Source of the DNA: a virus
Taxonomy: Duplodnaviria > Heunggongvirae > Uroviricota > Caudoviricetes
IMG/VR virus record: IMGVR_UViG_2939162341_000002
Reading direction: 5' to 3' (one strand)
Length of the DNA stretch: 37,948 nt
The notes under the pieces were generated by a model that was not told where the DNA came from, searched no databases, and worked only from the letters and a program-made list of their open reading frames with translations. This document shows positions 1 to 37,948 of this stretch, piece after piece; positions within the stretch are counted from its first letter, which is position 1, and every line of letters starts with the position of its first letter. A program made the translations under genes and the position numbers.

Positions 1-19
1 CTATTTGATAAATATTAAA

Positions 20-1315
20 TTAATTTTTCATTGCTTCGTTATGGGGCATGGTTGGGGCAAACTCGCTTAACTGTGTATTTAACAAAGCTACCTGTGCATT
101 ATTGTTTTCAGACATCCATTTTCCGTATACCTGAAATACCATTTGCGCATCTGCATGGCCCATCTGGTTTGCTATAAATGCCGGGTTAGCACCAGCTGTC
201 AGCGACCAGCAGGCATAAGTATGTCTCGACTGATATGATTTTCGATGGCGGAGTCCGGCACGTTTTATCGCTGCGTCCCACATCTGCCTTATTGAGTCAA
301 CGGTAAAATGGTCACCATAATTTTTTACTCTCGCTGACACTTCAGGTTGAAAAACAAAGGTGCATTTTTGTTTTTCTGTTCTGCCATACTCTCTGAGGTG
401 AACATCAATGATATGCTCTTTGCTCAGTCTCGTTAATGTCATCTGACTCCGGAGAGCGTCGATTGCTGGCTTAATAAGATGAATGACCCGATTGGTTCCC
501 GCCTGTGTTTTTGGTACCGTGAAACGGTCTTTTGCTAAATTTCTCCTGATCATCATTGTTCCATTTTTCAGATCTATGTCCTCCCATCCAAGTGCACACA
601 GCTCACCAGGGCGAACGCCAGTATAAACAGAAACACACCATAAATTTTTTGCTTGCTGATTTCTGCATGCATCGATAAGACGGATAAATTCCTCCCGCGA
701 AAGAGGATCCGGAATGGTTCTTGATTCCTTTAATGGCGAGATCCCCTTAAACGGATTATCTGCCAGGTAACCGTTATCAACACCAAACTGGAACACGGCG
801 TTAAGATTTGTCATGTAATTATTTACAGTTACAGCCGATCTCCCTGGTTGTGTAACAATATAGTTACTTTTGGGGATCTGGTATCCAGTCAGTAGCTCTT
901 TACGAACCTCCAGTAATTTTTCTTTATTAATCGATGAGGCAAGATTTTTTTCACCGATTATGCTCAGGATATTTTTGATGACGGCACGGTATGTGTTGAG
1001 TGATGTTTTGGAGACTTCAGTTTCTTTCAGTGCCAGAAATTTTTCAGCCAGTTCTTTTATGGTTAAATCTTGTCGGGCCTCACCAAATTTTTCCAGATTG
1101 CGTGAGGAGGGAAACTGTTTTGCATAGTCGAAAACACCAGTTTTTATTGCGTAACAAACAGAGGAGCGTAGTTCACCTGCAACGCGCCTGTTTTTTGCTG
1201 TGTCAGGAACCCCCAGATTTTCCCTGACTCTTACGCCTTTATAAACAAACCAGATACGTAATTTCCCTCCATGGTTTTCCACGCCTGTCGGATATTTCAT
1301 TTCAACTTCTCTCAT
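20..1315 (-). CDS. int: Phage integrase, tyrosine recombinase (lambda Int family)
   Basis: 431-aa ORF; C-terminal catalytic region with R...H..R..Y pattern (RHTYACWSLTAGANPAFIANQMGHADAQMVFQVYGKW); sits at prophage edge reading outward, next to an excisionase-like gene. Native start may be the internal MKYPTG. Confidence 0.9.
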   Translation of the reverse strand: MREVEMKYPTGVENHGGKLRIWFVYKGVRVRENLGVPDTAKNRRVAGELRSSVCYAIKTGVFDYAKQFPSSRNLEKFGEARQDLTIKELAEKFLALKETEVSKTSLNTYRAVIKNILSIIGEKNLASSINKEKLLEVRKELLTGYQIPKSNYIVTQPGRSAVTVNNYMTNLNAVFQFGVDNGYLADNPFKGISPLKESRTIPDPLSREEFIRLIDACRNQQAKNLWCVSVYTGVRPGELCALGWEDIDLKNGTMMIRRNLAKDRFTVPKTQAGTNRVIHLIKPAIDALRSQMTLTRLSKEHIIDVHLREYGRTEKQKCTFVFQPEVSARVKNYGDHFTVDSIRQMWDAAIKRAGLRHRKSYQSRHTYACWSLTAGANPAFIANQMGHADAQMVFQVYGKWMSENNNAQVALLNTQLSEFAPTMPHNEAMKN

Positions 1316-1334
1316 TAGTTAGTGTGGCTTTTAG

Positions 1335-1586
1335 TCAAGTAAGATGACGTCTTGGTCTCGCTGATGCCTGGCGCTCAATCCAGCGATCAATTTCTTCCAG
1401 GTTGTAAAAGCATGGACTGTTATCCCATGGCATACCGTCATGAGCGACATGCTTATATTCCCTTCCTTCCATAAACGATTTTTCCCGGGCCTTTTTTAAC
1501 GTACCTTTTTTTATTCCTTTCAGCGCAATTAACTGCTCTTCGGATACCCATTTGCCGGGAGAGACAATCATGATTACTTCGCTCAT
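1335..1586 (-). CDS. xis: Excisionase-like DNA-binding protein (Xis)
   Basis: 83-aa ORF immediately upstream of int on the same strand; shares the GREY segment with lambda Xis as I recall it; small basic protein in the canonical int-xis arrangement. Confidence 0.7.
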   Translation of the reverse strand: MSEVIMIVSPGKWVSEEQLIALKGIKKGTLKKAREKSFMEGREYKHVAHDGMPWDNSPCFYNLEEIDRWIERQASARPRRHLT

Positions 1587-1658
1587 CGATTTCTTTATCT
1601 CTTACATCAGACGAGCGCCGGTTGCAGAATACCAGTCACAACCGGCGACAGTTGAACA

Positions 1659-3587
1659 TTAAGAATCAGCCTGACTCGGGATCAGTTTTTGCCAGATAAC
1701 TGAAACGTATTTTGCCTGGTAACGGGCGTCATCAAGTGCATTATGGCGCTCACCTTCGAATGGAATAGCCGTTCTGGCATCGAAGTCTATGGCTTTCCCC
1801 AGCTCAACGATTGTGCGTACATCGCGATCGTTGTAGTAACGCCACGGGCAGGGGATCCCCTGCCGTTCGTATGAACGGCGCAAAATCGTGTTGTCGAAGT
1901 TGGCTCCATTTCCCCAAACCTGAACAAAAAATTCACCGGAGTTTTCGTCGATAAATTCCCGCAATTGTAACAGTGCATCATCTAACGGGATTTCATCGGT
2001 CATAATGGCAGATTGCGATTCGCGTGATTGCTTAAGCCACCATTTAATGGTGTCCCGATCAATGACTCCGCCAGCAGTTTCCAGATCGATAGTCTTACTA
2101 AATTCCGGTCCCATATCTCCGGTTTGCGGATCGAAAAATATTGCACCTATTGAGATGATCGGGGCATCAGGATTTTTTCCCATGGTTTCAAGGTCGATCA
2201 TTAGATGGTCACACGTCCTGCTGGTGGATGTGATTTCGTGATGACCGTTCACCTTAATTGGGTGATCTGCCGTCTCGCCAGTTTCATTATCGCTATTGTG
2301 ATGCTGATTGCCGCCAGTGTTCTCCTTGTGTGGATGTTCAGCGCCTTCCATTTCCTCCGGATCATCTTCCTGAACTTCAACCTGATACTCTTCATCGAAT
2401 GTTTCTTGGTATGTTGCGTCGCCCATCACCGCGCCACAATCAGGGCAGTTGCCGCCGCCGGTCTGACCGCAGGCGGTGCAGGCTTTTTCCACTTCCTGGT
2501 GCGCCACTGGTTCAGGCTGTTTCGTTTCTGGCTCGTTTTGTAACGCATTTGGACTGTTTTGTTCCGCTTTTTGGTAGTTCCGTTCCGATTCATGCTGGTT
2601 CTGGTTCACAGAATCGCGGGTCTGGATCCCCTTAACCCATTTCGGATCATTCGGGTCACTAATCCCTTCAACAAATTCACCACGTGATGCAGCAAGCAAC
2701 TTATCGGCGTCAGGCTGGCTGATATTGGCTGCCTGCATAATTTTGTTTACTTCGTCAGCGGTAACTTTTATCGGCTCTGGTTGTTCTGAATCTTCAGCGG
2801 TATCTACATTTTGCGGTAAGCCCGTGTATGTGCCATTTTTTCGGGCAAAATATTCTTCTTTTGTGATTTCAGTGGCGCCAGCAGCCAGTGCCTTATCCAG
2901 ACCAGAAAGTTTGTTTGCGCGACCGTATTTTTCTCCGTCCTTATCTGCGAAGAGGAAATAGAACGGCCCCTCACGCTCTACAGATGGTTCAGCTTCCGGC
3001 GCGGTTTCATTTTTTGGGATATCAGATACCTCAGTTTCCACTGCATCAGTTTGTGTTTCTGATGACTGGAGAACATCAACAGTGCCCAGGTCTGTTTCTT
3101 CATTCTCAAACACGCCCTTTGTCGTCAGGTATTCGCAGATATATTTGTTCAGTGCTACGGGATCTTTGTGAATGTCGATCGGACGCTCACGGACAAGGCC
3201 AAAAATAGTTTGGCGGTCGTAGCGAAGGGCATCAGGCTGTTTGCGCATTGATGCCGAGATACGCTTCCAGTCTTCGCGGTCGTTGTCGATAACTTCTTTT
3301 TTTGCCCAGCGATGGATGCTGCCGTCAATGTTTCCGGCATCCACATCACCAGGCCAGAGAGCGTAGGCCAGTTCGTCATCCAGTGTTTTCCATGTCTGCT
3401 TGTATTCGCGATGAATGGCAGCAATGACCGGGCTGATTTTTCCTGTTGAATTTTCAGTGTACTGTTGATTGGCTCTGGCGCGGGCGAGATCAACAACAGA
3501 CGTGTATTTTCCGGTTTCCTTGCGTTCACCTTCGCGACGTTTTTTCCAGATGCGCATCTCTGCCTGAATTTCGGGTGATGCTGCCAA
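1659..3587 (-). CDS. Prophage exonuclease with C-terminal DnaQ-like 3'-5' exonuclease (DEDDh) domain; 5' end runs into IS1, so likely truncated or promoter-less
   Basis: C-terminal region has DEDDh-type motifs (MIDLETMG, NGANFDNTILRR, HNALDDARYQAKY); central CxxC...CxxC zinc-ribbon (CTACGQTGGGNCPDCGAV). The ORF-finder start (TTG) lies inside the IS1 terminal repeat, so the native 5' end is lost or displaced. Confidence 0.75.
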   Translation of the reverse strand: MAASPEIQAEMRIWKKRREGERKETGKYTSVVDLARARANQQYTENSTGKISPVIAAIHREYKQTWKTLDDELAYALWPGDVDAGNIDGSIHRWAKKEVIDNDREDWKRISASMRKQPDALRYDRQTIFGLVRERPIDIHKDPVALNKYICEYLTTKGVFENEETDLGTVDVLQSSETQTDAVETEVSDIPKNETAPEAEPSVEREGPFYFLFADKDGEKYGRANKLSGLDKALAAGATEITKEEYFARKNGTYTGLPQNVDTAEDSEQPEPIKVTADEVNKIMQAANISQPDADKLLAASRGEFVEGISDPNDPKWVKGIQTRDSVNQNQHESERNYQKAEQNSPNALQNEPETKQPEPVAHQEVEKACTACGQTGGGNCPDCGAVMGDATYQETFDEEYQVEVQEDDPEEMEGAEHPHKENTGGNQHHNSDNETGETADHPIKVNGHHEITSTSRTCDHLMIDLETMGKNPDAPIISIGAIFFDPQTGDMGPEFSKTIDLETAGGVIDRDTIKWWLKQSRESQSAIMTDEIPLDDALLQLREFIDENSGEFFVQVWGNGANFDNTILRRSYERQGIPCPWRYYNDRDVRTIVELGKAIDFDARTAIPFEGERHNALDDARYQAKYVSVIWQKLIPSQADS

Positions 3588-3628
3588 CTTACTGATTTAG
3601 TGTATGATGGTGTTTTTGAGGTGCTCCA

Positions 3629-3904
3629 GTGGCTTCTGTTTCTATCAGCTGTCCCTCCTGTTCAGCTACTGACGGGGTGGTGCGTAACGGCAAAAGCACC
3701 GCCGGACATCAGCGCTATCTCTGCTCTCACTGCCGTAAAACATGGCAACTGCAGTTCACTTACACCGCTTCTCAACCCGGTACGCACCAGAAAATCATTG
3801 ATATGGCCATGAATGGCGTTGGATGCCGGGCAACTGCCCGCATTATGGGCGTTGGCCTCAACACGATTTTACGTCACTTAAAAAACTCAGGCCGCAGTCG
3901 GTAA
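3629..3904 (+). CDS. insA: IS1 InsA
   Basis: 91-aa ORF with Cys-rich N-terminus ([28 protein letters not shown]), recognised as IS1 InsA from memory. Confidence 0.93.
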
Positions 3905-4326
3905 CCTCGCGCATACAACCGGGCAGCGATGTGATTGTCTGCGCTGAAATGGACGAACAGTGGGGCTACGTAGGTGCTAAATCACGTCAGCGCTGGCTGT
4001 TTTACGCGTATGACAGGATACGGAGGACGGTTGTGGCGCACGTCTTCGGTGAACGCACTCTGGCCACACTGGAGCGTCTTATGAGCCTGCTGTCGGCCTT
4101 TGACGTGGTGATATGGATGACGGATGGCTGGCCGCTGTATGAATCCCGCCTGAAGGGAAAGCTGCACGTAATCAGCAAGCGTTACACTCAGCGCATTGAG
4201 CGACATAATCTGAATCTGAGACAACATCTGGCAAGGCTGGGACGGAAGTCACTGTCGTTCTCAAAATCGGTGGAGCTGCATGACAAAGTCATCGGGCATT
4301 ATCTGAACATAAAACACTATCAGTAA
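3823..4326 (+). CDS. insB: IS1 InsB (transposase, made as InsAB' by -1 frameshift)
   Basis: 167-aa ORF overlapping the insA 3' end in the -1 frame, characteristic of IS1. Confidence 0.93.
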
Positions 4327-4387
4327 GTTGGAGTCATTACCGAATCGCAACGTAGTTATTATCATATAACAGCTTGTTTCCTGATTT

Positions 4388-4417
4388 AGCCAGCCTCCCC
4401 AAAGGCTGGTTTTTTTC
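4388..4417 (+). terminator. Rho-independent terminator (hairpin plus T7 run)
   Basis: AGCCAGCCT-CCCCAAA-AGGCTGG followed by TTTTTTT, directly right of IS1. Confidence 0.6.
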
Positions 4418-4444
4418 TAATAAGTATCATTTCGGGTGGGGATT

Positions 4445-4969
4445 TTATTGTTTAACCCATAATAGTTCATTGACATTGAATCCCAACTTTTGAGCGGTAC
4501 GCACATAGTCTGCTTTTACATTATCTGGAATAGTTTGGGTCCTTGCCAGAATCCATAGGTATTCTCTGTTCGGACCACTGACAAGAGCATACTTATACTC
4601 ATCATCCAGCTTGATTACATTATAGCCACCATAGAAGGGGCCAAAAAACGAAACTTTCAACGCTGCAGTTTTAGTATCTCCAGTAAAGTATGCTTTACCT
4701 TCGCTCTCGCTCCATTTGTTTTTCGTTGGATCGTATCCACGGTTAAGTACGCGAATCCCTCCGTCGTTCCGTTTTTCATAAGTAGCGCTGACCTGTTCCA
4801 GACCACGTTCGAACCAGTTCTCGAGGCGAGCTATTTCATACCATTTTCCGAGGTAGCGGTTGGCGTCAAAATTTGTAATCGGCTGCACACCTTTAGGTGG
4901 TGTCGGGGCCTTACATGCTATAAGAGTGAAAGAGAGTGCAATGCCAGTCAACACAGGCCATAACTTCAT
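4445..4969 (-). CDS. Outer-membrane lipoprotein of the bacterial lipocalin family (Blc-like paralog)
   Basis: 174 aa; lipoprotein signal peptide with lipobox (LIAC); lipocalin motifs shared with E. coli Blc as recalled (FDANRYLGKWYEIAR, GKAYFTG, ALKVSFFGPFYGGYNVI). Confidence 0.85.
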   Translation of the reverse strand: MKLWPVLTGIALSFTLIACKAPTPPKGVQPITNFDANRYLGKWYEIARLENWFERGLEQVSATYEKRNDGGIRVLNRGYDPTKNKWSESEGKAYFTGDTKTAALKVSFFGPFYGGYNVIKLDDEYKYALVSGPNREYLWILARTQTIPDNVKADYVRTAQKLGFNVNELLWVKQ

Positions 4970-5161
4970 AATAAATCCTGTACTTTTGATAGTTGAGAGT
5001 AAGTATGAAAGATAGATGAGTACGACCGATCACTTAAAGAACTTTCCTACTATATTAGGAATAGTCAATAACAGAAAAATTGTCAGTGATGAAGCCAGAA
5101 AGGCAATTTAGTCCGTGCACTACAAAGTTTATGTGTTAATGAATTAGTCAAGGGGGAGGAA

Positions 5162-6121
5162 ATGATAAAAAAACCTGTGATTGGGATCAGCGGTTGTTTG
5201 GGCGGTTCTGCTGTTCGTTTTGATGGTGGTCACAAAAGAGATGACTTTTTAATGGACAAATTAGTGGAATGGGTAACATTCAGACCAGTATGTCCGGAAA
5301 TGGCTATAGGGCTGCCAGTTCCGCGTCCTGCTCTACGACTTGTGCGCTCGAAGCAAGGAAATATACGGATGTGTTTCAGCCACGACCAGAATGAGGATGT
5401 GACAGAGAGAATGACAGAGTTTAGTCGTTCTTATATGGACAAATTAAAGGATGTATCGGGGTTTGTGGTTTGTGCTAAATCTCCCAGCTGTGGCATGGAG
5501 CGCGTGCGTGTCTATGGTGAAAATGGTAATCGAGGTCGTAAAGATGGAGTGGGACTATTTACGAGCACTTTGATGGAAAAGTTTTCCTGGCTACCGGTTG
5601 AAGAGGATGGGCGATTACATGATCCAGTGCTTCGTGAGAATTTTATTGAAAGAGTTTTTGCTTTGCATGAGCTCAATCACCTTTACAAGGAGAAATTATC
5701 AAGAAGAGAGTTATTAGCTTTTCATAGTCGTTATAAGCTTCAGTTGTTGGCGCATAGCCAGGCAGGCTATAAAGATATGGGACCATTTGTGGCTGCAATA
5801 CACGAGTGGGCGGACCTTGAATCATACTTTGAGGTGTATCGTGATAATCTGATGGCGATTCTCAGAAAACCAGCATCACGTAAAAATCACACGAATGTGC
5901 TGATGCATATACAGGGGTATTTTAGTAATTACTTAAGTACACGCCAGCGTAAAGAGTTGAGCGAGGTTATACTTAACTATCGCTTTGGCACATTGCCTCT
6001 TCTTGCGCCGTTGACTCTGCTGAAGCATTATCTGGGTGAGTATCCTAATGATTACTTGCTTACACAGAATTACTTCGATCCCTATCCGGAAGAACTGGCT
6101 CTAAGACTGATGGTGAATTAA
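5162..6121 (+). CDS. DUF523 (TudS-like thiouracil desulfidase fold) fused to DUF1722 (YbgA-like) protein
   Basis: N-terminal Cys motifs typical of DUF523 (GISGCLGG, VCPEMAIGLPVPRP, KSPSCG); C-terminal half resembles YbgA (NHTNVLMHIQGYF, LPLLAPLTLLKHYL); strong RBS AGGGGGAGGA 2 nt upstream of the ATG. Confidence 0.7.
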   Translation: MIKKPVIGISGCLGGSAVRFDGGHKRDDFLMDKLVEWVTFRPVCPEMAIGLPVPRPALRLVRSKQGNIRMCFSHDQNEDVTERMTEFSRSYMDKLKDVSGFVVCAKSPSCGMERVRVYGENGNRGRKDGVGLFTSTLMEKFSWLPVEEDGRLHDPVLRENFIERVFALHELNHLYKEKLSRRELLAFHSRYKLQLLAHSQAGYKDMGPFVAAIHEWADLESYFEVYRDNLMAILRKPASRKNHTNVLMHIQGYFSNYLSTRQRKELSEVILNYRFGTLPLLAPLTLLKHYLGEYPNDYLLTQNYFDPYPEELALRLMVN

Positions 6122-6527
6122 CTGTATGCGATATCATCTGAAAGTGATGAGTTCCTGTATGCAGGATATTTACAATCGTAAAAACTACGCTATGATGCTC
6201 ATAGTGTCAGTTTTTATAAAAATCCTGTTCACGCTAAAGAAAACATTGAGATGCAATTTAATGTTGGTAAACATACCAGCCCCAAACGATTTTATTCAAT
6301 CTGTTTTTATATGAAGATATTTCAAGTGAATATTAAGAGCATATAATATTATTATTGCACGCAGCTATTATAATATAACAGATTAGTTTAATGATTTGTT
6401 TTTTGTGAGTTAAACACATGGTTTTATAGTTGTGATGCAATGAGATTTTCCTTATTGTTGAACTGGCGAATATTGATTTTCCACCTATACTTACCTGGTG
6501 TAACCCCAATGATATCAGGTGGATAAT

Positions 6528-7241
6528 ATGCCATACATATGTTCTATCATTTTGGTGTTGAACTCGTTTGGTGTCCGAATTGGTAAAGAAGATATTTTGT
6601 TTAAAAAAGGAAATGCTGTCCTCATTGAATACAATTTAAAAGATCTTTTTTCGTCAAATACAGATCATCTAATGATCGTAGATGTTGAGGAGAAAACAGT
6701 TAATGATTTCTTTAAAAACTACACACTCTCACCTTTTTCTGTAAGAAGGTTTTATCCGTCATACTTGATAGTAGAATGTGAAGATTTTTCATTGTTAAAG
6801 AACTTGGTTGCATGCTTGAATTGTGATAGCAAAACCGTGGATGTAGTTAGAAATCAAATATCACTTGCATGTCTTGCTGTCTTATCTTCAGAGAAAATAG
6901 TGCAAAGTTTTTTGTTCGGAAGTCTTAATAACTTAGGTTGTAAAGTTAAGGCTATTATTCACTCGGATATCTCAGCGTCATGGAGACTTTGTGATATATC
7001 TTCAAGATTATATATGAGCGAGAGTTTGTTAAAAAGAAAATTAAAAGACGAAGGATTATCGTTTAGTAAATTAATTCTTGAAGAACGAATGATGATGGCG
7101 CAAAGATTATTGATCTACAGTAACCATACTGTCGGCAAGGTGGCGGGAATATGCGGGTATGACAATGCATCATATTTTGTAAGTGTTTTTAGAAGATATT
7201 TTGGTGTGCCTCCGCACCAATATTTATCAAGATTTTCTTAG
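6528..7241 (+). CDS. AraC/XylS-family transcriptional regulator (AppY/PatE-like), AT-rich
   Basis: C-terminal AraC-type HTH region (MAQRLLIYSNHTVGKVAGICGYDNASYFVSVFRRYFGVPPHQY); N-terminus resembles AppY-type prophage regulators; visibly AT-rich. ORF-finder start is GTG at 6519; ATG at 6528 has RBS AGGTGG. Confidence 0.8.
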   Translation: MPYICSIILVLNSFGVRIGKEDILFKKGNAVLIEYNLKDLFSSNTDHLMIVDVEEKTVNDFFKNYTLSPFSVRRFYPSYLIVECEDFSLLKNLVACLNCDSKTVDVVRNQISLACLAVLSSEKIVQSFLFGSLNNLGCKVKAIIHSDISASWRLCDISSRLYMSESLLKRKLKDEGLSFSKLILEERMMMAQRLLIYSNHTVGKVAGICGYDNASYFVSVFRRYFGVPPHQYLSRFS

Positions 7242-7310
7242 AAGATATGATGTGATGGTATTTTATAAAGTTATTTTTTGAAGTGTAAGATTATACGATA
7301 TTTTTAGCTA

Positions 7311-7340
7311 CGCCAGAATAATTGCTGGCGTTTTTCTTTT
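7311..7340 (+). terminator. Rho-independent terminator upstream of holin (tR'-like position)
   Basis: CGCCAG-AATAATTG-CTGGCG hairpin followed by TTTTTCTTTTT, about 90 bp upstream of the holin ATG. Confidence 0.55.
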
Positions 7341-7431
7341 TGAATAGATGTTCGGGCCTTACGCTAATGTAACTTCTTTCCTTCTTCGAACCAAACCGTG
7401 TACACCATCCGTTATCTGCGGAGGTGAGGCT

Positions 7432-7647
7432 ATGAAATCCATGGATAAGTTAACAACGGGCATCGCCTACAGCACCTCTGCAGGCAGTGCTGGCTACTGG
7501 TTTTTACAGTTGCTCGATAAAGTCACACCCTCACAGTGGGCGGCAATAGGTGTATTGGGTAGTCTGGTATTTGGCATGCTGACGTATCTGACAAACCTTT
7601 ATTTCAAGATTAAAGAAGACAGGCGTAAGGCTGCGAGAGGAGAGTAA
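7432..7647 (+). CDS. Class II holin (phage 21 / Stx-phage S type) with dual-start motif
   Basis: 71 aa from ATG at 7432 with RBS GGAGGTGAGG upstream; begins MKSMDK (Met1-Lys-Ser-Met4); two hydrophobic segments and a charged C-terminus ([13 protein letters not shown]). The ORF extends upstream to 7348 but that part lacks an RBS. Confidence 0.85.
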
Positions 7648-7651
7648 GACA

Positions 7652-7870
7652 ATGACTAAAAACTATGAACTGATTGTGAAAGGGACCCGCAATTTTGAGA
7701 ATAAAGTTACGGTAATCTTAACGTTACAGGACAAAGAACGTTTTGCCGGTGAAATTTTTGATCTGAACATCAACCTTGAGCGACTTGAAGGAGCTGGTTT
7801 GGATTATTATGAAGTTACTGCGGTAAAACATGCCAAACAGTTCTTGAGAGATTTGGCTGAAAAAATATAA
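7652..7870 (+). CDS. Hypothetical protein (72 aa) translationally coupled to holin
   Basis: ATG 4 nt after the holin stop; RBS AGAGGAGAG lies inside the holin 3' end; AT-rich; no recognisable domain. Confidence 0.5.
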   Translation: MTKNYELIVKGTRNFENKVTVILTLQDKERFAGEIFDLNINLERLEGAGLDYYEVTAVKHAKQFLRDLAEKI

Positions 7871-7888
7871 AGCGGCATTACTGCCGCT
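7871..7888. terminator. Bidirectional hairpin between convergent genes
   Basis: AGCGGCA-TTAC-TGCCGCT perfect 7-bp stem, A-rich on the left and T-containing on the right, between the stops of the convergent 72-aa and 98-aa genes. Confidence 0.55.
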
Positions 7889-7894
7889 TAGAAA

Positions 7895-8191
7895 TTATTC
7901 AATGTCTGGTAGCTTATCAAAGATTTCGGATACTCTTATATTTGTCATATAAGCAAATTGAGATTCTGCCAGCTCTTTGGGTGATTTTCCCGCTTTTTCT
8001 GAGCCAAAAATTGTTTCTAAAGCCAGCATGTTATATTTGAGAACCTCTTCTCGAGTTTTACCTGATAATTTTGCGGTAACAGCAATATAAAAAGGCAACA
8101 CTTTATCCAGAAGGTCGTTGTGTTTTGTCAGTTGTGGTAATACCACATCAAGTTGCTTACTGATTGGTTTGAATGGATCTATACCGTTCAT
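7895..8191 (-). CDS. Hypothetical protein (98 aa), transcribed opposite to the late operon
   Basis: Clean ATG start with upstream AAGGGA; 128-bp divergent intergenic region shared with the endolysin gene; no recognisable domain; predicted soluble. Confidence 0.5.
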   Translation of the reverse strand: MNGIDPFKPISKQLDVVLPQLTKHNDLLDKVLPFYIAVTAKLSGKTREEVLKYNMLALETIFGSEKAGKSPKELAESQFAYMTNIRVSEIFDKLPDIE

Positions 8192-8318
8192 AGTTACATT
8201 CCCTTATCAGAGGTAATCAGCCATCCCCCCTTTATTACACACGCCAGTATCCACCACTGACGGGCTGAGTGCTTAACATATCTAGAGATTAGAAACTGAT
8301 AAATCCTGATAAATATCC

Positions 8319-9346
<1,028 letters not shown>

Positions 9347-9709
9347 ATTAATATTAAATCGGATTATTTTTAGCGCTGAATGTGAAATTTAAATAAAAAG
9401 GACTCTTCCATGAGTCAAAATCCTTGAAATCTTAAGGGTAAGATAAAAGGTCATTAGACAGAATGACACGTTTTATTAATAAATAAAGCTATTGTTTCAT
9501 TCGTGTGTTTTTCTTTACAAAAGTAATCCTTGCTATGGTTGGTTAATCATGCGTTAATGGTGTTCTGGTTTGTTACAAAATTATCTGAAGCAGTCATTGT
9601 TATAATTTTATTATTTGTACCTCTTGAGATTTCCTTGTTGGTTTTTCTCTCTGATATTTTTTTTCGGACCATTCTGCCCAAGGGCTAACTTCTTCAAAAG
9701 GTAATAATG

Positions 9710-9922
9710 ATGTCTAACAAAATGACTGGTTTAGTGAAATGGTTTAACCCTGAAAAAGGTTTTGGTTTCATCACGCCGAAAGATGGTAGCAAAGATGTGT
9801 TTGTCCATTTCTCAGCTATTCAGAGCAACGATTTCAAAACGTTAACTGAGAATCAGGAAGTCGAATTTGGTATTGAGAACGGACCTAAAGGCCCCGCGGC
9901 TGTTCATGTTGTGGCACTTTGA
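9710..9922 (+). CDS. cspI: Cold-shock protein, CspA family (CspI-like)
   Basis: 70 aa; [38 protein letters not shown] matches CspA-family RNP motifs; roughly 360 bp upstream non-coding leader as in cold-shock genes. Confidence 0.9.
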
Positions 9923-10121
9923 GGTAGAAAATATTACAAACCATATTCACTTTAGATGCCCGTGTTGCCATGGTTCTCAGTATAGAACATCATCTTTTGA
10001 TGTTTCTGACAGGAATCCTTTCGGGGCAAAATGTATCTTTTGTAAATCAATGATGATTACATTTGATAATATTTCACAATACTTAAATGTTAGCCGTCTG
10101 TCGTTAGATTTAAGAAAGTGA
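9906..10121 (+). CDS. ynfN: Small Cys-rich protein (YnfN-like, Qin-type)
   Basis: Contains [19 protein letters not shown]...CIFCKS; the first in-frame ATG (9906) overlaps the cspI 3' end, so the true start is uncertain. Confidence 0.5.
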
Positions 10122-10127
10122 AAATGA

Positions 10128-10150
10128 AGGCTCCTTCGGGAGCTTTTTTG
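10128..10150 (+). terminator. Rho-independent terminator after the ynfN-like gene
   Basis: AGGCTCC-TTCG-GGAGCTT stem followed by TTTTTT. Confidence 0.6.
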
Positions 10151-10193
10151 CTTAGTGTCTAGTCGATGGATACTCACATATTACGGTAACATT

Positions 10194-10424
10194 ATGAAAA
10201 AAATAATAGTTTTTTTTAACTCTGAACCAGCAATGGTAGTGCCAGTGATGACCGGAGTTAACACCATCATGCGTGAATATCCAAATGGCGAAACAACACA
10301 CCTCACTGTAATGGCTGCAGGGTTTCCATCTCTGACCGGAGATCATAAAGTCATTTATGTAGCAGCGGATCGGCATGTAACTTCAGAAGAAATTCTGGAA
10401 GCAGCAATGAGACTCTTGAATTGA
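10194..10424 (+). CDS. Hypothetical small protein (76 aa from first ATG)
   Basis: ORF with ATG at 10194 (ORF-finder start is GTG at 10155); weak RBS; possibly related to Qin ynfO/ydfO-type genes but not confidently recognised. Confidence 0.4.
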   Translation: MKKIIVFFNSEPAMVVPVMTGVNTIMREYPNGETTHLTVMAAGFPSLTGDHKVIYVAADRHVTSEEILEAAMRLLN

Positions 10425-10596
10425 TTTGATTCTAATGCATTGATAATAAATGATAATCATCTTTATCTGTTTGTGTGAAATTTAGACCGTCGTATGTTGA
10501 TTATTGCGATGTTTCATCTTATCTTTTATACGCTTGCTCCATATAATTGACACTACTGTGTACCAGGAAAGTCATAACAGACTAAAAGAGGAAATG

Positions 10597-10770
10597 ATGA
10601 ACATTGAAGAGTTAAAAACAAAAACAGAAGCAGATATTTCTGAATATATAACAAAAAAAATCATTGAGCTTAAGAAAAAGACCGGGAAAGAAGTTACCAG
10701 TATCCAGTTTACTGCACGGGAAAAAATGACTGGTCTTGAAAGCTATGATATCAAGATTGATTTAATCTAG
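10597..10770 (+). CDS. gnsB: GnsA/GnsB family protein
   Basis: 57 aa (MNIEELKTKTEADISEYITKKIIELKKKTGKEVTSIQFTAREKMTGLESYDIKIDLI) matches GnsA/GnsB as recalled; RBS AAAGAGGAAA upstream; an extra ATG lies at 10594. Confidence 0.85.
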   Translation: MNIEELKTKTEADISEYITKKIIELKKKTGKEVTSIQFTAREKMTGLESYDIKIDLI

Positions 10771-11172
10771 TCTGTTTATAGCATTAGCATCAATTTCTCA
10801 TCAGATGCTATTCAACAATACAAATTACCCATAAACCTCGTTTTTACGGGGTTTTGTTATATTTAAACATTACCGAATAGGTATAAATCTCGATTGTCGA
10901 TGGTATTGGTTGTGTGACAATACCTAGTCTTTTCGGTATGCCTGAAGAGAATACAAACGACAGATTATGTAAGGGAAACGCGCTGAATCTTTCACTCTTT
11001 CATGCTGAGTGATTTGACGTTATATTTTTAGCCGTAAGTGAAGAGCAAACGCATGGAGCGACAAAATGCATAAAGATCAATACACTGATGCCCCCTCCCA
11101 GGAGCAGGTTCGTGTAAAAACTATGCTTAATAGCACCATTTCTGATCCTACCCACGTAATATGGACACAGGC

Positions 11173-12039
11173 CTAAGCGAGGTTCTTGTTTTCAAATTGT
11201 TCCGGACTGAGGCCGCCACACCAACTGTGCCGCCGCCACCGATTGTAATCACATTCGATATAATTAAACACCGTTGCCCGCATTATTTCCCGGCTGATAA
11301 AGTGTTCTCCATGGATACATTCCACTTTCAGCGAATGAAAGAAGCTTTCCACGCAGGCATTATCGTAGCAGCAACCTTTTGCGCTCATACTTCCACGCAG
11401 ATTATGCCGCTTCAGTTGCGCCTGATAATCTGCTGAACAGTACTGGCCTCCACGGTCCGTGTGAACGATAACGTTCCGGGGCCTCTTACGCCGCCACAGC
11501 GCCATCTGCAGGGCATCGCAGGCCAGTTGCGCCGTCATGCGTGGCGACATTGACCAGCCAATAACGGCACGTGACCACAGGTCAATGACCACTGCCAGAT
11601 ACAGCCAGCCTTCATCTGTACGTAAGTACGTGATGTCTCCTGCCCACTTCTGGTTCGGGCCACTGGCGTAAAAATCCTGCTCCAACAGATTTTCTGACAC
11701 AGGCAGGCCGTGTGCGCGGTAGCTGACCGGGCTGAACTTCCGGGAGGCCTTTGCCCTCAGTCCCTGACGGCGCAGGCTTGCCGCCACGGTTTTTACGTTA
11801 AAGGGGTAACCCTGAGCACGCAGTTCATCCGTCAGGCGTGGGGAACCGTAACGCTGTTTTGACCGGGTAAAAGCCGCGAGGACAACGCTGTCGCAGTGTT
11901 GGCGGAACTGCTGACGCGTGCTTATCCTTGTCCGCCGCTGACACCACGTATACCAGCCGCTGCGGGCCACCCGGAGCACGCGGCACATTGCTTTGATGCT
12001 GAACTCAGCCTGATGTTTTTCAATAAAGACATACTTCAT
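11173..12039 (-). CDS. insF: IS3 transposase OrfB (InsF, DDE integrase domain)
   Basis: 288-aa ORF recognised as IS3 InsF; overlaps orfA in the -1 frame as in IS3-family frameshift fusions. Confidence 0.93.
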
Positions 12040-12344
12040 TTCAGGCGCTTCGCGAAGTATGTCGCGGCCTTTTGGAGGATAGCCAGCTCTTCATCCCGTT
12101 CTGCCAGCTGGCGTTTGAGACGTGCAATCTCGGTAGACATCTCCAGTTCACGTTCAGAAGACGTCTGCTGATTTTGCTGTTTACTGCGCCAGTTGTAGAG
12201 TTGTGATTCATACAGGCTGAGTTCACGGGCTGCGGCAGTAACACCGATGCGTTCAGCAAGCTTCAGGGCTTCACTGCGAAATTCAGGCGAATGCTGTTTA
12301 CGGGGTTTTTTACTGGTTGATACTGTTTTTGTCATGTGAGTCAC
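12036..12344 (-). CDS. insE: IS3 transposase OrfA (InsE, HTH)
   Basis: ~100-aa ORF recognised as IS3 InsE ([32 protein letters not shown]...). Confidence 0.93.
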
Positions 12345-12401
12345 CTCTGACTGAGAGTTTACTCACTTAGCCGCGTGTCCACTATTGCTGGGTAAGATCA
12401 A

Positions 12402-12584
12402 AAGGCTGTCGTCCAGGTTCTGGAGACAATTCCGGATGTTCTTGAACGCGATTGCGCCCTGACTCCTCAGGCCGTTGGCGTTGTACAGCAGGCCATTGAT
12501 GACCTGCGATACACTCTTCAGGAAAAATCCTACGAGGCTTGTGCTGCTGAATTAATTCCTGATGAGGAAGGAGAGAGTCTCTAG
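12402..12584 (+). pseudogene. 3' remnant of the terminase small subunit gene, truncated by IS3
   Basis: Open frame starts exactly at the IS3 boundary with no start codon and ends in a TAATG stop/start overlap with the large terminase ATG, the usual small/large terminase coupling. Confidence 0.6.
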
Positions 12585-12592
12585 GAGGAATA

Positions 12593-14692
12593 ATGGGTTT
12601 TTCATCAGCCCGAAATTTGGGAAGGGACATATCGGCAGGATTTTCCCCACCACGTCGCATGCCGATTTCGGAGGCTGTTAAAAAATTCATGCGTGTTCCC
12701 AAGGGGGCTGGTAACTCGGTGCCATGGGATCCTGAACTGACACCCTACATCATTGAGCCCATGAACTGCCTGGCATCGCGTGAATACGATGCGGTGATTT
12801 TTGTTGGTCCTGCGCGAACAGGGAAGACCATTGGTCTGATCGATGGATGGATTGTCTATACCATCGTTTGCGATCCTTCGGACATGCTCGTTGTGCAGAT
12901 GACCGAAGATAAGGCCCGCGAGCATTCAAAAAAGCGCCTCGACAGAACGTTCAGAAGCAGTGCGGCGGTAAAGAAAAGAATGAGTCCACGTCGTAATGAC
13001 AATAATGTCCATGATAAGACGTTCAGGGATGGCTCGTTCCTTAAAATTGGTTGGCCCTCGGTCAACATTATGTCGTCGTCGGATTACCGGTTTGTCGCCT
13101 TAACCGATTACGACCGTTTTCCGGAGAATATCGACAGCGAGGGTGATGGTTTCTCCCTGGCCTCAAAACGTACCACCACATTTATGTCCGCCGGGATGAC
13201 TCTGGTGGAGAGCTCGCCGGGACGTGACATCTGCGACAGCAAATGGCGACGTAAGTCGCCTCATGAAGCGCCACCGACGACTGGTATTCTTTCCCTTTAC
13301 AATCGTGGTGACCGCCGCCGCTGGTACTGGCCATGTCCGCACTGCGGTGAATATTTTCAGCCAGCCATGGATGCCATGACCGGCTACCGTAATGAACCGG
13401 ATCCCTTTAAAGCCAGTGAGGCGGCGTATCTACTTTGCCCGCACTGCAGCGGCATTATCACTGCGGAGAAAAAGCGTGAGCTCAATAGTGCAGGAGTCTG
13501 GTTGCGTGAAGGTCAGGTCATTGATTGTAACGGCAACGTTTCCGGTGAACCGCGCCGCTCCCGTATCGCCAGTTTCTGGATGGAAGGGCCAGCTGCTGCG
13601 TATCAGACCTGGGCGCAACTGGTTTACAAATTACTGACTGCAGAACAGGAGTATGAAGCGACAGGAAGTGAAGAAACACTCAGGGCGGTTATCAACACCG
13701 ACTGGGGATTACCTTATCTTCCCCGCGCCAGCATGGAGCAACGAAAAAGTGAACTGCTTGAGCAGCGGGCAGAGCCAGTTCCTTCCCGCAGTGTGCCAGA
13801 TGGCGTTAATTTTCTTGTGGCGACAGTGGATGTGCAGGCGGGACGTCACCGCCGTTTTGTGGTTCAGGTAACGGGCTATGGCAGCCGTGGCGAACGCTGG
13901 ATTATTGATCGTTACAACATCACGCAGTCATTGCGCGGTGACAGCGACGGGGAGAGCCAGCGAATTGATCCGGCCAGCTATCCGGAAGACTGGGATGTCC
14001 TGCTGACGGATGTTTTTCATAAAAGCTGGCCGCTGGCCTCCGATCCTTCTCAACAAATGCGACTGATGGCAATGGCGGTGGACTCCGGCGGTGAAGACGG
14101 GGTCACTGATAATGCCTATAAATTCTGGCGTCGTTGCCGTCGTGATGGCCTTGGTAAACGTATTTACCTGTTTAAGGGCGACAGCATCCGGCGCGCAAAA
14201 CTGATCACCCGTACATTCCCTGATAACACCGGACGAACGGGCCGACGGGCGCAGGCCGCAGGTGATGTGCCGCTCTGGCTTCTTCAGACGGATGCACTGA
14301 AAGACCGGGTGAATAACGCGTTATGGCGTGACTCGCCAGGTCCCGGCTATGTGCATTTCCCTGACTGGCTGGGGAGCTGGTTTTACGACGAACTGACGTA
14401 TGAAGAGCGGAGCAGTGACGGGAAATGGAGTAAGCCGGGTCGCGGTGCCAACGAAGCTTTTGACCTGATGGTGTATGCCGAGGCTCTGGTCATTCTGCAT
14501 GGATACGAAAAGATCCGCTGGCCGGATGCACCGGAGTGGGCGAGCCGGGAAACCTGGCTGGAGTGTGTCCCGGACAGTACCGAACCGTCATCCTCACCGG
14601 AACCGGTATCCACGCCTGTTAAAAAACAAAAACGGAAGAAAACAGTAACTGACGATGTTAACCCCTGGCTGACTTCCGGAGGATGGTTATGA
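12593..14692 (+). CDS. Terminase large subunit (GpA family)
   Basis: 699 aa; Walker A (VGPARTGKT); zinc-finger-like CPHCGEYFQ...CPHCSG resembling lambda gpA as recalled; followed by W-like and portal genes. Confidence 0.9.
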   Translation: MGFSSARNLGRDISAGFSPPRRMPISEAVKKFMRVPKGAGNSVPWDPELTPYIIEPMNCLASREYDAVIFVGPARTGKTIGLIDGWIVYTIVCDPSDMLVVQMTEDKAREHSKKRLDRTFRSSAAVKKRMSPRRNDNNVHDKTFRDGSFLKIGWPSVNIMSSSDYRFVALTDYDRFPENIDSEGDGFSLASKRTTTFMSAGMTLVESSPGRDICDSKWRRKSPHEAPPTTGILSLYNRGDRRRWYWPCPHCGEYFQPAMDAMTGYRNEPDPFKASEAAYLLCPHCSGIITAEKKRELNSAGVWLREGQVIDCNGNVSGEPRRSRIASFWMEGPAAAYQTWAQLVYKLLTAEQEYEATGSEETLRAVINTDWGLPYLPRASMEQRKSELLEQRAEPVPSRSVPDGVNFLVATVDVQAGRHRRFVVQVTGYGSRGERWIIDRYNITQSLRGDSDGESQRIDPASYPEDWDVLLTDVFHKSWPLASDPSQQMRLMAMAVDSGGEDGVTDNAYKFWRRCRRDGLGKRIYLFKGDSIRRAKLITRTFPDNTGRTGRRAQAAGDVPLWLLQTDALKDRVNNALWRDSPGPGYVHFPDWLGSWFYDELTYEERSSDGKWSKPGRGANEAFDLMVYAEALVILHGYEKIRWPDAPEWASRETWLECVPDSTEPSSSPEPVSTPVKKQKRKKTVTDDVNPWLTSGGWL

Positions 14693-14901
14693 ACCAGAAT
14701 GATATCGAAGCCATGATTCAGCGTTATACGGAAGCTGAAATGGCGGTGCTGGACGGAAAATCCGTCACCTTTAATGGTCAGCAGATGACCATGGAAAACT
14801 TATCTGAGATCCGGCAGGGACGGCAGGAGTGGGAGCGCCGCCTTGCGGCTCTGATTACACGACGACGGGGGCATCCCGGGTATCGGCTGGCGAGGTTCTG
14901 A
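14689..14901 (+). CDS. Head-tail joining protein (lambda gpW-like)
   Basis: ~70 aa; ATGA overlap with the terminase stop; RBS GGAGGA; position between terminase and portal as in lambda. Confidence 0.7.
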   Translation: MNQNDIEAMIQRYTEAEMAVLDGKSVTFNGQQMTMENLSEIRQGRQEWERRLAALITRRRGHPGYRLARF

Positions 14902-16409
14902 TGGCAATTCTTGATGATGTGATTGGCGTTTTTTCACCAGGATGGAAAGCGGCAAGGCTGCGTTCCCGTGCGGTGATCCAGGCTTATGAGGCCGTAAAAA
15001 CGACGCGGACACACAAAGCCCGACGGGAGAACCGAACTGCCGACCAGTTAAGCCAGTACGGGGCCGTGTCGTTACGTGAGCAGGCCCGTTACCTTGATAA
15101 CAACCACGATCTGGTTATTGGTGTATTTGACAAGCTGGAAGAACGGGTGGTGGGGAAAAACGGGATTATTGTCGAGCCACATCCGGTATTACGCAATGGG
15201 GCCATTGCCCGTGACCTGGCTGCGGAGATTCGCACCCGATGGAGTGAATGGTCTGTCAGCCCGGAAGTCACCGGGCAGTTTACCCGTCCGATGCTGGAAC
15301 GTCTGATGCTTCGTACCTGGCTGCGCGATGGTGAGGTGTTTGCCCAGATGGTTTCCGGGCGCATAAACAGCCTGACGCCTTCTGCCGGTGTTCATTTCTG
15401 GCTGGAGGCGCTCGAGCCGGACTTTATTCCCATGACCAGTGATGAGAGCAACAGGCTGAATCAGGGCGTGTTTGTTGATGACTGGGGGCGTCCCGAAAAA
15501 TATCTGGTGTATAAAAGCCGTCCCGTATCCGGACGGCAGATGGAAACCAAAGAAGTGGATGCAGAGCGAATGCTGCATCTTAAATTTGTTCGCCGTCTGC
15601 ACCAGATGCGCGGGACGTCTTTATTGTCCGGTGTGCTGATCCGCCTCAGTGCCCTGAAAGAGTATGAAGATTCTGAGCTGACTGCAGCAAGGATCGCCGC
15701 TGCTCTGGGGATGTACATCCGGAAAGGCGACGGGCAGAGCTATGAAGCGGATGGTAATGGCAGCAAGGATAAGGAACGCGAGCTTACCATTCAGCCAGGC
15801 ATTATTTACGATGATCTGAAACCCGGCGAAGAAATCGGAATGGTGAAGTCGGATCGCCCAAATCCTAACCTTGAAACTTTTCGTAATGGTCAGTTGCGTG
15901 CCGTGGCGGCGGGCAGTCGTCTGAGTTTTTCCAGTACAGCGCGCAACTATAACGGCACTTACAGCGCCCAGCGTCAGGAGCTGGTTGAATCCACTGATGG
16001 CTACCTGATCCTGCAGGACTGGTTTATTGGTGCCGTCACCCGTCCGATGTATCGTGCCTGGCTGAAACAGGCTGTGGCATCCGGTGTTATCAGGCTACCC
16101 CGCGATCTTGACCTTTCTTCACTGTATACCGCGGTGTATTCCGGACCGGTGATGCCGTGGATTGACCCTGTTAAGGAGGCTGAGGCCTGGAAAATCCAGA
16201 TTCGTGGTGGAGCGGCGACAGAATCAGACTGGGTACGTGCTGGTGGTCGTAATCCGGATGATGTCAAACGTCGGCGCAAGGCCGAAATTGATGAAAACCG
16301 CAAGCTGGATCTGGTATTTGATACCGATCCGGCCAGTGATAAAGGAGGCAGCAGTGCCGCAACGAAACGACAGGAGCCGCAGCACACCGACGACCAGTCC
16401 GAAGAATAA
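14901..16409 (+). CDS. Portal protein (lambda B family)
   Basis: 502 aa from ATG at 14901 (TGATG overlap with the W stop); acidic C-terminus; gene order terminase-W-portal-protease. Confidence 0.85.
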   Translation: MAILDDVIGVFSPGWKAARLRSRAVIQAYEAVKTTRTHKARRENRTADQLSQYGAVSLREQARYLDNNHDLVIGVFDKLEERVVGKNGIIVEPHPVLRNGAIARDLAAEIRTRWSEWSVSPEVTGQFTRPMLERLMLRTWLRDGEVFAQMVSGRINSLTPSAGVHFWLEALEPDFIPMTSDESNRLNQGVFVDDWGRPEKYLVYKSRPVSGRQMETKEVDAERMLHLKFVRRLHQMRGTSLLSGVLIRLSALKEYEDSELTAARIAAALGMYIRKGDGQSYEADGNGSKDKERELTIQPGIIYDDLKPGEEIGMVKSDRPNPNLETFRNGQLRAVAAGSRLSFSSTARNYNGTYSAQRQELVESTDGYLILQDWFIGAVTRPMYRAWLKQAVASGVIRLPRDLDLSSLYTAVYSGPVMPWIDPVKEAEAWKIQIRGGAATESDWVRAGGRNPDDVKRRRKAEIDENRKLDLVFDTDPASDKGGSSAATKRQEPQHTDDQSEE

Positions 16410-16422
16410 TTCCTGGTTCAGG

Positions 16423-18282
16423 ATGCAGGCTGGTCACCAGAGTGACGCGGATATTTATATTTATGACGAGATTGGTTTCTGGGGTGTTACAGCGAAGCAG
16501 TTTATCAGTGATCTGAATGCACTGGGCGATATCACCCACATTAATCTCCATATTAATTCACCGGGTGGCGATGTCTTTGAAGGCATCGCCATTTTTAATG
16601 CGCTGAAAACACATGGTGCGTCCATTACCGTTTATGTCGACGGTGTGGCGGCGTCAATGGCGTCGGTCATTGCGATGGTGGGAAACCCGGTCATTATGCC
16701 GGAAAACACCTTCATGATGATTCATAAACCATTTGGCTTTACGGGCGGTGATGCGGAGGACATGCGCACCTATGCCGACCTGCTCGATAAAGTTGAGGCG
16801 GTTCTGTTACCCGCTTATGCACAGAAAACCGGGAAAACCACCGATGAAATTGCTGCCATGCTGGCGGATGAGACCTGGATGTCCGGTGCCGAATGTCTGG
16901 CACATGGATTTGCTGATCAGGTGACACCAGCCGTTAAGGCAATGGCATGTATTCAGTCAAAACGTACAGAGGAATTTAAAAAGATGCCGGAATCCATTCG
17001 AAATATGATTACTCCGCCACGCAACAGTGCTCCACGCGTACAGGATGATGGACCTGCAGCCTCCCGGACGCCAGTGCAGGCAGCAGCACCCGTGGTGGAT
17101 GAAAACAGCATCCGTGCGCAGGTCCTGGCAGAGCAAAAAGCGCGTGTAAACGGTATTAATGATCTGTTTGCCATGTTTGGCGGGCGTTATCAGTCGTTGC
17201 AGGCTCAGTGTCTTGCCGATCCTGAATGTTCGCTGGAGCAGGCCCGCGAAAAGCTGTTGAACGAGATGGGGCGCGAGTCCACGCCATCCAATAAAAATAC
17301 CCCGGCTCATATTTATGCCGGTAACGGTAATTTTGTGGGGGACGGGATCCGCCAGGCGCTGATGGCGCGTGCCGGATTTGAAAAAACCGAACGTGATAAT
17401 GTCTACAACGGGATGACCCTGCGTGAATATGCCCGTATGTCACTGACTGAACGGGGTATTGGGGTTTCCAGTTATAACCCGATGCAGATGGTCGGTGCGG
17501 CGTTCACACACAGTACGTCTGACTTCGGTAATATTCTGCTGGATGTTGCGAACAAAGCCATTCTGCAGGGCTGGGAAGATGCCCCTGAAACCTATGAACA
17601 GTGGACGCGGAAAGGTCAGTTGTCTGATTTTAAAATTGCCCATCGTGTGGGTATGGGGGGCTTCAGTGCTCTGCGTCAGGTGCGTGAAGGGGCGGAATAT
17701 AAATACGTCACCACCGGAGATAAACAGGCCACTATTGCACTAGCGACCTATGGCGAGCTGTTCAGTATCACCCGTCAGGCCATTATCAATGATGATCTGA
17801 ATATGCTGACCGATGTCCCGATGAAACTGGGCCGTGCGGCGAAATCCACTATTGCCGATCTGGTTTATGCCATTCTGACGTCTAACCCGAAAATCTCCAC
17901 AGATAATGTAAGTCTGTTCGATAAAGCGAAACATGCAAACGTACTGGAGAGCGCTGCAATGGACGTGGCATCGCTGGATAAAGCCCGCCAGTTGATGCGC
18001 GTTCAGAAAGAGGGGGAGCGTCATCTGAATATTCGTCCTGCGTTCGTACTGGTACCGACGGCGATGGAGTCTGTTGCTAACCAGGTCATTCGCTCCTCAA
18101 GTGTCAAGGGGGCTGACATTAACGCCGGTATTATTAACCCGGTGAAAGATTTTGCGACCGTTATTGCAGAGCCTCGTCTTGATGATAACAGCCAGACCAC
18201 CTTCTACCTGGCTGCGTCAAAAGGCTCCGATACGATTGAAGTGGCTTATCTCAACGGTGTGGATACGCCATATATTGATTAG
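16423..18282 (+). CDS. Fused prohead protease (ClpP/S14-like) and major capsid protein
   Basis: 620 aa from ATG at 16423; N-terminal ClpP-like region (IYIYDEIGFWGV...NSPGGDVFEGIAIFNALKTHG...MASVIAMVG); long C-terminal capsid-like domain. Ends at a TAG followed by 32 in-frame codons. Confidence 0.8.
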   Translation: MQAGHQSDADIYIYDEIGFWGVTAKQFISDLNALGDITHINLHINSPGGDVFEGIAIFNALKTHGASITVYVDGVAASMASVIAMVGNPVIMPENTFMMIHKPFGFTGGDAEDMRTYADLLDKVEAVLLPAYAQKTGKTTDEIAAMLADETWMSGAECLAHGFADQVTPAVKAMACIQSKRTEEFKKMPESIRNMITPPRNSAPRVQDDGPAASRTPVQAAAPVVDENSIRAQVLAEQKARVNGINDLFAMFGGRYQSLQAQCLADPECSLEQAREKLLNEMGRESTPSNKNTPAHIYAGNGNFVGDGIRQALMARAGFEKTERDNVYNGMTLREYARMSLTERGIGVSSYNPMQMVGAAFTHSTSDFGNILLDVANKAILQGWEDAPETYEQWTRKGQLSDFKIAHRVGMGGFSALRQVREGAEYKYVTTGDKQATIALATYGELFSITRQAIINDDLNMLTDVPMKLGRAAKSTIADLVYAILTSNPKISTDNVSLFDKAKHANVLESAAMDVASLDKARQLMRVQKEGERHLNIRPAFVLVPTAMESVANQVIRSSSVKGADINAGIINPVKDFATVIAEPRLDDNSQTTFYLAASKGSDTIEVAYLNGVDTPYID

Positions 18283-18467
18283 ATGGAGGGCTTCAGTGTG
18301 GATGGCGTGACAACGAAAGTGCGTATTGACGCCGGTGTCGCGCCAGTTGATCACCGCGGTCTGGTGAAATGTACGGCGTAAACGTCGCAGACAACAACTC
18401 TGATGGCCCGTAAGGGCTTTTTTTGTACCTGAAATCAGCCCCTGAACGGGGCTGTGCGGAGACAGTT

Positions 18468-18791
18468 ATGGCAAAGAATTTTGTAGAAGAAGGAAAAACG
18501 GTGGCGATTGTTGCCAGTGCAGCCATCAGCAGCGGAGATCTGGTGCAGGTGGGCGATGTTTTTGCGGTGGCGCTGACCGATATTCCACAGGGTGAAACAG
18601 GCGACGGCATGACCGAAGGTGTGTTTATGCTGCCTAAGCTGAAAACGGATGACATGAAAACGGGTAAGAAGGTTTATCTGAAGTCCGGAAAAGTTCAGCT
18701 GACTAACAGCGGCTCTGAGCCGCTGGTCGGGGTTGTCTGGGCAGATGCTGGAACCAGTGCAGAAGAAGTGCCGGTAAAACTCAATGTCTGA
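18468..18791 (+). CDS. Small head-associated protein (DUF2190-like, possible decoration protein)
   Basis: 107 aa from ATG at 18468 with GGAG RBS; immediately downstream of the capsid gene; family assignment from memory, low certainty. Confidence 0.55.
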   Translation: MAKNFVEEGKTVAIVASAAISSGDLVQVGDVFAVALTDIPQGETGDGMTEGVFMLPKLKTDDMKTGKKVYLKSGKVQLTNSGSEPLVGVVWADAGTSAEEVPVKLNV

Positions 18792-19059
18792 TCCCTTTTC
18801 CCGGCTGGCTGCGCGTATGGATGCTATCACGGTCAGAAAGATGGGAAAGACAGCCTCGATTAATGATGTCGATATGACTGTGATCCCGGGAGAAACACTG
18901 GCAGAACTGAATGCTCTGTCCGGACCTGCGGTCTCTCTGGTGGTGTTTTCTTCGGGATACCGCCCACGGCGCGGGGATCGCGTTGTTTATGACGGACAAC
19001 AATGGACGGTCACACGGCATGAACGCTTTAACGGTAAGCCAATGATCTTTATTGAGTAA
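18784..19059 (+). CDS. Head-tail connector protein (lambda gpFII-like)
   Basis: 91 aa; ATG overlaps the preceding stop; position and size consistent with FII. Confidence 0.6.
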   Translation: MSDPFSRLAARMDAITVRKMGKTASINDVDMTVIPGETLAELNALSGPAVSLVVFSSGYRPRRGDRVVYDGQQWTVTRHERFNGKPMIFIE

Positions 19060-19070
19060 AGAGGTGTGGG

Positions 19071-19649
19071 ATGAAGGGGCTTGAGAATGCCATCCGTAAT
19101 CTGAACAGCCTTGATACCCGTATGGTGCCACAGGCCAGCGCATGGGCGATAAACCGTGTGGCACAGAAAGCGGTCTCGGTTGCCACCCGGCAGGTTGCCA
19201 GGAATACCGTTGCGGGAGATAACCAGGTGAAAGGGATCCCCCTGAAACTGGTACGTCAGCGTGTCCGGGGGTTTAAAGCCAGTCCGTCAGGAAAAATGAC
19301 GGCCAGGATCCGCGTTAACCGGGGCAATCTTCCCGCCATTAAGCTGGGGACAGCCCGGGTCAGACTGGCCCGGCGTGGTGGAAAACTGCAGTACCGTGGC
19401 AGTGTGCTGAAGGTGGGTAAATATCTTTTCCGGGATGCGTTTATTCAGCAACTGGCGAATGGTCGCTGGCATGTGATGCGGCGTATTGATGGCAAAAATC
19501 GTTACCCCATTGATGTGGTGAAAATCCCGCTGTCCGGACCGCTGACACAGGCATTTGAAGATGCCCGCGACCGCATCATTGCTGCGGAAATGCCGAAACA
19601 GCTGGGGTATGCACTGAAACAACAACTGAGGTTATGGCTGACCCGATGA
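19071..19649 (+). CDS. Minor tail protein (lambda gpZ-like)
   Basis: 192 aa; shares MKGLE...NRVA...NRYPIDVVKIP...LGYAL.QLR pattern with lambda Z as recalled; RBS GAGGTG. Confidence 0.8.
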   Translation: MKGLENAIRNLNSLDTRMVPQASAWAINRVAQKAVSVATRQVARNTVAGDNQVKGIPLKLVRQRVRGFKASPSGKMTARIRVNRGNLPAIKLGTARVRLARRGGKLQYRGSVLKVGKYLFRDAFIQQLANGRWHVMRRIDGKNRYPIDVVKIPLSGPLTQAFEDARDRIIAAEMPKQLGYALKQQLRLWLTR

Positions 19650-20047
19650 ACCGACATACACAAATCCGCCAGGTCGTACTGGCACGCCTTCGGGAACAGT
19701 GTGGAGACAGCGCCACGTTTTTTGACGGACTTCCGGCATTTGTTGATGCGCAGGAACTGCCTGCCGTGGCGGTGTGGCTGAGTGATGCTCAGTACACCGG
19801 AAAAATGACGGATGAAGATGACTGGCAGGCTGTTCTGCATATTGCTGTCTTCATCCGGGCACAGGCACCGGATTCAGAGCTGGATATGTGGATGGAGAGC
19901 ACCATTTTCCCGGCCCTGAATGATGTACCGGCACTTTCCGGACTCATCGACACCCTGATCCCACTCGGTTTTAACTATCAACGTGATAATGAGATGGCCA
20001 CCTGGGCGATGGCGGAAATCACGTACCAGATCACGTACACGAATTAA
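19646..20047 (+). CDS. Tail terminator protein (lambda gpU-like)
   Basis: Shares ATFFDG...FPAVAV...AQYTG...PDSELD.WMES pattern with lambda U; start taken at the ATG overlapping the Z stop (ATGA); the ORF also has an upstream ATG at 19634. Confidence 0.85.
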   Translation: MNRHTQIRQVVLARLREQCGDSATFFDGLPAFVDAQELPAVAVWLSDAQYTGKMTDEDDWQAVLHIAVFIRAQAPDSELDMWMESTIFPALNDVPALSGLIDTLIPLGFNYQRDNEMATWAMAEITYQITYTN

Positions 20048-20057
20048 GGAGGTGGTA

Positions 20058-20801
20058 ATGACCACACCAAATCCACTGGCAAAAACGAAAGGTGCGGGAA
20101 CGACGTTCTGGATGTACACCGGCAAGGGCGATGCGTTTGCGAACCCTTTATCGGACACTGACTGGCTGCGTCTTGCGATGGTGAAGGATCTGCAACCTGG
20201 CGAAATGACCGCTGATGCAGAAGATGACACTTATCTCGATGATGAAGATGCAGACTGGAAAACGACAACTCAGGGGCAGAAATCCGTCGGTGATACTTCG
20301 GCGACGCTGGCCTGGCGTCCGGGTGACAGCGGACAGAAAAAACTGGTTCAGTTGTTCGACTCCGGTGAAATCTGCGCGTTTCGTATCAAATATCCCAACG
20401 GCACTGTTGATGTTTTCCGTGGCTGGCTGAGTTCACTGGGTAAAACCATTGCCTCAAAAGACGTGATGACCCGCACCGTGAAAATCAGCGGTGTGGGGCG
20501 TCCGTATCTGGCAGAGGAGGGCACTGAAACCGTGGGCGTTACCGGGCTGACGGTGGCACCGGCATCCGCCAGTATCAATGTGGGAGCAACCACCACGCTG
20601 ACCTTTACAGTAAAACCTGACGGAGCCAGTGACAAAGCGATCAGTGTGCATTCGACAGATCCACAGACAGCCACTGTGACCCTGAACGGACTTGTGGCCA
20701 CGGTGAAAGGCGTGAAGCAGGGCAGTGTCAGCATTGTGGGCATGACTTCTGACGGCGATTTTGTGGCAGTGGCTACGGTGGCTGTCAGCGCCGCAGGTTA
20801 A
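20058..20801 (+). CDS. Major tail protein (lambda gpV-like) with C-terminal Ig-like domain
   Basis: Strong resemblance to lambda V (KGAGTT.W.Y.G.GD..ANPLSD.DW.RLA.VKDL.PGE.TA...DD.YLDDEDADW, FPNGTVDVFRGW); RBS AAGGAGGTGG. Confidence 0.93.
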   Translation: MTTPNPLAKTKGAGTTFWMYTGKGDAFANPLSDTDWLRLAMVKDLQPGEMTADAEDDTYLDDEDADWKTTTQGQKSVGDTSATLAWRPGDSGQKKLVQLFDSGEICAFRIKYPNGTVDVFRGWLSSLGKTIASKDVMTRTVKISGVGRPYLAEEGTETVGVTGLTVAPASASINVGATTTLTFTVKPDGASDKAISVHSTDPQTATVTLNGLVATVKGVKQGSVSIVGMTSDGDFVAVATVAVSAAG

Positions 20802-20821
20802 CAGGATGATACTCATCATTT

Positions 20822-20845
20822 GCCCCGGTTATTCGGGGCTTTTTT
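20822..20845 (+). terminator. Hairpin plus T-run between V and G (possible attenuator)
   Basis: GCCCCG-GTTATT-CGGGGC followed by TTTTTT. Confidence 0.5.
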
Positions 20846-20858
20846 GCAGGTGGAGAAT

Positions 20859-21248
20859 ATGATGTTTCTGAAACAGGGCACGTTTAATTATGAAAAACAG
20901 TCCGTGGTGCTCAGTGAGCTGTCCGGGCTGCAGAGAATTGAATATCTGGCGTTTGTTCAGCAGCGAACGGCAAAGTTTGATGCCGGGGAGGGAGAACTAT
21001 CGGAGGCTGAACGACAGATTGCTTTTCTGCGGATGGGGATGGATATCAATGCCTGGCTGGTTTCCCGCTCACTGTGGAATGCGGAACAGTCTCAGGATGT
21101 TGAGACGCTTTACGCATCCGTTATTACAAGATGGTCGTATGATGCCCTAGGTGCGGGGGCGGAGATGGTTCTGTCGCTGAGCGGTATGGGGGCCATTGAT
21201 AATGCCGGGGATTTGGAGCATGAGGTGCTGACGCCGGAAAAGTCCTGA
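20859..21248 (+). CDS. Tail assembly chaperone G
   Basis: Starts MMFLKQ with RBS GGTGGAG; lambda G-like (MFLK..., LSELS.LQRIE.LA); followed by a T ORF in the -1 frame. Confidence 0.85.
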   Translation: MMFLKQGTFNYEKQSVVLSELSGLQRIEYLAFVQQRTAKFDAGEGELSEAERQIAFLRMGMDINAWLVSRSLWNAEQSQDVETLYASVITRWSYDALGAGAEMVLSLSGMGAIDNAGDLEHEVLTPEKS

Positions 21249-21535
21249 CGCGGGAAATGCAGTTTGTCATGCGGCTTGCCCGGGAGTTCCGGCGGGCAGA
21301 CTGGCGGCGGATGCTGTCGGAAATGTCGGCCACTGAGCTTGGTGAGTGGGGCGATTATTTCCGGATGCAGAGCTTCAGTGATGTGTGGATGGATGCGCAG
21401 TTTGCCTCGCTGAAGGCATTGATCGTGAGAATGGTGTCCGGCAGCAGTGATGCTGCGGTGGCTGATTTCAGCCTTTTACCGGAAGAGAACGGGATACCGG
21501 AGCGAACGGACGAAGAACTGATGCATCTTGGGTAA
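20859..21535 (+). CDS. Tail assembly chaperone G-T fusion, made by a programmed -1 frameshift near the end of G
   Basis: The T frame (ORF 21257..21535) is -1 relative to G and is open from 21224; only 21224..21245 allows the shift; candidate site G GAA AAG at 21236..21242. Confidence 0.6.
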
Positions 21536-21557
21536 GGTATTTCCGGAGGTGTGCGTT

Positions 21558-24500
21558 ATGGACCAGATAGCCAACCTGGTCATTGATTTGGGGATTGATG
21601 CGGCAGAGTTTAAAAATGAAATTCCCCGTATCAAAAACCTTCTGAATGGTGCAGCCAGCGATGCAGAACGGTCTTCTGCCCGTATGCAGCGTTTTATGGA
21701 GCGTCAGACTCAGGCCGCCCGGCAGACAACGCAGGCGGCGTCTTCGGCTGCAACAGCCGCATCCGTCCATGCGCAGACGGTGGAGAAGAACGCACAGGCT
21801 CATGAACGCATGGCCCGCGAGGTGGAGAAAACCCGCCAGCGTATGGAGGCACTGAGCCAGAAAATGCGCGAGGAACAGGCGCAGGCCATGGCTCTGGCGG
21901 AGGCTCAGGATAAAGCAGCTGCTGCGTTTTATCGTCAGATTGACAGTGTGAAACAGGCCAGTGCGGGGCTGCAGGAATTACAGCGTATTCAGCAGCAGAT
22001 CCGACAGTCCAGAAACAGTGGCGGGATTGGTCAGCAGGATTATCTGGCGCTGATTTCTGAGGTTACGGCGAAAACCCGTGTTCTTACGCAGGCTGAGGAA
22101 GAGGCTACCCGACAGAAAGTGGCGTTTATCCGTCAGCTTAAAGAGCAGGCAACCCGCCAGAATCTTTCTTCTTCTGAGTTGCTTCGTGCTAAGGCTGCCC
22201 AGCTGGGGGTAAGCAGTGCTGCAGAAGTGTATATCCGCAAAATGGAGCAGGCAGGAAAAGCCACGCATTCGCTGGGTCTGAAAAGTGCAGCGGCCCGCCA
22301 GGAGATAGGCGTTCTGATAGGTGAACTGGCCCGCGGCAATGTAGGGGCGCTGAGGGGATCCGGGATAACGCTGGCTAACCGTGCCGGATGGATAGACACT
22401 CTGATGTCACCGAAAGGCATGATGCTTGGCGGGGTTATTGGCGGTATTGCCGCGTCCGTCTATGGTCTGGGTAAAGCCTGGTATGACGGTCAGAAGGAGG
22501 GGGAAGAATTTAACCGCCAGTTGTCGCTGACGGGGCATTATGCCGGAGTCACTGCCGGGCAGCTGTGGACGCTCAGTCGTGCTATTTCCGGGAATGGTAT
22601 CACGCAACATGCTGCAGCCGGTGTGCTGGCTCAGGTGGTGGGGAGTGGTGCATTTCGTGGAAACGATATCGGTATGGTGGCGAGAGCTGCCGCACAGATG
22701 GAGCGATCGGTTGGCCAGTCGGTCAGCGATACCATAAATCAGTTTAAGCGGCTGAAGGATGATCCTGTAAATGCCGCGAAGGCTCTGGACAATGAGCTGC
22801 ATTTTCTTACTGCCACTCAGCTTGAGCAGATACGTGTCCTTGGGGATCAGGGACGGTCCAGTGATGCTGCACGGATAGCCATGTCTGCACTGGCAGAGGA
22901 AACCGGTCGGCGTACTGCGGATATTGATAATAACCTCAATGCGCTTGGCAGTACGCTGAAGTATCTGTCTGATTTGTGGAGTCGTTTCTGGGATGCGGCC
23001 ATGAATATTGGTCGTGAAGACTCGCTGGATGAACAGATTGCCGCTTTACAGGAGAAAGTGTCGCGGGCGAAAAGACTCCCCTGGACGGCATCATCTTCTC
23101 AGGTTGAATACGATCAGCAGCGTCTTAACGATCTTCAGGAGAAAAAACGCCAGAAGGATTTGCAGGATGCAAAAGAGCAGGCAGAGCGGAATTATCAGGA
23201 GCAACAGAAACGACGTAATGCTGAAAATGCTGCACTGAACCGGATGAATGAAACGGAAGCAGCACGACATCAGCGTGAAATTGCGCGTATTAATTCCATG
23301 CAGTACGCCGATCAGGCTGTCAGGGATGCAGCGATACAACGTGAAAATGAACGTTACGAGAAAGCCCTGGCATCCGGTAAGAAAAAAACACGCGAAACCC
23401 GTAATGATGAGGCCACCCGGTTATTGCTGCAGTACAGTCAGCAACAGGCACAGGTGGAAGGACAGATTGCTGCTGCAAGACAGTCAGCAGGCATTGCCAC
23501 TGAAAAGATGACAGAAGCGCATAAACAGCTTCTGGCTCTGCAGCAGCGCATCAGCGATCTGGACGGGAAAAAACTGACGGCAGATGAAAAGAGTGTGCTG
23601 GCCCGTAAAGATGAACTGATTCAGGCACTGACGCTGCTGGATGTAAAACAGCAGGAGCTTCAGAAACAGACGGCACTCAACGATCTGAAGAAAAAAACAA
23701 TTCAGCTGACCAGTCAACTGGCTGAAGAAGAGCTCGTTCAGCGTCAGCAACATGACCTGGATATCGCCACGGTGGGTATGGGTGATCAGCAGCGGCAGCG
23801 ATATCAGGTACAACTGAGTCTTCGCCAGAAATACCAGCAACAGCTGGAGCAGTTGAGGCGGGATAGTGAGCAGAAAGGGACATATAACACGGATGACTAC
23901 AGAAAGGCCGAGCAGGCGCTGACGGAGAGCCTGAACCGACAACTGAATGAGAATCGCCGTTACTGGCAACAGCTTGAAGTTGTGCAGGGTAACTGGAAAA
24001 ACGGAGTCCTGCGTGCATTTCAGGATTTTACCGTGGATGCAGACAATACGGCAGGAACAGCAGAACAGGTGTTCTCGTCAGCCTTCAGCAACATGGGAAA
24101 TGGTCTGGCAACTTTTGTCACTACCGGCAAACTCAACTTCAAATCCTTCACCTCTTCGGTGCTGTCAGATATGGCGAAAATCCTGGCGCAGGCAACCATG
24201 ATGAAATCGATAAAAGGGATTGGCAGTGTACTGGGATTTGATCTCAGCAGCCTTTCCCTGAATGCCAATGGGGGGATTTATCAGTCTGCTGATTTGAGTC
24301 GTTACAGTGGCACGGTGGTTAACCGTCCGACGTTTTTTGCTTTTGCAAAAGGCGCGGGTGTGATGGGGGAAGCTGGACCTGAAGCCATTCTGCCACTGCG
24401 TCGTGGTGCTGACGGTAAGCTGGGGGTTGTGGCGGATATTGGTGGTTCAGGTATGGCGATGTTTGCCCCGCAGTACAACATCGAGATCAATAACGATGGC

Positions 24501-24623
24501 ACGAACGGGCAGATAGGTCCGGCTGCCCTGAAGGTGGTTTATGACCTTGGGAAAAAAGCGGCAGCGGACTTTATGCAACAGCAGGCCCGTGATGGTGGTC
24601 GGTTAAGTGGAGCATATCGGTAA
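21558..24623 (+). CDS. Tail tape measure protein (lambda gpH-like)
   Basis: ~1020 aa; coiled-coil-rich; C-terminus INNDGTNGQIGPAALKVVYDLGKK...DGGRLSG resembles lambda H; ATG at 21558 with RBS GGAGGTG (ORF-finder start is TTG at 21528). Confidence 0.92.
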   Translation: MDQIANLVIDLGIDAAEFKNEIPRIKNLLNGAASDAERSSARMQRFMERQTQAARQTTQAASSAATAASVHAQTVEKNAQAHERMAREVEKTRQRMEALSQKMREEQAQAMALAEAQDKAAAAFYRQIDSVKQASAGLQELQRIQQQIRQSRNSGGIGQQDYLALISEVTAKTRVLTQAEEEATRQKVAFIRQLKEQATRQNLSSSELLRAKAAQLGVSSAAEVYIRKMEQAGKATHSLGLKSAAARQEIGVLIGELARGNVGALRGSGITLANRAGWIDTLMSPKGMMLGGVIGGIAASVYGLGKAWYDGQKEGEEFNRQLSLTGHYAGVTAGQLWTLSRAISGNGITQHAAAGVLAQVVGSGAFRGNDIGMVARAAAQMERSVGQSVSDTINQFKRLKDDPVNAAKALDNELHFLTATQLEQIRVLGDQGRSSDAARIAMSALAEETGRRTADIDNNLNALGSTLKYLSDLWSRFWDAAMNIGREDSLDEQIAALQEKVSRAKRLPWTASSSQVEYDQQRLNDLQEKKRQKDLQDAKEQAERNYQEQQKRRNAENAALNRMNETEAARHQREIARINSMQYADQAVRDAAIQRENERYEKALASGKKKTRETRNDEATRLLLQYSQQQAQVEGQIAAARQSAGIATEKMTEAHKQLLALQQRISDLDGKKLTADEKSVLARKDELIQALTLLDVKQQELQKQTALNDLKKKTIQLTSQLAEEELVQRQQHDLDIATVGMGDQQRQRYQVQLSLRQKYQQQLEQLRRDSEQKGTYNTDDYRKAEQALTESLNRQLNENRRYWQQLEVVQGNWKNGVLRAFQDFTVDADNTAGTAEQVFSSAFSNMGNGLATFVTTGKLNFKSFTSSVLSDMAKILAQATMMKSIKGIGSVLGFDLSSLSLNANGGIYQSADLSRYSGTVVNRPTFFAFAKGAGVMGEAGPEAILPLRRGADGKLGVVADIGGSGMAMFAPQYNIEINNDGTNGQIGPAALKVVYDLGKKAAADFMQQQARDGGRLSGAYR

Positions 24624-24952
24624 TGGAGACGTTTCACTGGAAAGTGCGCCCGGATATGAATGTGGTATCAGAGCCGAAAGTGGTGACAGTGAAGCTGGGC
24701 GATGGTTATGAACAGCGTCGTGCGGCGGGACTGAATAACCAGTTGTCGACTTACAGCGTGACGATACGTGTTCGTAAATGTGAACACCCATCTTTAAAAG
24801 CCTTTCTGGAACGGCACGGTGGCGTCCGCGCATTTCAGTGGACGCCACCTTATGACTGGAAGCCGATCAGGGTGGTTTGTCGTAAATGGTCGGCAAGCGT
24901 GGGGGCGTTGTGGGTAACCATAACGGCAGATTTTGAACAGGTCGTGGCATAG
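24623..24952 (+). CDS. Minor tail protein M
   Basis: 109 aa; TAATG overlap with the H stop; lambda M position and size. Confidence 0.85.
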   Translation: METFHWKVRPDMNVVSEPKVVTVKLGDGYEQRRAAGLNNQLSTYSVTIRVRKCEHPSLKAFLERHGGVRAFQWTPPYDWKPIRVVCRKWSASVGALWVTITADFEQVVA

Positions 24953-24961
24953 GAGTCTCTG

Positions 24962-25660
24962 ATGCAGGATATTCCACAGGAAACACATCATGAGACGACA
25001 CGCCTCACTCAGTCAGCCCAGGTGGTGCTCTGGGAAATCGATCTGACAGTGGTCGGTGGAGAACGTTATTTTTTCTGTAATGAGCAGAATGAAAAAGGTG
25101 AGTCTGTCACCTGGCAGGGGCGACAGTATCAGGCGTATCCCATTCAGGGGACGGGATTTGAACTGAACGGCAAGGGCAGTGCTGCCCGTCCGACACTGAC
25201 GGTTTCTAACCTGCACGGCATGGTCACCGGGATGGCGGAAGACCTGCAGAGTCTGGTCGGAGGAACGGTGGTCCGGCGTAAGGTTTACGCCCGTTTTCTG
25301 GATGCGGTGAACTTCGTCAACGGAAACAGTGACGCCGATCCGGAGCAGGAGGTGATCAGCCGCTGGCGCATCGAGCAGTGCAGCGAACTGAGCGCGGTGA
25401 GTGCCTCTTTTGTACTGTCCACGCCGACGGAAACGGACGGTGCCGTTTTTCCGGGACGTATCATGCTGGCCAACACCTGCACCTGGACCTATCGCGGTGA
25501 TGAGTGCGGTTATCACGGTCCGGCGGTCGCGGATGAATATGATCAGCCGACGTCCGATATCACGAAGGATAAATGCAGCAAATGCCTGAGCGGCTGTAAG
25601 TTTCGCAATAACGTCGGCAACTTTGGCGGCTTCCTTTCCATTAACAAACTTTCGCAGTGA
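24962..25660 (+). CDS. Minor tail protein L
   Basis: 232 aa; near-identical in pattern to lambda L as recalled, including the C-terminal Cys cluster (CTWTYRGDECGY...CSKCLSGCKFRNN). Confidence 0.92.
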   Translation: MQDIPQETHHETTRLTQSAQVVLWEIDLTVVGGERYFFCNEQNEKGESVTWQGRQYQAYPIQGTGFELNGKGSAARPTLTVSNLHGMVTGMAEDLQSLVGGTVVRRKVYARFLDAVNFVNGNSDADPEQEVISRWRIEQCSELSAVSASFVLSTPTETDGAVFPGRIMLANTCTWTYRGDECGYHGPAVADEYDQPTSDITKDKCSKCLSGCKFRNNVGNFGGFLSINKLSQ

Positions 25661-26409
25661 ATCCCATGACAGAGACAGAATCAGCGATTCTGGCGCACGC
25701 CCGGCGATGTGCGCCAGCGGAGTCGTGCGGCTTCGTGGTGAGAACGCCGGAGGGGGAAAGATATTTTCCCTGCGTGAATATCTCCGGTGAGCCGGAGGAT
25801 TATTTCCGGATGGCTCCGGAGGACTGGCTGCAGGCAGAAATGCAGGGTGAGATTGTGGCGCTGGTCCACAGCCACCCCGGTGGTCTGCCCTGGCTGAGTG
25901 AGGCCGACCGGCGGCTGCAGGTGCAGAGTGATTTGCCGTGGTGACTGGTTTGCCGGGGGGCGATTCACAAGTTCCGCTGTGTGCCACATCTTTCCGGGCG
26001 GCGCTTTGAGCACGGGGTGACGGACTGTTACACGCTGTTCCGGGATGCTTACCATCTGGCGGGGATTGAGATGCCGGATTTTCATCGCGAGGATGACTGG
26101 TGGCGTAACGGTCAGAATCTCTATCTGGATAATCTGGAGGCCACAGGGCTGTATCAGGTGCCGTTGTCAGCGGCGCAGCCGGGCGATGTGCTGATGTGCT
26201 GTTTTGGTTCATCGGTGCCGAATCATGCCGCCATTTACTGTGGTGACAGCGAGCTGCTGCACCATATTCCTGAACAACTGAGCAAACGAGAGAGGTACAC
26301 CGACAAATGGCAGCGACGCACACACTCCCTCTGGCGTCACCGGGCATGGCACGCATCTGCCTTTACGGGGATTTACAACGATTTGGCCGCCGCATCGACC
26401 TTCGAGTGA
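25657..26409 (+). pseudogene. Tail tip assembly protein K (MPN/JAMM plus NlpC/P60 domains) interrupted by an in-frame TGA at 25942..25944
   Basis: The two ORF-finder pieces (25657..25944 and 25981..26409) are in the same frame. The upstream piece carries HSHPGG (JAMM); the downstream piece carries the Cys region (DCYTLF). The stop follows a Trp codon (PW*LVCRG), consistent with TGG to TGA. Confidence 0.8.
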
Positions 26410-26954
26410 AAACGGGGTCCGAAGCCATCCGGGCGCTGGCCATGCAGAACCCGGCGTTTCGTCAGAAACTGAGCGACGGCTGGTACCAGGTACGCATTGC
26501 CGGGCGTGATGCAGGTGAAACCGAATTGTCTGCCCGTCTTAATGAGCCGCTGGCAAATGGTGCCGTGATCCACATCGTGCCGCGTCTGGCGGGAGCTAAA
26601 AGTGGCGGTGTGTTTCAGGTGGTGCTGGGGGCGGCGCTGATTGCGGTGGCATGGTGGAACCCTGTGGGCTGGCTGGGTGCCGCGGCTGTATCGGGCATGT
26701 ATGCGGCAGGGGCCAGTATGATCCTGGGCGGAGTGGCGCAGATGCTGGCACCGAAAGCCAGGACGCCCACGGCAGCAAGTACAGATAACGGCAAACAGAA
26801 CACCTATTTCTCCTCACTGGATAACATGGTTGCCCAGGGCAATGTTCTGCCCGTTCTGTACGGTGAAATGCGCGTGGGGTCGCGGGTGGTCTCTCAGGAG
26901 ATCAGCACGGCAGACGAAGGGGATGGTGGTCAGGTTGTGGTGATTGGTCGCTGA
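26307..26954 (+). CDS. Tail assembly protein I
   Basis: 215 aa; lambda I-like, with hydrophobic Gly/Ala-rich segment and C-terminus NVLPVLYGEMRVGSRVVSQEI; start overlaps the K 3' end (internal alternative MARICLYG). Confidence 0.88.
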   Translation: MAATHTLPLASPGMARICLYGDLQRFGRRIDLRVKTGSEAIRALAMQNPAFRQKLSDGWYQVRIAGRDAGETELSARLNEPLANGAVIHIVPRLAGAKSGGVFQVVLGAALIAVAWWNPVGWLGAAAVSGMYAAGASMILGGVAQMLAPKARTPTAASTDNGKQNTYFSSLDNMVAQGNVLPVLYGEMRVGSRVVSQEISTADEGDGGQVVVIGR

Positions 26955-27013
26955 TGAAAAACGTTTATGTGAAACCGCCTCCGGGCGGTTTTGTCGTTTA
27001 TGGAGCATGACGA

Positions 27014-30000
27014 ATGGGTAAAGGCAGCAGTAAGGGGCATACTCCGCGCGAAGCGAAGGACAACCTGAAGTCCACGCAGTTGCTGAGTGTGATCGATGCC
27101 ATCAGCGAAGGGCCGGTTGAAGGTCCGGTGGATGGATTAAAAAGCGTGCTGCTGAACAGTACGCCAGTGCTGGACAGTGAGGGGAATACCAATATATCCG
27201 GCGTCACGGTGGTGTTCCGGGCCGGTGAGCAGGAGCAGACACCGCCGGAGGGATTTGAATCCTCCGGCTCCGAGACGGTGCTCGGTACAGAAGTGAAATA
27301 TGACACGCCGATCACCCGGACCATCACGTCGGCAAACATTGACCGTCTGCGTTTTACTTTCGGCGTGCAGGCACTGGTGGAAACCACCTCAAAGGGGGAC
27401 AGGAATCCATCGGAAGTCCGCCTGCTGGTTCAGATACAACGTAACGGTGGCTGGGTGACGGAAAAAGACATCACCATTAAGGGTAAAACCACTTCACAGT
27501 ATCTGGCCTCGGTGGTGGTGGATAACCTGCCGCCGCGCCCGTTCAGTATCCGGATGCGCAGGATGACGCCGGACAGCACCACAGACCAGCTGCAGAACAA
27601 AACGCTCTGGTCGTCATACACCGAAATTATCGATGTGAAACAGTGCTACCCGAACACGGCACTGGTCGGCGTGCAGGTGGACTCGGAGCAGTTCGGCAGC
27701 CAGCAGGTGAGCCGTAATTATCATCTGCGCGGGCGTATTCTGCAGGTGCCGTCGAATTATAACCCGCAGACGCGGCAATACAGCGGTATCTGGGACGGAA
27801 CGTTTAAACCGGCATACAGCAACAACATGGCCTGGTGTCTGTGGGATATGCTGACCCATCCGCGCTACGGCATGGGGAAACGTCTTGGTGCGGCGGATGT
27901 GGATAAATGGGCGTTGTATGTTATCGGCCAGTACTGCGACCAGTCAGTGCCGGACGGTTTTGGCGGCACGGAGCCGCGCATCACCTGTAATGCCTGGCTG
28001 ACCACACAGCGCAAGGCGTGGGATGTGCTCAGTGATTTCTGCTCGGCGATGCGCTGTATGCCGGTATGGAACGGGCAGACGCTGACGTTCGTGCAGGACC
28101 GACCATCAGATAAGGTGTGGACCTATAACCGCAGTAATGTGGTGATGCCGGATGATGGCGCGCCGTTCCGCTACAGCTTCAGCGCCCTGAAGGACCGCCA
28201 TAATGCCGTTGAGGTGAACTGGATTGACCCGAACAACGGCTGGGAGACGGCGACAGAGCTTGTTGAAGATACGCAGGCCATTGCCCGTTACGGTCGTAAT
28301 GTTACGAAGATGGATGCCTTTGGCTGTACCAGCCGGGGGCAGGCACACCGCGCCGGGCTGTGGCTGATTAAAACGGAGCTGCTGGAGACGCAGACCGTGG
28401 ATTTCAGCGTGGGTGCCGAAGGGCTTCGCCATGTGCCGGGTGATGTTATTGAAATCTGCGATGATGACTATGCGGGGATCAGCATCGGCGGGCGCGTGCT
28501 GGCTGTGAACAGCCAGACCCGGACGCTGACGCTCGACCGTGAAATCACGCTGCCATCCTCCGGTACCACGCTGATAAGCCTGGTTGACGGAAGTGGCAAT
28601 CCGGTCAGCGTGGAGGTCCAGTCCGTCACCGACGGCGTGAAGGTAAAAGTGAGCCGTGTTCCTGACGGCGTTGCCGGATACAGCGTATGGGGGCTGAAGC
28701 TGCCGACGCTGCGCCAGCGCCTGTTCCGCTGCGTGAGTATCCGTGAGAACGATGACGGCACGTATGCCATCACCGCCGTGCAGCATGTACCGGAAAAAGA
28801 GGCCATCGTGGATAACGGGGCGCACTTTGACGGCGACCAGAGCGGCACGGTGAATGGTGTCACGCCGCCAGCGGTGCAGCACCTGACTGCCGAAGTCACC
28901 GCAGACAGCGGGGAATATCAGGTGCTGGCGCGCTGGGACACGCCGAAGGTGGTGAAGGGGGTGAGCTTTATGCTTCGCCTGACCGTGGCAGCGGATGACG
29001 GCAGTGAGCGGCTGGTCAGCACGGCCCGGACGACGGAAACCACATACCGCTTCACGCAACTGGCGCCAGGGAACTACAGGCTGACAGTCCGGGCGGTAAA
29101 TGCGTGGGGACAGCAGGGCGATCCGGCATCGGTATCGTTCCGGATTGCCGCACCGGCAGCGCCGTCTCGGATTGAGCTGACACCGGGCTATTTTCAGATA
29201 ACCGCCACGCCGCATCTTGCGGTTTATGACCCGACGGTACAGTTTGAGTTCTGGTTCTCGGAAAAACGGATTACCGATATCAGGCAGGTTGAAACCACAG
29301 CCCGCTATCTTGGCACGGCGCTGTACTGGATAGCTGCCAGTATCAATATCAGGCCGGGCCATGATTATTATTTTTACGTTCGTAGTGTGAACACCGTTGG
29401 CAAATCGGCATTCGTGGAGGCTGTCGGTCGGGCGAGCGATGATGCGGAAGGTTACCTGGATTTTTTCAAAGGCAAGATAACCGAATCTCATCTCGGCAAG
29501 GAGTTGCTGGAAAAAGTCGACCTGACGGAGGATAACGCCAGCAAACTGGATGAGTTTTCGAAAGAGTGGAAGGACGCCAACGATAAGTGGAATGCCATGT
29601 GGGGCGTCAAAATTGAGCAGACCAAAGACGGCAAACATTATGTCGCGGGGCTTGGCCTCAGCATGGAGGATACAGAGGAAGGCAAACTGAGCCAGTTTCT
29701 GGTTGCCGCCAATCGTATCGCGTTTATTGACCCGGCAAACGGGAATGAAACGCCGATGTTTGTGGCGCAGGGCAACCAGATATTCATGAACGACGTGTTC
29801 CTGAAACGCCTGACGGCCCCCACCATTACCAGTGGTGGAAATCCACCGGTATTTTCCCTGACACCGGACGGAAAGCTGACCGCTAAAAATGCGGATATTA
29901 GTGGCAGTGTGAATGCGAACTCCGGGACGCTCAACAACGTCACGATAAATGAAAACTGTACGATTAAGGGCATGCTGGAGGCGAATCAGGTCAGAGGTGA

Positions 30001-30427
30001 TTTTGTTAAAACAGTATCCAAATCATTCCCGAAAAAGGCTGGTACGTGGGGTAACACGGAAACACCAGACGGGACGGTTACAGTCACCATCAGCGATGAT
30101 CATAACTTTGACCGTCAAATCATTATTCCGCCCATTATCTTTAACGGTATAGCGTATGATGATCCGGGAAGTGGTGATAACCCGGGAGGTACAAGGTACA
30201 CGGGGTATGGTTTTGAAGTTCGCAAAAACGGCGTATTAATCGCATCCAGAGAAACTAAAGGGGCCATTCCCGGTAGTTACAGTGCGGTTATTGATATGCC
30301 GAGTGGCAGGGGAAGCGTCACTCTGGAGTTTAAGATTTTCCAGAAAGGCAATCAGGGGGCAGGCAATATCACCGACTGTACGGTGATTGTGACCAAAAAG
30401 GCTGCTTCCGGCATCAGTATTCGTTGA
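27014..30427 (+). CDS. Central tail fibre / host specificity protein J
   Basis: 1137 aa; lambda J-like N-terminus ([22 protein letters not shown]...); position after I. Confidence 0.92.
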
Positions 30428-30449
30428 AATTGTTATAACCCCAATAAAG

Positions 30450-30473
30450 GGCGTCAGGAATGACGCCTTTTTT
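30450..30473 (+). terminator. Rho-independent terminator after J
   Basis: GGCGTCA-GGAA-TGACGCC followed by TTTTTT. Confidence 0.65.
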
Positions 30474-30497
30474 ATTGCAGAAAAGCGAGAGGTAATT

Positions 30498-31097
30498 ATG
30501 CGTAAAGTTTGTGCAGCCATTTTGTCCGCAGCCATCTGTCTGGTCGTATCCGGTGCGCCTGCATGGGCGTCTGAACATCAGTCCACGCTGAGCGCGGGGT
30601 ATCTTCATGCCTCGACGAACGTTCCCGGCAGCGATGATCTGAACGGGATTAATGTGAAATACCGCTATGAGTTTACGGACACGCTGGGGATGGTGACGTC
30701 ATTCAGCTATGCAGGAGACAAGAATCGCCAGCTGACCCGCTACAGCGATACCCGCTGGCATGAAGATTCCTTGCGTAACCGCTGGTTCAGCGTGATGGCG
30801 GGGCCGTCTGTACGCGTGAATGAATGGTTCAGCGCGTATGCGATGGCGGGTGTGGCTTACAGCCGTGTGTCGACTTTCTCCGGGGATTATCTCCGCGTAA
30901 CTGACAACAAGGGGAAAACGCACGATGTGCTGACCGGAAGTGATGACGGTCGCCACAGCAACACGTCTCTGGCGTGGGGAGCTGGCGTGCAGTTTAACCC
31001 GACCGAATCGGTGGCCATTGATATTGCTTATGAAGGCTCCGGCAGTGGCGACTGGCGCACTGACGGTTTCATCGTGGGTGTCGGTTATAAGTTCTGA
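30498..31097 (+). CDS. lom: Lom-like outer-membrane beta-barrel protein (Ail/PagC/Lom family)
   Basis: 199 aa; signal peptide; alternating beta-strand pattern; C-terminal aromatic residue (GVGYKF); canonical lom position between J and stf. Confidence 0.85.
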   Translation: MRKVCAAILSAAICLVVSGAPAWASEHQSTLSAGYLHASTNVPGSDDLNGINVKYRYEFTDTLGMVTSFSYAGDKNRQLTRYSDTRWHEDSLRNRWFSVMAGPSVRVNEWFSAYAMAGVAYSRVSTFSGDYLRVTDNKGKTHDVLTGSDDGRHSNTSLAWGAGVQFNPTESVAIDIAYEGSGSGDWRTDGFIVGVGYKF

Positions 31098-31123
31098 TTA
31101 GCCAGGTAACACAGTGTTATGAC

Positions 31124-31150
31124 AGCCCGCCGGTTCAGGCGGGCTTTTTT
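31124..31150 (+). terminator. Rho-independent terminator after lom
   Basis: AGCCCGCC-GGTTCA-GGCGGGCT followed by TTTTTT. Confidence 0.65.
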
Positions 31151-31161
31151 GTGGGGTGAAT

Positions 31162-34100
31162 ATGGCAGTAAAGATTTCAGGTGTACTGAAAGACGGTGCA
31201 GGTAAACCGGTACAGAACTGCACAATCCAGCTGAAAGCAAAACGTAACAGCACCACGGTGGTGGTGAACACGGTGGCATCTGAAAATCCGGATGAAGCAG
31301 GGCGTTACAGCATGGACGTTGAGTACGGTCAGTACAGCGTTATTCTGTTGGTGGAAGGATTCCCGCCGTCACATGCCGGGACCATCACCGTGTATGAAGA
31401 CTCACAACCGGGTACGCTGAATGATTTTCTCGGTGCCATGACGGAGGATGATGCCCGTCCGGAGGCACTGCGCCGCTTTGAACTGATGGTGGAAGAGGTG
31501 GCGCGTAACGCGTCCGCAGTGGCACAGAACACGGCAGCCGCGAAGAAGTCAGCCAGTGATGCCAGCACATCTGCCAGTGAGGCGGCAACCCATGCGACTG
31601 ATGCTGCAGATTCAGCACGTGCAGCCAGCACGTCAGCCGGACAGGCCGCGACGTCGGCTCAGGAGGCTTTTTCCAGCGCAGGAACGGCATCAGCAAAAGC
31701 CTCTGAGGCATCAAAAAGTGCTGCCGCTGCAGAGTCCTCAAAAAGCGCGGCGGCTACCAGTGCCGGTGCGGCGAAAACGTCAGAAACGAATGCTGCAGCG
31801 TCACAAAAATCTGCAGCCACTTCTGCATCCACCGCGACCACGAAAGCGTCAGAAGCTGCCACCTCAGCCCGGGATGCGGCGGCCTCAAAAGAGGCAGCGA
31901 AATCATCAGAAACGAACGCATCATCAAGTGCCAGTAGTGCAGCTTCCTCGGCAACGGCGGCAGGAAATTCCGCGAAGGCCGCAAAAACGTCTGAGACGAA
32001 TGCGGATAACAGCGCACAGGCGGCAGCAGACTCACAAACTGCATCGGCAAACTCCGCGACAGCAGCCAAAAAATCAGAAACCAACGCGAAAAATAGCGAG
32101 GCAGCAGCAAAGAGCAGCGAAACAAACGCTAAAGCCAGCGAAACTAATGCTAAATCCAGTGAAACAAACGCGGCGAAATCTGCGGCGGACGCACTTAATT
32201 ATCGCAACCAGGCGCAAGTAATTGTTGGCGATAATATCGGTCTTGGTGAAGTTGCCATGACCTGCACTGATATCTCTGTTGAGCCATCAGGTTATATTGG
32301 ATTTGTCAGGATTTACATCTCAGCGAAAGGTTATCCATCAGTAGCGTCTAGTGCCGGGGATAATCTTATTTCTGGTTATATAGTTAGATCAGAAGTGTCA
32401 ACAAAAAGATATTCCGGTCTATTTGTTGGTTCAGATACAAAATCATTGTATTCGTACATTTACAGCCAAAGTTCTGGCCCGCAATGGATACGTCATACCC
32501 GCAGAGATGAATTAAGCCGCTTTGGTCAAAATGAATCAACAACTCGTATGTATGGTCCAACTGGTGATCGTTTCTTTGAAATCCATACTAACGGGAGTTG
32601 GGGGGTTTATGATTCTTCTTCTGGACAATGGTCTCCGTTAGGTTTAGCCCAGGGCGGTACTGGTGGAAGAACTATCGAGCAAGCACGTGCGAACTTGCGG
32701 GTAATGTATGAGCAAAAAGCTGGCCTTGCTAATACTGACCTAAACACCCTTACCGGTGAATATTCTGGTTTCTATCAACAACCAACGAGCGCTTACGCAA
32801 CAGAAGAATTAAATTACCCAATCGGTCTGGCGGGCGCTTTAATAGTGCTCCAAACGAGAGCCAACACTGCTTCTTCCTGCGTTCAGGTGTACTACCCTTA
32901 TAATAATCCGGGAATTACTTATAGACGAATATATGAAGGAGGTAGCGGTACCTGGTCTGAATGGAAGAGAGATGTATCAACAGAAAGGGTTGAAGAGGGA
33001 AAAGAAACAACTTACGTATATTCTACGTATTCTTCAGGCGCACCACGCTTACAGGTTTCCAAATCTGGTTTGTGGGGTTGTCATAATGGCACTGGCTGGT
33101 TGCCATTAGCTGTTGGGCAAGGAGGTACAGGTGCGACAACAGTAGAAGATGCGCGAAACAACTTAAGTCTTGGCGAAAGTAGCGCAGTTAAATTTAAAAA
33201 CCTTACTTTAACCGAAGCGCTCGACACGACATTAGGACTGCTTACAAAAACAGGACGAGACTGGAACACGCAGCATACTGATAACATTAATAAATTTATA
33301 CCAATTGCAGGCAGTACAAACGGCCCGGCAGGTTCTATGGTTCTTGGCGGCATTCATGTTCAATTTAGTAAAAATTATGCTGTGCAGTTCGGAGGCCGCA
33401 ATTCCGGTTTTTGGGGAAGAACAATTGAAAATGGAACGACGCAGGAATGGAAGAAATTACTAACAGTAGACGATCTCAATTCATCTACCGATCTTGCTGT
33501 CAGGTCATTAACCACATCTAACCCGGTAAAATCTGGCGGAGGGCGAATTGATGTCCTTGGAAGCACGTCAGACTATAGCAAAATGGATTGCTTTGTACGT
33601 GGGTTTGATAGCACCGGTAATTCTCTCGCGTGGGCGTTGGGTTCATCAGTCGGCGTAAGTAAGATGCTGTCGCTAAAAAATTTCTTTAGCGGAGCTGAGA
33701 TACTGCTAAATGGTAATGACGGCGCGGTTCAACTCAAAACAGGTGCTGTTAACGGGGCTAAAGCGCAGGCGCTCACTATCAACAAGGATGAGGTTAACTC
33801 AACAGTTGATTTAACCCTTACAAAACAATCAGGGACTGGCAATCGTTTTGTTTTACAGAACTTAGGTAATACAGAACTATCATTTGCCGCAAAAGTATGG
33901 GGATCAAGTGATCGACAAAACGTTTTTGAGGTTGGAACGTCTGCTGCATATCTGTTTTATGCGCAAAAAACATCAGCAGGCCAGTTGTTTGATGTAAATG
34001 GCGCTATTAATTGCACAACGCTGAATCAGTCATCAGACCGCGACCTTAAAGACGATATTCTCGTTATCAGCGACGCGACGAAAGCAATCCGTAAAATGAA

Positions 34101-34467
34101 CGGATACACCTACACGCTCAAGGAAAACGGGATGCCTTATGCTGGCGTTATTGCACAGGAAGTAATGGAGGCGATACCAGAAGCTGTGGGATCGTTTACT
34201 CATTATGGTGAAGAGTTGCAAGGTCCGACCGTTGACGGCAACGAGCTACGCGAAGAAACTCGCTATCTTAATGTTGACTACTCCGCCGTGACGGGTTTAC
34301 TTGTTCAGGTCGCCCGTGAAACAGATGATCGCGTTACCGCGCTGGAAGAGGAAAACACAACGCTACGTCAAAATCTGGCAACAGCAGGCACCCGGATCAG
34401 CACTCTGGAAAATCAGGTAAGCGAACTGGTTGCACTTGTCGGGCAGTTAACAGGAAGCGAACATTGA
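31162..34467 (+). CDS. stf: Side tail fibre protein (StfR-like N-terminus, Ala/Ser-rich repeat shaft, C-terminal intramolecular chaperone domain)
   Basis: Starts MAVKISGVLKDGAGKPVQNCTIQLKAKRNS like K-12 StfR as recalled; long AS-rich repeat region; C-terminal region (SDRDLKDDILVISDATKAIRKMNGYTYTL...) resembles peptidase S74-type chaperone domains. Confidence 0.88.
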   Translation: MAVKISGVLKDGAGKPVQNCTIQLKAKRNSTTVVVNTVASENPDEAGRYSMDVEYGQYSVILLVEGFPPSHAGTITVYEDSQPGTLNDFLGAMTEDDARPEALRRFELMVEEVARNASAVAQNTAAAKKSASDASTSASEAATHATDAADSARAASTSAGQAATSAQEAFSSAGTASAKASEASKSAAAAESSKSAAATSAGAAKTSETNAAASQKSAATSASTATTKASEAATSARDAAASKEAAKSSETNASSSASSAASSATAAGNSAKAAKTSETNADNSAQAAADSQTASANSATAAKKSETNAKNSEAAAKSSETNAKASETNAKSSETNAAKSAADALNYRNQAQVIVGDNIGLGEVAMTCTDISVEPSGYIGFVRIYISAKGYPSVASSAGDNLISGYIVRSEVSTKRYSGLFVGSDTKSLYSYIYSQSSGPQWIRHTRRDELSRFGQNESTTRMYGPTGDRFFEIHTNGSWGVYDSSSGQWSPLGLAQGGTGGRTIEQARANLRVMYEQKAGLANTDLNTLTGEYSGFYQQPTSAYATEELNYPIGLAGALIVLQTRANTASSCVQVYYPYNNPGITYRRIYEGGSGTWSEWKRDVSTERVEEGKETTYVYSTYSSGAPRLQVSKSGLWGCHNGTGWLPLAVGQGGTGATTVEDARNNLSLGESSAVKFKNLTLTEALDTTLGLLTKTGRDWNTQHTDNINKFIPIAGSTNGPAGSMVLGGIHVQFSKNYAVQFGGRNSGFWGRTIENGTTQEWKKLLTVDDLNSSTDLAVRSLTTSNPVKSGGGRIDVLGSTSDYSKMDCFVRGFDSTGNSLAWALGSSVGVSKMLSLKNFFSGAEILLNGNDGAVQLKTGAVNGAKAQALTINKDEVNSTVDLTLTKQSGTGNRFVLQNLGNTELSFAAKVWGSSDRQNVFEVGTSAAYLFYAQKTSAGQLFDVNGAINCTTLNQSSDRDLKDDILVISDATKAIRKMNGYTYTLKENGMPYAGVIAQEVMEAIPEAVGSFTHYGEELQGPTVDGNELREETRYLNVDYSAVTGLLVQVARETDDRVTALEEENTTLRQNLATAGTRISTLENQVSELVALVGQLTGSEH
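31525..32200 (+). repeat. Low-complexity Ala/Ser/Thr-rich tandem repeat region inside stf
   Basis: Reiterated SETNA(K/A)(S/A)S-type units in the translation; produces multiple overlapping spurious ORFs on both strands. Confidence 0.8.
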
Positions 34468-34640
34468 TATCCTTCAAGCCCTGAAGGAGGCTGTTCCTGG
34501 TACGTTCAGACTGTTGTTGAGCTGGAAATCGCAACGGAGGAAGAAACTTCGTTGCTGGAAGTCTGGAAAAAGTATCGGGTGTTGCTGAACCGTGTTAATA
34601 CATCAGTAGTACCGGATATTGAATGGCCAGCACTGCCGTA
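34468..34640 (+). pseudogene. Remnant of a tail fibre assembly gene (tfa C-terminus), in frame directly after the stf stop
   Basis: Translation ...[39 protein letters not shown] matches the conserved Tfa C-terminus as recalled; no start codon or RBS of its own. Confidence 0.7.
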
Positions 34641-34738
34641 GGGTAAAACATATAAATTCTATAATTAGATGTATCTTTCCATTTACGGCAAGGAAGGGGG
34701 CTTGGAAGACGTAAAGCATCTCACACCGAGATTATTTT

Positions 34739-35329
34739 TTATATGTCAGGTGTCTGAAGTTTTGCTTTGGCTCTTAAAATGGTTTGCCGCGAGGTTTTGA
34801 ATTCCCGGGCAATGGCACTTATACTTACACCTGACTTAATTCGTTCGAATACCACCTGTTTCTGTTCTTCATTTAACACAGGTGGTCGACCAAAACGTTT
34901 CCCTGCGCCGCGGGCTCTTACTATCCCGGAATGAGTGCGTTCAAGTAAAAGGTCTCGTTCAAATTCAGCGACTGCTGAAATTACTTGCATCATCATTTTT
35001 CCTGTTGGACTGGTCAGGTCAATGCCACCCAATGCTAAGCAATGCACTCTGATACCTGTTTCGGTCAGTTGTTCCACTGTTTTCCTGATATCCATTGCAT
35101 TACAACCAAGGCGATCCAGTTTTGTCACAATCAATTGATCACCACATTTCAGGCGAGCAAGCAACCGGTTAAAACCAGGACGCTCACTGGTTGCTGCTGA
35201 GCCGCTAATGTGTTCTTCGATTATTTGCTGAGGTTTGATTTTAAAACCTGCACTTTCGATTTCCCGGCGTTGATTTTCGGTGGTCTGATCCAGCGTTGAT
35301 ATCCGACAGTAAGCAAAAATTCGAGACAT
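34739..35329 (-). CDS. Serine recombinase (resolvase/invertase family)
   Basis: 196 aa; N-terminal catalytic motif (YCRISTLDQ with Ser nucleophile, KLDRLG); C-terminal HTH ([20 protein letters not shown]); occupies the Pin-invertase position next to the tail-fibre genes. Confidence 0.88.
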
Positions 35330-35645
35330 AGTGAGACTCTATACGAAATTGGTGTTCATATCATAATGCATCTCAGAAAATAATTATGATTATTTTTGTG
35401 CATATTTGTATGTACACGTTCGAAAATAAACGAATGCGTATGCAACCCCGTAATTTTGGTGAGACCCAAAATCGATTTTGTGAAAAATGGCTTTAACTCG
35501 GTTTGTTTTTCGAGTTCCGGGCGGACTCAAGGAAGAAGAATAGTGTTGCGTGTTATTTTAACCAGATTTCAAGTTGTTTGGTCGTGGAAAAGTGGAGCAA
35601 AATGTTGTTAAAGTGGAAAAATGATAAAAAAGTAAGTTTATTATA

Positions 35646-35879
35646 TTACATTTTACCATTTAAATTTTGGTTGTCTTTAAGAACTGATATCGCTGTTTGT
35701 AATAATTCTTTGTTATCCAGCCATGATTTTTTCTTTATGTTTCCTTCAATGTAATCAAGCAATGTTCTGGTATTGATAGGTCTTCCCTGTTTTGCTACTT
35801 CCACTACAGCATCCCCTAGGATAATTCTTACTTCAGGAAGCTGCGCAGGGAACCACTTTAGGGTGTCTTTTGATTTCAT
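35646..35879 (-). CDS. ydfK: YdfK/YnaE-family small protein
   Basis: 77 aa from the ATG with RBS AAGGA (MKSKDTLKWFPAQLPEVRIILGDAVVEVAKQG...); matches my recollection of K-12 YdfK; the ORF extends 11 codons upstream without an RBS. Confidence 0.7.
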   Translation of the reverse strand: MKSKDTLKWFPAQLPEVRIILGDAVVEVAKQGRPINTRTLLDYIEGNIKKKSWLDNKELLQTAISVLKDNQNLNGKM

Positions 35880-36664
35880 GAAGATATTCCTTAAAATATT
35901 ATTGATTTTCATTGCGATATTGTATGTCTGATTCAGGATATGTTGACTTATACATCGGTTTTGTCTGGGTTATTGGATATGCCAATCCCTAATTTTATTA
36001 GGGCATGACTAAAAATGCTGAATATGATAAGGAGAGATGTGATTATCAGTATGCTGTTCATATAGCCTCGAATTAGTAATGTGTTATATATGATATAGTT
36101 GACAATTTTTATCTTGGGTGTTCTTAAAGTTCGTAGATAAACATTGTCGTTTCAGGTATACAGGAATGCTAACAGGTGGCAGCAAAAATCAGGCGGTTTA
36201 TGGCGCAAGCTGAAGCGGCAACTGCAAACTATCTTATGCAGAGACTCTACACGGATTGGGTTTAAAAGTATACATAGATAACAGTTTTTATCTGAAAAAG
36301 AAAAATATCAAGGTGATATAGCCTATATGCCTTTGATGCGGAGGAATGAATGTGATGGGAGTGATGTATCTGAATAGTTGAAAAACCGCAGACACGCCTT
36401 ATGCAAGAACGTGCTGCGGTTGGCTGGTAAATTTTTCGATAGTGTGAGTATTGAATGATTTCCAGCCGTTCTTGATTTTACGCATAAATCCATGAAAAAA
36501 CTACTTATCTGTTGGGGAGTTTTTTTGGGGCATATATGGGACAGAAATAGGCCCCAGATAGACACTGAGATCGAACTTAGGATGCTTTTTAAAAAATGCA
36601 ACTATCTGAAAAAACCTAGAAAACGCCAAGGAAACCACAGGATGGGAAAAAACACCTGTGAATT

Positions 36665-37948
36665 ATGGATTTCCAGTTATATTCGCTCGGCGCAGCGTTA
36701 GTGTTTCATGAAATATTTTTTCCTGAATCATCAACGGCAATGGCGTTAATTCTGGCAATGGGAACCTACGGTGCAGGTTATGTGGCGCGTATTGTCGGAG
36801 CATTTATTTTCGGCAAAATGGGCGACAGAATAGGGCGTAAAAAAGTGCTCTTTATTACCATCACCATGATGGGGATCTGTACCACCTTAATTGGTGTGTT
36901 ACCGACCTATGCACAGATTGGTGTTTTTGCACCCATCTTGCTGGTGACGTTGCGTATTATTCAGGGGTTGGGTGCAGGTGCGGAAATTTCCGGTGCCGGT
37001 ACGATGCTGGCGGAATATGCGCCAAAAGGTAAGCGCGGAATTATCTCCTCATTTGTGGCTATGGGAACTAACTGCGGAACCTTGAGCGCAACGGCAATCT
37101 GGGCCTTTATGTTCTTCATTCTCAGTAAAGAGGAACTGCTGGCGTGGGGATGGCGTATACCGTTCCTGGCGAGCGTTGTCGTGATGGTCTTTGCTATCTG
37201 GTTGCGTATGAATCTGAAAGAAAGCCCGGTCTTTGAGAAGGTTAACGACAGTAACCAACCGACAGCAAAACCTGCACCTGCTGGTAGCATGTTCCAGAGC
37301 AAATCCTTCTGGCTGGCAACAGGGCTGCGTTTTGGTCAGGCGGGTAACTCCGGGTTAATTCAGACTTTCCTTGCAGGCTATTTAGTGCAGACGTTATTGT
37401 TTAACAAAGCAATTCCAACAGATGCATTGATGATCAGTTCGATTCTCGGCTTTATGACCATTCCGTTCCTTGGTTGGTTATCCGATAAAATTGGTCGCCG
37501 GATCCCGTATATTATTATGAATACCTCCGCGATTGTGCTGGCATGGCCAATGCTTTCTATCATTGTAGATAAAAGCTATGCCCCGAGCACCATTATGGTT
37601 GCACTGATTGTGATTCATAACTGTGCGGTGCTGGGATTATTTGCTCTGGAAAACATTACCATGGCAGAAATGTTCGGCTGTAAAAACCGCTTTACCCGGA
37701 TGGCTATTTCTAAAGAAATTGGTGGTCTTATCGCTTCCGGTTTTGGTCCTATCCTGGCGGGTATTTTCTGCACCATGACGGAATCCTGGTATCCGATCGC
37801 CATTATGATCATGGCATATTCAGTGATTGGTTTAATCTCTGCGCTGAAAATGCCAGAGGTGAAAGACCGTGATTTAAGTGCGCTGGAAGACGCTGCGGAA
37901 GATCAACCGCGTGTTGTAAGAGCTGCGCAACCTTCCAGAAGTCTGTAA
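36665..37948 (+). CDS. ydfJ: MFS metabolite:H+ symporter (YdfJ-like), N-terminally truncated host gene at the prophage junction
   Basis: 427 aa with MFS motifs (GKMGDRIGRKK, multiple TM segments); begins mid-way through the first transmembrane helix with no RBS, consistent with a lost 5' end; runs to the window end. Confidence 0.85.
   Translation: MDFQLYSLGAALVFHEIFFPESSTAMALILAMGTYGAGYVARIVGAFIFGKMGDRIGRKKVLFITITMMGICTTLIGVLPTYAQIGVFAPILLVTLRIIQGLGAGAEISGAGTMLAEYAPKGKRGIISSFVAMGTNCGTLSATAIWAFMFFILSKEELLAWGWRIPFLASVVVMVFAIWLRMNLKESPVFEKVNDSNQPTAKPAPAGSMFQSKSFWLATGLRFGQAGNSGLIQTFLAGYLVQTLLFNKAIPTDALMISSILGFMTIPFLGWLSDKIGRRIPYIIMNTSAIVLAWPMLSIIVDKSYAPSTIMVALIVIHNCAVLGLFALENITMAEMFGCKNRFTRMAISKEIGGLIASGFGPILAGIFCTMTESWYPIAIMIMAYSVIGLISALKMPEVKDRDLSALEDAAEDQPRVVRAAQPSRSL

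Follow-up and report, generated by a model that had tools for sequence, protein, structure and literature searches.

An IS1-associated deletion of the early region in a lambdoid prophage at the Qin locus of Escherichia coli

The stretch of DNA analysed here, 37,948 nucleotides of IMG/VR record IMGVR_UViG_2939162341_000002 and hereafter called the window, amounts in essence to one entire lambdoid prophage, located at the Qin locus (between rspB and ydfJ) of E. coli and annotated in its context as rspB followed by int and ending in the truncated ydfJ'. At its left end stand a full-length tyrosine integrase gene (20..1315, minus strand; 431 aa, Pfam Arm-DNA-bind_2 and Phage_integrase) and an excisionase gene (1335..1586, minus strand; 83 aa, Pfam DUF1233 putative excisionase, 1.6e-31). 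The integrase shares 429 of 431 residues with that of phage HannyBb and the two Xis proteins are identical (83/83); altogether 27.4 kb of the window align to HannyBb at 95-99.7%. A candidate att core, TTATGGATTTC, lies at 36663..36673, the putative attR at the joint of prophage and ydfJ', and its second copy occurs 29 bp before window position 1. On its own an 11-bp core is weak evidence; both joints, however, agree with the HannyBb attP region. With the core at both joints, the rspB/ydfJ' context and the colinearity with HannyBb, the element is placed at the Qin attachment site.

Beyond xis lies the remnant of an exonuclease gene (1659..3573, minus strand), of which codons ~187-823 of 823 are kept; the first 186 codons are gone, and the N-terminus, the start codon and the promoter are deleted. 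Its open reading frame, 1659..3587 on the minus strand, stays open into the neighbouring IS1. Aligned to the HannyBb exonuclease (823 aa), the product covers residues 187..823, 634 of 637 being identical, and the full-length exonuclease of a prophage relative matches the window in tblastn at 98.6% over residues 183-823. PGAP calls the remnant a pseudogene without N-terminus. By its predicted Rv2179c-like domain (Pfam, 1.2e-66) the enzyme is a DnaQ-like 3'-5' exonuclease, not one of the lambda Exo or RecE type.

Insertion sequences of the IS1 family are about 768 bp long, are bounded by imperfect inverted repeats of about 23 bp and carry insA with an overlapping insB' that is reached by a -1 frameshift at an A6C motif. 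The copy that interrupts the exonuclease gene is complete and lies on the plus strand: read from the sequence, it extends from 3574 (GGTGATGCTGCCAACTTACTGAT) to 4341 (ATCAGTAAGTTGGAGTCATTACC), 768 bp, and its 23-bp terminal repeats (IRL 3574..3596, IRR 4319..4341) agree at 19 of 23 positions. On the plus strand follow insA at 3629..3904 (Pfam Zn_ribbon_InsA, 1.3e-21; HTH_Tnp_IS1, 4.7e-31), the frameshift motif AAAAAAC at 3880..3886, again read from the sequence, and the insB' frame, which ends at 4326 (DDE_Tnp_IS1, 2e-75). For the same copy in the near-identical genome ZH142, PGAP reports an intact transposase with programmed frameshift and no pseudogene flag. Because insA, insB' and the frameshift site are all intact, the element looks transposition-competent. 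Its identity is 95% to IS1A/IS1B and 100% to further copies of its own variant; compared with IS1A it is a mosaic, identical at positions 1-344 and ~8% divergent at 345-750. Identical 768-bp copies stand at this locus in strains HUE1 and WCHEC050613. We considered the mosaic as a trace of recombination between two copies and dropped the idea: identical copies also exist elsewhere, as on a HUE1 plasmid, so the mosaic was not created here.

Simple insertion of IS1 duplicates 8-9 bp (rarely more) of target DNA directly at both ends of the element. The two flanks in question are TGAATTTCG at the left deletion junction (3565..3573), invariant in 14/14 genomes with this IS1 copy, and GAATCGCAA at the right deletion junction (4342..4350), which in relatives is found 52 bp downstream of the Q stop codon; in register they agree at 1 of 9 positions. 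When the flanks were re-inspected for an 8-9-bp repeat with shifted boundaries allowed, the best 8-bp offset paired GAATTTCG with GAATCGCA at 5/8, so no target-site duplication is present, and a hidden one was rejected. At the left boundary 2 bases could belong to either side, since the exonuclease gene, where uninterrupted, continues with GG too. Simple insertion accounts neither for the differing flanks nor for their separation by 6.4-9 kb in IS-free relatives. The first-pass annotation had described a complete IS1 at 3574..4341 with both terminal repeats, an exonuclease frame running directly into its end and differing 9-bp flanks, and all of this is borne out; the matching 8 to 9-bp direct repeat that it named as evidence against its reading was looked for in vain.

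To the right of IS1, a hairpin followed by a T run resembles an intrinsic terminator (4388..4421, plus strand; ~100 bp downstream of Q in relatives), and we regard it as a candidate tR'-type terminator that would have been parted from the upstream Q and promoter region. A search for pR' in the 98 bp that separate Q from this terminator returned weak consensus matches alone. Three moron genes follow, for a lipocalin (Blc-like; 4445..4969, minus strand; Pfam Lipocalin_2, 7.5e-43), a YbgA-family protein with a 2-thiouracil desulfurase domain and DUF1722 (5162..6121, plus strand; Pfam) and an AraC-type HTH regulator (6519..7241, plus strand; Pfam HTH_18 1.8e-17, HTH_AraC 1.4e-12). The same block sits between Q and holin in IS1-free relatives, where it is native, and it was therefore not brought by IS1. 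The genes right of IS1 had at first been read as cargo rather than early genes: early genes are indeed lacking there, but the supposed cargo consists of native prophage morons, and it is as such, not as IS1 cargo, that the three genes should be annotated. The AraC-type regulator is no homolog of cI or Cro; it occurs in relatives that have a cI-like repressor as well.

What has been lost between the two flanks can be seen in IS1-free prophages at the same locus. In CH4784 the last base of the left flank is 10529 and the first of the right flank is 16932, both with 99.8-99.9% identity to the window, and the 6,402 bp between them are filled with early genes, Q ending at 16879. In strain S1 the flanks end and resume at 8888 and 17935, 9,046 bp apart. 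Phage HannyBb (PP925841.1) aligns to window positions 1..3575 at 99.75%, stopping at the IS1 end, and in both it and phage mEp460_ev081 (LR597641.1) the missing early region is present, 95-97.5% identical to that of the prophage relative. HannyBb, unlike the studied prophage, has another Q type and another Q-to-holin insert and lacks the lipocalin/YbgA/AraC block, and thus defines the left endpoint of the deletion, not the right. In relatives the deleted stretch holds the exonuclease 5' end, ydfD, dicB, the DicF sRNA and cI-like and Cro/DicC-like regulators; it also holds a YdaT/cII-like gene, an O-like replication gene, DUF977, QueH, DUF968 and Q. Since both IS1 flanks are colinear in the relatives and in the two deposited phages, with 6.4-9 kb of early DNA between them, these alignments establish an IS1-associated deletion of the early region together with its endpoints and content; the loss amounts to at least 6.4 kb.

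Could the early genes have moved elsewhere? Among 21 early-region proteins from three relatives, the exonuclease alone matched the window in tblastn, all others giving noise (E >= 0.07), and tblastn, Pfam and PGAP revealed no repressor, Cro, cII-like, O-like or Q homolog in the window. DicF, detected with Rfam in the deleted interval of a relative, was not found in the window. Relocation within the window was accordingly rejected, the sole HTH gene being the AraC-type one, and the window spans the whole element, so that no early genes can be hidden in it beyond the window. The proposal of the first-pass annotation, an IS1-associated deletion of the whole early region in an element without recognisable repressor, Cro, O or Q homologs, is upheld both by this search and by the alignment to intact relatives that it had called for, in which the flanks lie 6,402 bp (CH4784) to 9,046 bp (S1) apart; early genes outside the window, which would have spoken against it, are not possible in an element that the window covers completely.

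Both junctions are present at 99.9-100% in 12 independently assembled complete genomes, and an assembly error is thereby ruled out. ZH142 differs from the window by 6 substitutions and carries an IS1B at the 3' end of ydfJ that the window lacks, so the two belong to sister strains. HUE1 and WCHEC050613 have the identical left junction next to their identical IS1, and their right junction is displaced, to window position 4650 in HUE1 (308 bp more lost) and to 5111 in WCHEC050613 (769 bp more lost). Nested deletions that extend in one direction from a fixed IS end are the classical hallmark of adjacent deletion, and these further rightward losses at the IS1 end bear that hallmark of an IS1-promoted event; the nested series concerns the secondary deletions in these two strains alone. 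We also searched for a precursor, with queries joining the Q-side flank, a putative target-site duplication and the IS1 left end, or the IS1 right end, a putative duplication and the exonuclease 5' remainder. None of 5,426 complete E. coli genomes had, at one or the other junction, an IS1 bearing a 9-bp duplication beside an intact early region; in these genomes the junction queries gave split two-piece matches to IS1 at other nearby positions and none exact; in metagenome contigs, both junctions written as degenerate patterns (0-14 bp spacer, either IS1 orientation) gave 0 hits each. As no precursor was found, neither the succession of steps nor the direction in which the primary deletion ran has been seen directly.

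What could be the mechanism that left this scar? We consider it probable that the deletion was promoted by the transposase as an adjacent deletion, IS1 having transposed replicatively within one molecule. An intact mEp460/HannyBb-like prophage at the Qin (ydfJ) locus would first have received a simple IS1 insertion, most likely within the exonuclease gene at the present invariant left junction. One end of the element, most likely the right one, would then have attacked a target elsewhere in the same molecule, and the intervening DNA would have been lost with one copy of the target-site duplication. The outcome would be a single intact IS1 with codon 187 of the exonuclease on one side and, on the other, the sequence that begins 52 bp downstream of Q. 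The intact IS1 at the junction, the flanks colinear with IS-free relatives with the missing segment between them, the lack of a duplication, the nested deletions, the apparent competence of the element and the junctions shared by 12 genomes all argue for such a course, although we infer the transposition mechanism and the event order, as well as the phenotype.

Missing target-site duplications are generally put down to adjacent deletion or to IS-IS recombination, the latter being given as a frequent cause (PMC11708052). It is possible, if somewhat unlikely, that two directly repeated IS1 copies, inserted independently in the exonuclease gene and just downstream of Q, underwent RecA-dependent recombination, which would drop the interval together with one IS1 and leave the survivor flanked by half of each duplication. 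The end product, a complete IS1 with mismatched flanks, is exactly the same. The host lineage is rich in IS1 (at least 40 matching pieces per record), and double hits are plausible given that IS1 occurs at several early-region sites in other Qin-locus prophages: dicB'-IS1-flxA' in 23CRST007, rspB'-IS1A-ydfB' in HS, and between xis and exo in TUM17668. Such recombination, however, requires two insertions besides the exchange itself, and neither the 5,426 E. coli genomes nor the metagenome contigs contain an IS1 with a duplication at either junction. The mosaic structure relative to IS1A does not favour it either, not being a local hybrid in view of the identical copies elsewhere, as on the HUE1 plasmid. 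The losses in HUE1 and WCHEC050613 would each demand an extra insertion and recombination at the same IS1 end; from these nested deletions it is clear that deletion anchored on IS1 takes place here, but they are no proof that the primary event took the same route.

Two other explanations carry far less weight. Movements of IS elements without duplication, accompanying large rearrangements, have been proposed for some IS5 and IS481 events (PMC11708052), and by analogy IS1 could have been captured in one step where the DNA broke while the early region was being deleted independently of any IS, the duplication never having been made. While the failure to find a two-step intermediate in the E. coli genomes and metagenome contigs agrees with a capture, we hold it to be highly improbable: for IS1 such a model has not been established, an ordinary IS-anchored process is seen at this very copy in the later nested deletions, and all 14 LTEE cases in the same study resolved into ordinary adjacent deletions. 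The first impression of non-phage genes directly after IS1 is the sole support for supposing no deletion at all, that is, an early region never present here and an IS1 composite transposon that brought the lipocalin/YbgA/AraC genes, or else an assembly artefact at a repeat. This supposition is already refuted by the comparison with CH4784 and S1 and by the 12 genomes with identical junctions, assembled independently: the supposed cargo lies between Q and holin in IS1-free relatives, a second IS1 bounding it is absent, and the exonuclease gene is cut mid-codon.

Transposase-promoted or not, the deletion explains why a nearly complete 36.7-kb prophage has no control region. Further lesions are independent of it. 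A 1258-bp IS3 (11143..12400, minus strand) has differing 3-bp flanks (TTC / AAA), and ~1.03 kb of HannyBb sequence is missing there, among it the initial two thirds of the small-terminase gene; a stop codon interrupts tail gene K. Lacking the early control genes and with both structural lesions, the prophage is defective, although int/xis, the lysis cassette, the morons and most structural genes are kept. Judged by its gene content, an element without immunity switch, replication initiator and late antiterminator would be fixed and defective, and neither induction nor replication nor late transcription is to be expected of it. Excision may stay possible: its absence, expected in the first-pass annotation, is unproven because Int and Xis are full length and nearly identical to those of HannyBb. 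With the immunity switch, the replication genes, Q and the toxic dicBF-ydfD genes lost, the prophage should be regarded as fixed and non-inducible rather than as a live temperate phage.

IS1-driven prophage decay of this type is already known in kind and a textbook example, to which the nested deletions of the sister strains make a mildly useful addition by recording decay step by step. We tentatively raise the idea that IS1 is a recurrent and possibly selected agent of domestication of Qin-locus prophages, on the basis of at least three independent IS1-bounded deletions (this one and those of HS and 23CRST007), which in different lineages take away the toxic dicB/dicF/ydfD and immunity region in part or completely. 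The state of the window, the loss of 308 bp more and the loss of 769 bp more, all kept in the present lineage, could serve as a natural time series in which one IS copy erodes a prophage.

Among known systems, the closest are the IS1-promoted adjacent deletions, classical cases of which were reportedly described by Reif and Saedler in the gal region of E. coli. IS1-adjacent deletions of flhDC are documented in E. coli MG1655 (PMC12844343). The likeness consists in the intact IS1 kept, the lack of a duplication, the kilobase loss on one side and the nested series; what differs is the target, here a prophage early region, and that the mechanism is read from end products. With HannyBb the prophage shares alignable int, xis, exo, lysis, terminase, head and tail genes. 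With K-12 Qin and other Qin-locus prophages it shares the locus itself, from rspB to ydfJ', which is highly variable in length (11-97 kb; PMC6379469), and the genes essD/rrrQ/rzpQ, cspI, ynfN, gnsB, pinQ, ydfK and ynfT. Its Qin-locus relatives carry dicB-dicF-ydfD and a dicA/dicC-type immunity region. K-12 Qin has kept its dicBF/immunity region and lost the integrase and most structural genes, whereas the present prophage is the reverse: int, xis and almost every head and tail gene are still there, and the early, immunity and replication genes and Q are lost entirely.

Comparison with IS1-free relatives at the same locus shows that the two flanks of the IS1 copy are parts of one colinear prophage, which supports, with refinements, the proposal of the first-pass annotation that an IS1-associated deletion had removed the early region. 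Alignment with intact related prophages, which that annotation had called for, defines the loss: in CH4784 (L002) sequence matching the left flank runs as far as 10529 and sequence matching the right flank starts again at 16932 (99.8-99.9% identity), leaving 6,402 bp in between that the window lacks, while in S1 the flanks stand 9,046 bp apart, an IS3 included. The content of the missing interval was compiled from CH4784, S1, TUM17668 (another Qin-locus prophage) and the deposited lambdoid phage genome HannyBb (PP925841.1). Of the exonuclease gene the first 557 bp are lost; ydfD, dicB and small early-left ORFs are missing too, as is the DicF sRNA, which Rfam detects in CH4784 (72.5 bits) but not in the window. 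The interval further holds genes for a cI-like HTH repressor and a Cro/DicC-like regulator, a YdaT/cII-like gene, an O-like replication gene, a DUF977/Ren-like gene, a methyltransferase fragment, QueH, DUF968/HNH and the antiterminator Q. The right endpoint of the deletion falls 52 bp beyond the Q stop codon and 47 bp short of a plus-strand terminator-like hairpin (4388..4411, with a T run); it is between the Q stop and this hairpin that a lambdoid prophage would be expected to have its late promoter/qut and tR' elements. When 21 early-region proteins were compared with the window by tblastn, the exonuclease was the only match, in agreement with the earlier claim that no repressor, Cro, O/P or Q homolog is present. 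The window has a single HTH gene, 6519..7241, which is of the AraC type and occurs alongside a cI-like repressor in relatives.

Could the early genes reside elsewhere in the element? The window matches E. coli ZH142 at 99.98% identity over 37,928 bases, with six substitutions, and the annotated context places the element between rspB and a 5'-truncated ydfJ, the Qin prophage locus. HannyBb (45.3 kb) aligns with 27.4 kb of the window at 95-99.7%, covering int, xis, exo, lysis, large terminase, portal, head and tail genes. The prophage joints share the core TTATGGATTTC, located 29 bp before window position 1 on the left and at 36663..36673 on the right, and each joint matches the attP region of HannyBb. 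With both joints located, the window takes in the whole prophage of about 36.7 kb, so that early genes cannot hide in a part of the element beyond it. Qin-locus prophages are known to range from 11 to 97 kb (PMC6379469).

The IS1 itself, read from the sequence, is complete at 3574..4341 (768 bp). As first described, both terminal repeats are present, the left being GGTGATGCTGCCAACTTACTGAT and the right, in reverse complement, GGTAATGACTCCAACTTACTGAT, with 19/23 positions matching. The insA gene (3629..3904) and the insB' frame, which runs to 4326, yield three IS1 Pfam domains (E = 1e-21 to 2e-75), an AAAAAAC frameshift motif lies at 3880..3886, and PGAP annotates the same copy in the near-identical ZH142 genome as an intact transposase with programmed frameshift. 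The 9-bp flanks do differ, TGAATTTCG on the left (3565..3573) and GAATCGCAA on the right (4342..4350), and their re-inspection in all registers gave no target-site duplication (TSD). The left boundary carries a 2-base ambiguity because the uninterrupted exonuclease sequence likewise continues with GG. Relative to IS1A the copy is mosaic, with 0-1 differences at positions 1-344 and 33-36 differing sites (~8%) at positions 345-750; the same variant is found unchanged elsewhere, on a HUE1 plasmid for instance, and the mosaic is therefore uninformative on a local hybrid origin.

To the left, the exonuclease frame runs straight into the IS1 end, as had been noticed: the minus-strand ORF 1659..3587 remains open into IS1 and encodes residues 187-823 of the 823-aa prophage exonuclease, retaining the C-terminal Rv2179c-like 3'-5' exonuclease domain. 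PGAP already marks this gene as a pseudogene adjoining IS1. To the right lie genes for a lipocalin (4445..4969, minus strand), YbgA (5162..6121) and the AraC-type regulator. This block was initially taken for cargo; phage early genes are indeed absent from it, but IS1-free relatives, E. coli HS among them, have the same genes between Q and holin, which makes these genes native morons of this prophage type, not imports by IS1.

The element lacks the repressor/Cro switch, the replication initiator, Q and the dicBF-ydfD module, and we infer that it would be incapable of induction, replication, late transcription and packaging. Excision may have survived, Int and Xis being identical to those of HannyBb at 429/431 and 83/83 residues; the normal early-left promoter of int/xis is gone. 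A complete IS3 (11143..12400, 1258 bp), with flanks TTC / AAA and no TSD, stands where ~1.03 kb of HannyBb (44048..45080) are missing, and marks a second IS-associated deletion in this prophage. The small-terminase gene has lost its first 119/179 codons there, two thirds of its length, with 60/179 left, and cos was probably also within the replaced segment. In the homolog of tail gene K (25666..26409, a C40 peptidase), 92 codons are followed by an in-frame stop in place of W. Only a 3' fragment of the tail-fibre assembly gene is left (34516..34641), beside an intact pinQ-type DNA invertase (34739..35329), which suggests that an invertible tail-fibre segment was lost or rearranged. Long antisense ORFs opposite tail genes K/I (25013..26356, minus strand, 447 aa) and J (28106..29638, minus strand, 510 aa) are probably not genes. 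Within 9552..9968, a cspA-type thermoregulator 5' UTR (Rfam, 109.8 bits) lies upstream of the prophage cold-shock gene cspI.

What could have produced this arrangement? Two routes are established by which a deletion can come to be marked by a lone intact IS whose flanks do not match: transposase-promoted adjacent deletion (intramolecular replicative transposition) and homologous recombination between two IS copies in direct orientation. A nested set of deletions that all start from a single IS end is the classical mark of the former. According to PMC11708052, these two processes usually account for absent TSDs. Sister genomes offer the most informative evidence on the mechanism. Both junctions are common to twelve complete genomes, and two further genomes carry the identical 768-bp IS1 and left junction with the right junction displaced rightward. 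In HUE1 (L005, 4068/4069) it corresponds to window 4650, with 308 bp more lost and the lipocalin 3' end cut; in WCHEC050613 (L008, 5568/5569) it corresponds to window 5111, with 769 bp more lost and the whole lipocalin gene removed. Because these deletions are nested on a fixed left junction, we lean towards adjacent deletion, in which IS1 would first have inserted at the invariant junction, inside the exonuclease gene, and a deletion extending rightward from it would have followed. Recombination between two direct IS1 copies would have removed the early region with the same end product, and seems the less likely course. The order of insertion followed by rightward loss is what we infer; a TSD-bearing precursor was not found in 5,426 complete E. 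coli genomes or in metagenome contigs. ZH142 additionally carries an IS1B at the 3' end of ydfJ (L001, 42929), where the window (37929..37948) is uninterrupted, further evidence of continuing IS1 activity within the lineage.

IS1-adjacent deletions have long been known, for instance at flhDC (PMC12844343), and the deletion in the window is a further instance of this process. Two independent IS1-bounded deletions affect the same prophage family and locus: E. coli HS (L006, 6019..7258) has a rspB'-IS1A-ydfB' joint with the loss of attL, int, xis, exo and dicB, and 23CRST007 (L007, 4139..5160) a dicB'-IS1-flxA' joint with the loss of the immunity region. What goes mildly beyond the known process is that IS1 has repeatedly eroded the toxic dicBF/immunity region and that the window's lineage shows a series of stepwise deletions. 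In the LTEE such deletions begin small and then grow (PMC11708052), and it is these growing deletions that the nested series in HUE1 and WCHEC050613 resembles.

Follow-up and report, generated by a model that had tools for sequence, protein, structure and literature searches.

The window analysed here, a stretch of 37,948 nucleotides, holds three genes of non-phage type directly ahead of a holin gene, where a lambdoid prophage would carry early genes. How did they come to lie there, and do they act together? An earlier note on this DNA took them for cargo replacing the early and regulatory region. ORF calling finds all three intact, in the order and with the spacing described: a lipocalin gene, a gene for a DUF523-DUF1722 fusion and a gene for an AraC regulator (Table 1). 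Between an exonuclease remnant and the holin there are, as the note says, no genes for recombination, immunity, replication or Q. The block runs from 4342, the first base past IS1, to 7347, the last base ahead of the long holin ORF; the holin starts at 7432 in RefSeq and at 7348 in the longer ORF. An Rfam scan of the window gave a cspA thermoregulator as its sole match, outside the block.

The cargo nature of the three genes is upheld, all being non-phage. Their GC content deviates from that of the phage backbone, a check that the earlier note had proposed: it is 44% for the lipocalin gene, 43% for rudS (the DUF523-DUF1722 gene) and 33% for the AT-rich araC, with 31-37% between the genes, against 54% in the structural genes.

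Table 1. Features of the cargo block and its borders in the window
Feature	Position	Strand	Basis and remarks
IS1, 768 bp, deletion junction, outside the cassette	3574..4341	+	ends GGTGATGCTGCC...GGAGTCATTACC
Late-transcript leader remnant with tR'-like intrinsic terminator (stem 4388-4411 and T-run)	4342..4418	+	alignment, terminator scan
Blc-subfamily outer-membrane lipocalin lipoprotein (predicted), 174 aa	4445..4969	-	Pfam Lipocalin_2 E=7.5e-43
Divergent AT-rich control region, 192 bp, 34% GC	4970..5161	.	sequence
rudS, TudS(DUF523)-DUF1722 fusion, 319 aa	5162..6121	+	Pfam E=2e-39 (DUF523/2-thiour_desulf), 9.4e-40 (DUF1722)
Terminator-like hairpin and T-run, 65 nt past the rudS stop	6187..6216	+	consensus scan only
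Second copy of 26-nt late-leader piece	6359..6384	+	first copy 4350-4375; 0 chance matches expected
AraC/XylS regulator, YdeO/AppY/PatE group, AT-rich, 237 aa	6528..7241	+	Pfam HTH_18 E=1.8e-17, HTH_AraC
Terminator-like hairpin and T-run after araC, upstream of holin	7310..7341	+	consensus scan
S21-type holin (essD/essQ-like), right border of the moron slot	7432..7647	+	Pfam Phage_holin_2_1 E=6e-34; RefSeq annotation

Position of the cassette and the IS1 junction

The isolated phages 1H12 and IdasGreatGrand carry the same three genes between the antiterminator Q and the holin. The intact Qin-like prophage STEC1575 has them in the same slot, with a cassette about 99% identical to ours (99.8%; 98.8% over 4342-7812). 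The gene order in intact phages and prophages is Q, tR', lipocalin (-), rudS (+), araC (+) and holin, and 72 of 80 viral contigs show the arrangement Q+, lipocalin-, RudS+, AraC+, holin+. The cassette was found in 1154 genomes and the Q-lipocalin junction in 1076. Among complete genomes of E. coli, about 21% carry the cassette. In K-12 Qin the same slot is occupied by cspF/cspB. The cassette is an ordinary and common cargo of lambda-like E. coli phages, and the block is probably a composite moron (lysogenic-conversion) cassette in the standard Q/pR'-tR'-to-holin S slot of a Qin-type lambdoid prophage.

The idea that the cargo replaced the early region is thus wrong: the cassette sits in its usual place, and the early genes were lost separately through an IS1-associated deletion. 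A comparison with intact prophage L072 shows 12,396 bp to be absent at the IS1 junction. The span of about 12.4 kb runs from the N-terminus of the exonuclease through Q and its promoter, and because everything between was taken, the cassette now adjoins int-xis-exo. In alignments, homology to the Q-proximal region of 1H12 and IdasGreatGrand begins exactly at 4342/4343. Judged by eye, the pR'-like promoter of those phages appears to sit just left of this junction and would be lost here. IS1 is not flanked by a target duplication, as the adjoining 9-mers are unlike (TGAATTTCG vs GAATCGCAA). At least 29 genomes have this Q-less arrangement, with the cassette intact and identical. Besides lacking Q, this defective prophage has a truncated ydfR and insertions of IS1 and IS3.

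A different history would have a single block inserted in place of the early genes, its three genes forming one regulated unit in which AraC controls the lipocalin gene and rudS. The genes are contiguous and inherited together in most loci, co-occurring in about 90% of them, which makes a functional link conceivable. We consider this reading improbable all the same: intact phages and prophages hold the early region as well as the cassette, a deletion junction is present at IS1, and the genes themselves differ in ways described below.

RudS and the lipocalin

By its sequence the DUF523-DUF1722 protein is RudS, a [4Fe-4S] tRNA 4-thiouridine desulfidase. PF04463 covers residues 7-149 and PF08349 residues 192-309, and the TudS structure 6Z92 aligns to residues 6-114. 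The protein is 92% identical (27 substitutions) to RudS_vir, gp66 of phage 1H12, with the cluster and catalytic residues all kept (Cys12, Cys44, Cys110, Glu46, Ser107, Ser109 and Arg55); the positions checked were taken from PMC11417400 (its own Table 1 and main text). RudS_vir was assayed experimentally and removes s4U from tRNA (Jamontas et al., NAR 2024, PMC11417400), though its tRNA desulfidation was the lowest of the RudS variants assayed despite good solubility (PMC11417400). The earlier note had linked DUF523 proteins to thiouracil desulfidation. The TudS desulfidase fold bears out the desulfidase part, while the thiouracil reading is outdated, RudS being a tRNA s4U eraser (PMC11417400).

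With its three-Cys [4Fe-4S] cluster, RudS would convert s4U8 of host tRNA to U. The s4U nucleoside is the UVA target that sets off growth delay (PMC11417400), and less s4U8 would lower the photosensor content of tRNA and shorten the near-UV growth delay. E. coli is said to lack RudS (PMC11417400). Contrary to this literature, the phage-borne gene in about 21% of complete genomes means that the species is not uniformly RudS-negative. Where strains differ in tRNA s4U content, UVA growth delay or the stringent response, a prophage could be the cause. About one fifth of the complete genomes of E. coli have this gene under the bare label "YbgA family protein", which the assignment connects to a tRNA de-modifying enzyme defined only recently.

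The lipocalin passes the NCBIfam cutoff for the Blc subfamily (312.6 bits vs 267) and is 96% identical to gp65 of phage 1H12. Its signal peptide, MKLWPVLTGIALSFTLIAC, has the lipobox LIAC with Cys19 and a Lys at +2. The residue after the lipobox Cys sets lipoprotein sorting (the +2 rule), and by this rule the lipocalin is predicted to go to the outer membrane. It would be exported and lipidated there and, by analogy with Blc, may handle lysophospholipids or fatty acids. A literature search on lipocalin, DUF1722 and prophage returned nothing relevant, with one match on mammalian lipocalin-2.

Two modules, their transcription and the AraC regulator

The earlier note held that its reading would be refuted if all three genes were contiguous as ordinary chromosomal genes with no prophage association and the AraC protein had no regulatory effect. 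The lipocalin-rudS pair does occur so in other Enterobacteriaceae: Enterobacter, Citrobacter and their relatives have it as a divergent chromosomal pair with no phage genes around it. The AraC gene is not found at these loci. Sequence evidence points to a cassette of two modules with separate histories, the lipocalin-rudS pair and araC. The latter has lower GC and a synonymous divergence (dS) 2-7 times higher. At the seam between them sits the repeated leader piece, and the blastn alignment of the window to 1H12 is interrupted at 6239-6433. The dN/dS values, 0.07-0.27, indicate purifying selection on each of the three genes. The phage copy of the pair has lost both the MerR/MlrA-type regulator gene and the conserved MlrA-like dyad that go with chromosomal rudS. 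It is a clear case of phages capturing linked chromosomal genes that had been stripped of their native repressor system.

The lipocalin gene and rudS diverge across exactly the 192-bp AT-rich region that the earlier note had described. This spacer is kept among the phage versions and is not alignable to the chromosomal Citrobacter spacers. Within it, at 5044-5061, lies an 18-bp palindrome, TTCCTACTATATTAGGAA. An operator of the MlrA/MlrB type (AATTGTACA-N10-15-TGTACAATT, at most 6 mismatches) is absent from the window and from three phage or prophage versions, and no LexA box was seen by eye in the spacer. A weak dyad, AAATTGTC-N17-GGCAATTT, also spotted by eye, was dropped as it did not pass the operator search. 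The spacer and the region upstream of araC have no motif in common, the leader repeat being the only repeat found.

These findings bear on control of the pair by AraC. The palindrome conserved within the divergent region would suit such control, and since phage rudS is without the chromosomal MerR-type regulator and operator, another regulator may have stepped in. Against a single unit stand the differing GC and much higher dS of araC, the recombination seam, the lack of a motif common to the spacer and the DNA ahead of araC, and the relatives of the regulator (ECs_0287, AppY and a gene of mEp332), which occupy other prophage slots with neither lipocalin nor rudS. In the composite cassette that we favour, the three genes are neighbours in a cargo slot rather than a demonstrated functional unit.

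Terminator-like sites are enriched in the region (6 vs 1.9 expected). A scan for sigma-70-like promoter sites gave no higher a count than shuffled sequence does, and no independent promoter is claimed from it. In phages that have Q, late read-through from pR' would also take in rudS and araC. As Q and pR' are absent here, expression of rudS from the late promoter is impossible in this prophage, and both genes are proposed to rely on promoters of their own.

Could the cassette instead serve the lytic cycle? Transcribed from pR' under Q as late genes, rudS and araC would then act late in infection. RudS might strip s4U so that UV-induced cross-links in tRNA do not stall late translation after UV induction, or so as to evade a tRNA-directed host response. 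Both genes are oriented with the late operon between tR' and S, the cassette genes stay under purifying selection in plaque-forming phages, and s4U is the UVA target behind growth delay (PMC11417400). We think this unlikely, however. A terminator-like site follows each gene, the lipocalin gene is antisense to late transcription, and late expression follows UV exposure and would come too late to prevent cross-links. The cassette intact in at least 29 Q-less genomes fits selection in the lysogen, though these genomes are so alike that recent shared ancestry could also explain it.

The assignment of the regulator to the AppY/PatE-like proteins is confirmed, with 48% identity to Sakai ECs_0287 (over 100% of the length), 30% to AppY and 28% to YdeO. 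Its ORF starts at 6528 in RefSeq, and a GTG at 6519 would give 240 aa. The closest characterised relative is probably PatE of O157; that ECs_0287 is PatE (z0321) follows from the O-island assignment in a review and from our matching of OI-8 with Sp1. The best full-length NCBIfam match is YdeO (NF007407), at 111.5 bits under an equivalog cutoff of 348, so the protein is a member of the wider group and not a YdeO orthologue. All homologues with a source name, a minority of the matches, are from E. coli, and as far as these go the gene is confined to phages and prophages of this species.

PatE, PsrB and AppY activate the gadE/hdeAB acid-resistance genes (reviews PMC10877973 and PMC10057817). At only 48% identity, and to a probable PatE, the PatE regulon cannot be transferred with confidence. 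By analogy, the regulator would probably be silenced by H-NS until stress and then activate host stress and acid-resistance promoters, one more among the AraC regulators by which prophages rewire acid and stress regulons. AT-rich regions such as that of araC are typical H-NS targets.

This AT-richness would also suit inert passengers, that is, decaying or permanently silenced DNA without function in a defective prophage. The state of the prophage described above and the frameshifted or IS-disrupted copies of the cassette in some strains agree with that reading. It is nonetheless very improbable, given three intact ORFs, a complete set of RudS catalytic residues, the dN/dS values and the spread of the cassette among E. 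coli genomes.

A more speculative proposal concerns the lost repressor. Salmonella orf319 is repressed by MlrB/MlrA. AraC might have replaced a MerR/MlrB-type repressor at the divergent lipocalin-rudS promoters and might sense a ligand of the fatty-acid type, like Rns and ToxT, which are similar in structure; alternatively, RudS would be a late function protecting phage translation after UV induction. We consider this proposal improbable. The structure model of the regulator has a pLDDT of 89.5. Over its full length it best matches the folds of CsvR, Rns and ToxT, at a TM of only about 0.45 and with large rmsd, which makes ligand binding a lead and not a result. If AraC did take over, the phage would supply its lysogens, about one fifth of E. 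coli, with a regulated switch for erasing s4U8, the photosensor in tRNA, and this switch would be coupled to the handling of envelope lipids. Salmonella orf242 was considered as a counterpart of the AraC gene and ruled out, as it is the MerR-like MlrB.

Comparison with known systems

The cassette is standard Q-S cargo and no substitute for early genes. None of these findings would surprise specialists in phages or tRNA modification. RudS_vir of 1H12 has the same architecture, length of 319 aa, Cys12/44/110 ligands, Glu/Ser/Arg residues, gene neighbours and Q-S position. Unlike in 1H12, the gene here lies within a Q-less defective prophage.

The RudS proteins encoded in chromosomes of Enterobacteriaceae (E. 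cloacae; Salmonella STM1389/orf319, with MlrB) are 66-75% identical to that of the cassette. In most Enterobacter and Leclercia loci and some Citrobacter loci a lipocalin 75-80% identical lies divergently upstream of rudS, and in C. sedlakii, just as in the cassette, they adjoin directly. The chromosomal loci have a MerR/MlrA-like regulator, a transthyretin-like gene and an MlrA-like dyad conserved ahead of rudS, whereas the cassette is without the regulator or the dyad, has an AraC gene downstream and has intergenic DNA that is not alignable to theirs. E. coli Blc (PDB 1QWD/2ACO/3MBT) has the Lipocalin_2 fold and the lipobox in common with the cassette protein. Blc is encoded by the ampC-linked blc gene, while the cassette lipocalin belongs to a rudS-linked paralogue group and is about 63% identical to it (3MBT).

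PatE, PsrA/PsrB, AppY and the host YdeO resemble the regulator in size, in the N-terminal M..CS motif and in the dual-HTH C-terminus. The genes for PatE, PsrA/PsrB and AppY are AT-rich and prophage-borne like the cassette araC, but genes of this type lie near the tail-fibre end and not in the Q-S slot. Other Q-S morons of lambdoid phages, stx in Stx phages and cspB/cspF in K-12 Qin, occupy the same slot downstream of pR'/tR'. They have deviant GC, as seen here, and their own terminators, to which the terminator-like sites of the cassette would correspond; sister prophages carry other cargo at this position. Unlike toxin cargo of the stx type, the cassette is a stress-tolerance set, and it is composite, its two modules meeting at a repeated piece of the leader.

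Position of the cassette and loss of the early region

The window is a segment of the E. coli chromosome with a defective Qin-type lambdoid prophage adjoining rspB/ynfA; strains ZH142, L37 and others are 100% identical to it over 12.5 kb. ORF, domain and GC analysis bore out what the earlier note had read from the DNA: three non-phage ORFs within 4342-7347 (strands in the table), a divergent spacer of exactly 192 bp between the genes for the lipocalin and the DUF523(TudS)-DUF1722 fusion (rudS), and an AT-rich araC gene before the holin. The GC comparison with flanking phage genes proposed there gave 44% for lipocalin, 43% for rudS and 33% for araC, with spacers at 31-37%, against 54% in the structural genes.

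Features of the window (window coordinates)
Feature	Position	Strand	Details
Exonuclease remnant	1659-3587		642-aa ORF, Rv2179c-like 3'-5' exoribonuclease domain
IS1	3574-4341		768 bp; flanking 9-mers differ
Late-leader piece	4350-4375		26 nt
tR'-like terminator	4388-4411		still present
Lipocalin	4445-4969	-	174 aa; Pfam Lipocalin_2 E=7.5e-43; NCBIfam Blc subfamily 312.6 bits, cutoff 267
Palindrome TTCCTACTATATTAGGAA	5044-5061		18 bp, lipocalin/rudS spacer
rudS	5162-6121	+	319 aa; Pfam 2-thiour_desulf E=2e-39, DUF1722 E=9.4e-40
Late-leader repeat	6359-6384		22/26 identical
AraC-type protein	6528-7241, alternatively from GTG at 6519	+	Pfam HTH_18 E=1.8e-17
S21-type holin			directly after the three-gene block
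Inserted segment	7813-8308		496 bp
ORF in segment	7895-8191	-	98 aa; phrog_25324, function unassigned, no Pfam match
cspA-type thermoregulator RNA	9552-9968		RF01766, 109.8 bits
cspI	9707-9922		prophage cold-shock gene
IS3	~11147-12404		between gnsB and terminase genes

Two isolated lambdoid phages, Escherichia phage 1H12 and IdasGreatGrand, code for the three genes in identical order and orientation, with the Q antiterminator gene immediately on one side and the holin on the other. Strain STEC1575 has an intact Qin-like prophage whose cassette is about 99% identical to that of the window (99.8% over the block). There the order is exonuclease, ydfD, dicB, repressor and cro-like genes, ydaT, replication genes, hokD, ydfU and Q, followed by lipocalin, rudS, araC, essD, ydfR, rrrQ, rzpQ and cspI. 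Of 5426 complete E. coli genomes, 1154 have a match to the cassette, which in 888 covers 80% or more of it, and a probe for the Q-lipocalin junction was covered in 1076 genomes. In 72 of 80 IMG/VR loci, Q is followed by lipocalin, RudS, AraC and holin, with only the lipocalin on the minus strand. K-12 Qin (NC_000913.3, 1640.6-1642.5 kb) has ynfS, cspF, cspB and ynfU in its Q-essQ slot, so sister prophages at one integration site carry alternative cargo. Together these orders and counts place the cassette in the classical Q-S moron slot, the cargo position between antiterminator Q and holin S.

The earlier note took the cargo to replace the early region, which the STEC1575 comparison and the IS1 junction show to be wrong. 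Window 1972-3575 corresponds to positions 1-1604 of the STEC1575 locus and window 4342 onward to the locus from 14001. The 12,396 bp missing at the IS1 run from the exonuclease N-terminus through Q. The IS1 lacks a target duplication, as its flanking 9-mers differ, and phage homology to its right starts with the very first base, some 52 bp past the Q stop codon. The early region was removed by an IS1-associated deletion and the cargo left in place.

Just upstream of where this homology starts, the phages have a putative promoter, TTGCTG-17-TAATGT (read by eye), that is lost in the window. A promoter scan of the region gave no demonstrable promoters for the cassette genes. Terminator-like sites after rudS and after araC, located by a terminator scan, suggest that the two are separate transcription units, which Q-modified polymerase would read through.

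Other parts of the prophage are also altered. The full exonuclease gene of intact relatives is 2472 bp (~823 aa); the window retains a C-terminal remnant, the N-terminus having been cut off by the IS1-linked deletion. Between ydfR and the lysozyme gene, the inserted segment stands in place of 137 bp of STEC1575 and shortens ydfR to 72 aa; it forms a further small moron within the lysis cassette. In strains identical to the window, RefSeq annotates a truncated small-terminase/DUF1441 gene next to the IS3, which is further evidence of a defective prophage. In some strains (T16R) a segment is inverted by two IS3 copies. The thermoregulator RNA lies ahead of cspI.

Origins of the lipocalin-rudS pair and of araC

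We surveyed RudS homologues at 66-75% identity in 64 species genomes. A lipocalin (68-80% identity, mostly 75-80%) is encoded divergently upstream of rudS in 45 of 62 loci by our own count, which leaves out two short contigs of the MAG 'Candidatus Nanosynbacter sp.' (L060, L065). Those contigs carry the prophage cassette (RudS 92-97%, lipocalin 97%, AraC 85%, holin 94%) and are almost certainly E. coli DNA that was binned wrongly. Lipocalin and rudS are directly adjacent in C. sedlakii and Citrobacter sp. JGM124, as in the window; in Enterobacter, Leclercia and others they are separated by genes for a MerR/MlrA-like regulator and a transthyretin-like protein. The surroundings are ordinary chromosomal genes (BCCT transporter, pseudouridine synthase, aspartokinase), and neither phage genes nor homologues of the cassette AraC protein occur in the chromosomal lipocalin-rudS loci examined. 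The prospect raised in the earlier note, the same genes contiguous in chromosomes without a prophage, thus holds for the lipocalin-rudS pair but not for araC.

About 60 bp upstream of chromosomal rudS is a conserved MlrA-like dyad, ACTTGGACA-N12-TGTGTAAGTT. It is found among L018-L071 in Enterobacter, Leclercia and relatives with the MerR/MlrA-like and transthyretin-like genes (e.g. L030, rudS at 7001). The dyad fits the repression of Salmonella orf319 (RudS_ST) by MlrB and MlrA via such an operator. As a search of the phage cassettes found no such dyad, the phage rudS copy has lost its native repression system. The palindrome in the divergent spacer is conserved among phage versions and is a candidate operator for some regulator.

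Several features argue that araC has a history separate from that of lipocalin-rudS. Besides its lower GC, its synonymous divergence is 0.33-0.59 versus 0.04-0.30 for lipocalin and rudS in the same phage pairs, and the blastn alignment of the window with 1H12 is broken at 6239-6433. Exactly at this seam the late-leader piece recurs, 2009 bp downstream of the first copy, with 0 matches expected by chance. The repeat, found in two of three cassette subtypes and absent from the 1H12 type, may mark the place where recombination joined two morons. As it contains TATAAT, it may also be a second -10-like or pause element. With dN/dS at 0.07-0.27, all three genes are maintained by selection. We favor a linked lipocalin-rudS pair with an independently acquired regulator; we regard the anatomy as settled, with a composite moron cassette occupying the Q-S slot and the early region of the prophage lost by IS1-linked deletion.

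Predicted functions of the cargo

RudS enzymes, of DUF523-DUF1722 architecture, are [4Fe-4S] desulfidases that convert tRNA 4-thiouridine to uridine; E. coli cells overexpressing them have less tRNA s4U and a shorter growth delay after UVA (PMC11417400). RudS_vir, gp66 of phage 1H12, cut tRNA s4U less than other RudS proteins and gave the shortest lag on 4-thiouracil (PMC11417400). The window RudS is 92% identical to RudS_vir without gaps, retains Cys12, Cys44, Cys110, Glu46, Ser107, Ser109 and Arg55, and can be aligned to the TudS structure 6Z92. Because so close a homologue has been assayed, its predicted role as a tRNA s4U8 eraser that lowers the UVA sensitivity of translation is well supported. 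The statement that E. coli lacks RudS (PMC11417400) is true for K-12 but not for the ~21% of complete genomes with a prophage rudS. The widespread annotation "YbgA family protein" is now tied to RudS.

The lipocalin has a lipobox (LIAC, Cys19, then Lys at +2) and from its family is predicted to be an outer-membrane lipid-binding lipoprotein. It shares ~63% identity with the structurally known Blc of E. coli and so is a paralogue, not a copied host gene.

Among NCBIfam models, YdeO matches the AraC protein best over the full length (111 bits, far under the 348 cutoff). End to end, the protein shares 48% identity with Sakai ECs_0287; prophage Sp1 has no other AraC-type gene, and from a review (PMC10877973) and the position of Sp1, ECs_0287 is probably PatE (z0321, OI-8). 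Identity is 30% to AppY and 28% to YdeO, in keeping with the AppY/PatE-like regulator of the earlier note. In a search of 5.8 billion proteins, all source-named homologues (a minority of matches) were from E. coli. PatE, PsrB and AppY activate gadE/hdeAB-type acid-resistance genes (reviewed in PMC10877973, PMC10057817), and the identity to probable PatE suggests a stress/acid-resistance activator. The AlphaFold model (pLDDT 89.5) has its best full-length fold matches in CsvR, Rns and ToxT at a TM of ~0.45, which makes fatty-acid control only a lead.

The corrected anatomy of the cargo and early-region loss, the tie between "YbgA family protein" and RudS, the chromosomal origin of lipocalin-rudS with its loss of MerR control, and an uncharacterised PatE-like regulator in a phage cargo set are the useful results. 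The cassette is genuine, common and for the most part explained; it represents a new allele of phage cargo that is already known.

Follow-up and report, generated by a model that had tools for sequence, protein, structure and literature searches.

The hairpin upstream of the holin gene in a Q-less Qin-type prophage of Escherichia coli is very probably the terminator of an AraC-like cargo gene

Introduction

The closest described counterparts of the genes treated here are morons, a concept that reportedly goes back to Juhala et al. in 2000. Morons are found mainly in the late region of phage genomes, deviate from their surroundings in composition, and may carry a promoter and a terminator of their own (PMC8065619; PMC2920897). 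Examples are bor and lom of lambda, as well as stx and other cargo inserted between Q and S.

A Q-dependent late cassette consists of the Q gene, the promoter pR', a sigma-dependent pause element, and a terminator, after which the late genes follow, and Q blocks the formation of terminator hairpins (bioRxiv 10.1101/651190). The terminator of such a cassette, tR', lies immediately downstream of pR' (PMC7547250; PMC8065619); it is represented by the terminator of the lambda 6S RNA and by that of StxS in Stx phages (PMC7547250).

The window, by which we mean the whole stretch of 37,948 nucleotides that was analyzed (IMG/VR record IMGVR_UViG_2939162341_000002), is a defective, decaying Qin-type lambdoid prophage of E. 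coli. The initial annotation placed a tR'-like hairpin upstream of its holin gene, found no Q, and suggested that some other factor is required for late transcription. Comparison with intact relatives makes a different explanation very probable, in which the hairpin at 7310-7341 is the terminator of an AraC-like cargo gene, Q was lost through an IS1-associated deletion, and the prophage is defective. The main value of the analysis is this correction: what appears to be an operon with a terminator and without an antiterminator is a defective prophage. The features of the region are listed in Table 1.

Table 1. Features between the early-left region and the end of the lysis cassette, with positions in the window
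Feature	Position	Strand	Evidence or remarks
Early-left gene with 3'-5' exoribonuclease domain	1659..3573	-	PF16473; 5' end truncated by IS1
Complete IS1, 768 bp, intact ends	3574..4341 (locus L001, 7244-8011)	+	Marks the deletion
Predicted terminator at the tR' position, orphaned	4388..4416	+	9-bp stem AGCCAGCCT/AGGCTGGTT, loop CCCCAA, T7 run
Lipocalin Blc-like gene, first of the cassette	4445..4969	-	PF08212; NCBIfam Blc, E value 6.1e-94, above curated cutoff
YbgA-like gene, second of the cassette	5162..6121	+	2-Thiouracil desulfurase domain plus DUF1722; phrog_3275
AT-rich region upstream of the AraC-like gene	6122..6527	+	About 29-30% GC
AraC-family regulator gene, last of the cassette	6528..7241	+	PF12833, PF00165; phrog_1450
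Intrinsic-terminator-like hairpin and T-run	7310..7341	+	Stem 7310-7316 / 7325-7331, 8-nt loop
Holin leader with Shine-Dalgarno sequence GGAGGTGAGG	7401..7431	+	29/31 nt conserved
S21-type (class II, pinholin-type) holin gene, 71 aa	7432..7647	+	PF04971, E value 2.3e-34
Rest of lysis cassette	7652..9346	+	Pfam and PHROG matches, RefSeq annotation
Truncated ydfR/DUF1327 gene	7652-7870	+	Lysis cassette
98-aa insert ORF	7895-8191	-	Lysis cassette; phrog_25324
Lysozyme gene	8319-8852	+	Lysis cassette
Rz-like spanin gene	8849-9346	+	Lysis cassette

Anatomy of the hairpin upstream of the holin gene

The 5' arm of the hairpin (ACGCCAG, 7310-7316) is separated by a loop of 8 nt (AATAATTG, 7317-7324) from the 3' arm (CTGGCGT, 7325-7331), and the T-run TTTTCTTTTT follows on the plus strand at 7332-7341. 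The stem is GC rich, with 5 GC pairs among its 7 bp. The hairpin has a folding energy of -11.3 kcal/mol (z = -2.1 relative to shuffled sequences, 10 of 200 of which fold as stably). It starts 68 nt after the stop of the AraC-like gene at 7241, and 90 nt separate the end of the T-run from the ATG of the holin gene at 7432; the element described in the initial annotation, a hairpin with a T-run about 90 bp before the holin gene, was thus recovered. The element is unidirectional, since no T-run follows the hairpin on the opposite strand. A sequence scan of positions 5000 to 9000 returned 8 terminator-like sites, compared with 2.4 ± 1.3 in shuffled sequences.

The first reading of this element was that it is tR', that a late promoter lies nearby, and that another factor, such as the adjacent AraC-family protein, replaces Q. 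Terminator anatomy on the late-gene strand, as expected of a tR', is indeed present 90 nt before the holin gene, in a window without Q. The same reading could draw on a weak promoter-like match at 7224-7251 (TTATCA-16-TATGAT, 9/12), the sole match found in a promoter search from the AraC stop to the hairpin. We do not find this match convincing, in agreement with the earlier failure to recognize a pR' by eye: promoter-like matches in the region numbered 8, against 11.6 expected by chance, and the match is not preserved in either of the diverged lineages with the hairpin, where a 9-nt indel interrupts it and -10 positions A2 and T6 are lost.

Q and its terminator in intact relatives

The same region is carried by 12 isolated phage records and about 1,000 E. 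coli genomes. Positions 6100 to 8000 are 100% identical in many E. coli chromosomes and are common to isolated phages. Gene order is identical in phage IdasGreatGrand, the Lambda_2E9/1H12 group, E. coli B REL606, and E. coli HS, where an intergenic stretch of about 155 nt separates Q from blc on the minus strand, after which come the ybgA-like gene, the AraC-like gene, the hairpin, and the holin gene. Q of the intact relatives is a protein of 125 amino acids (PF06530; E value, 2.2e-51) and a remote relative of Q21, for which a structure has been solved (E value, 1.9e-8). In every relative examined, its gene precedes the holin gene by about 3.1 kb. The intact junction of Q and blc was found in 1,077 of 5,426 complete E. 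coli genomes, and the region before the holin gene was found in 989 to 1,072 of the same 5,426.

A comparison with the qut regions of related phages had been proposed at the outset; in the Q-to-holin regions of the relatives, Q and a distinct terminator lie upstream of the cargo. This second hairpin follows the Q stop by about 100 nt. It is the stronger of the two (-14.9 kcal/mol; z = -3.7; 0 of 200 shuffled sequences as good) and is identical in IdasGreatGrand, Lambda_2E9 (with a T8 run), REL606, and HS. Over the 3.9 kb from Q to the holin gene of an intact phage, exactly two terminator-like sites are found on the plus strand, namely, the post-Q hairpin and the hairpin before the holin gene. 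The literature defines tR' by its place immediately downstream of the pR' that adjoins Q. Under this definition, the counterpart of tR' in this lineage is the post-Q hairpin, whose copy at 4388-4416 is still present in the window.

What the hairpin before the holin gene has in common with tR' is its placement ahead of the lysis genes on the late strand, and in an intact phage it would likewise need to be read through by Q-modified polymerase. Unlike tR', it is not located beside Q and pR', is not the first terminator after pR', and has neither a promoter nor a pause element upstream. The tR' position that had been assigned to it is taken in the relatives by the terminator of Q itself. A terminator found before a holin gene should not be named tR' in annotations until Q and pR' have been located.

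Two pR' candidates were found after the Q stop of the relatives, TGGAGA-18-AATAAT (9/12) and TTGCTG-17-TAACAT (7/12, read by eye). Both are weak by consensus, and they are located in the 53 nt that are missing from the window or just before them. The T-A-x-x-x-T of the -10 of the TTGCTG-17-TAACAT candidate is kept in Lambda_2E9. The leader of the intact phage that is homologous to the stretch retained in the window yielded no promoter-like match.

Two -10-like sequences, TATTAT and TATAAC, are present at about 4357-4370 in the leader retained between IS1 and the post-Q hairpin, and they might serve as the sigma-dependent pause element for this type of Q. To our knowledge, their spacing to either candidate promoter matches no characterized Q system (lambda, 21, and 82). 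The post-Q hairpin itself gave only a subthreshold Rfam match (RF02278, 28.6 bits versus a gathering score of 50), which we treated as chance. It now lies directly downstream of IS1 and would meet any transcription reading out of that element.

The AraC-like gene ends at 7241, as stated in the initial annotation, which had also placed it in the position normally held by Q. This second part did not stand, since every intact copy examined contains the gene alongside Q. Because this is the case wherever the region is intact, the AraC-like gene is not a replacement for Q. AraC-family proteins are regulators of transcription initiation, and we know of none that acts as an antiterminator.

Loss of Q through an IS1-associated deletion

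Adjacent deletions mediated by IS1 and the decay of cryptic prophages, such as Qin, DLP12, and Rac of E. coli K-12, are well known. A tblastn search of the lineage's own Q against all six frames of the window gave a best E value of 0.41, and no antiterminator is listed in the RefSeq annotation of identical DNA from other strains. Q proteins of other families were excluded through annotations and Pfam scans. The earlier statement that the window has no Q-like ORF is therefore upheld. The ORFs toward the ends of the window encode an integrase, an excisionase, a truncated exonuclease-domain protein, Lom, a tail fiber, an invertase, and a host MFS transporter. The ORF at 3823-4326, which occupies the place of Q in IdasGreatGrand, was considered as the missing Q and rejected, as it encodes InsB of IS1; with the ORF at 3629-3904 it makes up InsA/InsB (Pfam and PHROG).

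The IS1 element is not flanked by a target-site duplication, the left flank being tgaatttcg and the right flank gaatcgcaa. The deletion is bounded on the left by the early-left gene, which RefSeq annotates as incomplete with a missing N terminus. On the other side of IS1, the sequence again matches four relatives from precisely 4342 onward; this first base after IS1 corresponds to a position 53 nt past their Q stop. The prophages of REL606 and HS occupy the same chromosomal locus as that of the window, next to rspAB; they are 98 to 99.7% identical to the window over 4342-7812 and still contain Q. In strain WCHEC050613, the left IS1 junction is identical, and the right junction is found at 5111 instead of 4342, with a further 769 bp gone, including the post-Q hairpin and blc. 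An IS1 without a duplication that joins noncontiguous prophage DNA, and nested deletions that share one end, are features of IS1 adjacent deletion, and we interpret the window and WCHEC050613 as carrying nested IS1 adjacent deletions within one lineage. The IS1 junction of the window was found in at least 13 of the 5,426 complete E. coli genomes.

The absence of Q from the window is explained by this IS1-associated deletion, in which the whole early region and Q were lost along with the segment behind Q that carries the likely late promoter. Of a Q-dependent late cassette, the window lacks the Q gene, and IS1 stands in place of the 53 nt behind the Q stop that contain both late promoter candidates in the relatives. 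The late operon of the window is thus most likely without a promoter and without an antiterminator, and since both promoter candidates are gone, it most likely yields no late transcript that would need rescuing. The need for a substitute factor that had been deduced for the late genes does not follow when Q and the promoter segment were lost together in an IS1-associated deletion. Given a mapped deletion that accounts for the missing Q, intact relatives that carry the AraC-like gene together with Q and have both Q and another terminator 3.1 kb upstream, and a promoter match that is no better than chance, we consider it extremely improbable that the hairpin before the holin gene is tR' and that another factor acts in place of Q.

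The prophage shares with known IS1 deletions and cryptic prophages an IS1 without duplication, one fixed and one variable junction between sister strains, the loss of regulatory and replication genes with retention of late genes, and the presence of further IS elements and pseudogenes. It differs in that this lineage keeps an almost complete structural gene set and is otherwise not unusual.

The AraC-like cargo cassette and its terminator

The three genes between the post-Q hairpin and the holin gene form a cargo cassette of which the first gene, blc, is antisense to late transcription. The AraC-like product has 237 amino acids from the RefSeq ATG at 6528; the ORF itself opens at a GTG at 6519. 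The nearest NCBIfam models of this protein are YdeO (E value, 4.9e-32), followed by GadX and HilD, with all scores far under the curated cutoffs (YdeO, 111 bits versus 348). Prophage-borne regulators of the AraC/XylS family have likewise been described as AppY of DLP12 (PMC10057817) and as PatE, PsrA, and PsrB of O157:H7 (PMC10877973). The AraC-like gene and PatE/Psr fall in the same YdeO/GadX/HilD neighborhood, a likeness drawn from family models.

The GC content is 29 to 34% over 6150-7350, compared with 40 to 52% in the holin, lysozyme, and spanin region, and the hairpin is placed where the AT-rich AraC-like segment ends. The AraC-like gene presumably has its own promoter in the AT-rich stretch that precedes it. 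Promoter-like sites are present there at 6169-6196 (TTTACA-16-TATGAT, 10/12) and at 6403-6430, and phage IdasGreatGrand has both hexamers of the 10/12 site unchanged (locus L002, 6069-6096); the number of such sites before the AraC-like gene is not above chance in either the window or IdasGreatGrand.

The phages that share the holin and do not contain the AraC-like gene have homology to the window that begins only at 7401-7414, which is 3' of the hairpin. The hairpin therefore travels with the AraC-like gene, and by this comparison it would belong to the AraC-like cargo and not to the holin. The slot between Q and the same holin holds other cargo in related phages, including cold-shock genes in PhiR42_1, where a Q gene is again found upstream of the slot, and different genes in mEp460_ev081. 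Such other cargo ends in terminator-like hairpins before the holin gene that are not homologous to the one described here; they are located about 110 nt upstream of the holin in mEp460_ev081 and about 40 nt upstream in an Stx2k phage, whose Q-to-holin interval contains 15 terminator-like sites versus 3.8 expected.

Like morons, the cassette is inserted between conserved phage genes, is replaced by other genes in related phages, and deviates in composition, being AT rich relative to its neighbors. It also resembles them in its late position between Q and the holin gene and in having a predicted factor-independent terminator on the coding strand downstream of the cargo gene, a feature recognized at the sequence level and conserved in three lineages. 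It differs from them in consisting of three genes, one of them antisense, instead of a single gene, and its own promoter is a predicted one.

We conclude that the element before the holin gene is very probably a previously unannotated yet ordinary cargo-gene terminator. The interval from Q to the holin gene is a 3-kb cargo slot in a widespread E. coli phage lineage, found in about a fifth of complete genomes, and a conserved terminator between an AraC-type regulator and a holin gene offers a small test case for the insulation of lysis genes from cargo expressed in the lysogen.

Distant homologs of the AraC-like protein, with 47% and 38% amino acid identity, are encoded in other cargo slots of lambdoid phages (loci L010, L012, and L011). 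The homologous gene of mEp332 and ev099 is found after the tail fiber assembly gene, near int, and that of phiSTEC1575-Stx2k is found between Q and the tRNA-stx2 genes. No canonical terminator was found directly after the homolog in mEp332 and ev099, and tRNA genes follow it in the Stx2k phage. The linkage to a terminator appears to hold for the present cassette and not for the whole family of AraC-like proteins.

Conservation of the hairpin

The interval 7100-7431 exists in three sequence lineages, with at least 99%, about 78%, and about 72.5% identity. Across these lineages, 30 to 31 of the 32 nt of the hairpin and T-run are identical, whereas the 68-nt spacer upstream is only 63 to 66% identical (Fisher test, P = 1e-4 to 1.5e-3). 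The stem does not vary between the three lineages, so that compensatory covariation speaks neither for nor against the hairpin, and the argument from conservation uses the contrast with the flanks instead, a contrast that phage mosaicism can mimic. In Lambda_2E9, an indel directly follows the T-run and the spacer before the hairpin has diverged, and 30 of the 32 nt of the hairpin and T-run are kept. In the comparison with IdasGreatGrand, high identity runs about 35 nt beyond the T-run.

These data bear on whether the hairpin might be a chance inverted repeat without function that owes its conservation to a recently exchanged mosaic segment. The modest z score, the stem without covariation, and the identity to IdasGreatGrand that extends past the T-run could be explained in this way. 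Such an origin is difficult to reconcile with Lambda_2E9, in which the element persists between a diverged spacer and an indel, or with the location of the element at a compositional boundary and gene end, on the correct strand, and with a T-run on that strand only. As analogous, nonhomologous hairpins also follow other cargo in the same slot, we judge a chance repeat to be highly unlikely.

Another view of the same conservation is that the hairpin serves as an RNA 3'-end element, which stabilizes the AraC-like mRNA or defines a small RNA derived from its 3' untranslated region (3'UTR), with termination as a side effect. A 68-nt 3'UTR ending in a hairpin has the shape of many 3'UTR-derived small RNAs, the hairpin and T-run are the best-conserved noncoding piece of the interval, and StxS provides a precedent for an Hfq-bound regulatory RNA that arises from a prophage late-region transcript and ends at a terminator (PMC7547250). 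Against this, the part of the 3'UTR before the hairpin, where a seed site would be expected, is the least conserved (63 to 66%), nothing points to a target, and an Rfam scan of 3400-12500 gave no match at 7242-7431 even at an E value of ≤1. A role of this kind would in any case be compatible with terminator function, and as an alternative to the cargo terminator we regard it as very unlikely.

Among the copies examined, the sole change in the stem was found in locus L007 (4106-4127), where the 3' arm has a 1-nt deletion and reads CGCGGCGT in place of CGCTGGCGT. Insertions of IS21 and IS5 have destroyed the AraC-like gene of this strain, and the observation is a single, anecdotal one.

Proposed transcription of the region

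The intact relatives are organized as Q, a presumed late promoter region, a short leader that ends at the post-Q terminator, the three-gene cargo, and the holin gene. In the lysogen, transcription of the AraC-like regulator gene probably starts in the AT-rich DNA before it, and the hairpin at 7310-7341 would likely stop cargo transcripts before they reach the holin and endolysin genes, thereby shielding the host from the lysis genes. After induction of an intact phage, Q-modified polymerase starting at the promoter 3 kb upstream would read through the post-Q terminator, the terminator before the holin gene, and all others. In the window, only the orphan post-Q terminator at 4388-4416 is left of the late control segment next to Q, and no replacement factor needs to be postulated.

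The cargo terminator might also be more than a passive stop, either by allowing a Q-independent trickle of holin and endolysin expression through partial read-through from the AraC promoter or by releasing the 3'UTR as a regulatory small RNA, for which the tR' of Stx phages sets the example. We assign such a role a very low probability. If it were true, the trickle of lysis gene expression would depend on host signals, in Q-less prophages or in lysogens with an active AraC-like promoter.

Lysis cassette and other lesions of the prophage

The holin gene is named essD in RefSeq, and its product begins with MKSMDK, in which MKSM is the dual-start motif of S21-type holins. The 98-aa ORF is a second insert within the lysis cassette, located between the shortened ydfR/DUF1327 gene and the lysozyme gene. 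It has its own predicted terminator on the minus strand (7889-7870 plus T-run), and its product gave no match in Pfam. The ydfR/DUF1327 product has 72 amino acids in the window and about 103 amino acids in PhiR42_1.

Farther downstream, an IS3-family element was found at about 11143-12405, between the gnsB region and the packaging genes. Beside it, in comparison with locus L001, an 897-bp deletion takes the 5' part of the DUF1441 packaging gene upstream of the large terminase gene. In strain T16R, the prophage is rearranged, and its late block is inverted between two IS3 copies. The gene for a gpK-like C40 peptidase tail protein (25657-26409) contains an in-frame stop (...LPW*LVC...), and RefSeq classes the identical gene, with its internal stop, as a pseudogene. 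The 5' UTR of cspI, a cold-shock gene of the prophage, contains a match at 9552-9968 that spans the full length of the cspA thermoregulator (RF01766; 109.8 bits versus a gathering score of 78).

Follow-up and report, generated by a model that had tools for sequence, protein, structure and literature searches.

A putative two-gene moron in the lysis region of a Qin-like Escherichia coli prophage, and a conserved leader that recurs before other lambdoid accessory genes

Introduction

It is mainly through morons that prophages change their hosts, and most of the small ones are without a known function or regulation. By the definition of Juhala et al., as given in PMC3594210, a moron is extra DNA that carries its own promoter and terminator and differs in GC content. 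The locus described here raises the question of what two small genes are for that lie between the holin and the endolysin gene of a prophage, one of them transcribed against the late operon. It belongs to a stretch of 37,948 nucleotides (IMG/VR virus record IMGVR_UViG_2939162341_000002), referred to as the window, which represents an E. coli Qin-like defective prophage with IS elements and with its early region missing. An earlier note, made from the sequence alone, had suggested either a moron that could be expressed in the lysogen or an accessory to lysis timing, and considered the pair the most plausible place for an undescribed function in the window.

Results

Layout of the locus

The segment at 7652-8318 and its neighbours carry the following features.

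7432..7647, plus strand: gene of an S21-type class II pinholin (essD/essQ-like); Pfam PF04971 'Bacteriophage P21 holin S', E = 2.3e-34
7639..7642, plus strand: Shine-Dalgarno sequence GGAG for the 72-aa gene, within the 3' end of the holin gene; sequence reading
7652..7870, plus strand: gene of a 72-aa, core-only DUF1327 (YdfR-family) protein, the sense-strand partner; Pfam DUF1327
7870..7889, minus strand: intrinsic-terminator-like hairpin; terminator scan
7895..8191, minus strand: 98-aa gene, here called X, antisense to the late operon; homologues, dN/dS, phrog_25324
8191..8276, minus strand: predicted structured 5' leader of X; covariance model, covariation
8275..8318, minus strand: promoter-proximal conserved block, adjoining the endolysin start codon; alignments of X upstream regions
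8319-8852, plus strand: SAR-type lysozyme gene; Pfam PF00959, PHROG endolysin
8849-9346, plus strand: Rz-like spanin gene; Pfam DUF2514, PHROG Rz-like spanin

The pinholin gene is labelled essD in identical E. coli records. It is followed after 4 nt (7648-7651) by the 72-aa gene, whose GGAG at 7639-7642 stands 9 nt ahead of the ATG at 7652, and the 72-aa gene is positioned for translation with the holin from the late transcript. That transcript must traverse X in antisense to get to the endolysin and spanin genes. The two ORFs, their coordinates and their arrangement are as the earlier note had read them, and the same is true of the 4-nt gap, of the ribosome-binding site inside the holin gene and of the AT-richness of both ORFs, with a GC content of 36-39% over 7650-8200 against 46-52% in the holin and endolysin genes. 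The upstream region that it had assigned to X, between the starts of X and of the endolysin gene, is likewise present, at 127 bp (8192-8318) rather than 128 bp. Directly upstream of the holin gene lie an integrase gene, an exonuclease fragment, IS1 copies, a YbgA gene and an AraC-type gene; among the genes read upstream of the holin, none was recognisable as a Q-like antiterminator gene.

The sense-strand gene encodes a DUF1327 core

Neither protein had been credited with a recognisable domain, and profile searches on both had been proposed. For the 72-aa protein these returned Pfam PF07041 (DUF1327) with E = 2.2e-26 and 92.3 bits against a cut-off of 25, whereas X matched nothing in Pfam and nothing of known function, so that the statement holds for X alone. 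The DUF1327 match covers profile positions 1-72 of 93, leaving the C-terminal part of the profile uncovered, and 42 of the 72 residues (58%) are identical to residues 1-72 of K-12 YdfR, which has a 31-residue tail beyond the point at which the window protein ends. The AF2 model has a pLDDT of 90 and a beta-beta-beta-alpha fold.

DUF1327 is a small family, with only 52 clusters in a full HMMER scan of 1.8 billion representatives. The conserved part of its members is always the N-terminal 69-72 residues, the tails beyond it are mutually unrelated, and stand-alone proteins of 71-76 aa recur among diverged members (31-38% identity); the 72-aa form therefore appears to be the core of the family and not obviously a broken gene. 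The dN/dS of this core is 0.16-0.46 in most comparisons and reaches 0.74 in the most divergent pairs. Each of the two exact proteins, of 72 and 98 aa, occurs on about 1000 or more contigs. As a YdfR/DUF1327 gene, the 72-aa gene belongs to the regular content of S21-type lysis cassettes, without a known role in lysis.

The one source of functional data that came to light is a 2026 study of K-12 YdfR (PMC13232886). Its residues 1-72, the very span of the window protein, were recovered three times in a two-hybrid screen; YdfR was reported to interact with the N-terminal, catalytic half of RNase E and to co-purify with RNase E residues 1-598. It also brings down RNA, although a contaminant could not be excluded as the RNA binder, and its overexpression altered few transcripts (PMC13232886).

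X is a constrained gene of narrow distribution

Among 5.8 billion proteins, homologues of X form 16 clusters, all from Enterobacteria, with 57-99% identity and lengths of 92-100 aa apart from two entries of 133 and 57 aa. Where synonymous sites are not yet saturated, dN/dS is 0.08-0.13, which amounts to strong purifying selection and marks X as a real, constrained gene. It is held by about 58 of 5426 complete E. coli genomes, and one cultured-phage record, Evi, carries the same cassette in the order S-DUF1327-X-R-Rz. X belongs to phrog_25324, a group of unknown function, and found no match in Pfam, NCBIfam, PADLOC or the PDB, nor by fold. Its AF2 model consists of four helices (pLDDT 82), and its highest 19-residue Kyte-Doolittle average is 0.78, against 0.55 for the 72-aa protein and 1.62 for the holin; X has no hydrophobic segment and the 72-aa protein no membrane-spanning one. 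X is thus predicted to be a soluble four-helix protein. A P-loop pattern (SGKT) and a helix-turn-helix motif in X were considered and rejected, since the pattern is not conserved and has no support from the fold.

Hairpin and promoter signals

A hairpin with an 8-bp stem (7870-7877/7882-7889) and a 4-nt loop lies between the two stop codons. The earlier note had described it as a perfect 7-bp bidirectional hairpin shared by the two genes; it does stand between them, with a stem one pair longer, but the bidirectional reading finds no support, as the consensus scan gives a terminator for just one strand, the minus strand, with the T-run tail TATATTTTTT. The plus-strand sequence after the stem, AGAAATTATT, contains no T-run. 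With a T-run on one strand alone, the hairpin looks like a terminator of X that would permit late transcription to pass.

At the other end of X, a consensus scan of the minus strand found no sigma-70-type promoter, only weaker -10-like hexamers. One of these, TATGTT at 8275-8280, lies 6 nt 5' of a UCAGCC motif in the leader, and every leader-bearing locus that was read has a TAnnnT hexamer 6-8 nt ahead of UCAGCC. Because the hexamer falls below the threshold of the scan, we only infer a promoter for X. The conserved block at 8275..8318 holds a direct repeat, ATTTATCAG(G), and an inverted repeat; across loci the conserved block upstream of X contains ATATCAGG and an inverted repeat.

X and its partner at other sites

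Loci with X homologues were read from NCBI, Logan, GTDB and IMG/VR and represent nine diverged lineages (individual loci are given L numbers). In all nine, X runs antisense to the phage late operon and converges on a small gene oriented with the late genes, the two stop codons being 13-29 nt apart. A GC-rich hairpin lies between X and its partner wherever the gap was read, that is, in the window and in three tail-cluster loci. The partner is a DUF1327 protein of 71-72 aa in four lineages and a 93-95-aa protein, here called Y, in five. The pair occupies six or more positions, in lysis regions as well as in tail gene clusters.

X with DUF1327, window and Evi: between S and R
X with DUF1327, Cronobacter-type loci (L008-L010): after an Rz-like gene
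X with DUF1327, L033/L034: between tail genes I and J
X with DUF1327, L035-L037: upstream of the holin gene
X with Y: between tail genes H and M
X with Y: between tail genes M and L
X with Y: between tail genes I and J
X with Y, Buttiauxella: upstream of the pinholin gene

A survey of whether the pair co-occurs in other prophage lysis cassettes, as had been proposed, thus finds it there and in the tail clusters of other prophages too (X and its partners in L005-L007, L011, L029 and L033), and the 72-aa DUF1327 gene itself accompanies X into tail clusters (L033/L034). So wide a spread over lysis and tail sites makes a lysis-specific role unlikely and suggests a mobile two-gene unit.

The X of L033, which faces a DUF1327 gene, is 81% identical to that of L005, which faces Y at the same site between I and J; partners would therefore have been swapped while X was kept. 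Overall, X is conserved at 55-100% against 17-93% for the partners. The Y family comprises five clusters in the big protein database and is found essentially only with these modules. Y has no Pfam match, and comparison with DUF1327 by hhalign and hmmsearch gave E = 0.1, then 0.03-0.04 with more sequences, which is suggestive only; a Y-like protein of phage SW-37 matched with 4.7 bits in the same comparison. Neither the 72-aa protein nor X nor Y matched a defence model in PADLOC-DB at E up to 1.

A predicted structured leader upstream of X

Conservation extends over about 125 bp upstream of X, also where the loci compared are saturated at synonymous sites. Within this region, comparison of the loci delineates a leader of about 85 nt, whose elements in the window, all on the minus strand, are as follows.

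8263-8268 with 8217-8222: P1, the invariant complementary hexamers UCAGCC and GGCUGA
8242-8262: P2, a hairpin with covariation
8227-8231 with 8208-8212: P3, AGGGG with CUCUG, enclosing the GGCUGA segment
8200-8205: Shine-Dalgarno sequence AAGGGA

Read along the X strand, the order is UCAGCC, the P2 hairpin of variable sequence, a variable A/U-rich linker, P3 around GGCUGA, and the Shine-Dalgarno sequence. The window leader matches the covariance model with 80.4 bits (E about 1e-17) and is the sole copy in the window.

In a MAFFT alignment of 13 sequences, 7 of the 8 pairs of P2 are changed on both sides while 95% of the cells remain paired, a covariation score that none of 500 shuffles reached; controls slid along the alignment were 25-44% paired. 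An alignment of 19 sequences to the covariance model gives the same picture of P2, as an alignment fitted to that model. U-G wobbles, with 7 cells at one pair, agree with the X-sense strand. P3 takes several versions (GGAGG:CCUCU, CAGAG:CUCUG, AGAGAG:CUCUCU, CCGA:UCGG and AUGGGG:CCCCAU) and is paired in just 71-76% of the alignment cells, partly as a result of register slips, while P1 is uninformative for covariation because it is invariant. The folding energy of the window leader as a single sequence is unremarkable (z = -0.15), so the case for structure is a comparative one. We read the compensatory changes in P2 as the mark of a structured RNA, in which P1 and P3 would form either a pseudoknot or alternative folds.

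The leader has no relevant match in Rfam 15 at E up to 10 over 7300-8700, where matches were at chance level only, and a literature search for its conserved strings found nothing. A mini-ORF within it (ATG-GCT-GAT-TAC-CTC-TGA) was rejected, as neither the ATG nor the frame is conserved in L007, L020 and L014. An anti-Shine-Dalgarno role of CCUCU was also considered, and its pairing to the Shine-Dalgarno sequence proved inconsistent across sequences. A scan of IMG/VR with a degenerate DNA pattern of the leader gave two high-GC chance matches, which were discarded.

The same leader before other cargo genes

The leader is not confined to X. In lambdoid phages it stands before at least six small cargo genes that are unrelated, and in other E. 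coli prophages (L004, NC101 and REL606) it lies between DUF1327 and lysozyme genes, ahead of unrelated antisense genes. Five of the phages that carry it (HK022, ES18, HK633, mEp213 and SW-37) were not used in building the covariance model and match it with E below 1e-15.

L004: leader before a 95-aa cargo
NC101: leader before a 79-aa cargo
REL606: leader before an 86-aa cargo
HK022: leader ahead of gp23 ('srb'), site between tail genes I and J, 89.4 bits
ES18: leader ahead of gp25, site between M and L, convergent partner gp24 (DUF1327), 79.5 bits
HK633: leader before gp65
mEp213: leader before gene 072 (mEp213_072)
Salmonella phage SW-37: leader present

ES18 gp25 shares 55% identity with the 95-aa L004 cargo, and none of the cargo proteins contains a Pfam domain. 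Unannotated Y-like ORFs face the cargo in HK633 and SW-37. HK022 gp23 and mEp213_072 have the leader with no DUF1327 or Y partner detected, and K-12 YdfR and many O157 DUF1327 copies have neither antisense cargo nor leader; the link between partner and leader is therefore not obligatory.

Discussion

We lean, with moderate confidence, to the view that the segment at 7652-8318 is a two-gene cassette of the moron type and not part of the lysis machinery. In K-12 Qin, essQ, ydfR and rrrQ follow one another closely, the last two overlapping, without an antisense gene or a leader, and the X segment of the window is by this comparison extra DNA. It has its own terminator-like hairpin with a T-run and a base composition unlike that of its neighbours, and homologues of X invariably lie within late operons as antisense insertions, so that the moron suggestion of the earlier note suits the minus-strand gene. 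For the other gene K-12 offers a parallel: there too a DUF1327 gene directly follows an S21-type holin gene with a spacing of 4 nt (essQ-ydfR).

The kind of element is already known, as morons are an established class and DUF1327 is a named family. A close relative in architecture is the gp24/gp25 pair of phage ES18, annotated as 'possible moron; function unknown', in which a short DUF1327 gene is likewise convergent with an antisense small gene that carries the leader, at a locus with annotated terminators; it differs in lying between tail genes M and L and in its cargo, gp25, which is unrelated to X. The moron genes 22/23 of HK022 ('srb'), whose product is labelled moron gene product in the HK022 record, resemble X as an antisense small gene in a late operon behind the same leader motif, whereas their cargo bears no relation to X, neither a DUF1327 nor a Y partner was detected and the site lies between I and J. 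The pair in the window is in this respect only half undescribed, with one protein in a named family and two relatives in architecture already annotated as morons. Apparently new are the X family, which has an obligate partner, the movement of this pair among lysis and tail sites, and the shared structured leader without an Rfam entry.

The position of the pair invites a different explanation, in which one or both proteins tune the S21 pinholin/SAR-endolysin pathway as a timing factor or a regulator of the endolysin. The genes lie between S and R, the first is coupled to the holin gene, DUF1327 genes are frequent after S21-type holins in Qin-like and Stx prophages, and a genetic screen cited in PMC13232886 links ydfR to envelope integrity. 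Even so, the same X, with the same kind of partner (DUF1327-72 or Y), sits between tail genes H and M, M and L, or I and J, far from any lysis gene, and the DUF1327 gene of ES18 also stands among tail genes. Neither protein has a membrane-spanning segment, with hydropathy maxima well below that of the holin, and X, being antisense, cannot be co-expressed with S and R. We therefore consider a role in lysis highly unlikely, and the suggestion of a lysis-timing accessory is not borne out for X. A simpler proposal still, that the locus is decaying or non-functional DNA, with the 72-aa gene as a truncated pseudogene of ydfR and X as an ORF that is spurious or dying, would suit a defective prophage with IS elements and a lost early region, and a protein that is without the C-terminal tail of K-12 YdfR. 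It is barely credible and largely refuted by the strong purifying selection on X, by the presence of the cassette in the phage record Evi, and by the DUF1327 family itself, in which the tails are mutually unrelated, the 72-aa core is the conserved unit and stand-alone forms of 71-76 aa occur in lineages only 31-38% identical.

Two further proposals concern what the partners do. X could be an effector of interference or defence, or a toxic one, expressed from the prophage, and the DUF1327 core or Y a late-made antidote that provides self-immunity. The convergent pairing, strictly conserved in nine lineages, the lower conservation of the partners relative to X, as for fast-evolving antidotes, and the near restriction of Y to such modules would all be consistent with this, and morons of tail clusters such as HK97 gp15 are exclusion genes (PMC3594210). 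However, the proteins have no PADLOC match and resemble neither toxins nor antitoxins, the genes converge in 9 of 9 lineages rather than forming a co-directional type II toxin-antitoxin operon, and the same partner families stand beside unrelated cargo (ES18 gp25, HK633 gp65), which is better explained by recognition of the leader or the architecture; on balance we regard an effector and its antidote as unlikely. The other proposal, about equally doubtful, is that the DUF1327 core, and Y by analogy, acts as an adaptor that binds RNase E as well as the leader RNA, and that its late expression leads to destruction of the cargo mRNA. Against this stand fold matches that are weak and generic, the few transcripts altered by YdfR overexpression (PMC13232886), the DUF1327 genes with no leader nearby and the leaders with no partner, and the E values of 0.03-0.1 between Y and DUF1327, which fall short of establishing homology.

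We tentatively propose the following course of events for the moron-type cassette. A promoter of its own would drive X without dependence on the late operon, for instance in lysogens, and the folded leader would control the translation or stability of X. During lytic growth the late transcript would run antisense over X and yield the partner protein, and X would be switched off; made from that transcript, the partner is well placed to do so. It may act by binding X, or by directing RNase E to the common leader, a route suggested by the reported binding of RNase E and RNA by YdfR residues 1-72. As DUF1327 and Y accompany different cargo genes, we lean to the leader or the architecture as the common denominator. 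In the window, with the early region lost and no Q-like gene recognisable, X would be the only gene of the cassette with signals of its own.

For the cargo itself, a benefit to the lysogen or interference between phages would be the most likely function by analogy, although any such assignment is a guess, since X resembles nothing of known function. A functional parallel for X in tail clusters is the superinfection-exclusion moron HK97 gp15, which is also small, lies in a lambdoid tail operon and benefits the lysogen (PMC3594210); it is an inner-membrane protein, whereas X is predicted to be soluble, the two have no sequence relation, and no sign of the leader or of a partner was seen for gp15. 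For the partner, the RapZ-GlmZ-RNase E system offers an analogy of working principle only, in which both the catalytic half of RNase E and an RNA with hairpins are bound by one small protein. YdfR has been grouped with RapZ-like interactors (PMC13232886), while RapZ and DUF1327 have no relation in sequence or fold. Carried furthest, this line of thought would make the 85-nt or so leader a cis-regulatory RNA of a new class that gates interchangeable antisense cargo; late-made DUF1327/Y switches, recruiting RNase E or binding RNA, would recognise it and silence the cargo on entry into lytic growth. We put this forward as a speculation with decidedly little chance of proving correct.

The locus joins three strands: the YdfR/DUF1327 family with its lead to RNase E, the constrained antisense gene X, and a leader common to the morons of HK022, ES18, HK633 and mEp213. 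If the leader is not a switch, the cassette is an ordinary moron. If it is a genuine one, a whole group of prophage accessory genes would share one control element, and the role of YdfR would become directly testable; should DUF1327/Y switches indeed read the leader and silence the cargo, this would be the first function for YdfR and the DUF1327 family.

Prophage context of the lysis cassette

The early region is absent from the prophage 5′ of the holin gene (window 1-7241), and the holin is directly preceded by the following genes:

20-1315, minus strand, integrase
1659-3587, minus strand, exonuclease fragment
3823-4969, IS1-like copies
5162-6121, YbgA-family gene
6519-7241, AraC-type regulator

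The same HTH-essD junction is found in REL606. Judged by gene content alone, no Q-like antiterminator gene is recognisable in window 1-7241, and the late operon is therefore probably silent in this prophage. Approximately 100 nt 5′ of the holin start lies a strong terminator-like hairpin (7310-7331, ACGCCAG...CTGGCGT followed by a T-run), whose Rfam matches to the sRNA terminators of RyhB and Hrs12 are weak and at chance level; the hairpin may terminate transcription of the AraC-type gene or represent a tR′-like site. At the other end of the cassette, 3′ of the spanin gene, is the cold-shock and small-protein cluster cspI, ynfQ and ynfN (9707-10424), placed as in the Qin prophage of K-12. According to the YdfR paper (PMC13232886), cold induction has been reported for the essQ-ydfR cluster.

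An inverted repeat upstream of the X leader

Upstream of the structured RNA leader of X, the 98-aa minus-strand gene, and between a ATATCAGG box and a -10-like hexamer, lies an inverted repeat, ATATCAGGRT ... AYCCCTGGNTAT (within 8277-8318). It recurs in the homologous blocks of five compared loci (L004, L006 and L039-L041), and across these and the window one inner pair covaries. A dimeric regulator could use the repeat as its operator; alternatively, if the transcript begins farther 5′, the repeat could fold into an additional RNA hairpin.

Alternative cargo and known or possible relatives of the partner proteins

In Stx1a phages and related prophages, the gap between holin and lysozyme genes is occupied by long DUF1327 fusion proteins:

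L016:575-1366, 263 aa
L044:2312-3103, 263 aa

The lysozyme gene there is preceded by no more than a partial match to the leader, weak at 22.8 bits. The 95-aa cargo of the E. coli prophage locus L004, which is unrelated to X, weakly matches the PADLOC candidate PDC-S51 (E = 2.5e-5). At L035, where the DUF1327-72/X module lies upstream of the holin, it adjoins a hicA/hicB-like toxin-antitoxin pair (L035:4214-4855); the site looks like a hotspot for accessory genes.

Three further minus-strand ORFs resemble one or other sense-strand partner of X, DUF1327 or the 93-95-aa Y:

L029:4529-4741, 70 aa, MDYQIEDITAF...EEKIFTEAKKQLKQLIAGF, flanked by the tape-measure gene and gene M
L041:1636-1983, unannotated, Y-like, phage HK633
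L045:2133-2465, unannotated, Y-like, Salmonella phage SW-37

The first has a DUF1327-like strand-strand-strand-helix sequence pattern. Both Y-like ORFs are convergent with leader-driven cargo genes, and their 'TLEGY.QRA..YA' helix, intermediate in appearance between Y and DUF1327, hints that the two partner families may be distant relatives.

Follow-up and report, generated by a model that had tools for sequence, protein, structure and literature searches.

The cspI-ynfQ-ynfR-ynfN-gnsB accessory block of a decayed prophage at the Escherichia coli K-12 Qin site

Genes and signals between rzpQ and gnsB

The window (the whole 37,948-nt stretch of DNA that was analysed, IMG/VR virus record IMGVR_UViG_2939162341_000002) carries four ORFs and one short ORF, all on the + strand, from the stop codon of an Rz gene (9346) to position 10770. 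The left boundary of this segment is formed, as in the Qin prophage of K-12, by rzpQ (8849-9346, + strand), which encodes an Rz-like spanin of the DUF2514 family (PF10721, 131.6 bits). An earlier note on this DNA had described the segment as a cold-shock moron block placed between the modules for lysis and packaging in a prophage resembling Qin, with a cspI-like gene preceded by a long 5' leader, a terminator after a Cys-rich ORF, a gnsB gene, and neither cspB nor cspF. The position and gene content found here agree with that description.

The first gene, cspI (9710-9922, + strand; WP_000066495.1), encodes a 70-aa RNA chaperone with a cold-shock domain (PF00313, 108.3 bits; cut-off 27), which is identical to K-12 CspI at 70 of 70 residues, and the nine nucleotide differences between the two alleles are all synonymous. 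The protein falls below the cut-off of the CspG equivalog model (137.7 vs 144), as is expected for CspI. By tblastn, it is the sole cold-shock-domain (CSD) gene of the window, cspB and cspF being absent. The cspI allele of the window also has an additional in-frame ATG at 9707.

Upstream of cspI is a 5' leader of the cspA RNA thermometer type (9552-9709, + strand). The match to the cspA thermoregulator of Rfam (RF01766) spans 9552-9968 and model positions 1-428, scores 109.8 bits vs a gathering threshold of 78 (E = 2e-27), and by its start puts about 158 nt ahead of the cspI ATG. Many non-canonical pairs are flagged where the leader is aligned to the RF01766 cspA consensus. No other part of the block is as well conserved relative to K-12 as the leader, which is 98.1% identical (3 substitutions in 158 positions) compared to 88-96% for its neighbours. 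A putative cspI promoter (9530-9558, + strand), read by eye just downstream of an AT-rich stretch, consists of TTGCTA, a 17-nt spacer and GTTAAT and is of the same type as the cspA promoter (TTGCAT-17-CTTAAT). This promoter would set the start of transcription near 9565, 145 nt 5' of the ATG; the cspI 5' UTR is reportedly 145 nt long, a length ascribed to Wang et al. in 1999. A scan of 9200-11300 for the sigma-70 consensus returned six sites vs 8.1 expected by chance, with none upstream of cspI, ynfN or gnsB, and missed the putative cspI promoter because its -10 hexamer is without the A at position 2. In K-12, the cspI 5' UTR is a thermometer by experiment and, while divergent in sequence from the leaders of cspB and cspG, shows similar behaviour (PMC13271884). 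The near-identity of the two leaders suggests that the temperature-dependent translation switch of K-12 would also operate on the window cspI.

The second gene, ynfQ (9933-10121, + strand), encodes a small, Cys-rich protein (62 aa) that is YmcF-like and has a CxCC...CxxC pattern. Its ATT start is 10 nt past the cspI stop codon, and its Shine-Dalgarno sequence, GAGG (9921-9924), overlaps that stop. The PF23641 profile matches ynfQ with 112 bits (gathering 27) over profile positions 1-61 of 62 and begins at the ATT codon, which is also the start in RefSeq and in K-12, where YnfQ is identical at 59 of 62 residues. The earlier note had called this ORF YnfN-like and had it overlap the 3' end of cspI. 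The former is ruled out by the PF23641 match and the RefSeq annotation, which identify the ORF as YnfQ, and the latter is an artefact of the first in-frame TTG (9867). A PDB sequence search with YnfQ gave nothing meaningful (best E = 0.011, to a short Cys-motif stretch of UvrA), NCBIfam returned a weak, sub-threshold ECs_2282 CxxC match for the long form of the ORF, and a search of the literature on ymcF and ynfQ found almost nothing relevant.

Eight nucleotides 3' of ynfQ is an intrinsic-terminator-like hairpin (10126-10149, + strand; scan-reported stem 10130-10143) with a GCTCC-TTCG-GGAGC core and a T6 tail. The stretch at 10118-10156 folds at -12.5 kcal/mol (z = -2.07), and the K-12 copy has the very same hairpin and T-run. 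A ynfR-like mini-ORF of 12 codons (10124-10162, + strand) covers the hairpin and ends at a TAG (10160-10162) that reads TAT in K-12, where the ORF has 21 codons. In K-12, YnfR-SPA is cold-shock-induced (PMC6001520). The ynfR-like ORF of the window is cut to 12 codons and, thus, its peptide is probably dispensable.

The next gene is ynfN in its full-length, 76-aa form (10194-10424, + strand), which corresponds to WP_000720960.1 ('protein YnfN') and is matched by phrog_3425 over residues 1-76 of 76. These matches rule out the earlier treatment of the 76-aa ORF as unknown. K-12 ynfN is missing one T from a T8 run (window 10211-10218), so the K-12 protein is annotated at 51 aa; re-adding the T restores the 76-aa frame. 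In the megablast queries used for the T7 and T8 forms (100/101 nt), a single indel still leaves at least 99% identity, such that identity bands cannot separate them. Exact matches to the intact T8 run were found in wild isolates with a K-12-type allele, and four of the five exact T7 matches among those listed were to K-12-derived or laboratory strains. Sequence searches with YnfN against the PDB were not meaningful (best E = 0.49), and no NCBIfam model matched YnfN or GnsB. The expression profiles of cspI and ynfN are near-identical in a time course of long-term stationary phase (PMC7406224, Table 1).

The last gene, gnsB (10597-10770, + strand), encodes a 57-aa protein of the GnsA/GnsB family and is preceded by a strong Shine-Dalgarno sequence, AGAGGA. 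The protein matches PF08178 with 114.5 bits (gathering 27) and the PDB structure of GnsA (4XO2) at E = 8e-20. The spacer between ynfN and gnsB is 172 nt, is 88% conserved relative to K-12 and contains a TATAAT hexamer (10542-10547, + strand), 50 nt upstream of gnsB. This perfect hexamer, read by eye, has a poor -35, is kept in K-12 and is absent from the list of the sigma-70 scan; it is a possible -10 element of a gnsB promoter. A second terminator-like hairpin, with a 9-bp stem and a T-rich tail (10833-10854, + strand), was found by scan after gnsB and is also kept in K-12; the stretch at 10826-10866 folds at -11.0 kcal/mol (z = -2.44). The earlier proposal that each gene has its own signals is supported in part, by the two terminator-like hairpins; the promoters of cspI and gnsB were read by eye, and the sigma-70 scan found no excess of sites over chance. 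A reading of the block as a defence system was rejected on the outcome of PADLOC, in which CspI drew only a generic CSD_V match and YnfQ, YnfN and GnsB drew none.

Relation to K-12 Qin and the surrounding prophage

The order and orientation of the genes are identical to those of K-12 Qin, in which the annotation tables list rzpQ-cspI-ynfQ-ynfR-ynfN-gnsB (b1553, b1552, b4724, b4749, b1551 and b1550) with the same left neighbour. All five K-12 Qin block genes are found in the window, and the 1,424 bp form a collinear alignment with K-12 (93.7% identity) in which nothing is inverted or reordered. At the protein level, in addition to the identical CspI and the near-identical YnfQ, YnfN shares 48 of 51 residues with the K-12 short form, GnsB 53 of 57 and the flanking RzpQ 148 of 165. 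The ynfQ ATT start and both terminator hairpins are common to the two copies. Within the block, the window differs from K-12 in the intact ynfN and the shorter ynfR-like ORF, and its allele is the other common one, the K-12 sequence belonging to a 90-95% identity band. Collinearity extends to the hairpin after gnsB and is gone past about 10907. Thus, the earlier claim that the order differs from K-12 Qin, indicating a distinct mosaic, does not stand; the order had seemed different because YnfQ was labelled YnfN and the full-length YnfN was not recognised. The synteny comparison suggested by the earlier note returned what it had named as the sign of an ordinary Qin copy, an order identical to that of a well-characterised prophage, and this applies to the block, with mosaic differences upstream and downstream of it.

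The prophage of the window is decayed and occupies the site that Qin has in K-12, with rspB on one side and ydfJ on the other. HUE1 matches window positions 1-22770 at 99.98-100% identity and has rspB just upstream of the integrase, while the right end of the window (34522-37948) carries pinQ, ydfK, ynfT and ydfJ and is 99.4% identical to K-12. Upstream of the block, the window differs from K-12 Qin in the lack of cspB, cspF and ynfU, in the region ahead of the holin and in a replaced stretch of 497 bp that separates the holin and endolysin genes. Downstream, lambda-like head and tail genes are found in place of ydfO, ynfO and nohA. The prophage is without Q and the immunity region, having lost, in association with IS1, 8.65 kb that is present in REL606. 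An IS3 element (11143-12400) interrupts a 68-aa ORF, and about 1.1 kb, with cos in it, has been lost, as has part of the small terminase gene. By contrast, in REL606 the IS3 is at another site, and the terminase-to-tail region is lost there.

The segment at 9347-10770 is, with high confidence, the cspI-ynfQ-ynfR-ynfN-gnsB accessory block in the form that is standard for Qin/mEp460-type lambdoid (pro)phages, and it lies here inside the decayed Qin-site prophage. The block is already known, each of its genes is annotated in RefSeq, and it is an ordinary copy rather than a distinct mosaic.

Distribution and a paralogous chromosomal cluster

Of 5,426 complete E. coli genomes, 2,152 (~40%) carry the block, and in 2,097 of these a single collinear place spans 80% or more of the query. 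Counted by record, 535 match at 99% identity or above (at least 21 at 100%) and 1,517 at 90-95%. Among 50,697 phage records, the whole block is found in seven, including mEp460_ev081, 2H10, PhiR63_1 and HannyBb (99% or above) and Tritos and PhiR42_1 (91%). In the four phages at 99% or above and in the Qin-site prophages of REL606 (99.9%) and HUE1, both of which have an annotated rzpQ, the block is 99.1-100% identical to that of the window and occupies the same position after Rz. The four phages are intact and, unlike the window, retain downstream of gnsB the 68-aa ORF together with cos and the small terminase gene. Viable lambdoid phages, among them mEp460_ev081 and 2H10, carry the block in the interval from Rz to the end of the genome; a published account presents mEp460_ev081 as a temperate phage that is Qin-like and functional (PMC10448788). 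The block has the features of a moron, in that it occupies the usual moron slot between Rz and cos/terminase, is scarce among phage records and carries terminators, along with a putative promoter of its own.

A cluster of the same architecture, cspG-ymcF-ymcE-gnsA (b0990, b4723, b0991 and b4517), is found in K-12 and has no prophage annotation. As in the block, a csp gene is followed after 10 nt by a YmcF-like ORF with an ATT start, a 76-aa ORF and a gns gene. The residue matches are 55 of 70 for CspI/CspG, 42 of 62 for YnfQ/YmcF and 36 of 57 for GnsB/GnsA. By contrast, the third genes are unrelated, since YnfN and the membrane protein YmcE are of equal length but share only 10 matches in 76 residues. 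The layout also differs, as ymcE overlaps ymcF and gnsA (the latter by 11 nt), whereas the window genes are separated by the terminator and the 172-nt spacer. One speculative reading, considered unlikely, is that csp, the ATT-start YmcF-like gene, a small ORF and gns form a functional cold-adaptation unit in which YnfQ/YmcF, as a zinc-ribbon-like protein whose synthesis depends on coupled non-AUG initiation on the thermometer-controlled csp mRNA, works with Csp or Gns, and that the cspG locus is what remains of the same phage moron after domestication.

Proposed working of the block

From what has been shown in K-12, and given the near-identity of the two copies, cspI would have a cspA-type promoter of its own and an mRNA leader of about 145-158 nt, a long stem of which is predicted to sequester the ribosome-binding site and start codon at 37 °C. 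At low temperature, a shifted fold of the leader would expose the start signals, such that CspI accumulates and, as an RNA chaperone, melts secondary structure. The ynfQ gene is predicted to be translated from the cspI mRNA at its ATT codon, with the transcript ending at the first hairpin. Published co-regulation suggests that ynfN tracks cspI expression, either via read-through of the terminator or from a promoter of its own. GnsB may raise unsaturated fatty acid content and thereby membrane fluidity and growth in the cold; in K-12, the overexpression of gnsB increases unsaturated fatty acids and rescues low-temperature growth, as outlined in a preprint (bioRxiv 10.1101/2024.03.27.586906, citing Sugai 2001). 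The thermometer leader, the cspI-linked expression of ynfN and the lipid effect of gnsB together suggest that the block acts as host cold-adaptation/stress cargo, which would be expressed independently of the phage late operon. The block is intact in a prophage that is without Q, which fits Q-independent expression.

Two other modes of action can be weighed against this host-cargo model. The genes share the orientation of the lysis and head genes and lie within the late transcription unit of viable phages, such as mEp460_ev081, and might instead be passengers of the late operon, expressed only via Q-antiterminated read-through during lytic growth and serving phage development in the cold. This is very unlikely, as the window prophage is without the Q region, the block has its own cspA-type leader and terminators, and in K-12, whose Qin prophage is cryptic, expression and cold induction are nevertheless seen for cspI, ynfN and YnfR. 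A toxin-antitoxin pair modelled on the one proposed for YmcE and GnsA, with GnsB as the toxin and the 76-aa YnfN as the antitoxin, would stabilise the prophage rather than aid cold growth. In its favour, the family is called 'GnsA/GnsB toxin / addiction module toxin' by Pfam and NCBI, YnfN is as long as YmcE, and the overlap of the 76-aa ymcE with gnsA in K-12 is a layout typical of such pairs. However, YnfN and YmcE are not similar, and the 172-nt spacer, with its mere 88% conservation and its TATAAT, indicates that ynfN and gnsB are not translationally coupled. In K-12, a frameshifted ynfN sits beside an intact gnsB without harm, and the published phenotype of gnsB overexpression, in the same preprint, is a rescue and not toxicity; the toxin-antitoxin model is, thus, also highly improbable. 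Least credible is a distinct Qin moron mosaic ordered as cspI, ynfN-like, unknown ORF and gnsB, which can draw on the absence of cspB/cspF and ynfU from the prophage and on block flanks unlike those of K-12 Qin (the lambda-like head and tail genes and the holin-endolysin replacement), but is contradicted by the identical order and collinear DNA inside 9347-10770.

As a common block that is annotated and has published functions for its main components (cspI, the thermometer leader and gnsB), the segment adds little that is new, and the main use of the analysis is in correction: the Cys-rich ORF is YnfQ, the 76-aa ORF is an intact YnfN and the order is that of K-12 Qin. The block has stayed intact though the prophage around it has lost Q and the immunity region as well as cos and some of the small terminase gene, which is consistent with host selection for the cargo.

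Gene content and order of the cspI-gnsB block

From the stop of the Rz-like gene (DUF2514; 8849-9346, + strand), which forms the left boundary of the block, to position 10770, five ORFs are found on the + strand: cspI, ynfQ, a ynfR-like mini-ORF, ynfN and gnsB. By sequence comparison, this order is identical to that of Qin, the cryptic prophage of E. coli K-12, as the K-12 annotation matches, with rzpQ (b1553), cspI (b1552), ynfQ (b4724), ynfR (b4749), ynfN (b1551) and gnsB (b1550) on one strand throughout, and a MAFFT alignment of window 9300-11200 to K-12 Qin is collinear from Rz through the hairpin that follows gnsB. The block itself (9347-10770, 1,424 bp) is 93.7% identical to K-12 (1,334 matches, 87 mismatches and 3 gap columns). 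The block is, in short, already known, with the gene order of a well-characterised prophage. The different order described in the earlier note is apparent only, because YnfQ had been labelled 'YnfN-like' and the real YnfN 'unknown'.

The CSD gene cspI (9710-9922, +; Pfam CSD, 108.3 bits) encodes a protein identical to K-12 CspI (70/70 residues), and a second in-frame ATG, at 9707, is created by the G at 9709 in the window allele. The Cys-rich ORF (9933-10121, +) is ynfQ. Its match to the YmcF-like family PF23641 (112 bits) begins at the ATT codon at 9933, and this family-defined start is also that of the RefSeq annotation, 10 nt 3' of the cspI stop, which is overlapped by a GAGG Shine-Dalgarno sequence. 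K-12 ynfQ likewise starts with ATT, and 59 of 62 residues are identical. The overlap of this ORF with the cspI 3' end, as earlier claimed, arises only if a mechanical TTG at 9867 is taken as the start. The 76-aa ORF (10194-10424, +) has no match in Pfam or NCBIfam; phrog_3425 covers it from end to end, and it is the RefSeq 'protein YnfN' (WP_000720960.1), with 48/51 residues identical when counted over the K-12 short form. The 57-aa gnsB product (10597-10770, +; Pfam GnsA/GnsB PF08178, 114.5 bits) shares 53 of 57 residues with K-12 GnsB.

The ynfR-like mini-ORF (10124-10162, +) has a TAG where K-12 has TAT and is thereby 12 codons long compared to 21 aa in K-12. This shortening speaks against a conserved function of the peptide and suggests that the cold-induced YnfR peptide of K-12 is not conserved. 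PGAP marks this ORF as 'too short'. In ynfN, a T8 run (10211-10218) has lost one T in K-12; the loss breaks the 76-aa frame, so that a 51-aa product is annotated from an internal ATG, and the 76-aa protein is restored when the T is put back into the K-12 sequence. Intact 76-aa YnfN is present in the window and in phages. Exact T8 matches occur in wild isolates with the K-12-type allele, and 4/5 exact T7 matches among those listed are K-12-derived or laboratory strains, although genome counts by identity band do not separate the two forms exactly.

A related architecture is noted in the K-12 chromosomal paralogue cspG-ymcF-ymcE-gnsA (L003, 2462-3241), which shares the 10-nt gap between the csp gene and the ATT start of the YmcF-like gene. 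It differs in its 76-aa middle gene, ymcE, which is unrelated to ynfN and overlaps both neighbours. The paralogous cluster adjoins IS1D. This likeness is the only mildly interesting thread of the comparison, and the K-12 annotation already shows it.

Leader, putative promoter and terminator-like hairpins

The long cspI leader is borne out by the Rfam cspA thermoregulator model, which is the only Rfam match in the window (9552-9968; 109.8 bits against a gathering score of 78; E = 2e-27; model positions 1-428). Within the block, conservation is highest in the leader (9552-9709), at 98.1% identity to K-12, followed by the cspI coding region (95.8%, with all changes synonymous); the spacers and other genes are 88-94% identical, the spacers adjoining the leader 88-91%, and the coding regions of the block 92-96%. 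Such a pattern is compatible with a constraint on RNA structure. Upstream of cspI, a putative cspA-like promoter (TTGCTA-17-GTTAAT, 9530-9558) would yield a leader of ~145 nt, in agreement with the length reportedly given by Wang et al. 1999. A promoter consensus scan gave no excess of promoter-like sites. The terminator noted earlier after the Cys-rich ORF is found as a terminator-like hairpin (core stem 10130-10143, T6 tail; containing stretch -12.5 kcal/mol), which the ynfR-like ORF overlies, and a second terminator-like hairpin follows gnsB (10833-10854; containing stretch -11.0 kcal/mol). Both hairpins are conserved in K-12.

Distribution and the surrounding prophage

The block is detected in 2,152 of 5,426 complete E. 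coli genomes, of which 2,097 have a single collinear place covering at least 80% of the query. Identity is at least 99% in 535 records (e.g., 99.9% in REL606, an E. coli B strain) and 100% in at least 21, while another 1,517 records lie between 90 and 95%, the range that includes K-12. Seven phage records also carry the block, at the same position following Rz and close to the right-hand end of the genome. Its identity is 99% or higher in mEp460_ev081, 2H10 (two records), PhiR63_1 and HannyBb, and 91% in Tritos and PhiR42_1. Phage mEp460_ev081 has been described as temperate and functional, with dicB, dicF, dicAC and rem genes like those of Qin (PMC10448788).

The window spans an entire prophage, located at the Qin site of K-12. 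The left end has an integrase and excisionase, and in strain HUE1 the integrase is immediately preceded by rspB; this strain is 99.98-100% identical over window 1-22770, apart from 304 bp adjoining IS1 (4344-4648) that it lacks. The right end (34522-37948; pinQ, ydfK, ynfT and ydfJ) is 99.4% identical to K-12, a far higher figure than that of the cspI block. This attR end also holds a second cold-shock moron, ydfK (35649-35879, - strand), near ynfT and pinQ; the encoded protein is 100% identical to K-12 YdfK. Between the two ends lie terminase, portal, head and tail genes of lambda-like type, which have been lost from K-12 Qin.

The prophage is defective. IS1 (3572-4343) interrupts an exonuclease gene, and the associated loss relative to REL606 Qin is 8.65 kb (ydfD, dicB, immunity, replication, hokD, rem and Q), leaving no Q antiterminator and no repressor. 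IS3 (11143-12400) cuts a 68-aa ORF (phrog_657; WP_000548593.1 in REL606; flanks 11066-11142 and 12401-12592) beyond codon 26 and borders a small-terminase gene (DUF1441) that is truncated at its 5' end, with ~1.1 kb including cos missing compared to mEp460_ev081; the IS3 of REL606 sits ~250 bp further right. A segment at 7813-8308, absent from K-12 Qin and mEp460_ev081, replaces the ydfR 3' end (72 aa left versus 103 in K-12); a 98-aa ORF (7895-8191, -; phrog_25324, no Pfam match) lies between the holin/ydfR-like gene and the endolysin. In tblastn searches of the window with K-12 queries, CspB, CspF, YnfU, YdfO, YnfO, NohA and Qin Q are not found, the CspB and CspF queries matching only cspI. 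Mosaic differences from K-12 lie, on this comparison, outside the block. The earlier note is, overall, partly confirmed: its genes, leader, terminator and cspB/cspF absence are real, and its reading as a cold-shock moron block in a prophage of Qin type stands. Two of its labels, its overlap and its distinct mosaic with a new order do not hold.

Predicted function of the block

In K-12, the 5'UTR of cspI works as an RNA thermometer independently of any protein: at 37 °C it masks the ribosome-binding site and the start codon, and in the cold it frees both (PMC13271884). Cold shock strongly induces YnfR-SPA of K-12 (PMC6001520). Over a time course of long-term stationary phase, the expression profiles of cspI and ynfN are nearly identical, and losing cspI lowers competitive survival (PMC7406224). 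According to a preprint (bioRxiv 10.1101/2024.03.27.586906, with reference to Sugai et al. 2001), overexpression of gnsB, like that of gnsA, increases unsaturated fatty acids and rescues low-temperature growth.

The Pfam and NCBI names of GnsB suggest the toxin of a toxin-antitoxin pair; the case is weak, as YnfN is unrelated to YmcE, a poorly conserved spacer of 172 nt separates ynfN from gnsB, and K-12 tolerates a frameshifted ynfN. A block carried purely as a passenger of the late operon is contradicted by its own leader and terminators and by cold-induced expression in the cryptic K-12 Qin. Expression independent of the late operon is consistent with an intact block in a prophage that lacks Q. 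Being near-identical to that of K-12, the block would probably act as it does there, as a self-regulated cold/stress cargo whose expression does not depend on the phage late operon.

Follow-up and report, generated by a model that had tools for sequence, protein, structure and literature searches.

The window analysed here, a stretch of 37,948 nucleotides taken at its full length, is a lambdoid prophage of E. coli, defective and located at the Qin site (rspB / ydfJ). It is 99.98% identical to E. coli ZH142, where the prophage lies between rspB and a disrupted ydfJ. An IS3 element separates the remains of two phage genes just upstream of the large terminase gene, and the features of this locus are, from left to right:

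11066..11142, plus strand: truncated left ORF, comprising codons 1-26 of a conserved phage ORF of 68 aa (PHROG 657, WP_000548593)
11140..11142: left junction triplet TTC, common to strain WCHEC050613
11173..12335, minus strand: orfAB transposase of IS3 with a programmed frameshift (orfA from its ATG at 12335 to 12036, orfB from 12039 to 11173)
12401..12403: right junction triplet AAA, equivalent to position 541 of phage cdtI and to position 2582 of locus L001 of phage HannyBb
12402..12584, plus strand: remnant of a putative small terminase gene, consisting of the last 60 codons and the TAG stop of a 179-codon DUF1441/PHROG 141 gene; a pseudogene according to PGAP
12593..14692, plus strand: intact gpA-type large terminase of 699 aa, with GpA_ATPase and GpA_nuclease domains

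The segment 11143..12400 is a complete IS3 of 1258 bp, with its transposase on the minus strand. It is bounded by imperfect terminal inverted repeats that start with TGATC (ends TGATCCTACCC and TGATCTTACCC, with matching cores), and orfA (99-102 aa) and orfB (288 aa), both on the minus strand, are intact. When compared with 11 other IS3 copies it was 99.7-100% identical to them, and PGAP, which treats the identical copy as intact, annotates it as 'IS3-like element IS3 family transposase, programmed frameshift'. At window position 11844 (IS3 position 702) the element has a private substitution, an A where eight other IS3 copies have a C, which results in OrfB A66S; the same variant was present in strains T16R, 19-5 and YZ22PE244. 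The flanking DNA reads ...CCATTTC up to the left boundary and AAAGGCTG... from the right boundary onwards. Both the completeness of the element and the mismatch between its flanking triplets (ttc versus aaa) had been claimed in a sequence-only reading of this stretch, and both claims hold. Simple insertion of IS3 normally produces a 3-bp target duplication, as is seen for nearby IS3 copies in strains NCTC9966 (GGT) and AST19 (TTT), and the window element has none (TTC at 11140..11142 versus AAA at 12401..12403). We attribute this lack to a deletion adjacent to the element, and it says nothing against its identity as IS3.

To the right of IS3, the remnant at 12402..12584 encodes 60 residues (KAVVQVLETIPDVLERDCALTPQAVGVVQQAIDDLRYTLQEKSYEACAAELIPDEEGESL), corresponding to residues 120-179 of a 179-residue protein. 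Upstream, a TAA within the end of IS3 (12393..12395) closes its reading frame, which contains no ATG, GTG or TTG and so has no start codon. We considered, and rejected, the idea that the remnant is expressed as a decoy for the large subunit, in view of this closing TAA and the missing ATG, GTG or TTG. The stop codon is the in-frame TAG at 12582..12584, which precedes the start of the large terminase gene (ATG at 12593) by 8 nt; the TAATG overlap has its TAA in the same frame, two codons beyond this actual stop. Thus, of what the sequence-only reading had said about this frame, the absence of a start codon stands, and the termination in TAATG does not. Its assignment of the frame to the 3' end of a small terminase gene, on the other hand, was confirmed by alignment to small-terminase genes: the remnant matches a C-terminus, with 98% identity to residues 119-179 of the phage cdtI small terminase. 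It also matched the DUF1441 profile (E = 1.3e-9; 38.5 bits, with a cut-off of 35.1; positions 103-144 of 147) and PHROG 141 (4.5e-20; positions 119-177 of 183), in both cases within the C-terminal third of the family only. The NCBI (RefSeq) pipeline has already given 12402..12584 the annotation 'DUF1441 family protein, incomplete, missing N-terminus'.

In relatives of the prophage the intact gene measures 540 nt, and its product matches DUF1441 (E = 1.7e-44) and PHROG 141, 'terminase small subunit' (3.8e-65). The intact protein additionally matches PHROG 57 (1.1e-9), the family of lambda Nu1 (1.3e-76), and Nu1 in turn matches PHROG 141 (5.6e-8) over its residues 2-150. A BLASTP comparison of the DUF1441 protein with lambda Nu1 was not significant; the reciprocal profile matches nevertheless suggest that the DUF1441/PHROG 141 and Nu1 families are remote, co-linear homologues. 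Two lines of reasoning, this homology and the position of the gene, make the DUF1441 protein a probable small terminase: in cdtI, Tritos, HannyBb and WCHEC050613 the gene lies between the candidate cos and the gpA-type large terminase gene, and the cdtI and Tritos records annotate it as small terminase. To our knowledge, no DUF1441 protein has ever been tested biochemically in this role. Searches of NCBIfam and PDB sequences with the small terminase gave nothing usable and matched no solved structure, and literature searches on DUF1441 or on this IS3 in Qin gave nothing specific. In Nu1, an N-terminal helix-turn-helix reads cosB and the C-terminal end contacts gpA. By analogy, the part lost from the window would include the N-terminal DNA-binding helix-turn-helix, and the remnant would represent the end that binds the large subunit. 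When the window was searched by tblastn with the cdtI small terminase and lambda Nu1, the remnant was the only hit, meaning that an intact small terminase gene, which would have spoken against the earlier reading, was not found elsewhere in the window.

To the right of the remnant, the intact large terminase gene has kept its ribosome-binding site GGAGG at 12584..12588. To the left of IS3, the truncated ORF starts with the ATG at 11066..11068, and its frame continues into IS3, where it stops at 11176. This ORF had been described before as running into the element from an ATG at 11070, of which the first part is right and the position is not; the opinion that it does not look like a terminase N-terminus was justified, as it matches PHROG 657.

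The extent of the missing DNA could be read from phage HannyBb, an IS3-free relative of the kind with which the earlier reading had proposed a comparison. Relative to this intact phage, IS3 stands in place of exactly 1,036 bp (1546..2581 in locus L001), with sharp breakpoints on both sides. Identity to HannyBb is 98.7% in the left flank of the element; in the right flank, identity to phages cdtI, Tritos and HannyBb amounts to 99.4-99.6%. All three are functional phages that, unlike the window, carry the 1,036 bp and lack IS3. The DNA upstream of cos in cdtI and Tritos is not the same as in the window. The deleted stretch begins with the last 42 codons of the 68-aa ORF (PHROG 657), which are followed by a spacer of ∼370 bp in which three very small ORFs are annotated (two were scanned, and neither had a family match). 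After this spacer comes GGGCGGGAGCGTCGCGG, and then about 184-185 bp of AT-rich, cosB-like spacer that reaches up to the small terminase gene. The stretch ends with the first 356 nt (codons 1-119) of the 540-nt small terminase gene.

Several observations point to a cohesive-end site within the deleted DNA. The sequence GGGCGGGAGCGT is the very first sequence of the cdtI record and of the linear Tritos record. Furthermore, the bases of GGGCGGGAGCGTCGCGG align in register with the left cohesive end of lambda, GGGCGGCGACCTCGCGG, and GGGCGGGAGCGT agrees with the 12-nt cohesive end of lambda at 8 of 12 positions and in the 5 bases that follow; the proposed cos core of the relatives (GGGCGGGAGCGT-CGCGG) and that of lambda (GGGCGGCGACCT-CGCGG) are alike. 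From the starts of the phage records and this similarity, GGGCGGGAGCGT is a likely lambda-like cosN cleavage site. A search for cos-like motifs, which had been suggested earlier, found none in the whole window with up to 3 mismatches allowed, and the previous supposition that the cos region had been deleted was borne out insofar as the candidate cos lies within the missing 1,036 bp. The intact relatives have the same layout as lambda, with a cohesive-end site (in the relatives a putative one), a spacer of ∼185 bp, a small subunit of ∼180 aa and a gpA-type large subunit, but their small subunit belongs to DUF1441/PHROG 141 and not to the family of Nu1. The window differs from lambda in lacking such a site and in having kept only the last third of the small terminase gene.

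We next consider how this arrangement is distributed among other strains, for which the junction searches covered 5,426 complete E. coli genomes. The identical arrangement was found in one piece in four independent complete genomes (39EVA, ZH142, HUE1 and L37), and both junctions were also present, in derivative arrangements, in at least eight further genomes. IS elements are a common cause of misassembly, and an assembly in which repeat copies had collapsed at the IS would produce a false junction of this type. Given that the four genomes were assembled independently, and that the junctions recur in the eight or more others, we regard such an artefact as extremely improbable.

The most informative relative was WCHEC050613. 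This strain contains the same decayed prophage with the same IS1-truncated exonuclease gene, shows 100% identity to the window over 9 kb upstream, and differs from it downstream at 9 positions in 25.5 kb. On the left, its IS3 is joined to the same base as in the window; on the right, the junction lies only 138 bp further on (138 bp lost), which leaves the candidate cos and the small terminase gene intact. The two IS3 copies differ at 2 of 1258 positions, which is slightly above the divergence of the flanks, a difference that small numbers can explain. These data also bear on the idea that recombination between IS3 copies in two prophages created a chimera, in which the lysis and cspI-gnsB region would come from one prophage and the terminase and structural genes from the other. 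Such an exchange is conceivable in view of a median of ∼4 IS3 copies per E. coli genome and the mosaic nature of lambdoid prophages. However, both flanks occur together and in the same order, at 98.7-99.6% identity, in HannyBb and WCHEC050613, from which the window differs by a clean internal deletion, and we therefore consider a chimeric origin very unlikely.

Turning to the course of events and its effect on packaging, we infer that IS3 inserted first and that a rightward deletion, which took away cos and the small terminase gene, came later; this account we hold to be very probable. The order is suggested by WCHEC050613, which shares the left junction but has lost only 138 bp. A common ancestor of the window and WCHEC050613 would have acquired the element at TTC in the 68-aa ORF, ∼500 bp ahead of cos, and the left TTC is probably what remains of the 3-bp target of that insertion. 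Afterwards, the two lineages would have lost DNA rightward of IS3 to different extents. The order could also have been the reverse, with IS3 first landing at AAA in the small terminase gene and a subsequent leftward deletion reaching the 68-aa ORF. Strain YZ22PE244 fits that order, as it has the same IS3 with the same right junction, which is there the stable one, and has lost a further 3.5 kb leftward (window 7621..11142, from the holin gene to the 68-aa ORF). Nor do the searches discriminate here, since an intermediate with a target duplication was absent for either order among the 5,426 genomes. However, the reversed order requires that an independent IS3 event hit exactly the same left base in WCHEC050613, where the small terminase gene is intact, and we find it quite improbable for this reason.

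For the deletion step that would have followed the first insertion, two routes lead to the same outcome, namely a single IS3 with the old left junction, a new right junction and no target duplication. In the route judged most likely, a second IS3 copy in the same orientation would have landed nearby, at AAA inside the small terminase gene, after which homologous recombination between the two copies would have removed one copy and everything in between. Elements of the IS3 family transpose by copy-out and paste-in, with a circle as intermediate, and the deletions that arise beside them are usually attributed to a second insertion close by and subsequent recombination. Alternatively, a single IS3 copy may have produced the deletion in one step, by intramolecular transposition onto a nearby target, with neither a second copy nor recombination. 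The identical outcome is compatible with this route, as is our failure to find two IS3 copies bracketing the 1,036 bp in any of the 5,426 genomes. On the other hand, the general mechanism of copy-out and paste-in points to a second insertion with recombination, and a second local insertion did occur in this lineage. In T16R, two IS3 copies in inverted orientation flank a 10-kb inversion that runs from int to the left junction of IS3; the second copy lies in the integrase gene, and its 3-bp GGG duplication (window 1210..1212) is split across the inversion. For these reasons we favour the two-step route and regard the one-step event as possible but rather doubtful.

To look for the steps themselves, we used synthetic queries for the parental junctions (terS...GAGAAA joined to IS3, and IS3 joined to TTCGATGGG). 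Neither gave a contiguous match in the 5,426 genomes; the few matches that covered a query completely consisted of two separate pieces, derived from IS3 copies at other nearby sites. Likewise, no IS3 with an intact target duplication was found at either window junction in these genomes. With no intermediate in this set, the first insertion site and the deletion mechanism are what we infer rather than observe. A parallel from evolving E. coli B is formed by the rbs deletions mediated by IS150, a member of the IS3 family, in which there is reportedly an old junction at one IS end and a new one at the other, with loss of the duplication. The window differs from these deletions in that the deleted DNA contains the prophage packaging site and in that the intermediate is unsampled.

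The sister strains further indicate that this IS3 copy kept remodelling the prophage after the deletion, as is apparent from the inversion in T16R and the additional loss in YZ22PE244. Both IS3 copies of T16R encode OrfB A66S, which suggests that the variant copy was duplicated after it had gained this change. In strain 19-5, the same 10-kb segment from int to the left junction of IS3 is inverted as in T16R. A comparable history can be seen at a neighbouring site, 253 bp further right than that of the window: here PK8276 has an IS3 with an AAT duplication, and E. coli B REL606 has the same left junction as PK8276 with a rightward deletion to gene J, which is far larger than that of the window.

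These are not the only IS3 insertions in this part of the prophage. In Qin-like prophages, the few kilobases that lead from rzpQ to the large terminase start codon contain at least 11 different IS3 sites (strains E3, UPEC-245U, STLEFF_47, H2, DAX4, AST19, the window lineage, EC21Z-063, PK8276/REL606, ES6 and NCTC9966); roughly half of them combine the lack of a target duplication with an adjacent deletion. The single orientation of the neighbouring IS3 copies is a search bias, as only pieces on the same strand were joined. The number of sites could reflect a hot spot or simply insertions that are tolerated. That the stretch from rzpQ to the large terminase gene is a recurrent IS3 target, whether through a preference for AT-rich DNA near cos or through repeated selection for hosts with disabled prophage packaging and retained accessory genes such as cspI and gnsB, is a tentative idea to which we give a rather low probability. 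If true, the window would be one example of parallel prophage domestication and not a one-off accident.

The damage at the terminase locus has to be viewed together with other defects of the prophage, which involve the following features:

1659..3575: 3'-5' exonuclease gene without its N-terminus
3629..4326: IS1, abutting the truncated exonuclease gene
25666..26409: gene for a gpK-like C40 peptidase (tail assembly), with an internal stop at codon 93 (25942..25944)
34516..35329: truncated tail-fibre assembly gene, adjoining the pinQ invertase at the right prophage end, as in K-12 Qin

The whole early region, with the immunity, replication and antitermination genes, is absent from the prophage, which would therefore not be inducible even with an intact terminase. 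The lesion of IS1 and the exonuclease gene is common to WCHEC050613 and T16R and would thus predate the split of these lineages, whereas the gpK-like gene is intact in WCHEC050613. Between IS1 and the lysis cassette (4445..7241) there are genes of the lipocalin family, the YbgA family and a helix-turn-helix type that do not resemble phage genes, and WCHEC050613 lacks a 770-bp lipocalin stretch beside IS1. An accessory cluster of cspI, ymcF, ynfN and gnsB occupies 9707..10770, between the lysis genes and the packaging region; the cspI-gnsB cluster has been kept in the functional phages HannyBb and 2H10 as well as in degraded prophages. The Qin prophage of K-12 and the Qin-like prophage of REL606 resemble the window in their location at the rspB / ydfJ site and in being defective through IS elements and deletions. 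They also share with the window an accessory cluster of essD, rrrQ, rzpQ, cspI, ynfN and gnsB, and the pinQ, ydfK end. In contrast to them, the window keeps a nearly complete set of head and tail genes with a gpA-type large terminase.

According to the proposed history, the intact large terminase would be left with neither a cos site nor the subunit that recognises it, and would be unable to start or finish packaging of the prophage. This failure would hold with the prophage's own proteins or with those of a helper phage. The sequence-only reading had concluded that the prophage cannot package DNA, which is in line with the loss of cos and of the small terminase gene, but this would be one of several lethal defects.

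The lesion is a case of ordinary IS-mediated decay of a Qin-type cryptic prophage, a well-known process, and the pseudogene has already been flagged in RefSeq. It matters little beyond correct annotation, and the principle is a textbook one. What our analysis supplies is the exact lesion, 1,036 bp that comprise the candidate cos and 119 codons of the small terminase gene, together with an approximate sequence of the decay steps. Before the split from WCHEC050613, the prophage would have lost its early region in connection with IS1 and would have received IS3; the deletion of cos and the small terminase gene would have come later, followed by the IS3 inversions and deletions in sister strains. 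Altogether, this set of related genomes could be used to illustrate, on a small scale, how IS elements drive the stepwise decay of a prophage.

Follow-up and report, generated by a model that had tools for sequence, protein, structure and literature searches.

The capsid gene of Gifsy-2 has been described as "tripartite", with a ClpP-like protease, a scaffold and an HK97-fold capsid protein encoded in one open reading frame (ORF) (Effantin et al. 2010, Virology 402:355, as cited in PMC8538268 and PMC12315714). This architecture, represented by the protein family NF045540, is also that of the capsid genes of mEp460, cdtI and Fels-1, and it recurs in the gene considered here. The gene lies in a stretch of 37,948 nucleotides of prophage DNA (IMG/VR record IMGVR_UViG_2939162341_000002, referred to below as the window) and is followed by the same cement/decoration gene that follows the capsid gene at Gifsy-2-type loci. 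The window copy differs from the Gifsy-2 type in that its frame is interrupted by a TAG, 33 codons ahead of the native stop.

Two further systems are useful for comparison. The cryptic prophage Qin of E. coli K-12 and further defective prophages of the lambdoid type at ydfJ/rspB occupy the same site and carry the same cargo and lysis genes as the window prophage, which also resembles them in decaying by IS insertions, deletions and point nonsense mutations. The head and tail gene set has presumably been lost from the K-12 Qin prophage, whereas the window prophage retains a near-complete one. The classical amber mutations of phage structural genes likewise convert CAG to TAG in an essential head gene, and supE returns the original Gln. 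Those are laboratory conditional-lethal mutations of a viable phage; in contrast, the window TAG is a natural, private mutation of a defective prophage in a host without supE. The account favored here, and very likely the correct one, is that a spontaneous CAG to TAG change in the capsid fusion gene represents neutral decay of a cryptic prophage. Table 1 presents an overview of the features on which the argument depends.

Table 1. Features of the window relevant to the interrupted capsid gene and to the state of the prophage.
Feature	Position	Strand	Remarks
IS1	3629-4326		Adjoins a 5'-truncated exonuclease-domain gene (PGAP)
IS3	11173-12335		Adjoins a 5'-truncated DUF1441 gene (PGAP)
5'-truncated DUF1441 gene	12402-12584		Just upstream of terL (PGAP)
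Whole pseudogene, ClpP-like prohead protease / scaffold / major capsid protein fusion, Gifsy-2 / mEp460 type	16354..18381	+	One in-frame TAG
Truncated frame, 642 aa from GTG start	16354..18279	+	Protease, scaffold and capsid domain minus its last 33 residues
Amber codon TAG	18280..18282	+	CAG (Gln) in relatives
Orphaned C-terminal 32 codons of the capsid domain and native TAA	18283..18381	+	Conservation in relatives
Terminator-like hairpin with T-run	18405..18428	+	Downstream of the TAA, not of the TAG
Head decoration / cement protein (Phage_cement_2, DUF2190, PF09956), intact	18468..18791	+	ATG behind GGAG
gpK-like C40 peptidase tail gene	25666-26409		In-frame TGA at 25942-25944 (...LPW*LV...)

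Around the premature stop the window reads ...GTG GAT ACG CCA TAT ATT GAT TAG ATG GAG GGC TTC..., and the frame continues beyond the TAG for 32 sense codons (MEGFSVDGVTTKVRIDAGVAPVDHRGLVKCTA) before reaching a TAA at 18379-18381. The original prediction, made from the sequence of the window alone, had described the protease-capsid ORF in just these terms and had placed the start of the next gene at 18468; both statements are borne out. Candidate starts for the upstream ORF are found at 16162, 16354 and 16423, all of them leading to 18282, and the annotated start in mEp460 is the ATG equivalent to 16423. Taken alone, the open run after the TAG is not significant, given that a run of 32 open codons after a stop has a probability of about 0.19 from the base composition of the window. 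The run goes beyond chance because the relatives have CAG here and read on, and the pattern of change across the 33 codons is that of coding sequence, as detailed below. The changed base at 18280 is the C of a GATC (Dam) site, which is lost as GATCAG becomes GATTAG. Further downstream, a rho-independent terminator is annotated in mEp460 at the position equivalent to the terminator-like hairpin.

The predicted product retains most of what defines its family. From the amino terminus, the window product contains a ClpP-type protease domain (PF00574; residues 31-191, E = 2.5e-36) and matches NF045542 over profile positions 1-165 of 165. Against NF045540 it scores 919.1 bits, well above the curated cut-off (475 bits) and about 65 bits lower than the intact allele of a sister strain (983.7 bits), with the match reaching position 619 of 652 in the truncated product and 651 of 652 in the intact protein. 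The loss is concentrated in the capsid domain. The intact sister protein (WP_077628251.1), which matches PF00574 as well, covers positions 7-261 of the 262 in PF25209 (Phage_capsid_4), while the window product covers positions 7-229 only, loses about 27 bits and lacks positions 230-262, so that a complete carboxy-terminal capsid domain extending to the end of the profile is missing. Judged by its profile matches, the window gene is a member of the NF045540 family by descent, yet a truncated pseudogene in its present form. A sequence search of the PDB with the capsid part returned weak, partial matches to Mu gpT-like capsid proteins that leave the tail uncovered. In the RefSeq annotation by PGAP, the capsid gene is already entered as a pseudogene with an "internal stop" (EKM58_RS11555, window 16354-18381). 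The exact truncated capsid product was not found in an assembly index, whether begun at the GTG at 16354, read as V or as M, or at the ATG at 16423; probably this is because pseudogenes carry no product there.

What the codon is in related phages is clear from a base-by-base alignment, in which 18280-18282 is CAG (Gln) in mEp460, Fels-1, VT1-Sakai and the prophages of E. coli HUE1 and YY76-1. All of these relatives extend through the region with Gln at the position of the TAG. The annotated capsid coding sequences of mEp460 and Fels-1 end at the equivalent of the window TAA (18381) and not at the TAG; the TAA is shared by the other relatives compared, except that the VT1-Sakai gene stops two codons beyond it. 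Over the head region (17700-18500), the window is 99.4-99.8% identical in DNA to mEp460, cdtI, phi458, Ayreon, Tritos, HannyBb and others, 82% identical to the Salmonella phage Fels-1, and about 70% identical to phages of the Stx/VT1-Sakai type. All 16 close phage records, among them Ayreon, phi458 and PhiR55_1, are one base off a 71-mer of the window that includes the TAG, and in mEp460 the base at 18280 is C. For some of the 16 (Ayreon, phi458, PhiR55_1) a propagation host is named.

The same 71-mer can be used to ask how widespread the TAG is in the host species. With the TAG it finds a 100% match in one of 5,426 complete E. coli genomes, that of strain L37 (NZ_CP034589.1), which came from an anus swab in China. 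With CAG, 1,801 E. coli records match it at 100% identity, out of 1,824 that match overall. Exact 40-mer scans of metagenome and species-representative genome collections gave no match for the TAG allele, and a literature search gave none for the L37 accession. Given the CAG of the aligned relatives and of the 1,801 records, the difference comes down to a single C-to-T change, CAG to TAG, private to one strain. The orthologs thus have a sense codon one base away from the stop, the pattern of a simple amber mutation, and the original prediction of a CAG-to-TAG nonsense mutation that cuts off the carboxy terminus of the capsid protein agrees with the codon found in all five aligned relatives.

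The sequence beyond the TAG behaves as part of the gene. All 33 codons are identical in the window (the TAG itself aside), mEp460 and HUE1. In Fels-1, the tail differs from that of the window at 21 nucleotides, which alter 19 codons, 16 of them synonymously and three non-synonymously, and the tail is still recognizable in VT1-Sakai (QQEGFTTDGIATKIRIDAGVAPLDWRGLV...). Used as a tblastn query, the final 120 residues of the intact protein matched 113 phage records with identities down to 24%; in all 113 the match covers at least 80% of the query and therefore extends past the position of the TAG. Gifsy-2 is among the matches, with 89% protein identity over the last 120 residues, as are phages of Pseudomonas, Ralstonia, Stenotrophomonas, Shewanella, Bordetella, Rhodobacter and Faecalibacterium. 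Two observations could have spoken against a nonsense mutation, namely homologs that end where the TAG stands and downstream codons that are not conserved. None of the 113 phage records ends there, and the excess of synonymous changes in Fels-1 is what is expected of conserved codons. The orphaned tail of 33 residues is conserved coding sequence within the capsid domain profiles, a continuation that the orthologs share down to the same native stop.

A look-up of the 32-residue orphan ORF as a product returned 24 contigs, each of which starts at the equivalent of window positions 18281-18283. These are contig-edge fragments that carry no upstream sequence, and as evidence on TAG or CAG they are uninformative. 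The public contigs concerned (48 index blocks) begin at most three bases from the codon that follows the TAG/CAG, probably because looking up an exact product selects for gene fragments at contig edges, although the starts could also mark a branch point in the assembly graph between alleles of co-resident prophages.

A stop codon within an otherwise intact frame raises the possibility that it is read through, by a suppressor tRNA or by programmed recoding, and that full-length capsid protein is made. The supE allele is glnV with a CUA anticodon and inserts Gln at UAG, so suppression of this type would give back exactly the ancestral residue, and supE is present in 155 complete E. coli genomes. 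Among the 40 matches listed, every named strain background is K-12 or another laboratory derivative (C600, DH5alpha, DH1, J53). In L37, the tRNA cluster glnX-glnV-metU-glnW-glnU-leuW-metT was located, and glnX and glnV have the wild-type anticodon CTG while glnU and glnW have TTG; no amber suppressor is present in these four genes. Host supE was rejected on these grounds. A phage-borne suppressor was rejected as well, the window containing no tRNA gene.

Programmed readthrough can be excluded because the stop is not conserved. A recoded site should be conserved among relatives together with its extension, but the position is CAG in 1,801 records and in the phages compared base by base, and the window 71-mer with its stop occurs in one of 1,824 E. 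coli records and in none of the 16 close phages. The prophage, moreover, would make no particles regardless of how the codon is read. It had been proposed that an amber-suppressor host would restore the capsid protein, given that supE inserts Gln. As a principle this holds, but nothing follows from it in the present case, given the CTG anticodons of L37 glnV and glnX, the lack of a tRNA gene in the window and the lesions elsewhere in the prophage. Suppression would restore a protein, not a phage, because several of those other lesions are beyond repair by any suppressor. Readthrough of the TAG into a full-length capsid protein is accordingly regarded as very improbable.

Turning to the prophage as a whole, it occupies the Qin site, with rspB (of rspA-rspB) on one side and a ydfJ truncated at its 5' end on the other. 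PGAP names a set of Qin-type cargo and lysis genes in it (essD, rrrQ, rzpQ, cspI, ydfK, pinQ, gnsB and ynfN), and int and xis are present. Between xis and the lysis genes, the PGAP annotation shows no repressor/immunity, replication or antiterminator (Q) genes. The early-region place beside the IS1 (4445-7241) is occupied by non-phage-like cargo comprising lipocalin family, YbgA family and HTH-domain proteins; lysis genes come next, followed by cold-shock and small-protein cargo. In the morphogenetic part, the IS3 and the shortened DUF1441 gene precede terL, the gpK-like gene is interrupted by its own stop, and the tail-fiber assembly gene (tfa) is truncated. The annotations of L37, HUE1 and YY76-1 agree in presenting a defective lambdoid prophage at the Qin site. 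Going by this gene content, the window prophage is grossly defective and should be unable to produce particles.

The order of these events can be read from two sister strains. The prophage is present at this site in HUE1 and YY76-1 as well, and the lesions that these copies have in common with the window are the IS1 and IS3, the shortened DUF1441 gene, the stop in gpK (flagged by PGAP as an "internal stop" in both) and the truncated tfa. In both, the capsid gene is intact, with CAG (WP_077628251.1). Because the sister strains have these lesions yet keep CAG, the capsid TAG is dated after both the IS insertions and the stop in gpK. An alignment of the window with HUE1 over 33.3 kb contains three substitutions: the C-to-T change in the capsid gene, a synonymous site in terL, and a nonsense mutation in the HUE1 terL, where a TGG codon equivalent to window position 13330 has become TGA in that strain alone. 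About a dozen further strains are equally near-identical over a structural region of 14.4 kb. On this comparison, the TAG is best understood as having arisen recently, and only in the L37 lineage, in a prophage that was already dead. The independent nonsense hits in the two sister copies, one in the capsid gene of L37 and one in the large terminase gene of HUE1, would then show the same process of decay at work.

Nonsense mutations being two of the few private substitutions in this lineage, one might suppose that the truncation was selected, either because a capsid/protease product that was toxic or costly was thereby silenced, or because the protease-scaffold part had been domesticated for a host function. 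The numbers are tiny, though, and are no more than relaxed constraint would produce. The mutation is confined to a single genome, being neither recurrent nor clade-wide. It removes the last 33 residues alone and leaves protease and scaffold untouched, which would not serve silencing, and expression of the late operon is without support, as no antiterminator or immunity region is annotated. Selection for the truncation is thus hardly credible. The same low standing applies to the broader proposition that the TAG is functional in one of two ways, through an unrecognized suppressor tRNA encoded elsewhere or through a truncated protein kept for a role beneficial to the host, which is considered exceedingly unlikely.

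A more mundane alternative is that the base at 18280 is in truth C, that the T is an error of sequencing or assembly, and that living cells of the strain have an uninterrupted gene. The TAG is known from one strain only, and its reality rests there; it appears in a single record and is absent from the other collections searched. That RefSeq record of L37 has flaws of the long-read type in its repeats, namely indels in T-runs of the IS3 and transposase genes of the IS3 and IS5 flagged as frameshifted, and the IS3 frameshift is seen in the L37 record only and is not common to the sister strains. In addition, the changed base lies within a Dam site, and in some long-read data consensus errors are known to concentrate at methylation motifs. 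Against this, the change affects single-copy sequence, with one occurrence in the L37 record, and it is a substitution, unlike the homopolymer indels in the repeats.

Aligned end to end with the L37 record, the window differs from it solely by two compensating single-T indels in the IS3, at window positions 11749 and 11790, 40 bp apart, and at both it agrees with the intact IS3 of HUE1. Its source thus seems to be an assembly or version other than NZ_CP034589.1. That the window departs from the RefSeq record at these two indels but shares the T at 18280 suggests a second assembly or a corrected version in which the T was retained. One or two private substitutions per 33 kb are also at the level of divergence of the sister strains. 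Error at this base is consequently considered unlikely, if less so than readthrough or selection, and even were it the case, the verdict of an ordinary defective prophage stands.

Returning to neutral decay, the most likely sequence of events is as follows. In E. coli L37 or a near-identical strain, a lambdoid prophage of the Gifsy-2 / mEp460 type at rspB/ydfJ would have lost its viability first. A C-to-T transition at 18280 would later have turned the Gln codon CAG into the amber codon TAG, as one step of neutral decay. Translation now halts 33 residues early and the conserved end of the capsid domain is gone; given the conservation of that end, the truncated product can very probably no longer form a capsid. 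In a prophage that had died beforehand, the mutation would for that reason have been without consequence and unselected.

The lesion is of a known kind, and the public RefSeq annotation already records the gene as a pseudogene. Its one practical use is as a marker, the T at 18280 being confined to L37, or to its immediate clone, within the 5,426 complete E. coli genomes. The importance of the finding is very small, as it amounts to a textbook example of how a cryptic prophage decays by point mutation.

What the first reader, a model, noticed from the sequence alone, without database searches (positions are those of the whole stretch)
16423..18282. Prohead protease and major capsid protein encoded as one 620-codon gene
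A ClpP-like protease domain is fused to the N-terminus of the capsid protein, in contrast to lambda's separate C/Nu3/E arrangement. This fused architecture is known in some enterobacterial prophage head modules and implies self-processing during maturation. The head module here is therefore mosaic relative to the lambda-like tail module.
Basis: partly seen in the sequence, partly recalled or inferred. Interest (0 to 1): 0.35.

Follow-up and report, generated by a model that had tools for sequence, protein, structure and literature searches.

The report
Amber-truncated protease–capsid fusion pseudogene
The ORF is a real copy of a well-known phage gene that makes head protease, scaffold and capsid protein as one chain, but here a single C-to-T change has cut off its conserved last 32 residues, in a prophage that was already dead, so the finding is ordinary.

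Summary
It scores 919 bits against the curated family NF045540, [quoted passage not shown] (cutoff 475).

The "620-codon gene" is not the natural gene.
- **Stop codon:** the TAG at 18280-18282 is a CAG→TAG nonsense mutation. The same frame runs on for 32 conserved codons to TAA (18379-18381) and a terminator.
- **How rare it is:** the CAG allele is exact in 1804 of 1827 matching E. coli records. The TAG allele occurs in one, strain L37, whose prophage is the window. PGAP marks that gene as a pseudogene with an internal stop.
- **Start codon:** the real start is probably GTG 16354, which has a strong Shine-Dalgarno sequence. The intact protein is then 675 aa.
- **What is lost:** in a confident AlphaFold model the stop falls inside one core β-strand and removes two more. 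The lost tail holds five nearly invariant residues.

The host element is a decaying prophage at the Qin site. IS3 cuts its small terminase gene, gpK and gpT carry stops, and sister strains carry other private lesions.

The architecture is already known (mEp460, cdtI, Fels-1, Pseudomonas MD8). Interest is low.

The parts
16354..18282 (+). Truncated protease-scaffold-capsid ORF read from its probable true start, GTG 16354 (642 codons plus the premature TAG). It overlaps the end of the portal gene by 56 nt.
   Evidence: PGAP start in L37 and in HUE1; AAGGAGG lies 5 nt upstream; SD plus GTG conserved in CP-1639, and no ATG at 16423 in Fels-1; translation checked.
16423..18282 (+).
   Evidence: The mEp460 annotators used the same ATG.
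16342..16348 (+). Shine-Dalgarno sequence AAGGAGG serving GTG 16354.
16417..16926 (+). ClpP-like (MEROPS S14-type) prohead protease domain, residues 22-191. Ser101 is at 16654-16656, His124 at 16723-16725, Asp188 at 16915-16917.
   Evidence: Pfam CLP_protease 4e-36; NF045542 head maturation protease 216 bits; aligned with solved ClpPs at GxAASM, MIHxP and GFxD; AlphaFold pLDDT mostly 87-98; Foldseek TM about 0.8 and rmsd about 2 Å to ClpP structures; S101 and H124 invariant in 82/82, D188 in 62/82; codons checked.
16927..17100 (+). Low-complexity, variable-length, poorly ordered linker (residues 192-249).
   Evidence: Indel-rich and poorly conserved in A2; pLDDT 48-79.
17101..17274 (+). Three-helix segment (residues 250-307). 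Inferred to be an internal scaffolding (delta-domain-like) region.
   Evidence: Helices 250-273, 280-288 and 294-307 with pLDDT 91-97. NCBIfam names the model 'scaf_prot_MCP1'. Analogy with MD8 gp5. The function is inferred, not tested.
17275..17331 (+). Disordered segment (residues 308-326) between scaffold-like helices and the capsid N-arm. It is the likeliest place for the maturation cleavage.
   Evidence: pLDDT 56-72. The cleavage site is an inference; no experimental data were found.
17332..18279 (+). HK97-fold major capsid domain (Phage_capsid_4, Mu gpT-like), residues 327-642, truncated at its C-terminus.
   Evidence: Pfam PF25209 and PF10124; weak sequence match to solved Mu-GpT-domain capsid proteins 8rkc/8rkx; AlphaFold spine helix 483-510; Foldseek hits to phage major capsid proteins, TM 0.81.
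18280..18282 (+). Premature amber codon (Gln643→stop; C→T at 18280).
   Evidence: The TAG 61-mer is exact in 1 of 1824 E. coli records and the CAG 61-mer in 1804 of 1827. Gln is invariant in 22 close homologues.
18283..18381 (+). Orphaned last 32 codons of the capsid gene plus its natural TAA stop.
   Evidence: In-frame continuation; identical to the mEp460 C-terminus; holds D650, G651, K655, R657 and D659, each conserved in 74-80 of 82 members; forms β-strands 651-664 and 670-673 in the model.
18405..18428 (+). Intrinsic terminator after the natural end of the capsid gene.
   Evidence: Hairpin plus T-run; annotated as a rho-independent terminator in mEp460.
14901..16409 (+). Lambda-family portal gene (upstream neighbour).
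   Evidence: PF05136, 5e-82
18468..18791 (+). Capsid cement/decoration protein (Phage_cement_2, DUF2190), the downstream partner of this type of capsid gene.
   Evidence: PF09956, 9e-21; present in the same position in mEp460, Fels-1 and CP-1639.
11173..12584 (.). IS3 transposase gene (11173..12335, minus strand) and the 3' remnant of the small terminase gene that it truncates (12402..12584, plus strand). This is the older lesion that grounded the prophage.
   Evidence: PGAP annotation of L37; DUF1441 match to profile positions 103-144 of 147 only; the gene is intact (528 nt) in the less decayed relative WCHEC050613.
25666..26409 (+). gpK-like C40 peptidase pseudogene with TGG→TGA at 25942-25944. 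A second internal stop in the same prophage.
   Evidence: The stop allele is shared by 13 E. coli records and the gene is intact in WCHEC050613.

Best explanation
The feature is a pseudogenised copy of the known one-gene head module, ClpP-like prohead protease, internal scaffold and HK97-fold major capsid protein (NCBIfam NF045540). The same gene occurs in mEp460, cdtI, Fels-1 and CP-1639. In intact phages the inferred mechanism is as follows. A 675-aa polyprotein is made. The C-terminal capsid domains assemble the procapsid shell on the lambda-type portal, with protease and scaffold parts facing inward. The Ser101/His124 protease then cuts in the disordered linkers, most likely at residues 308-326, and digests itself and the scaffold. 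This leaves a mature capsid protein of about 350 residues, which expands and is reinforced by the downstream cement protein. In this window a single C→T transition (CAG→TAG, Gln643, base 18280) ends translation 32 residues early. It removes two and a half core β-strands and five near-invariant residues, so a competent capsid protein is not expected. The mutation is private to one strain (E. coli L37). It arose in a Qin-site prophage that was already immobile, because IS3 had truncated the small terminase gene, gpK and gpT carry stops, and tfa, exo and other genes are truncated. It is therefore one step in prophage decay and not a designed short gene. Shown here: the domains, the catalytic residues, the truncation, how rare the allele is, and the decay context. 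Inferred: the assembly and self-cleavage pathway, the cleavage position, and the loss of function.
For: Family membership: NF045540 919 bits against a cutoff of 475, PHROG 133, and Pfam CLP_protease plus Phage_capsid_4. Near-identity (99% or more) to the head gene of plaque-forming phages mEp460, cdtI, Ayreon and Tritos, where the CDS is 652 aa. One-base difference, CAG versus TAG. Allele counts of 1 against 1804. PGAP annotates 'internal stop'. Restoring Q completes the capsid profile match. All 82 diverse fusions (34-52% identical to the query) have 31-37 residues after this position, with D650, G651, K655, R657 and D659 conserved in 74-80 of 82. The AlphaFold model (pLDDT 88.3) places the stop inside strand 640-645 and before strands 651-664 and 670-673. 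The folds are confirmed against solved ClpP structures and against predicted viral capsid structures. There is no tRNA in the window. Decay context. Sister prophages carry an intact MCP gene but other private lesions, namely HUE1 TerL W246* and an ET915 tape-measure frameshift. The window matches the L37 chromosome at 99.995%.
Against: The TAG allele rests on a single genome assembly, which is the window's own source, so a base-calling error cannot be excluded. Loss of function is inferred from conservation and from a predicted structure, and was not measured. No experimental paper on processing of this enterobacterial family was found in the searchable library, so the maturation pathway is argued by analogy with HK97, lambda and MD8.
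Confidence: 0.88

Rival explanations
1. The gene is intact in the living strain, and the T at 18280 is a sequencing or assembly error in the L37 record.
For: Only one of about 1800 records has it. The window and that record are essentially the same sequence, so there is no independent confirmation.
Against: It is a substitution and not a homopolymer indel. The same lineage has well-replicated nonsense lesions, such as the gpK TGA seen in 13 assemblies. Sister strains have their own private lesions, so a real mutation is the expected pattern in a grounded prophage.
Confidence: 0.08
2. The 620-codon ORF is the natural, functional form of the gene, or the amber is read through so that enough full-length capsid protein is made.
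For: The ORF is long and has both domains. Low-level natural UAG read-through exists in E. coli (general knowledge).
Against: All 82 diverse relatives and all close relatives continue 31-37 residues further through highly conserved positions. Functional phages have CAG. No suppressor tRNA is present in the window. The prophage cannot package DNA in any case, because its small terminase gene is cut by IS3.
Confidence: 0.02
3. The amber mutation is not neutral decay but one of several selected knock-outs of late structural genes in this resident prophage, for example to avoid costly or self-harmful expression.
For: Nine copies of the lineage were compared over 22.3 kb of late genes. Of 16 substitutions, 4 are nonsense (TerL W246*, MCP Q643*, gpT E93*, gpK W93*), where 3-5.6% would be expected. 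P(>=4/16) is 0.001-0.010. With the ascertained site removed, P(>=3/15) is 0.009-0.048.
Against: The sample is small and was chosen because it contains a nonsense mutation. The missense:synonymous ratio of 8:4 is close to the neutral expectation of about 3:1. No expression or fitness data are available.
Confidence: 0.1

Closest known systems
mEp460 gp05 / phage cdtI gp05 / Ayreon / Tritos head gene (NCBIfam NF045540, ClpP-like prohead protease/major capsid protein fusion protein; PHROG 133)
   Same: DNA is 99% or more identical over 2008 nt. The neighbours are the same: lambda-family portal upstream, then terminator, cement protein, Gifsy-2-family protein and gpZ downstream.
   Different: Those phages have CAG at codon 620/643 and encode the full 652/675-aa protein. 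The window has TAG and loses the last 32 residues.
Salmonella Fels-1 STM0912.1n and E. coli CP-1639 / Stx-phage 'protease/scaffold protein'
   Same: The fused gene has the same architecture and sits in the same position in the head module. DNA identity is 77-81%.
   Different: They are diverged alleles. They are intact.
Pseudomonas phage MD8 gp5 (protease + scaffold + MCP in one gene; PMC8508860)
   Same: The published description gives the same three-part layout: an N-terminal ClpP-like protease, a middle scaffold-like region and a C-terminal HK97/Mu-gpT-like capsid domain.
   Different: The host is different and the sequence is distant. MD8 gp5 is 693 aa and intact. That description is also bioinformatic only.
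Lambda C / Nu3 / D / E head genes
   Same: They play the same functional roles (protease, scaffold, decoration, capsid) between a lambda-family portal and lambda-like tail genes. In lambda the protease and scaffold are likewise encoded together.
   Different: The lambda protease belongs to the S49 family and gpE to the Phage_cap_E family, and they are separate genes. Neither family matches here, apart from a sub-threshold clan-level SppA hit.
HK97 gp4/gp5 (separate protease; capsid protein with an N-terminal delta domain as built-in scaffold)
   Same: The capsid fold is HK97-type, with a scaffold segment fused N-terminally to the capsid protein and removed by the head protease (inference and established HK97 biology).
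   Different: The HK97 protease is a separate gene of another family. Here the protease is part of the same chain, which implies a 1:1 ratio of protease to capsid unless there is an internal start. No convincing internal start was seen.

Membership tests
NF045540 ClpP-like prohead protease/major capsid protein fusion | Whole-protein HMM score above the curated cutoff | tested here: met
   919.3 bits against a cutoff of 475, even for the truncated product.
NF045540 ClpP-like prohead protease/major capsid protein fusion | N-terminal ClpP/S14-type domain with catalytic Ser and His | tested here: met
   CLP_protease 4e-36. S101 (GVAASMA) and H124 (MIHKP) align with the ClpP catalytic residues and are invariant in 82/82 members. 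The fold matches solved ClpPs at TM about 0.8.
NF045540 ClpP-like prohead protease/major capsid protein fusion | C-terminal HK97-fold capsid domain (Phage_capsid_4 / Mu gpT-like) on the same polypeptide | tested here: met
   PF25209 2.7e-46 and PF10124 3e-8. The model has a spine helix and capsid-like β-core, and matches viral major capsid proteins at TM 0.81.
NF045540 ClpP-like prohead protease/major capsid protein fusion | Complete C-terminus (about 33 conserved residues after the ...TPYIDQ motif) | tested here: not met
   The profile is matched only to position 619 of 652. A TAG stands at codon 643, whereas all 82 relatives carry the tail. By descent it is a member, but as a pseudogene.
NF045540 ClpP-like prohead protease/major capsid protein fusion | Position in the head module, directly after the portal gene and before the cement and head-tail joining genes | tested here: met
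NF045540 ClpP-like prohead protease/major capsid protein fusion | Autoproteolytic release of mature capsid protein during head maturation | not testable with these tools
   Inferred from the conserved catalytic residues and disordered linkers. No experimental report was found.
Lambda-type head genes (gpC S49 protease / Nu3 / gpE) | Peptidase_S49 protease domain and a Phage_cap_E capsid protein, encoded as separate genes | tested here: not met
   No PF01343 or PF03864 hit at E<=1. The only related hit is a sub-threshold SppA-domain match, 22.5 bits against a cutoff of 155. There is a single fused gene.

The most novel reading that the evidence does not exclude
The amber codon may be one of a run of positively selected knock-outs of late structural genes (large terminase, capsid, gpT, gpK) in a grounded Qin-site prophage lineage. 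Four of the 16 substitutions seen among nine copies are nonsense. One could imagine selection against residual expression of capsid or terminase proteins, for example because they are costly or trigger the host's own phage-sensing defences. That cause is pure speculation.
Probability: 0.1. Interest if true: 0.45.

Novelty: already known. Interest (0 to 1): 0.1.

Why it matters
It matters little. The fused protease-scaffold-capsid gene is a curated family that is very widespread. About 39% of complete E. coli genomes hold a DNA match to it (2125 of 5426), and more than 100 of the best 150 50%-identity cluster representatives are full-length fusions. The practical lesson concerns annotation. The 620-codon ORF is a nonsense-truncated pseudogene, its true start is probably 69 nt upstream, and the prophage that carries it is defective. 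No head assembly should therefore be inferred for this locus. The family's 1:1 protease-to-capsid stoichiometry and its maturation cleavage sites appear to be unstudied experimentally in enterobacterial phages. That is a modest open question for the family, but not one raised by this window.

Tried and rejected
1. AlphaFold with 22 close homologues (75-99% identity) gave an unusable model, pLDDT 36. It was replaced by an alignment of 82 diverse members, which gave pLDDT 88.
2. The Foldseek search of the PDB with the whole model returned only ClpP chains in its 50 listed rows. The same happened with the profile search of PDB sequences. The capsid fold was therefore supported through BFVD and a capsid-only sequence search.
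3. A scan for a nested internal start that could give a separate scaffold-capsid product found only weak SD-like motifs, at Met211 and Met536. The idea was not pursued.
4. A suppressor tRNA encoded in the prophage was looked for and none was found.
5. Literature searches for experimental work on this enterobacterial fusion (mEp460, Gifsy-2, ClpP-capsid fusion) found none. They found only the bioinformatic MD8 description and actinophage annotations. One hit, a toxin-antitoxin-chaperone preprint, was irrelevant.
6. Programmed read-through or a conserved in-frame stop was rejected, because the TAG is private to one genome.

Full report
**1. Observation**

The + strand carries an ORF from ATG 16423 to TAG 18280-18282, which is 619 aa plus the stop. 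It begins 14 nt after the stop of a lambda-family portal gene (14901..16409).
- Pfam CLP_protease matches residues 23-168 (E 4e-36), and Phage_capsid_4 matches residues 352-618 (E 2.7e-46). There is also a weaker Mu-like_gpT match.
- PHROG 133 covers the full length.
- NCBIfam NF045540, [quoted passage not shown], scores 919 bits against a curated cutoff of 475.

**2. The stop codon is premature**

All three profile libraries run out about 33 positions before their ends: Pfam at 229/262, NCBIfam at 619/652 and PHROG at 634/668. Reading on in the same frame past the TAG gives MEGFSVDGVTTKVRIDAGVAPVDHRGLVKCTA. A TAA follows at 18379-18381, and then a hairpin with a T-run at 18405-18428.

The plaque-forming phage mEp460 has a 652-aa CDS followed by an annotated terminator at the same place. 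In the 241-nt stretch across the stop, mEp460 differs from the window at one base, CAG instead of TAG. Replacing the stop by Gln extends the capsid-domain match to 261/262 and raises it from 159 to 187 bits.

A 61-nt probe across the site gives clear allele counts.
- The TAG form is exact in one of 1824 matching E. coli records.
- The CAG form is exact in 1804 of 1827.

The single TAG record is strain L37 (NZ_CP034589), where PGAP flags the gene as a pseudogene with an internal stop. The window matches that chromosome segment at 99.995%; the only two differences are single-base indels inside IS3.

**3. The start codon**

PGAP and most database entries start the protein 23 codons upstream, at GTG 16354, which gives 675 aa. 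That GTG has AAGGAGG 5 nt upstream, whereas the ATG at 16423 has no comparable Shine-Dalgarno sequence. Residues just upstream of Met24 (K17, S20, W21, F22, R23) are nearly invariant in close homologues. I therefore take 16354 as the probable start and use 675-aa numbering below, in which the stop is codon 643.

**4. Anatomy**

A first AlphaFold run on 22 close homologues failed, with pLDDT 36. An exhaustive search of 50%-identity cluster representatives found 38,769 relatives at E<=1e-3 and 7,034 at E<=1e-30. More than 100 of the best 150 are full-length fusions of 640-700 aa at 35-50% identity, aligned to about residues 20-672. An alignment of 82 of these gave a model with mean pLDDT 88.3. 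The model divides as follows.

| Residues | Feature |
|---|---|
| 22-191 | ClpP-like α/β domain |
| 192-249 | poorly ordered, indel-rich linker |
| 250-307 | three confident helices |
| 308-326 | disordered segment |
| 327-675 | capsid domain, with a 28-residue spine helix (483-510) and a C-terminal β-sheet (strands 617-621, 628-633, 640-645, 651-664, 670-673) |

Foldseek matches the N-terminal domain to solved ClpPs, with TM about 0.8 on the target and rmsd about 2 Å. It matches the C-terminal domain to predicted phage major capsid proteins, with TM 0.81 and rmsd 3.2 Å over 292 columns, including HK97-family entries. By sequence, the capsid part weakly matches solved Mu-GpT-domain capsid proteins 8rkc/8rkx (E 2e-4).

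The catalytic residues align with those of ClpP: Ser in GVAASMA, His in MIHKP and Asp in GFAD. Ser101 and His124 are invariant in 82/82 members, and Asp188 is present in 62/82.

**5. What the mutation removes**

Codon 643 lies inside strand 640-645. The lost tail contains strands 651-664 and 670-673 (pLDDT about 90 or higher). It also contains five of the family's nearly invariant positions: D650 (79/82), G651 (74/82), K655 (80/82), R657 (74/82) and D659 (78/82). Every one of the 82 diverse members has 31-37 residues after this position, and Gln643 itself is invariant among 22 close homologues. Loss of capsid-forming ability is therefore a strong inference, though it has not been measured. No tRNA gene, and so no suppressor, lies in the window.

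**6. Context: a decaying prophage**

The window is the prophage at the Qin site, between rspB and ydfJ, with essD, rrrQ, rzpQ, cspI, gnsB, pinQ and ydfK. It carries several lesions.
- An IS1 insertion.
- An IS3 insertion that leaves only the last about 60 codons of the small terminase gene.
- A truncated exonuclease gene and a truncated tail-fibre assembly gene.
- A gpK-like gene with TGG→TGA at 25942-25944.

The gpK stop is shared by 13 E. coli records, so it is older than the capsid mutation.

Eight other copies of the lineage were compared with the window over 22.3 kb of late genes (12402-34700). They differ at 16 substitutions and one indel.
- L37 has two private changes: a synonymous T→C at 13849 and the amber at 18280.
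- HUE1 has an intact capsid gene but a private TerL W246*.
- ET915 has a private frameshift in the tape-measure gene.
- YZ22PE244, SEV1, YY76-1, 19-5 and ET915 show IS3-mediated deletion or inversion of the early region.
- WCHEC050613 is a less decayed relative, with intact small terminase, gpK and gpT genes.

This is stepwise decay of a prophage that could no longer package DNA.

**7. Mechanism (inferred for the intact gene)**

A single polyprotein supplies protease, scaffold and shell subunit. The capsid domains assemble on the portal with the N-terminal parts facing inward. The Ser/His protease cuts in the disordered linkers and degrades protease and scaffold. The mature capsid protein of about 350 residues expands and binds the cement protein encoded at 18468..18791 (Phage_cement_2).

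The terminator after the gene fits high expression of the capsid gene relative to downstream genes. No convincing internal start was seen, so the protease-to-capsid ratio is probably 1:1. The same three-part reading has been published for Pseudomonas phage MD8 gp5 (PMC8508860). "Major capsid and protease fusion protein" is also a standard annotation in actinobacteriophages. I found no experimental study of processing for the enterobacterial family.

**8. Mosaicism**

Large terminase (gpA family), portal (lambda family), gpZ, gpU, gpV and the downstream tail genes are lambda-type. The non-lambda block runs from the protease-capsid gene through the cement protein and the Gifsy-2-family protein at 18784..19059. 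The mosaic joint therefore lies inside the head module and not between head and tail.

**9. Verdict**

Novelty is "already known". Interest is low.

One thing seen in passing might deserve a look. Four of the 16 substitutions in this prophage lineage are nonsense, where 3-5.6% would be expected. P is 0.001-0.010, or 0.009-0.048 once the site that drew attention is left out. The sample is small and was not drawn at random.

Noticed in passing
window 12402-34700, compared with L006-L013: Nine copies of this Qin-site prophage lineage differ at 16 substitutions in the late genes. Four are nonsense: TerL W246* in HUE1 at 13330, MCP Q643* in L37 at 18280, and gpT E93* at 21533 and gpK W93* at 25944 in the decayed lineage. 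Eight are missense and four synonymous. Nonsense changes are expected at 3-5.6%, giving P=0.001-0.010 (0.009-0.048 without the ascertained site). This may be chance or selection for knock-outs.
   Followed up: partly
window 25666-26409 (stop at 25942-25944): The gpK-like C40 peptidase gene has an internal TGA (TGG→TGA). The allele is shared by 13 complete E. coli genomes, so it predates the capsid amber mutation.
   Followed up: yes
window 21257-21535: The gpT (tail assembly protein T) ORF ends at a TAA where the less decayed relative WCHEC050613 has GAA and continues for 17 more codons (279 versus 330 nt). This is another nonsense lesion, and PGAP does not flag it.
   Followed up: partly
window 11173-12584: IS3 is inserted into the small terminase gene, leaving only its 3' end (DUF1441 profile positions 103-144). 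The only two differences between the window and the L37 RefSeq record are paired 1-nt indels inside this IS3, at 11749 and 11790.
   Followed up: partly
L007, L008, L010, L012, L013 (sister prophages): Second IS3 copies have caused an inversion of the whole early/lysis region (SEV1, YY76-1, 19-5, ET915) or its deletion (YZ22PE244) relative to the window's arrangement. 39EVA also carries the second IS3, which cuts its integrase gene, but keeps the window's orientation. ET915 also has a 1-nt deletion in a T-run of the tape-measure gene (window 24333).
   Followed up: no
window 1-11000: The early/left part has low G+C (33-46%) and carries host-like cargo and Qin-type genes (lipocalin, YbgA, cspI, ymcF, ynfN, gnsB, essD, rrrQ, rzpQ) together with an IS1. 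In this strain the Qin locus still holds complete-looking head and tail modules.
   Followed up: no
protein hits P0004, P0007, P0036, P0042, P0065, P0066: Some database proteins join this protease-capsid sequence to tape-measure, terminase, gpL, portal or gpJ domains (750-1080 aa). Most are single-contig entries and look like assembly or gene-calling chimeras and not real fusions.
   Followed up: no
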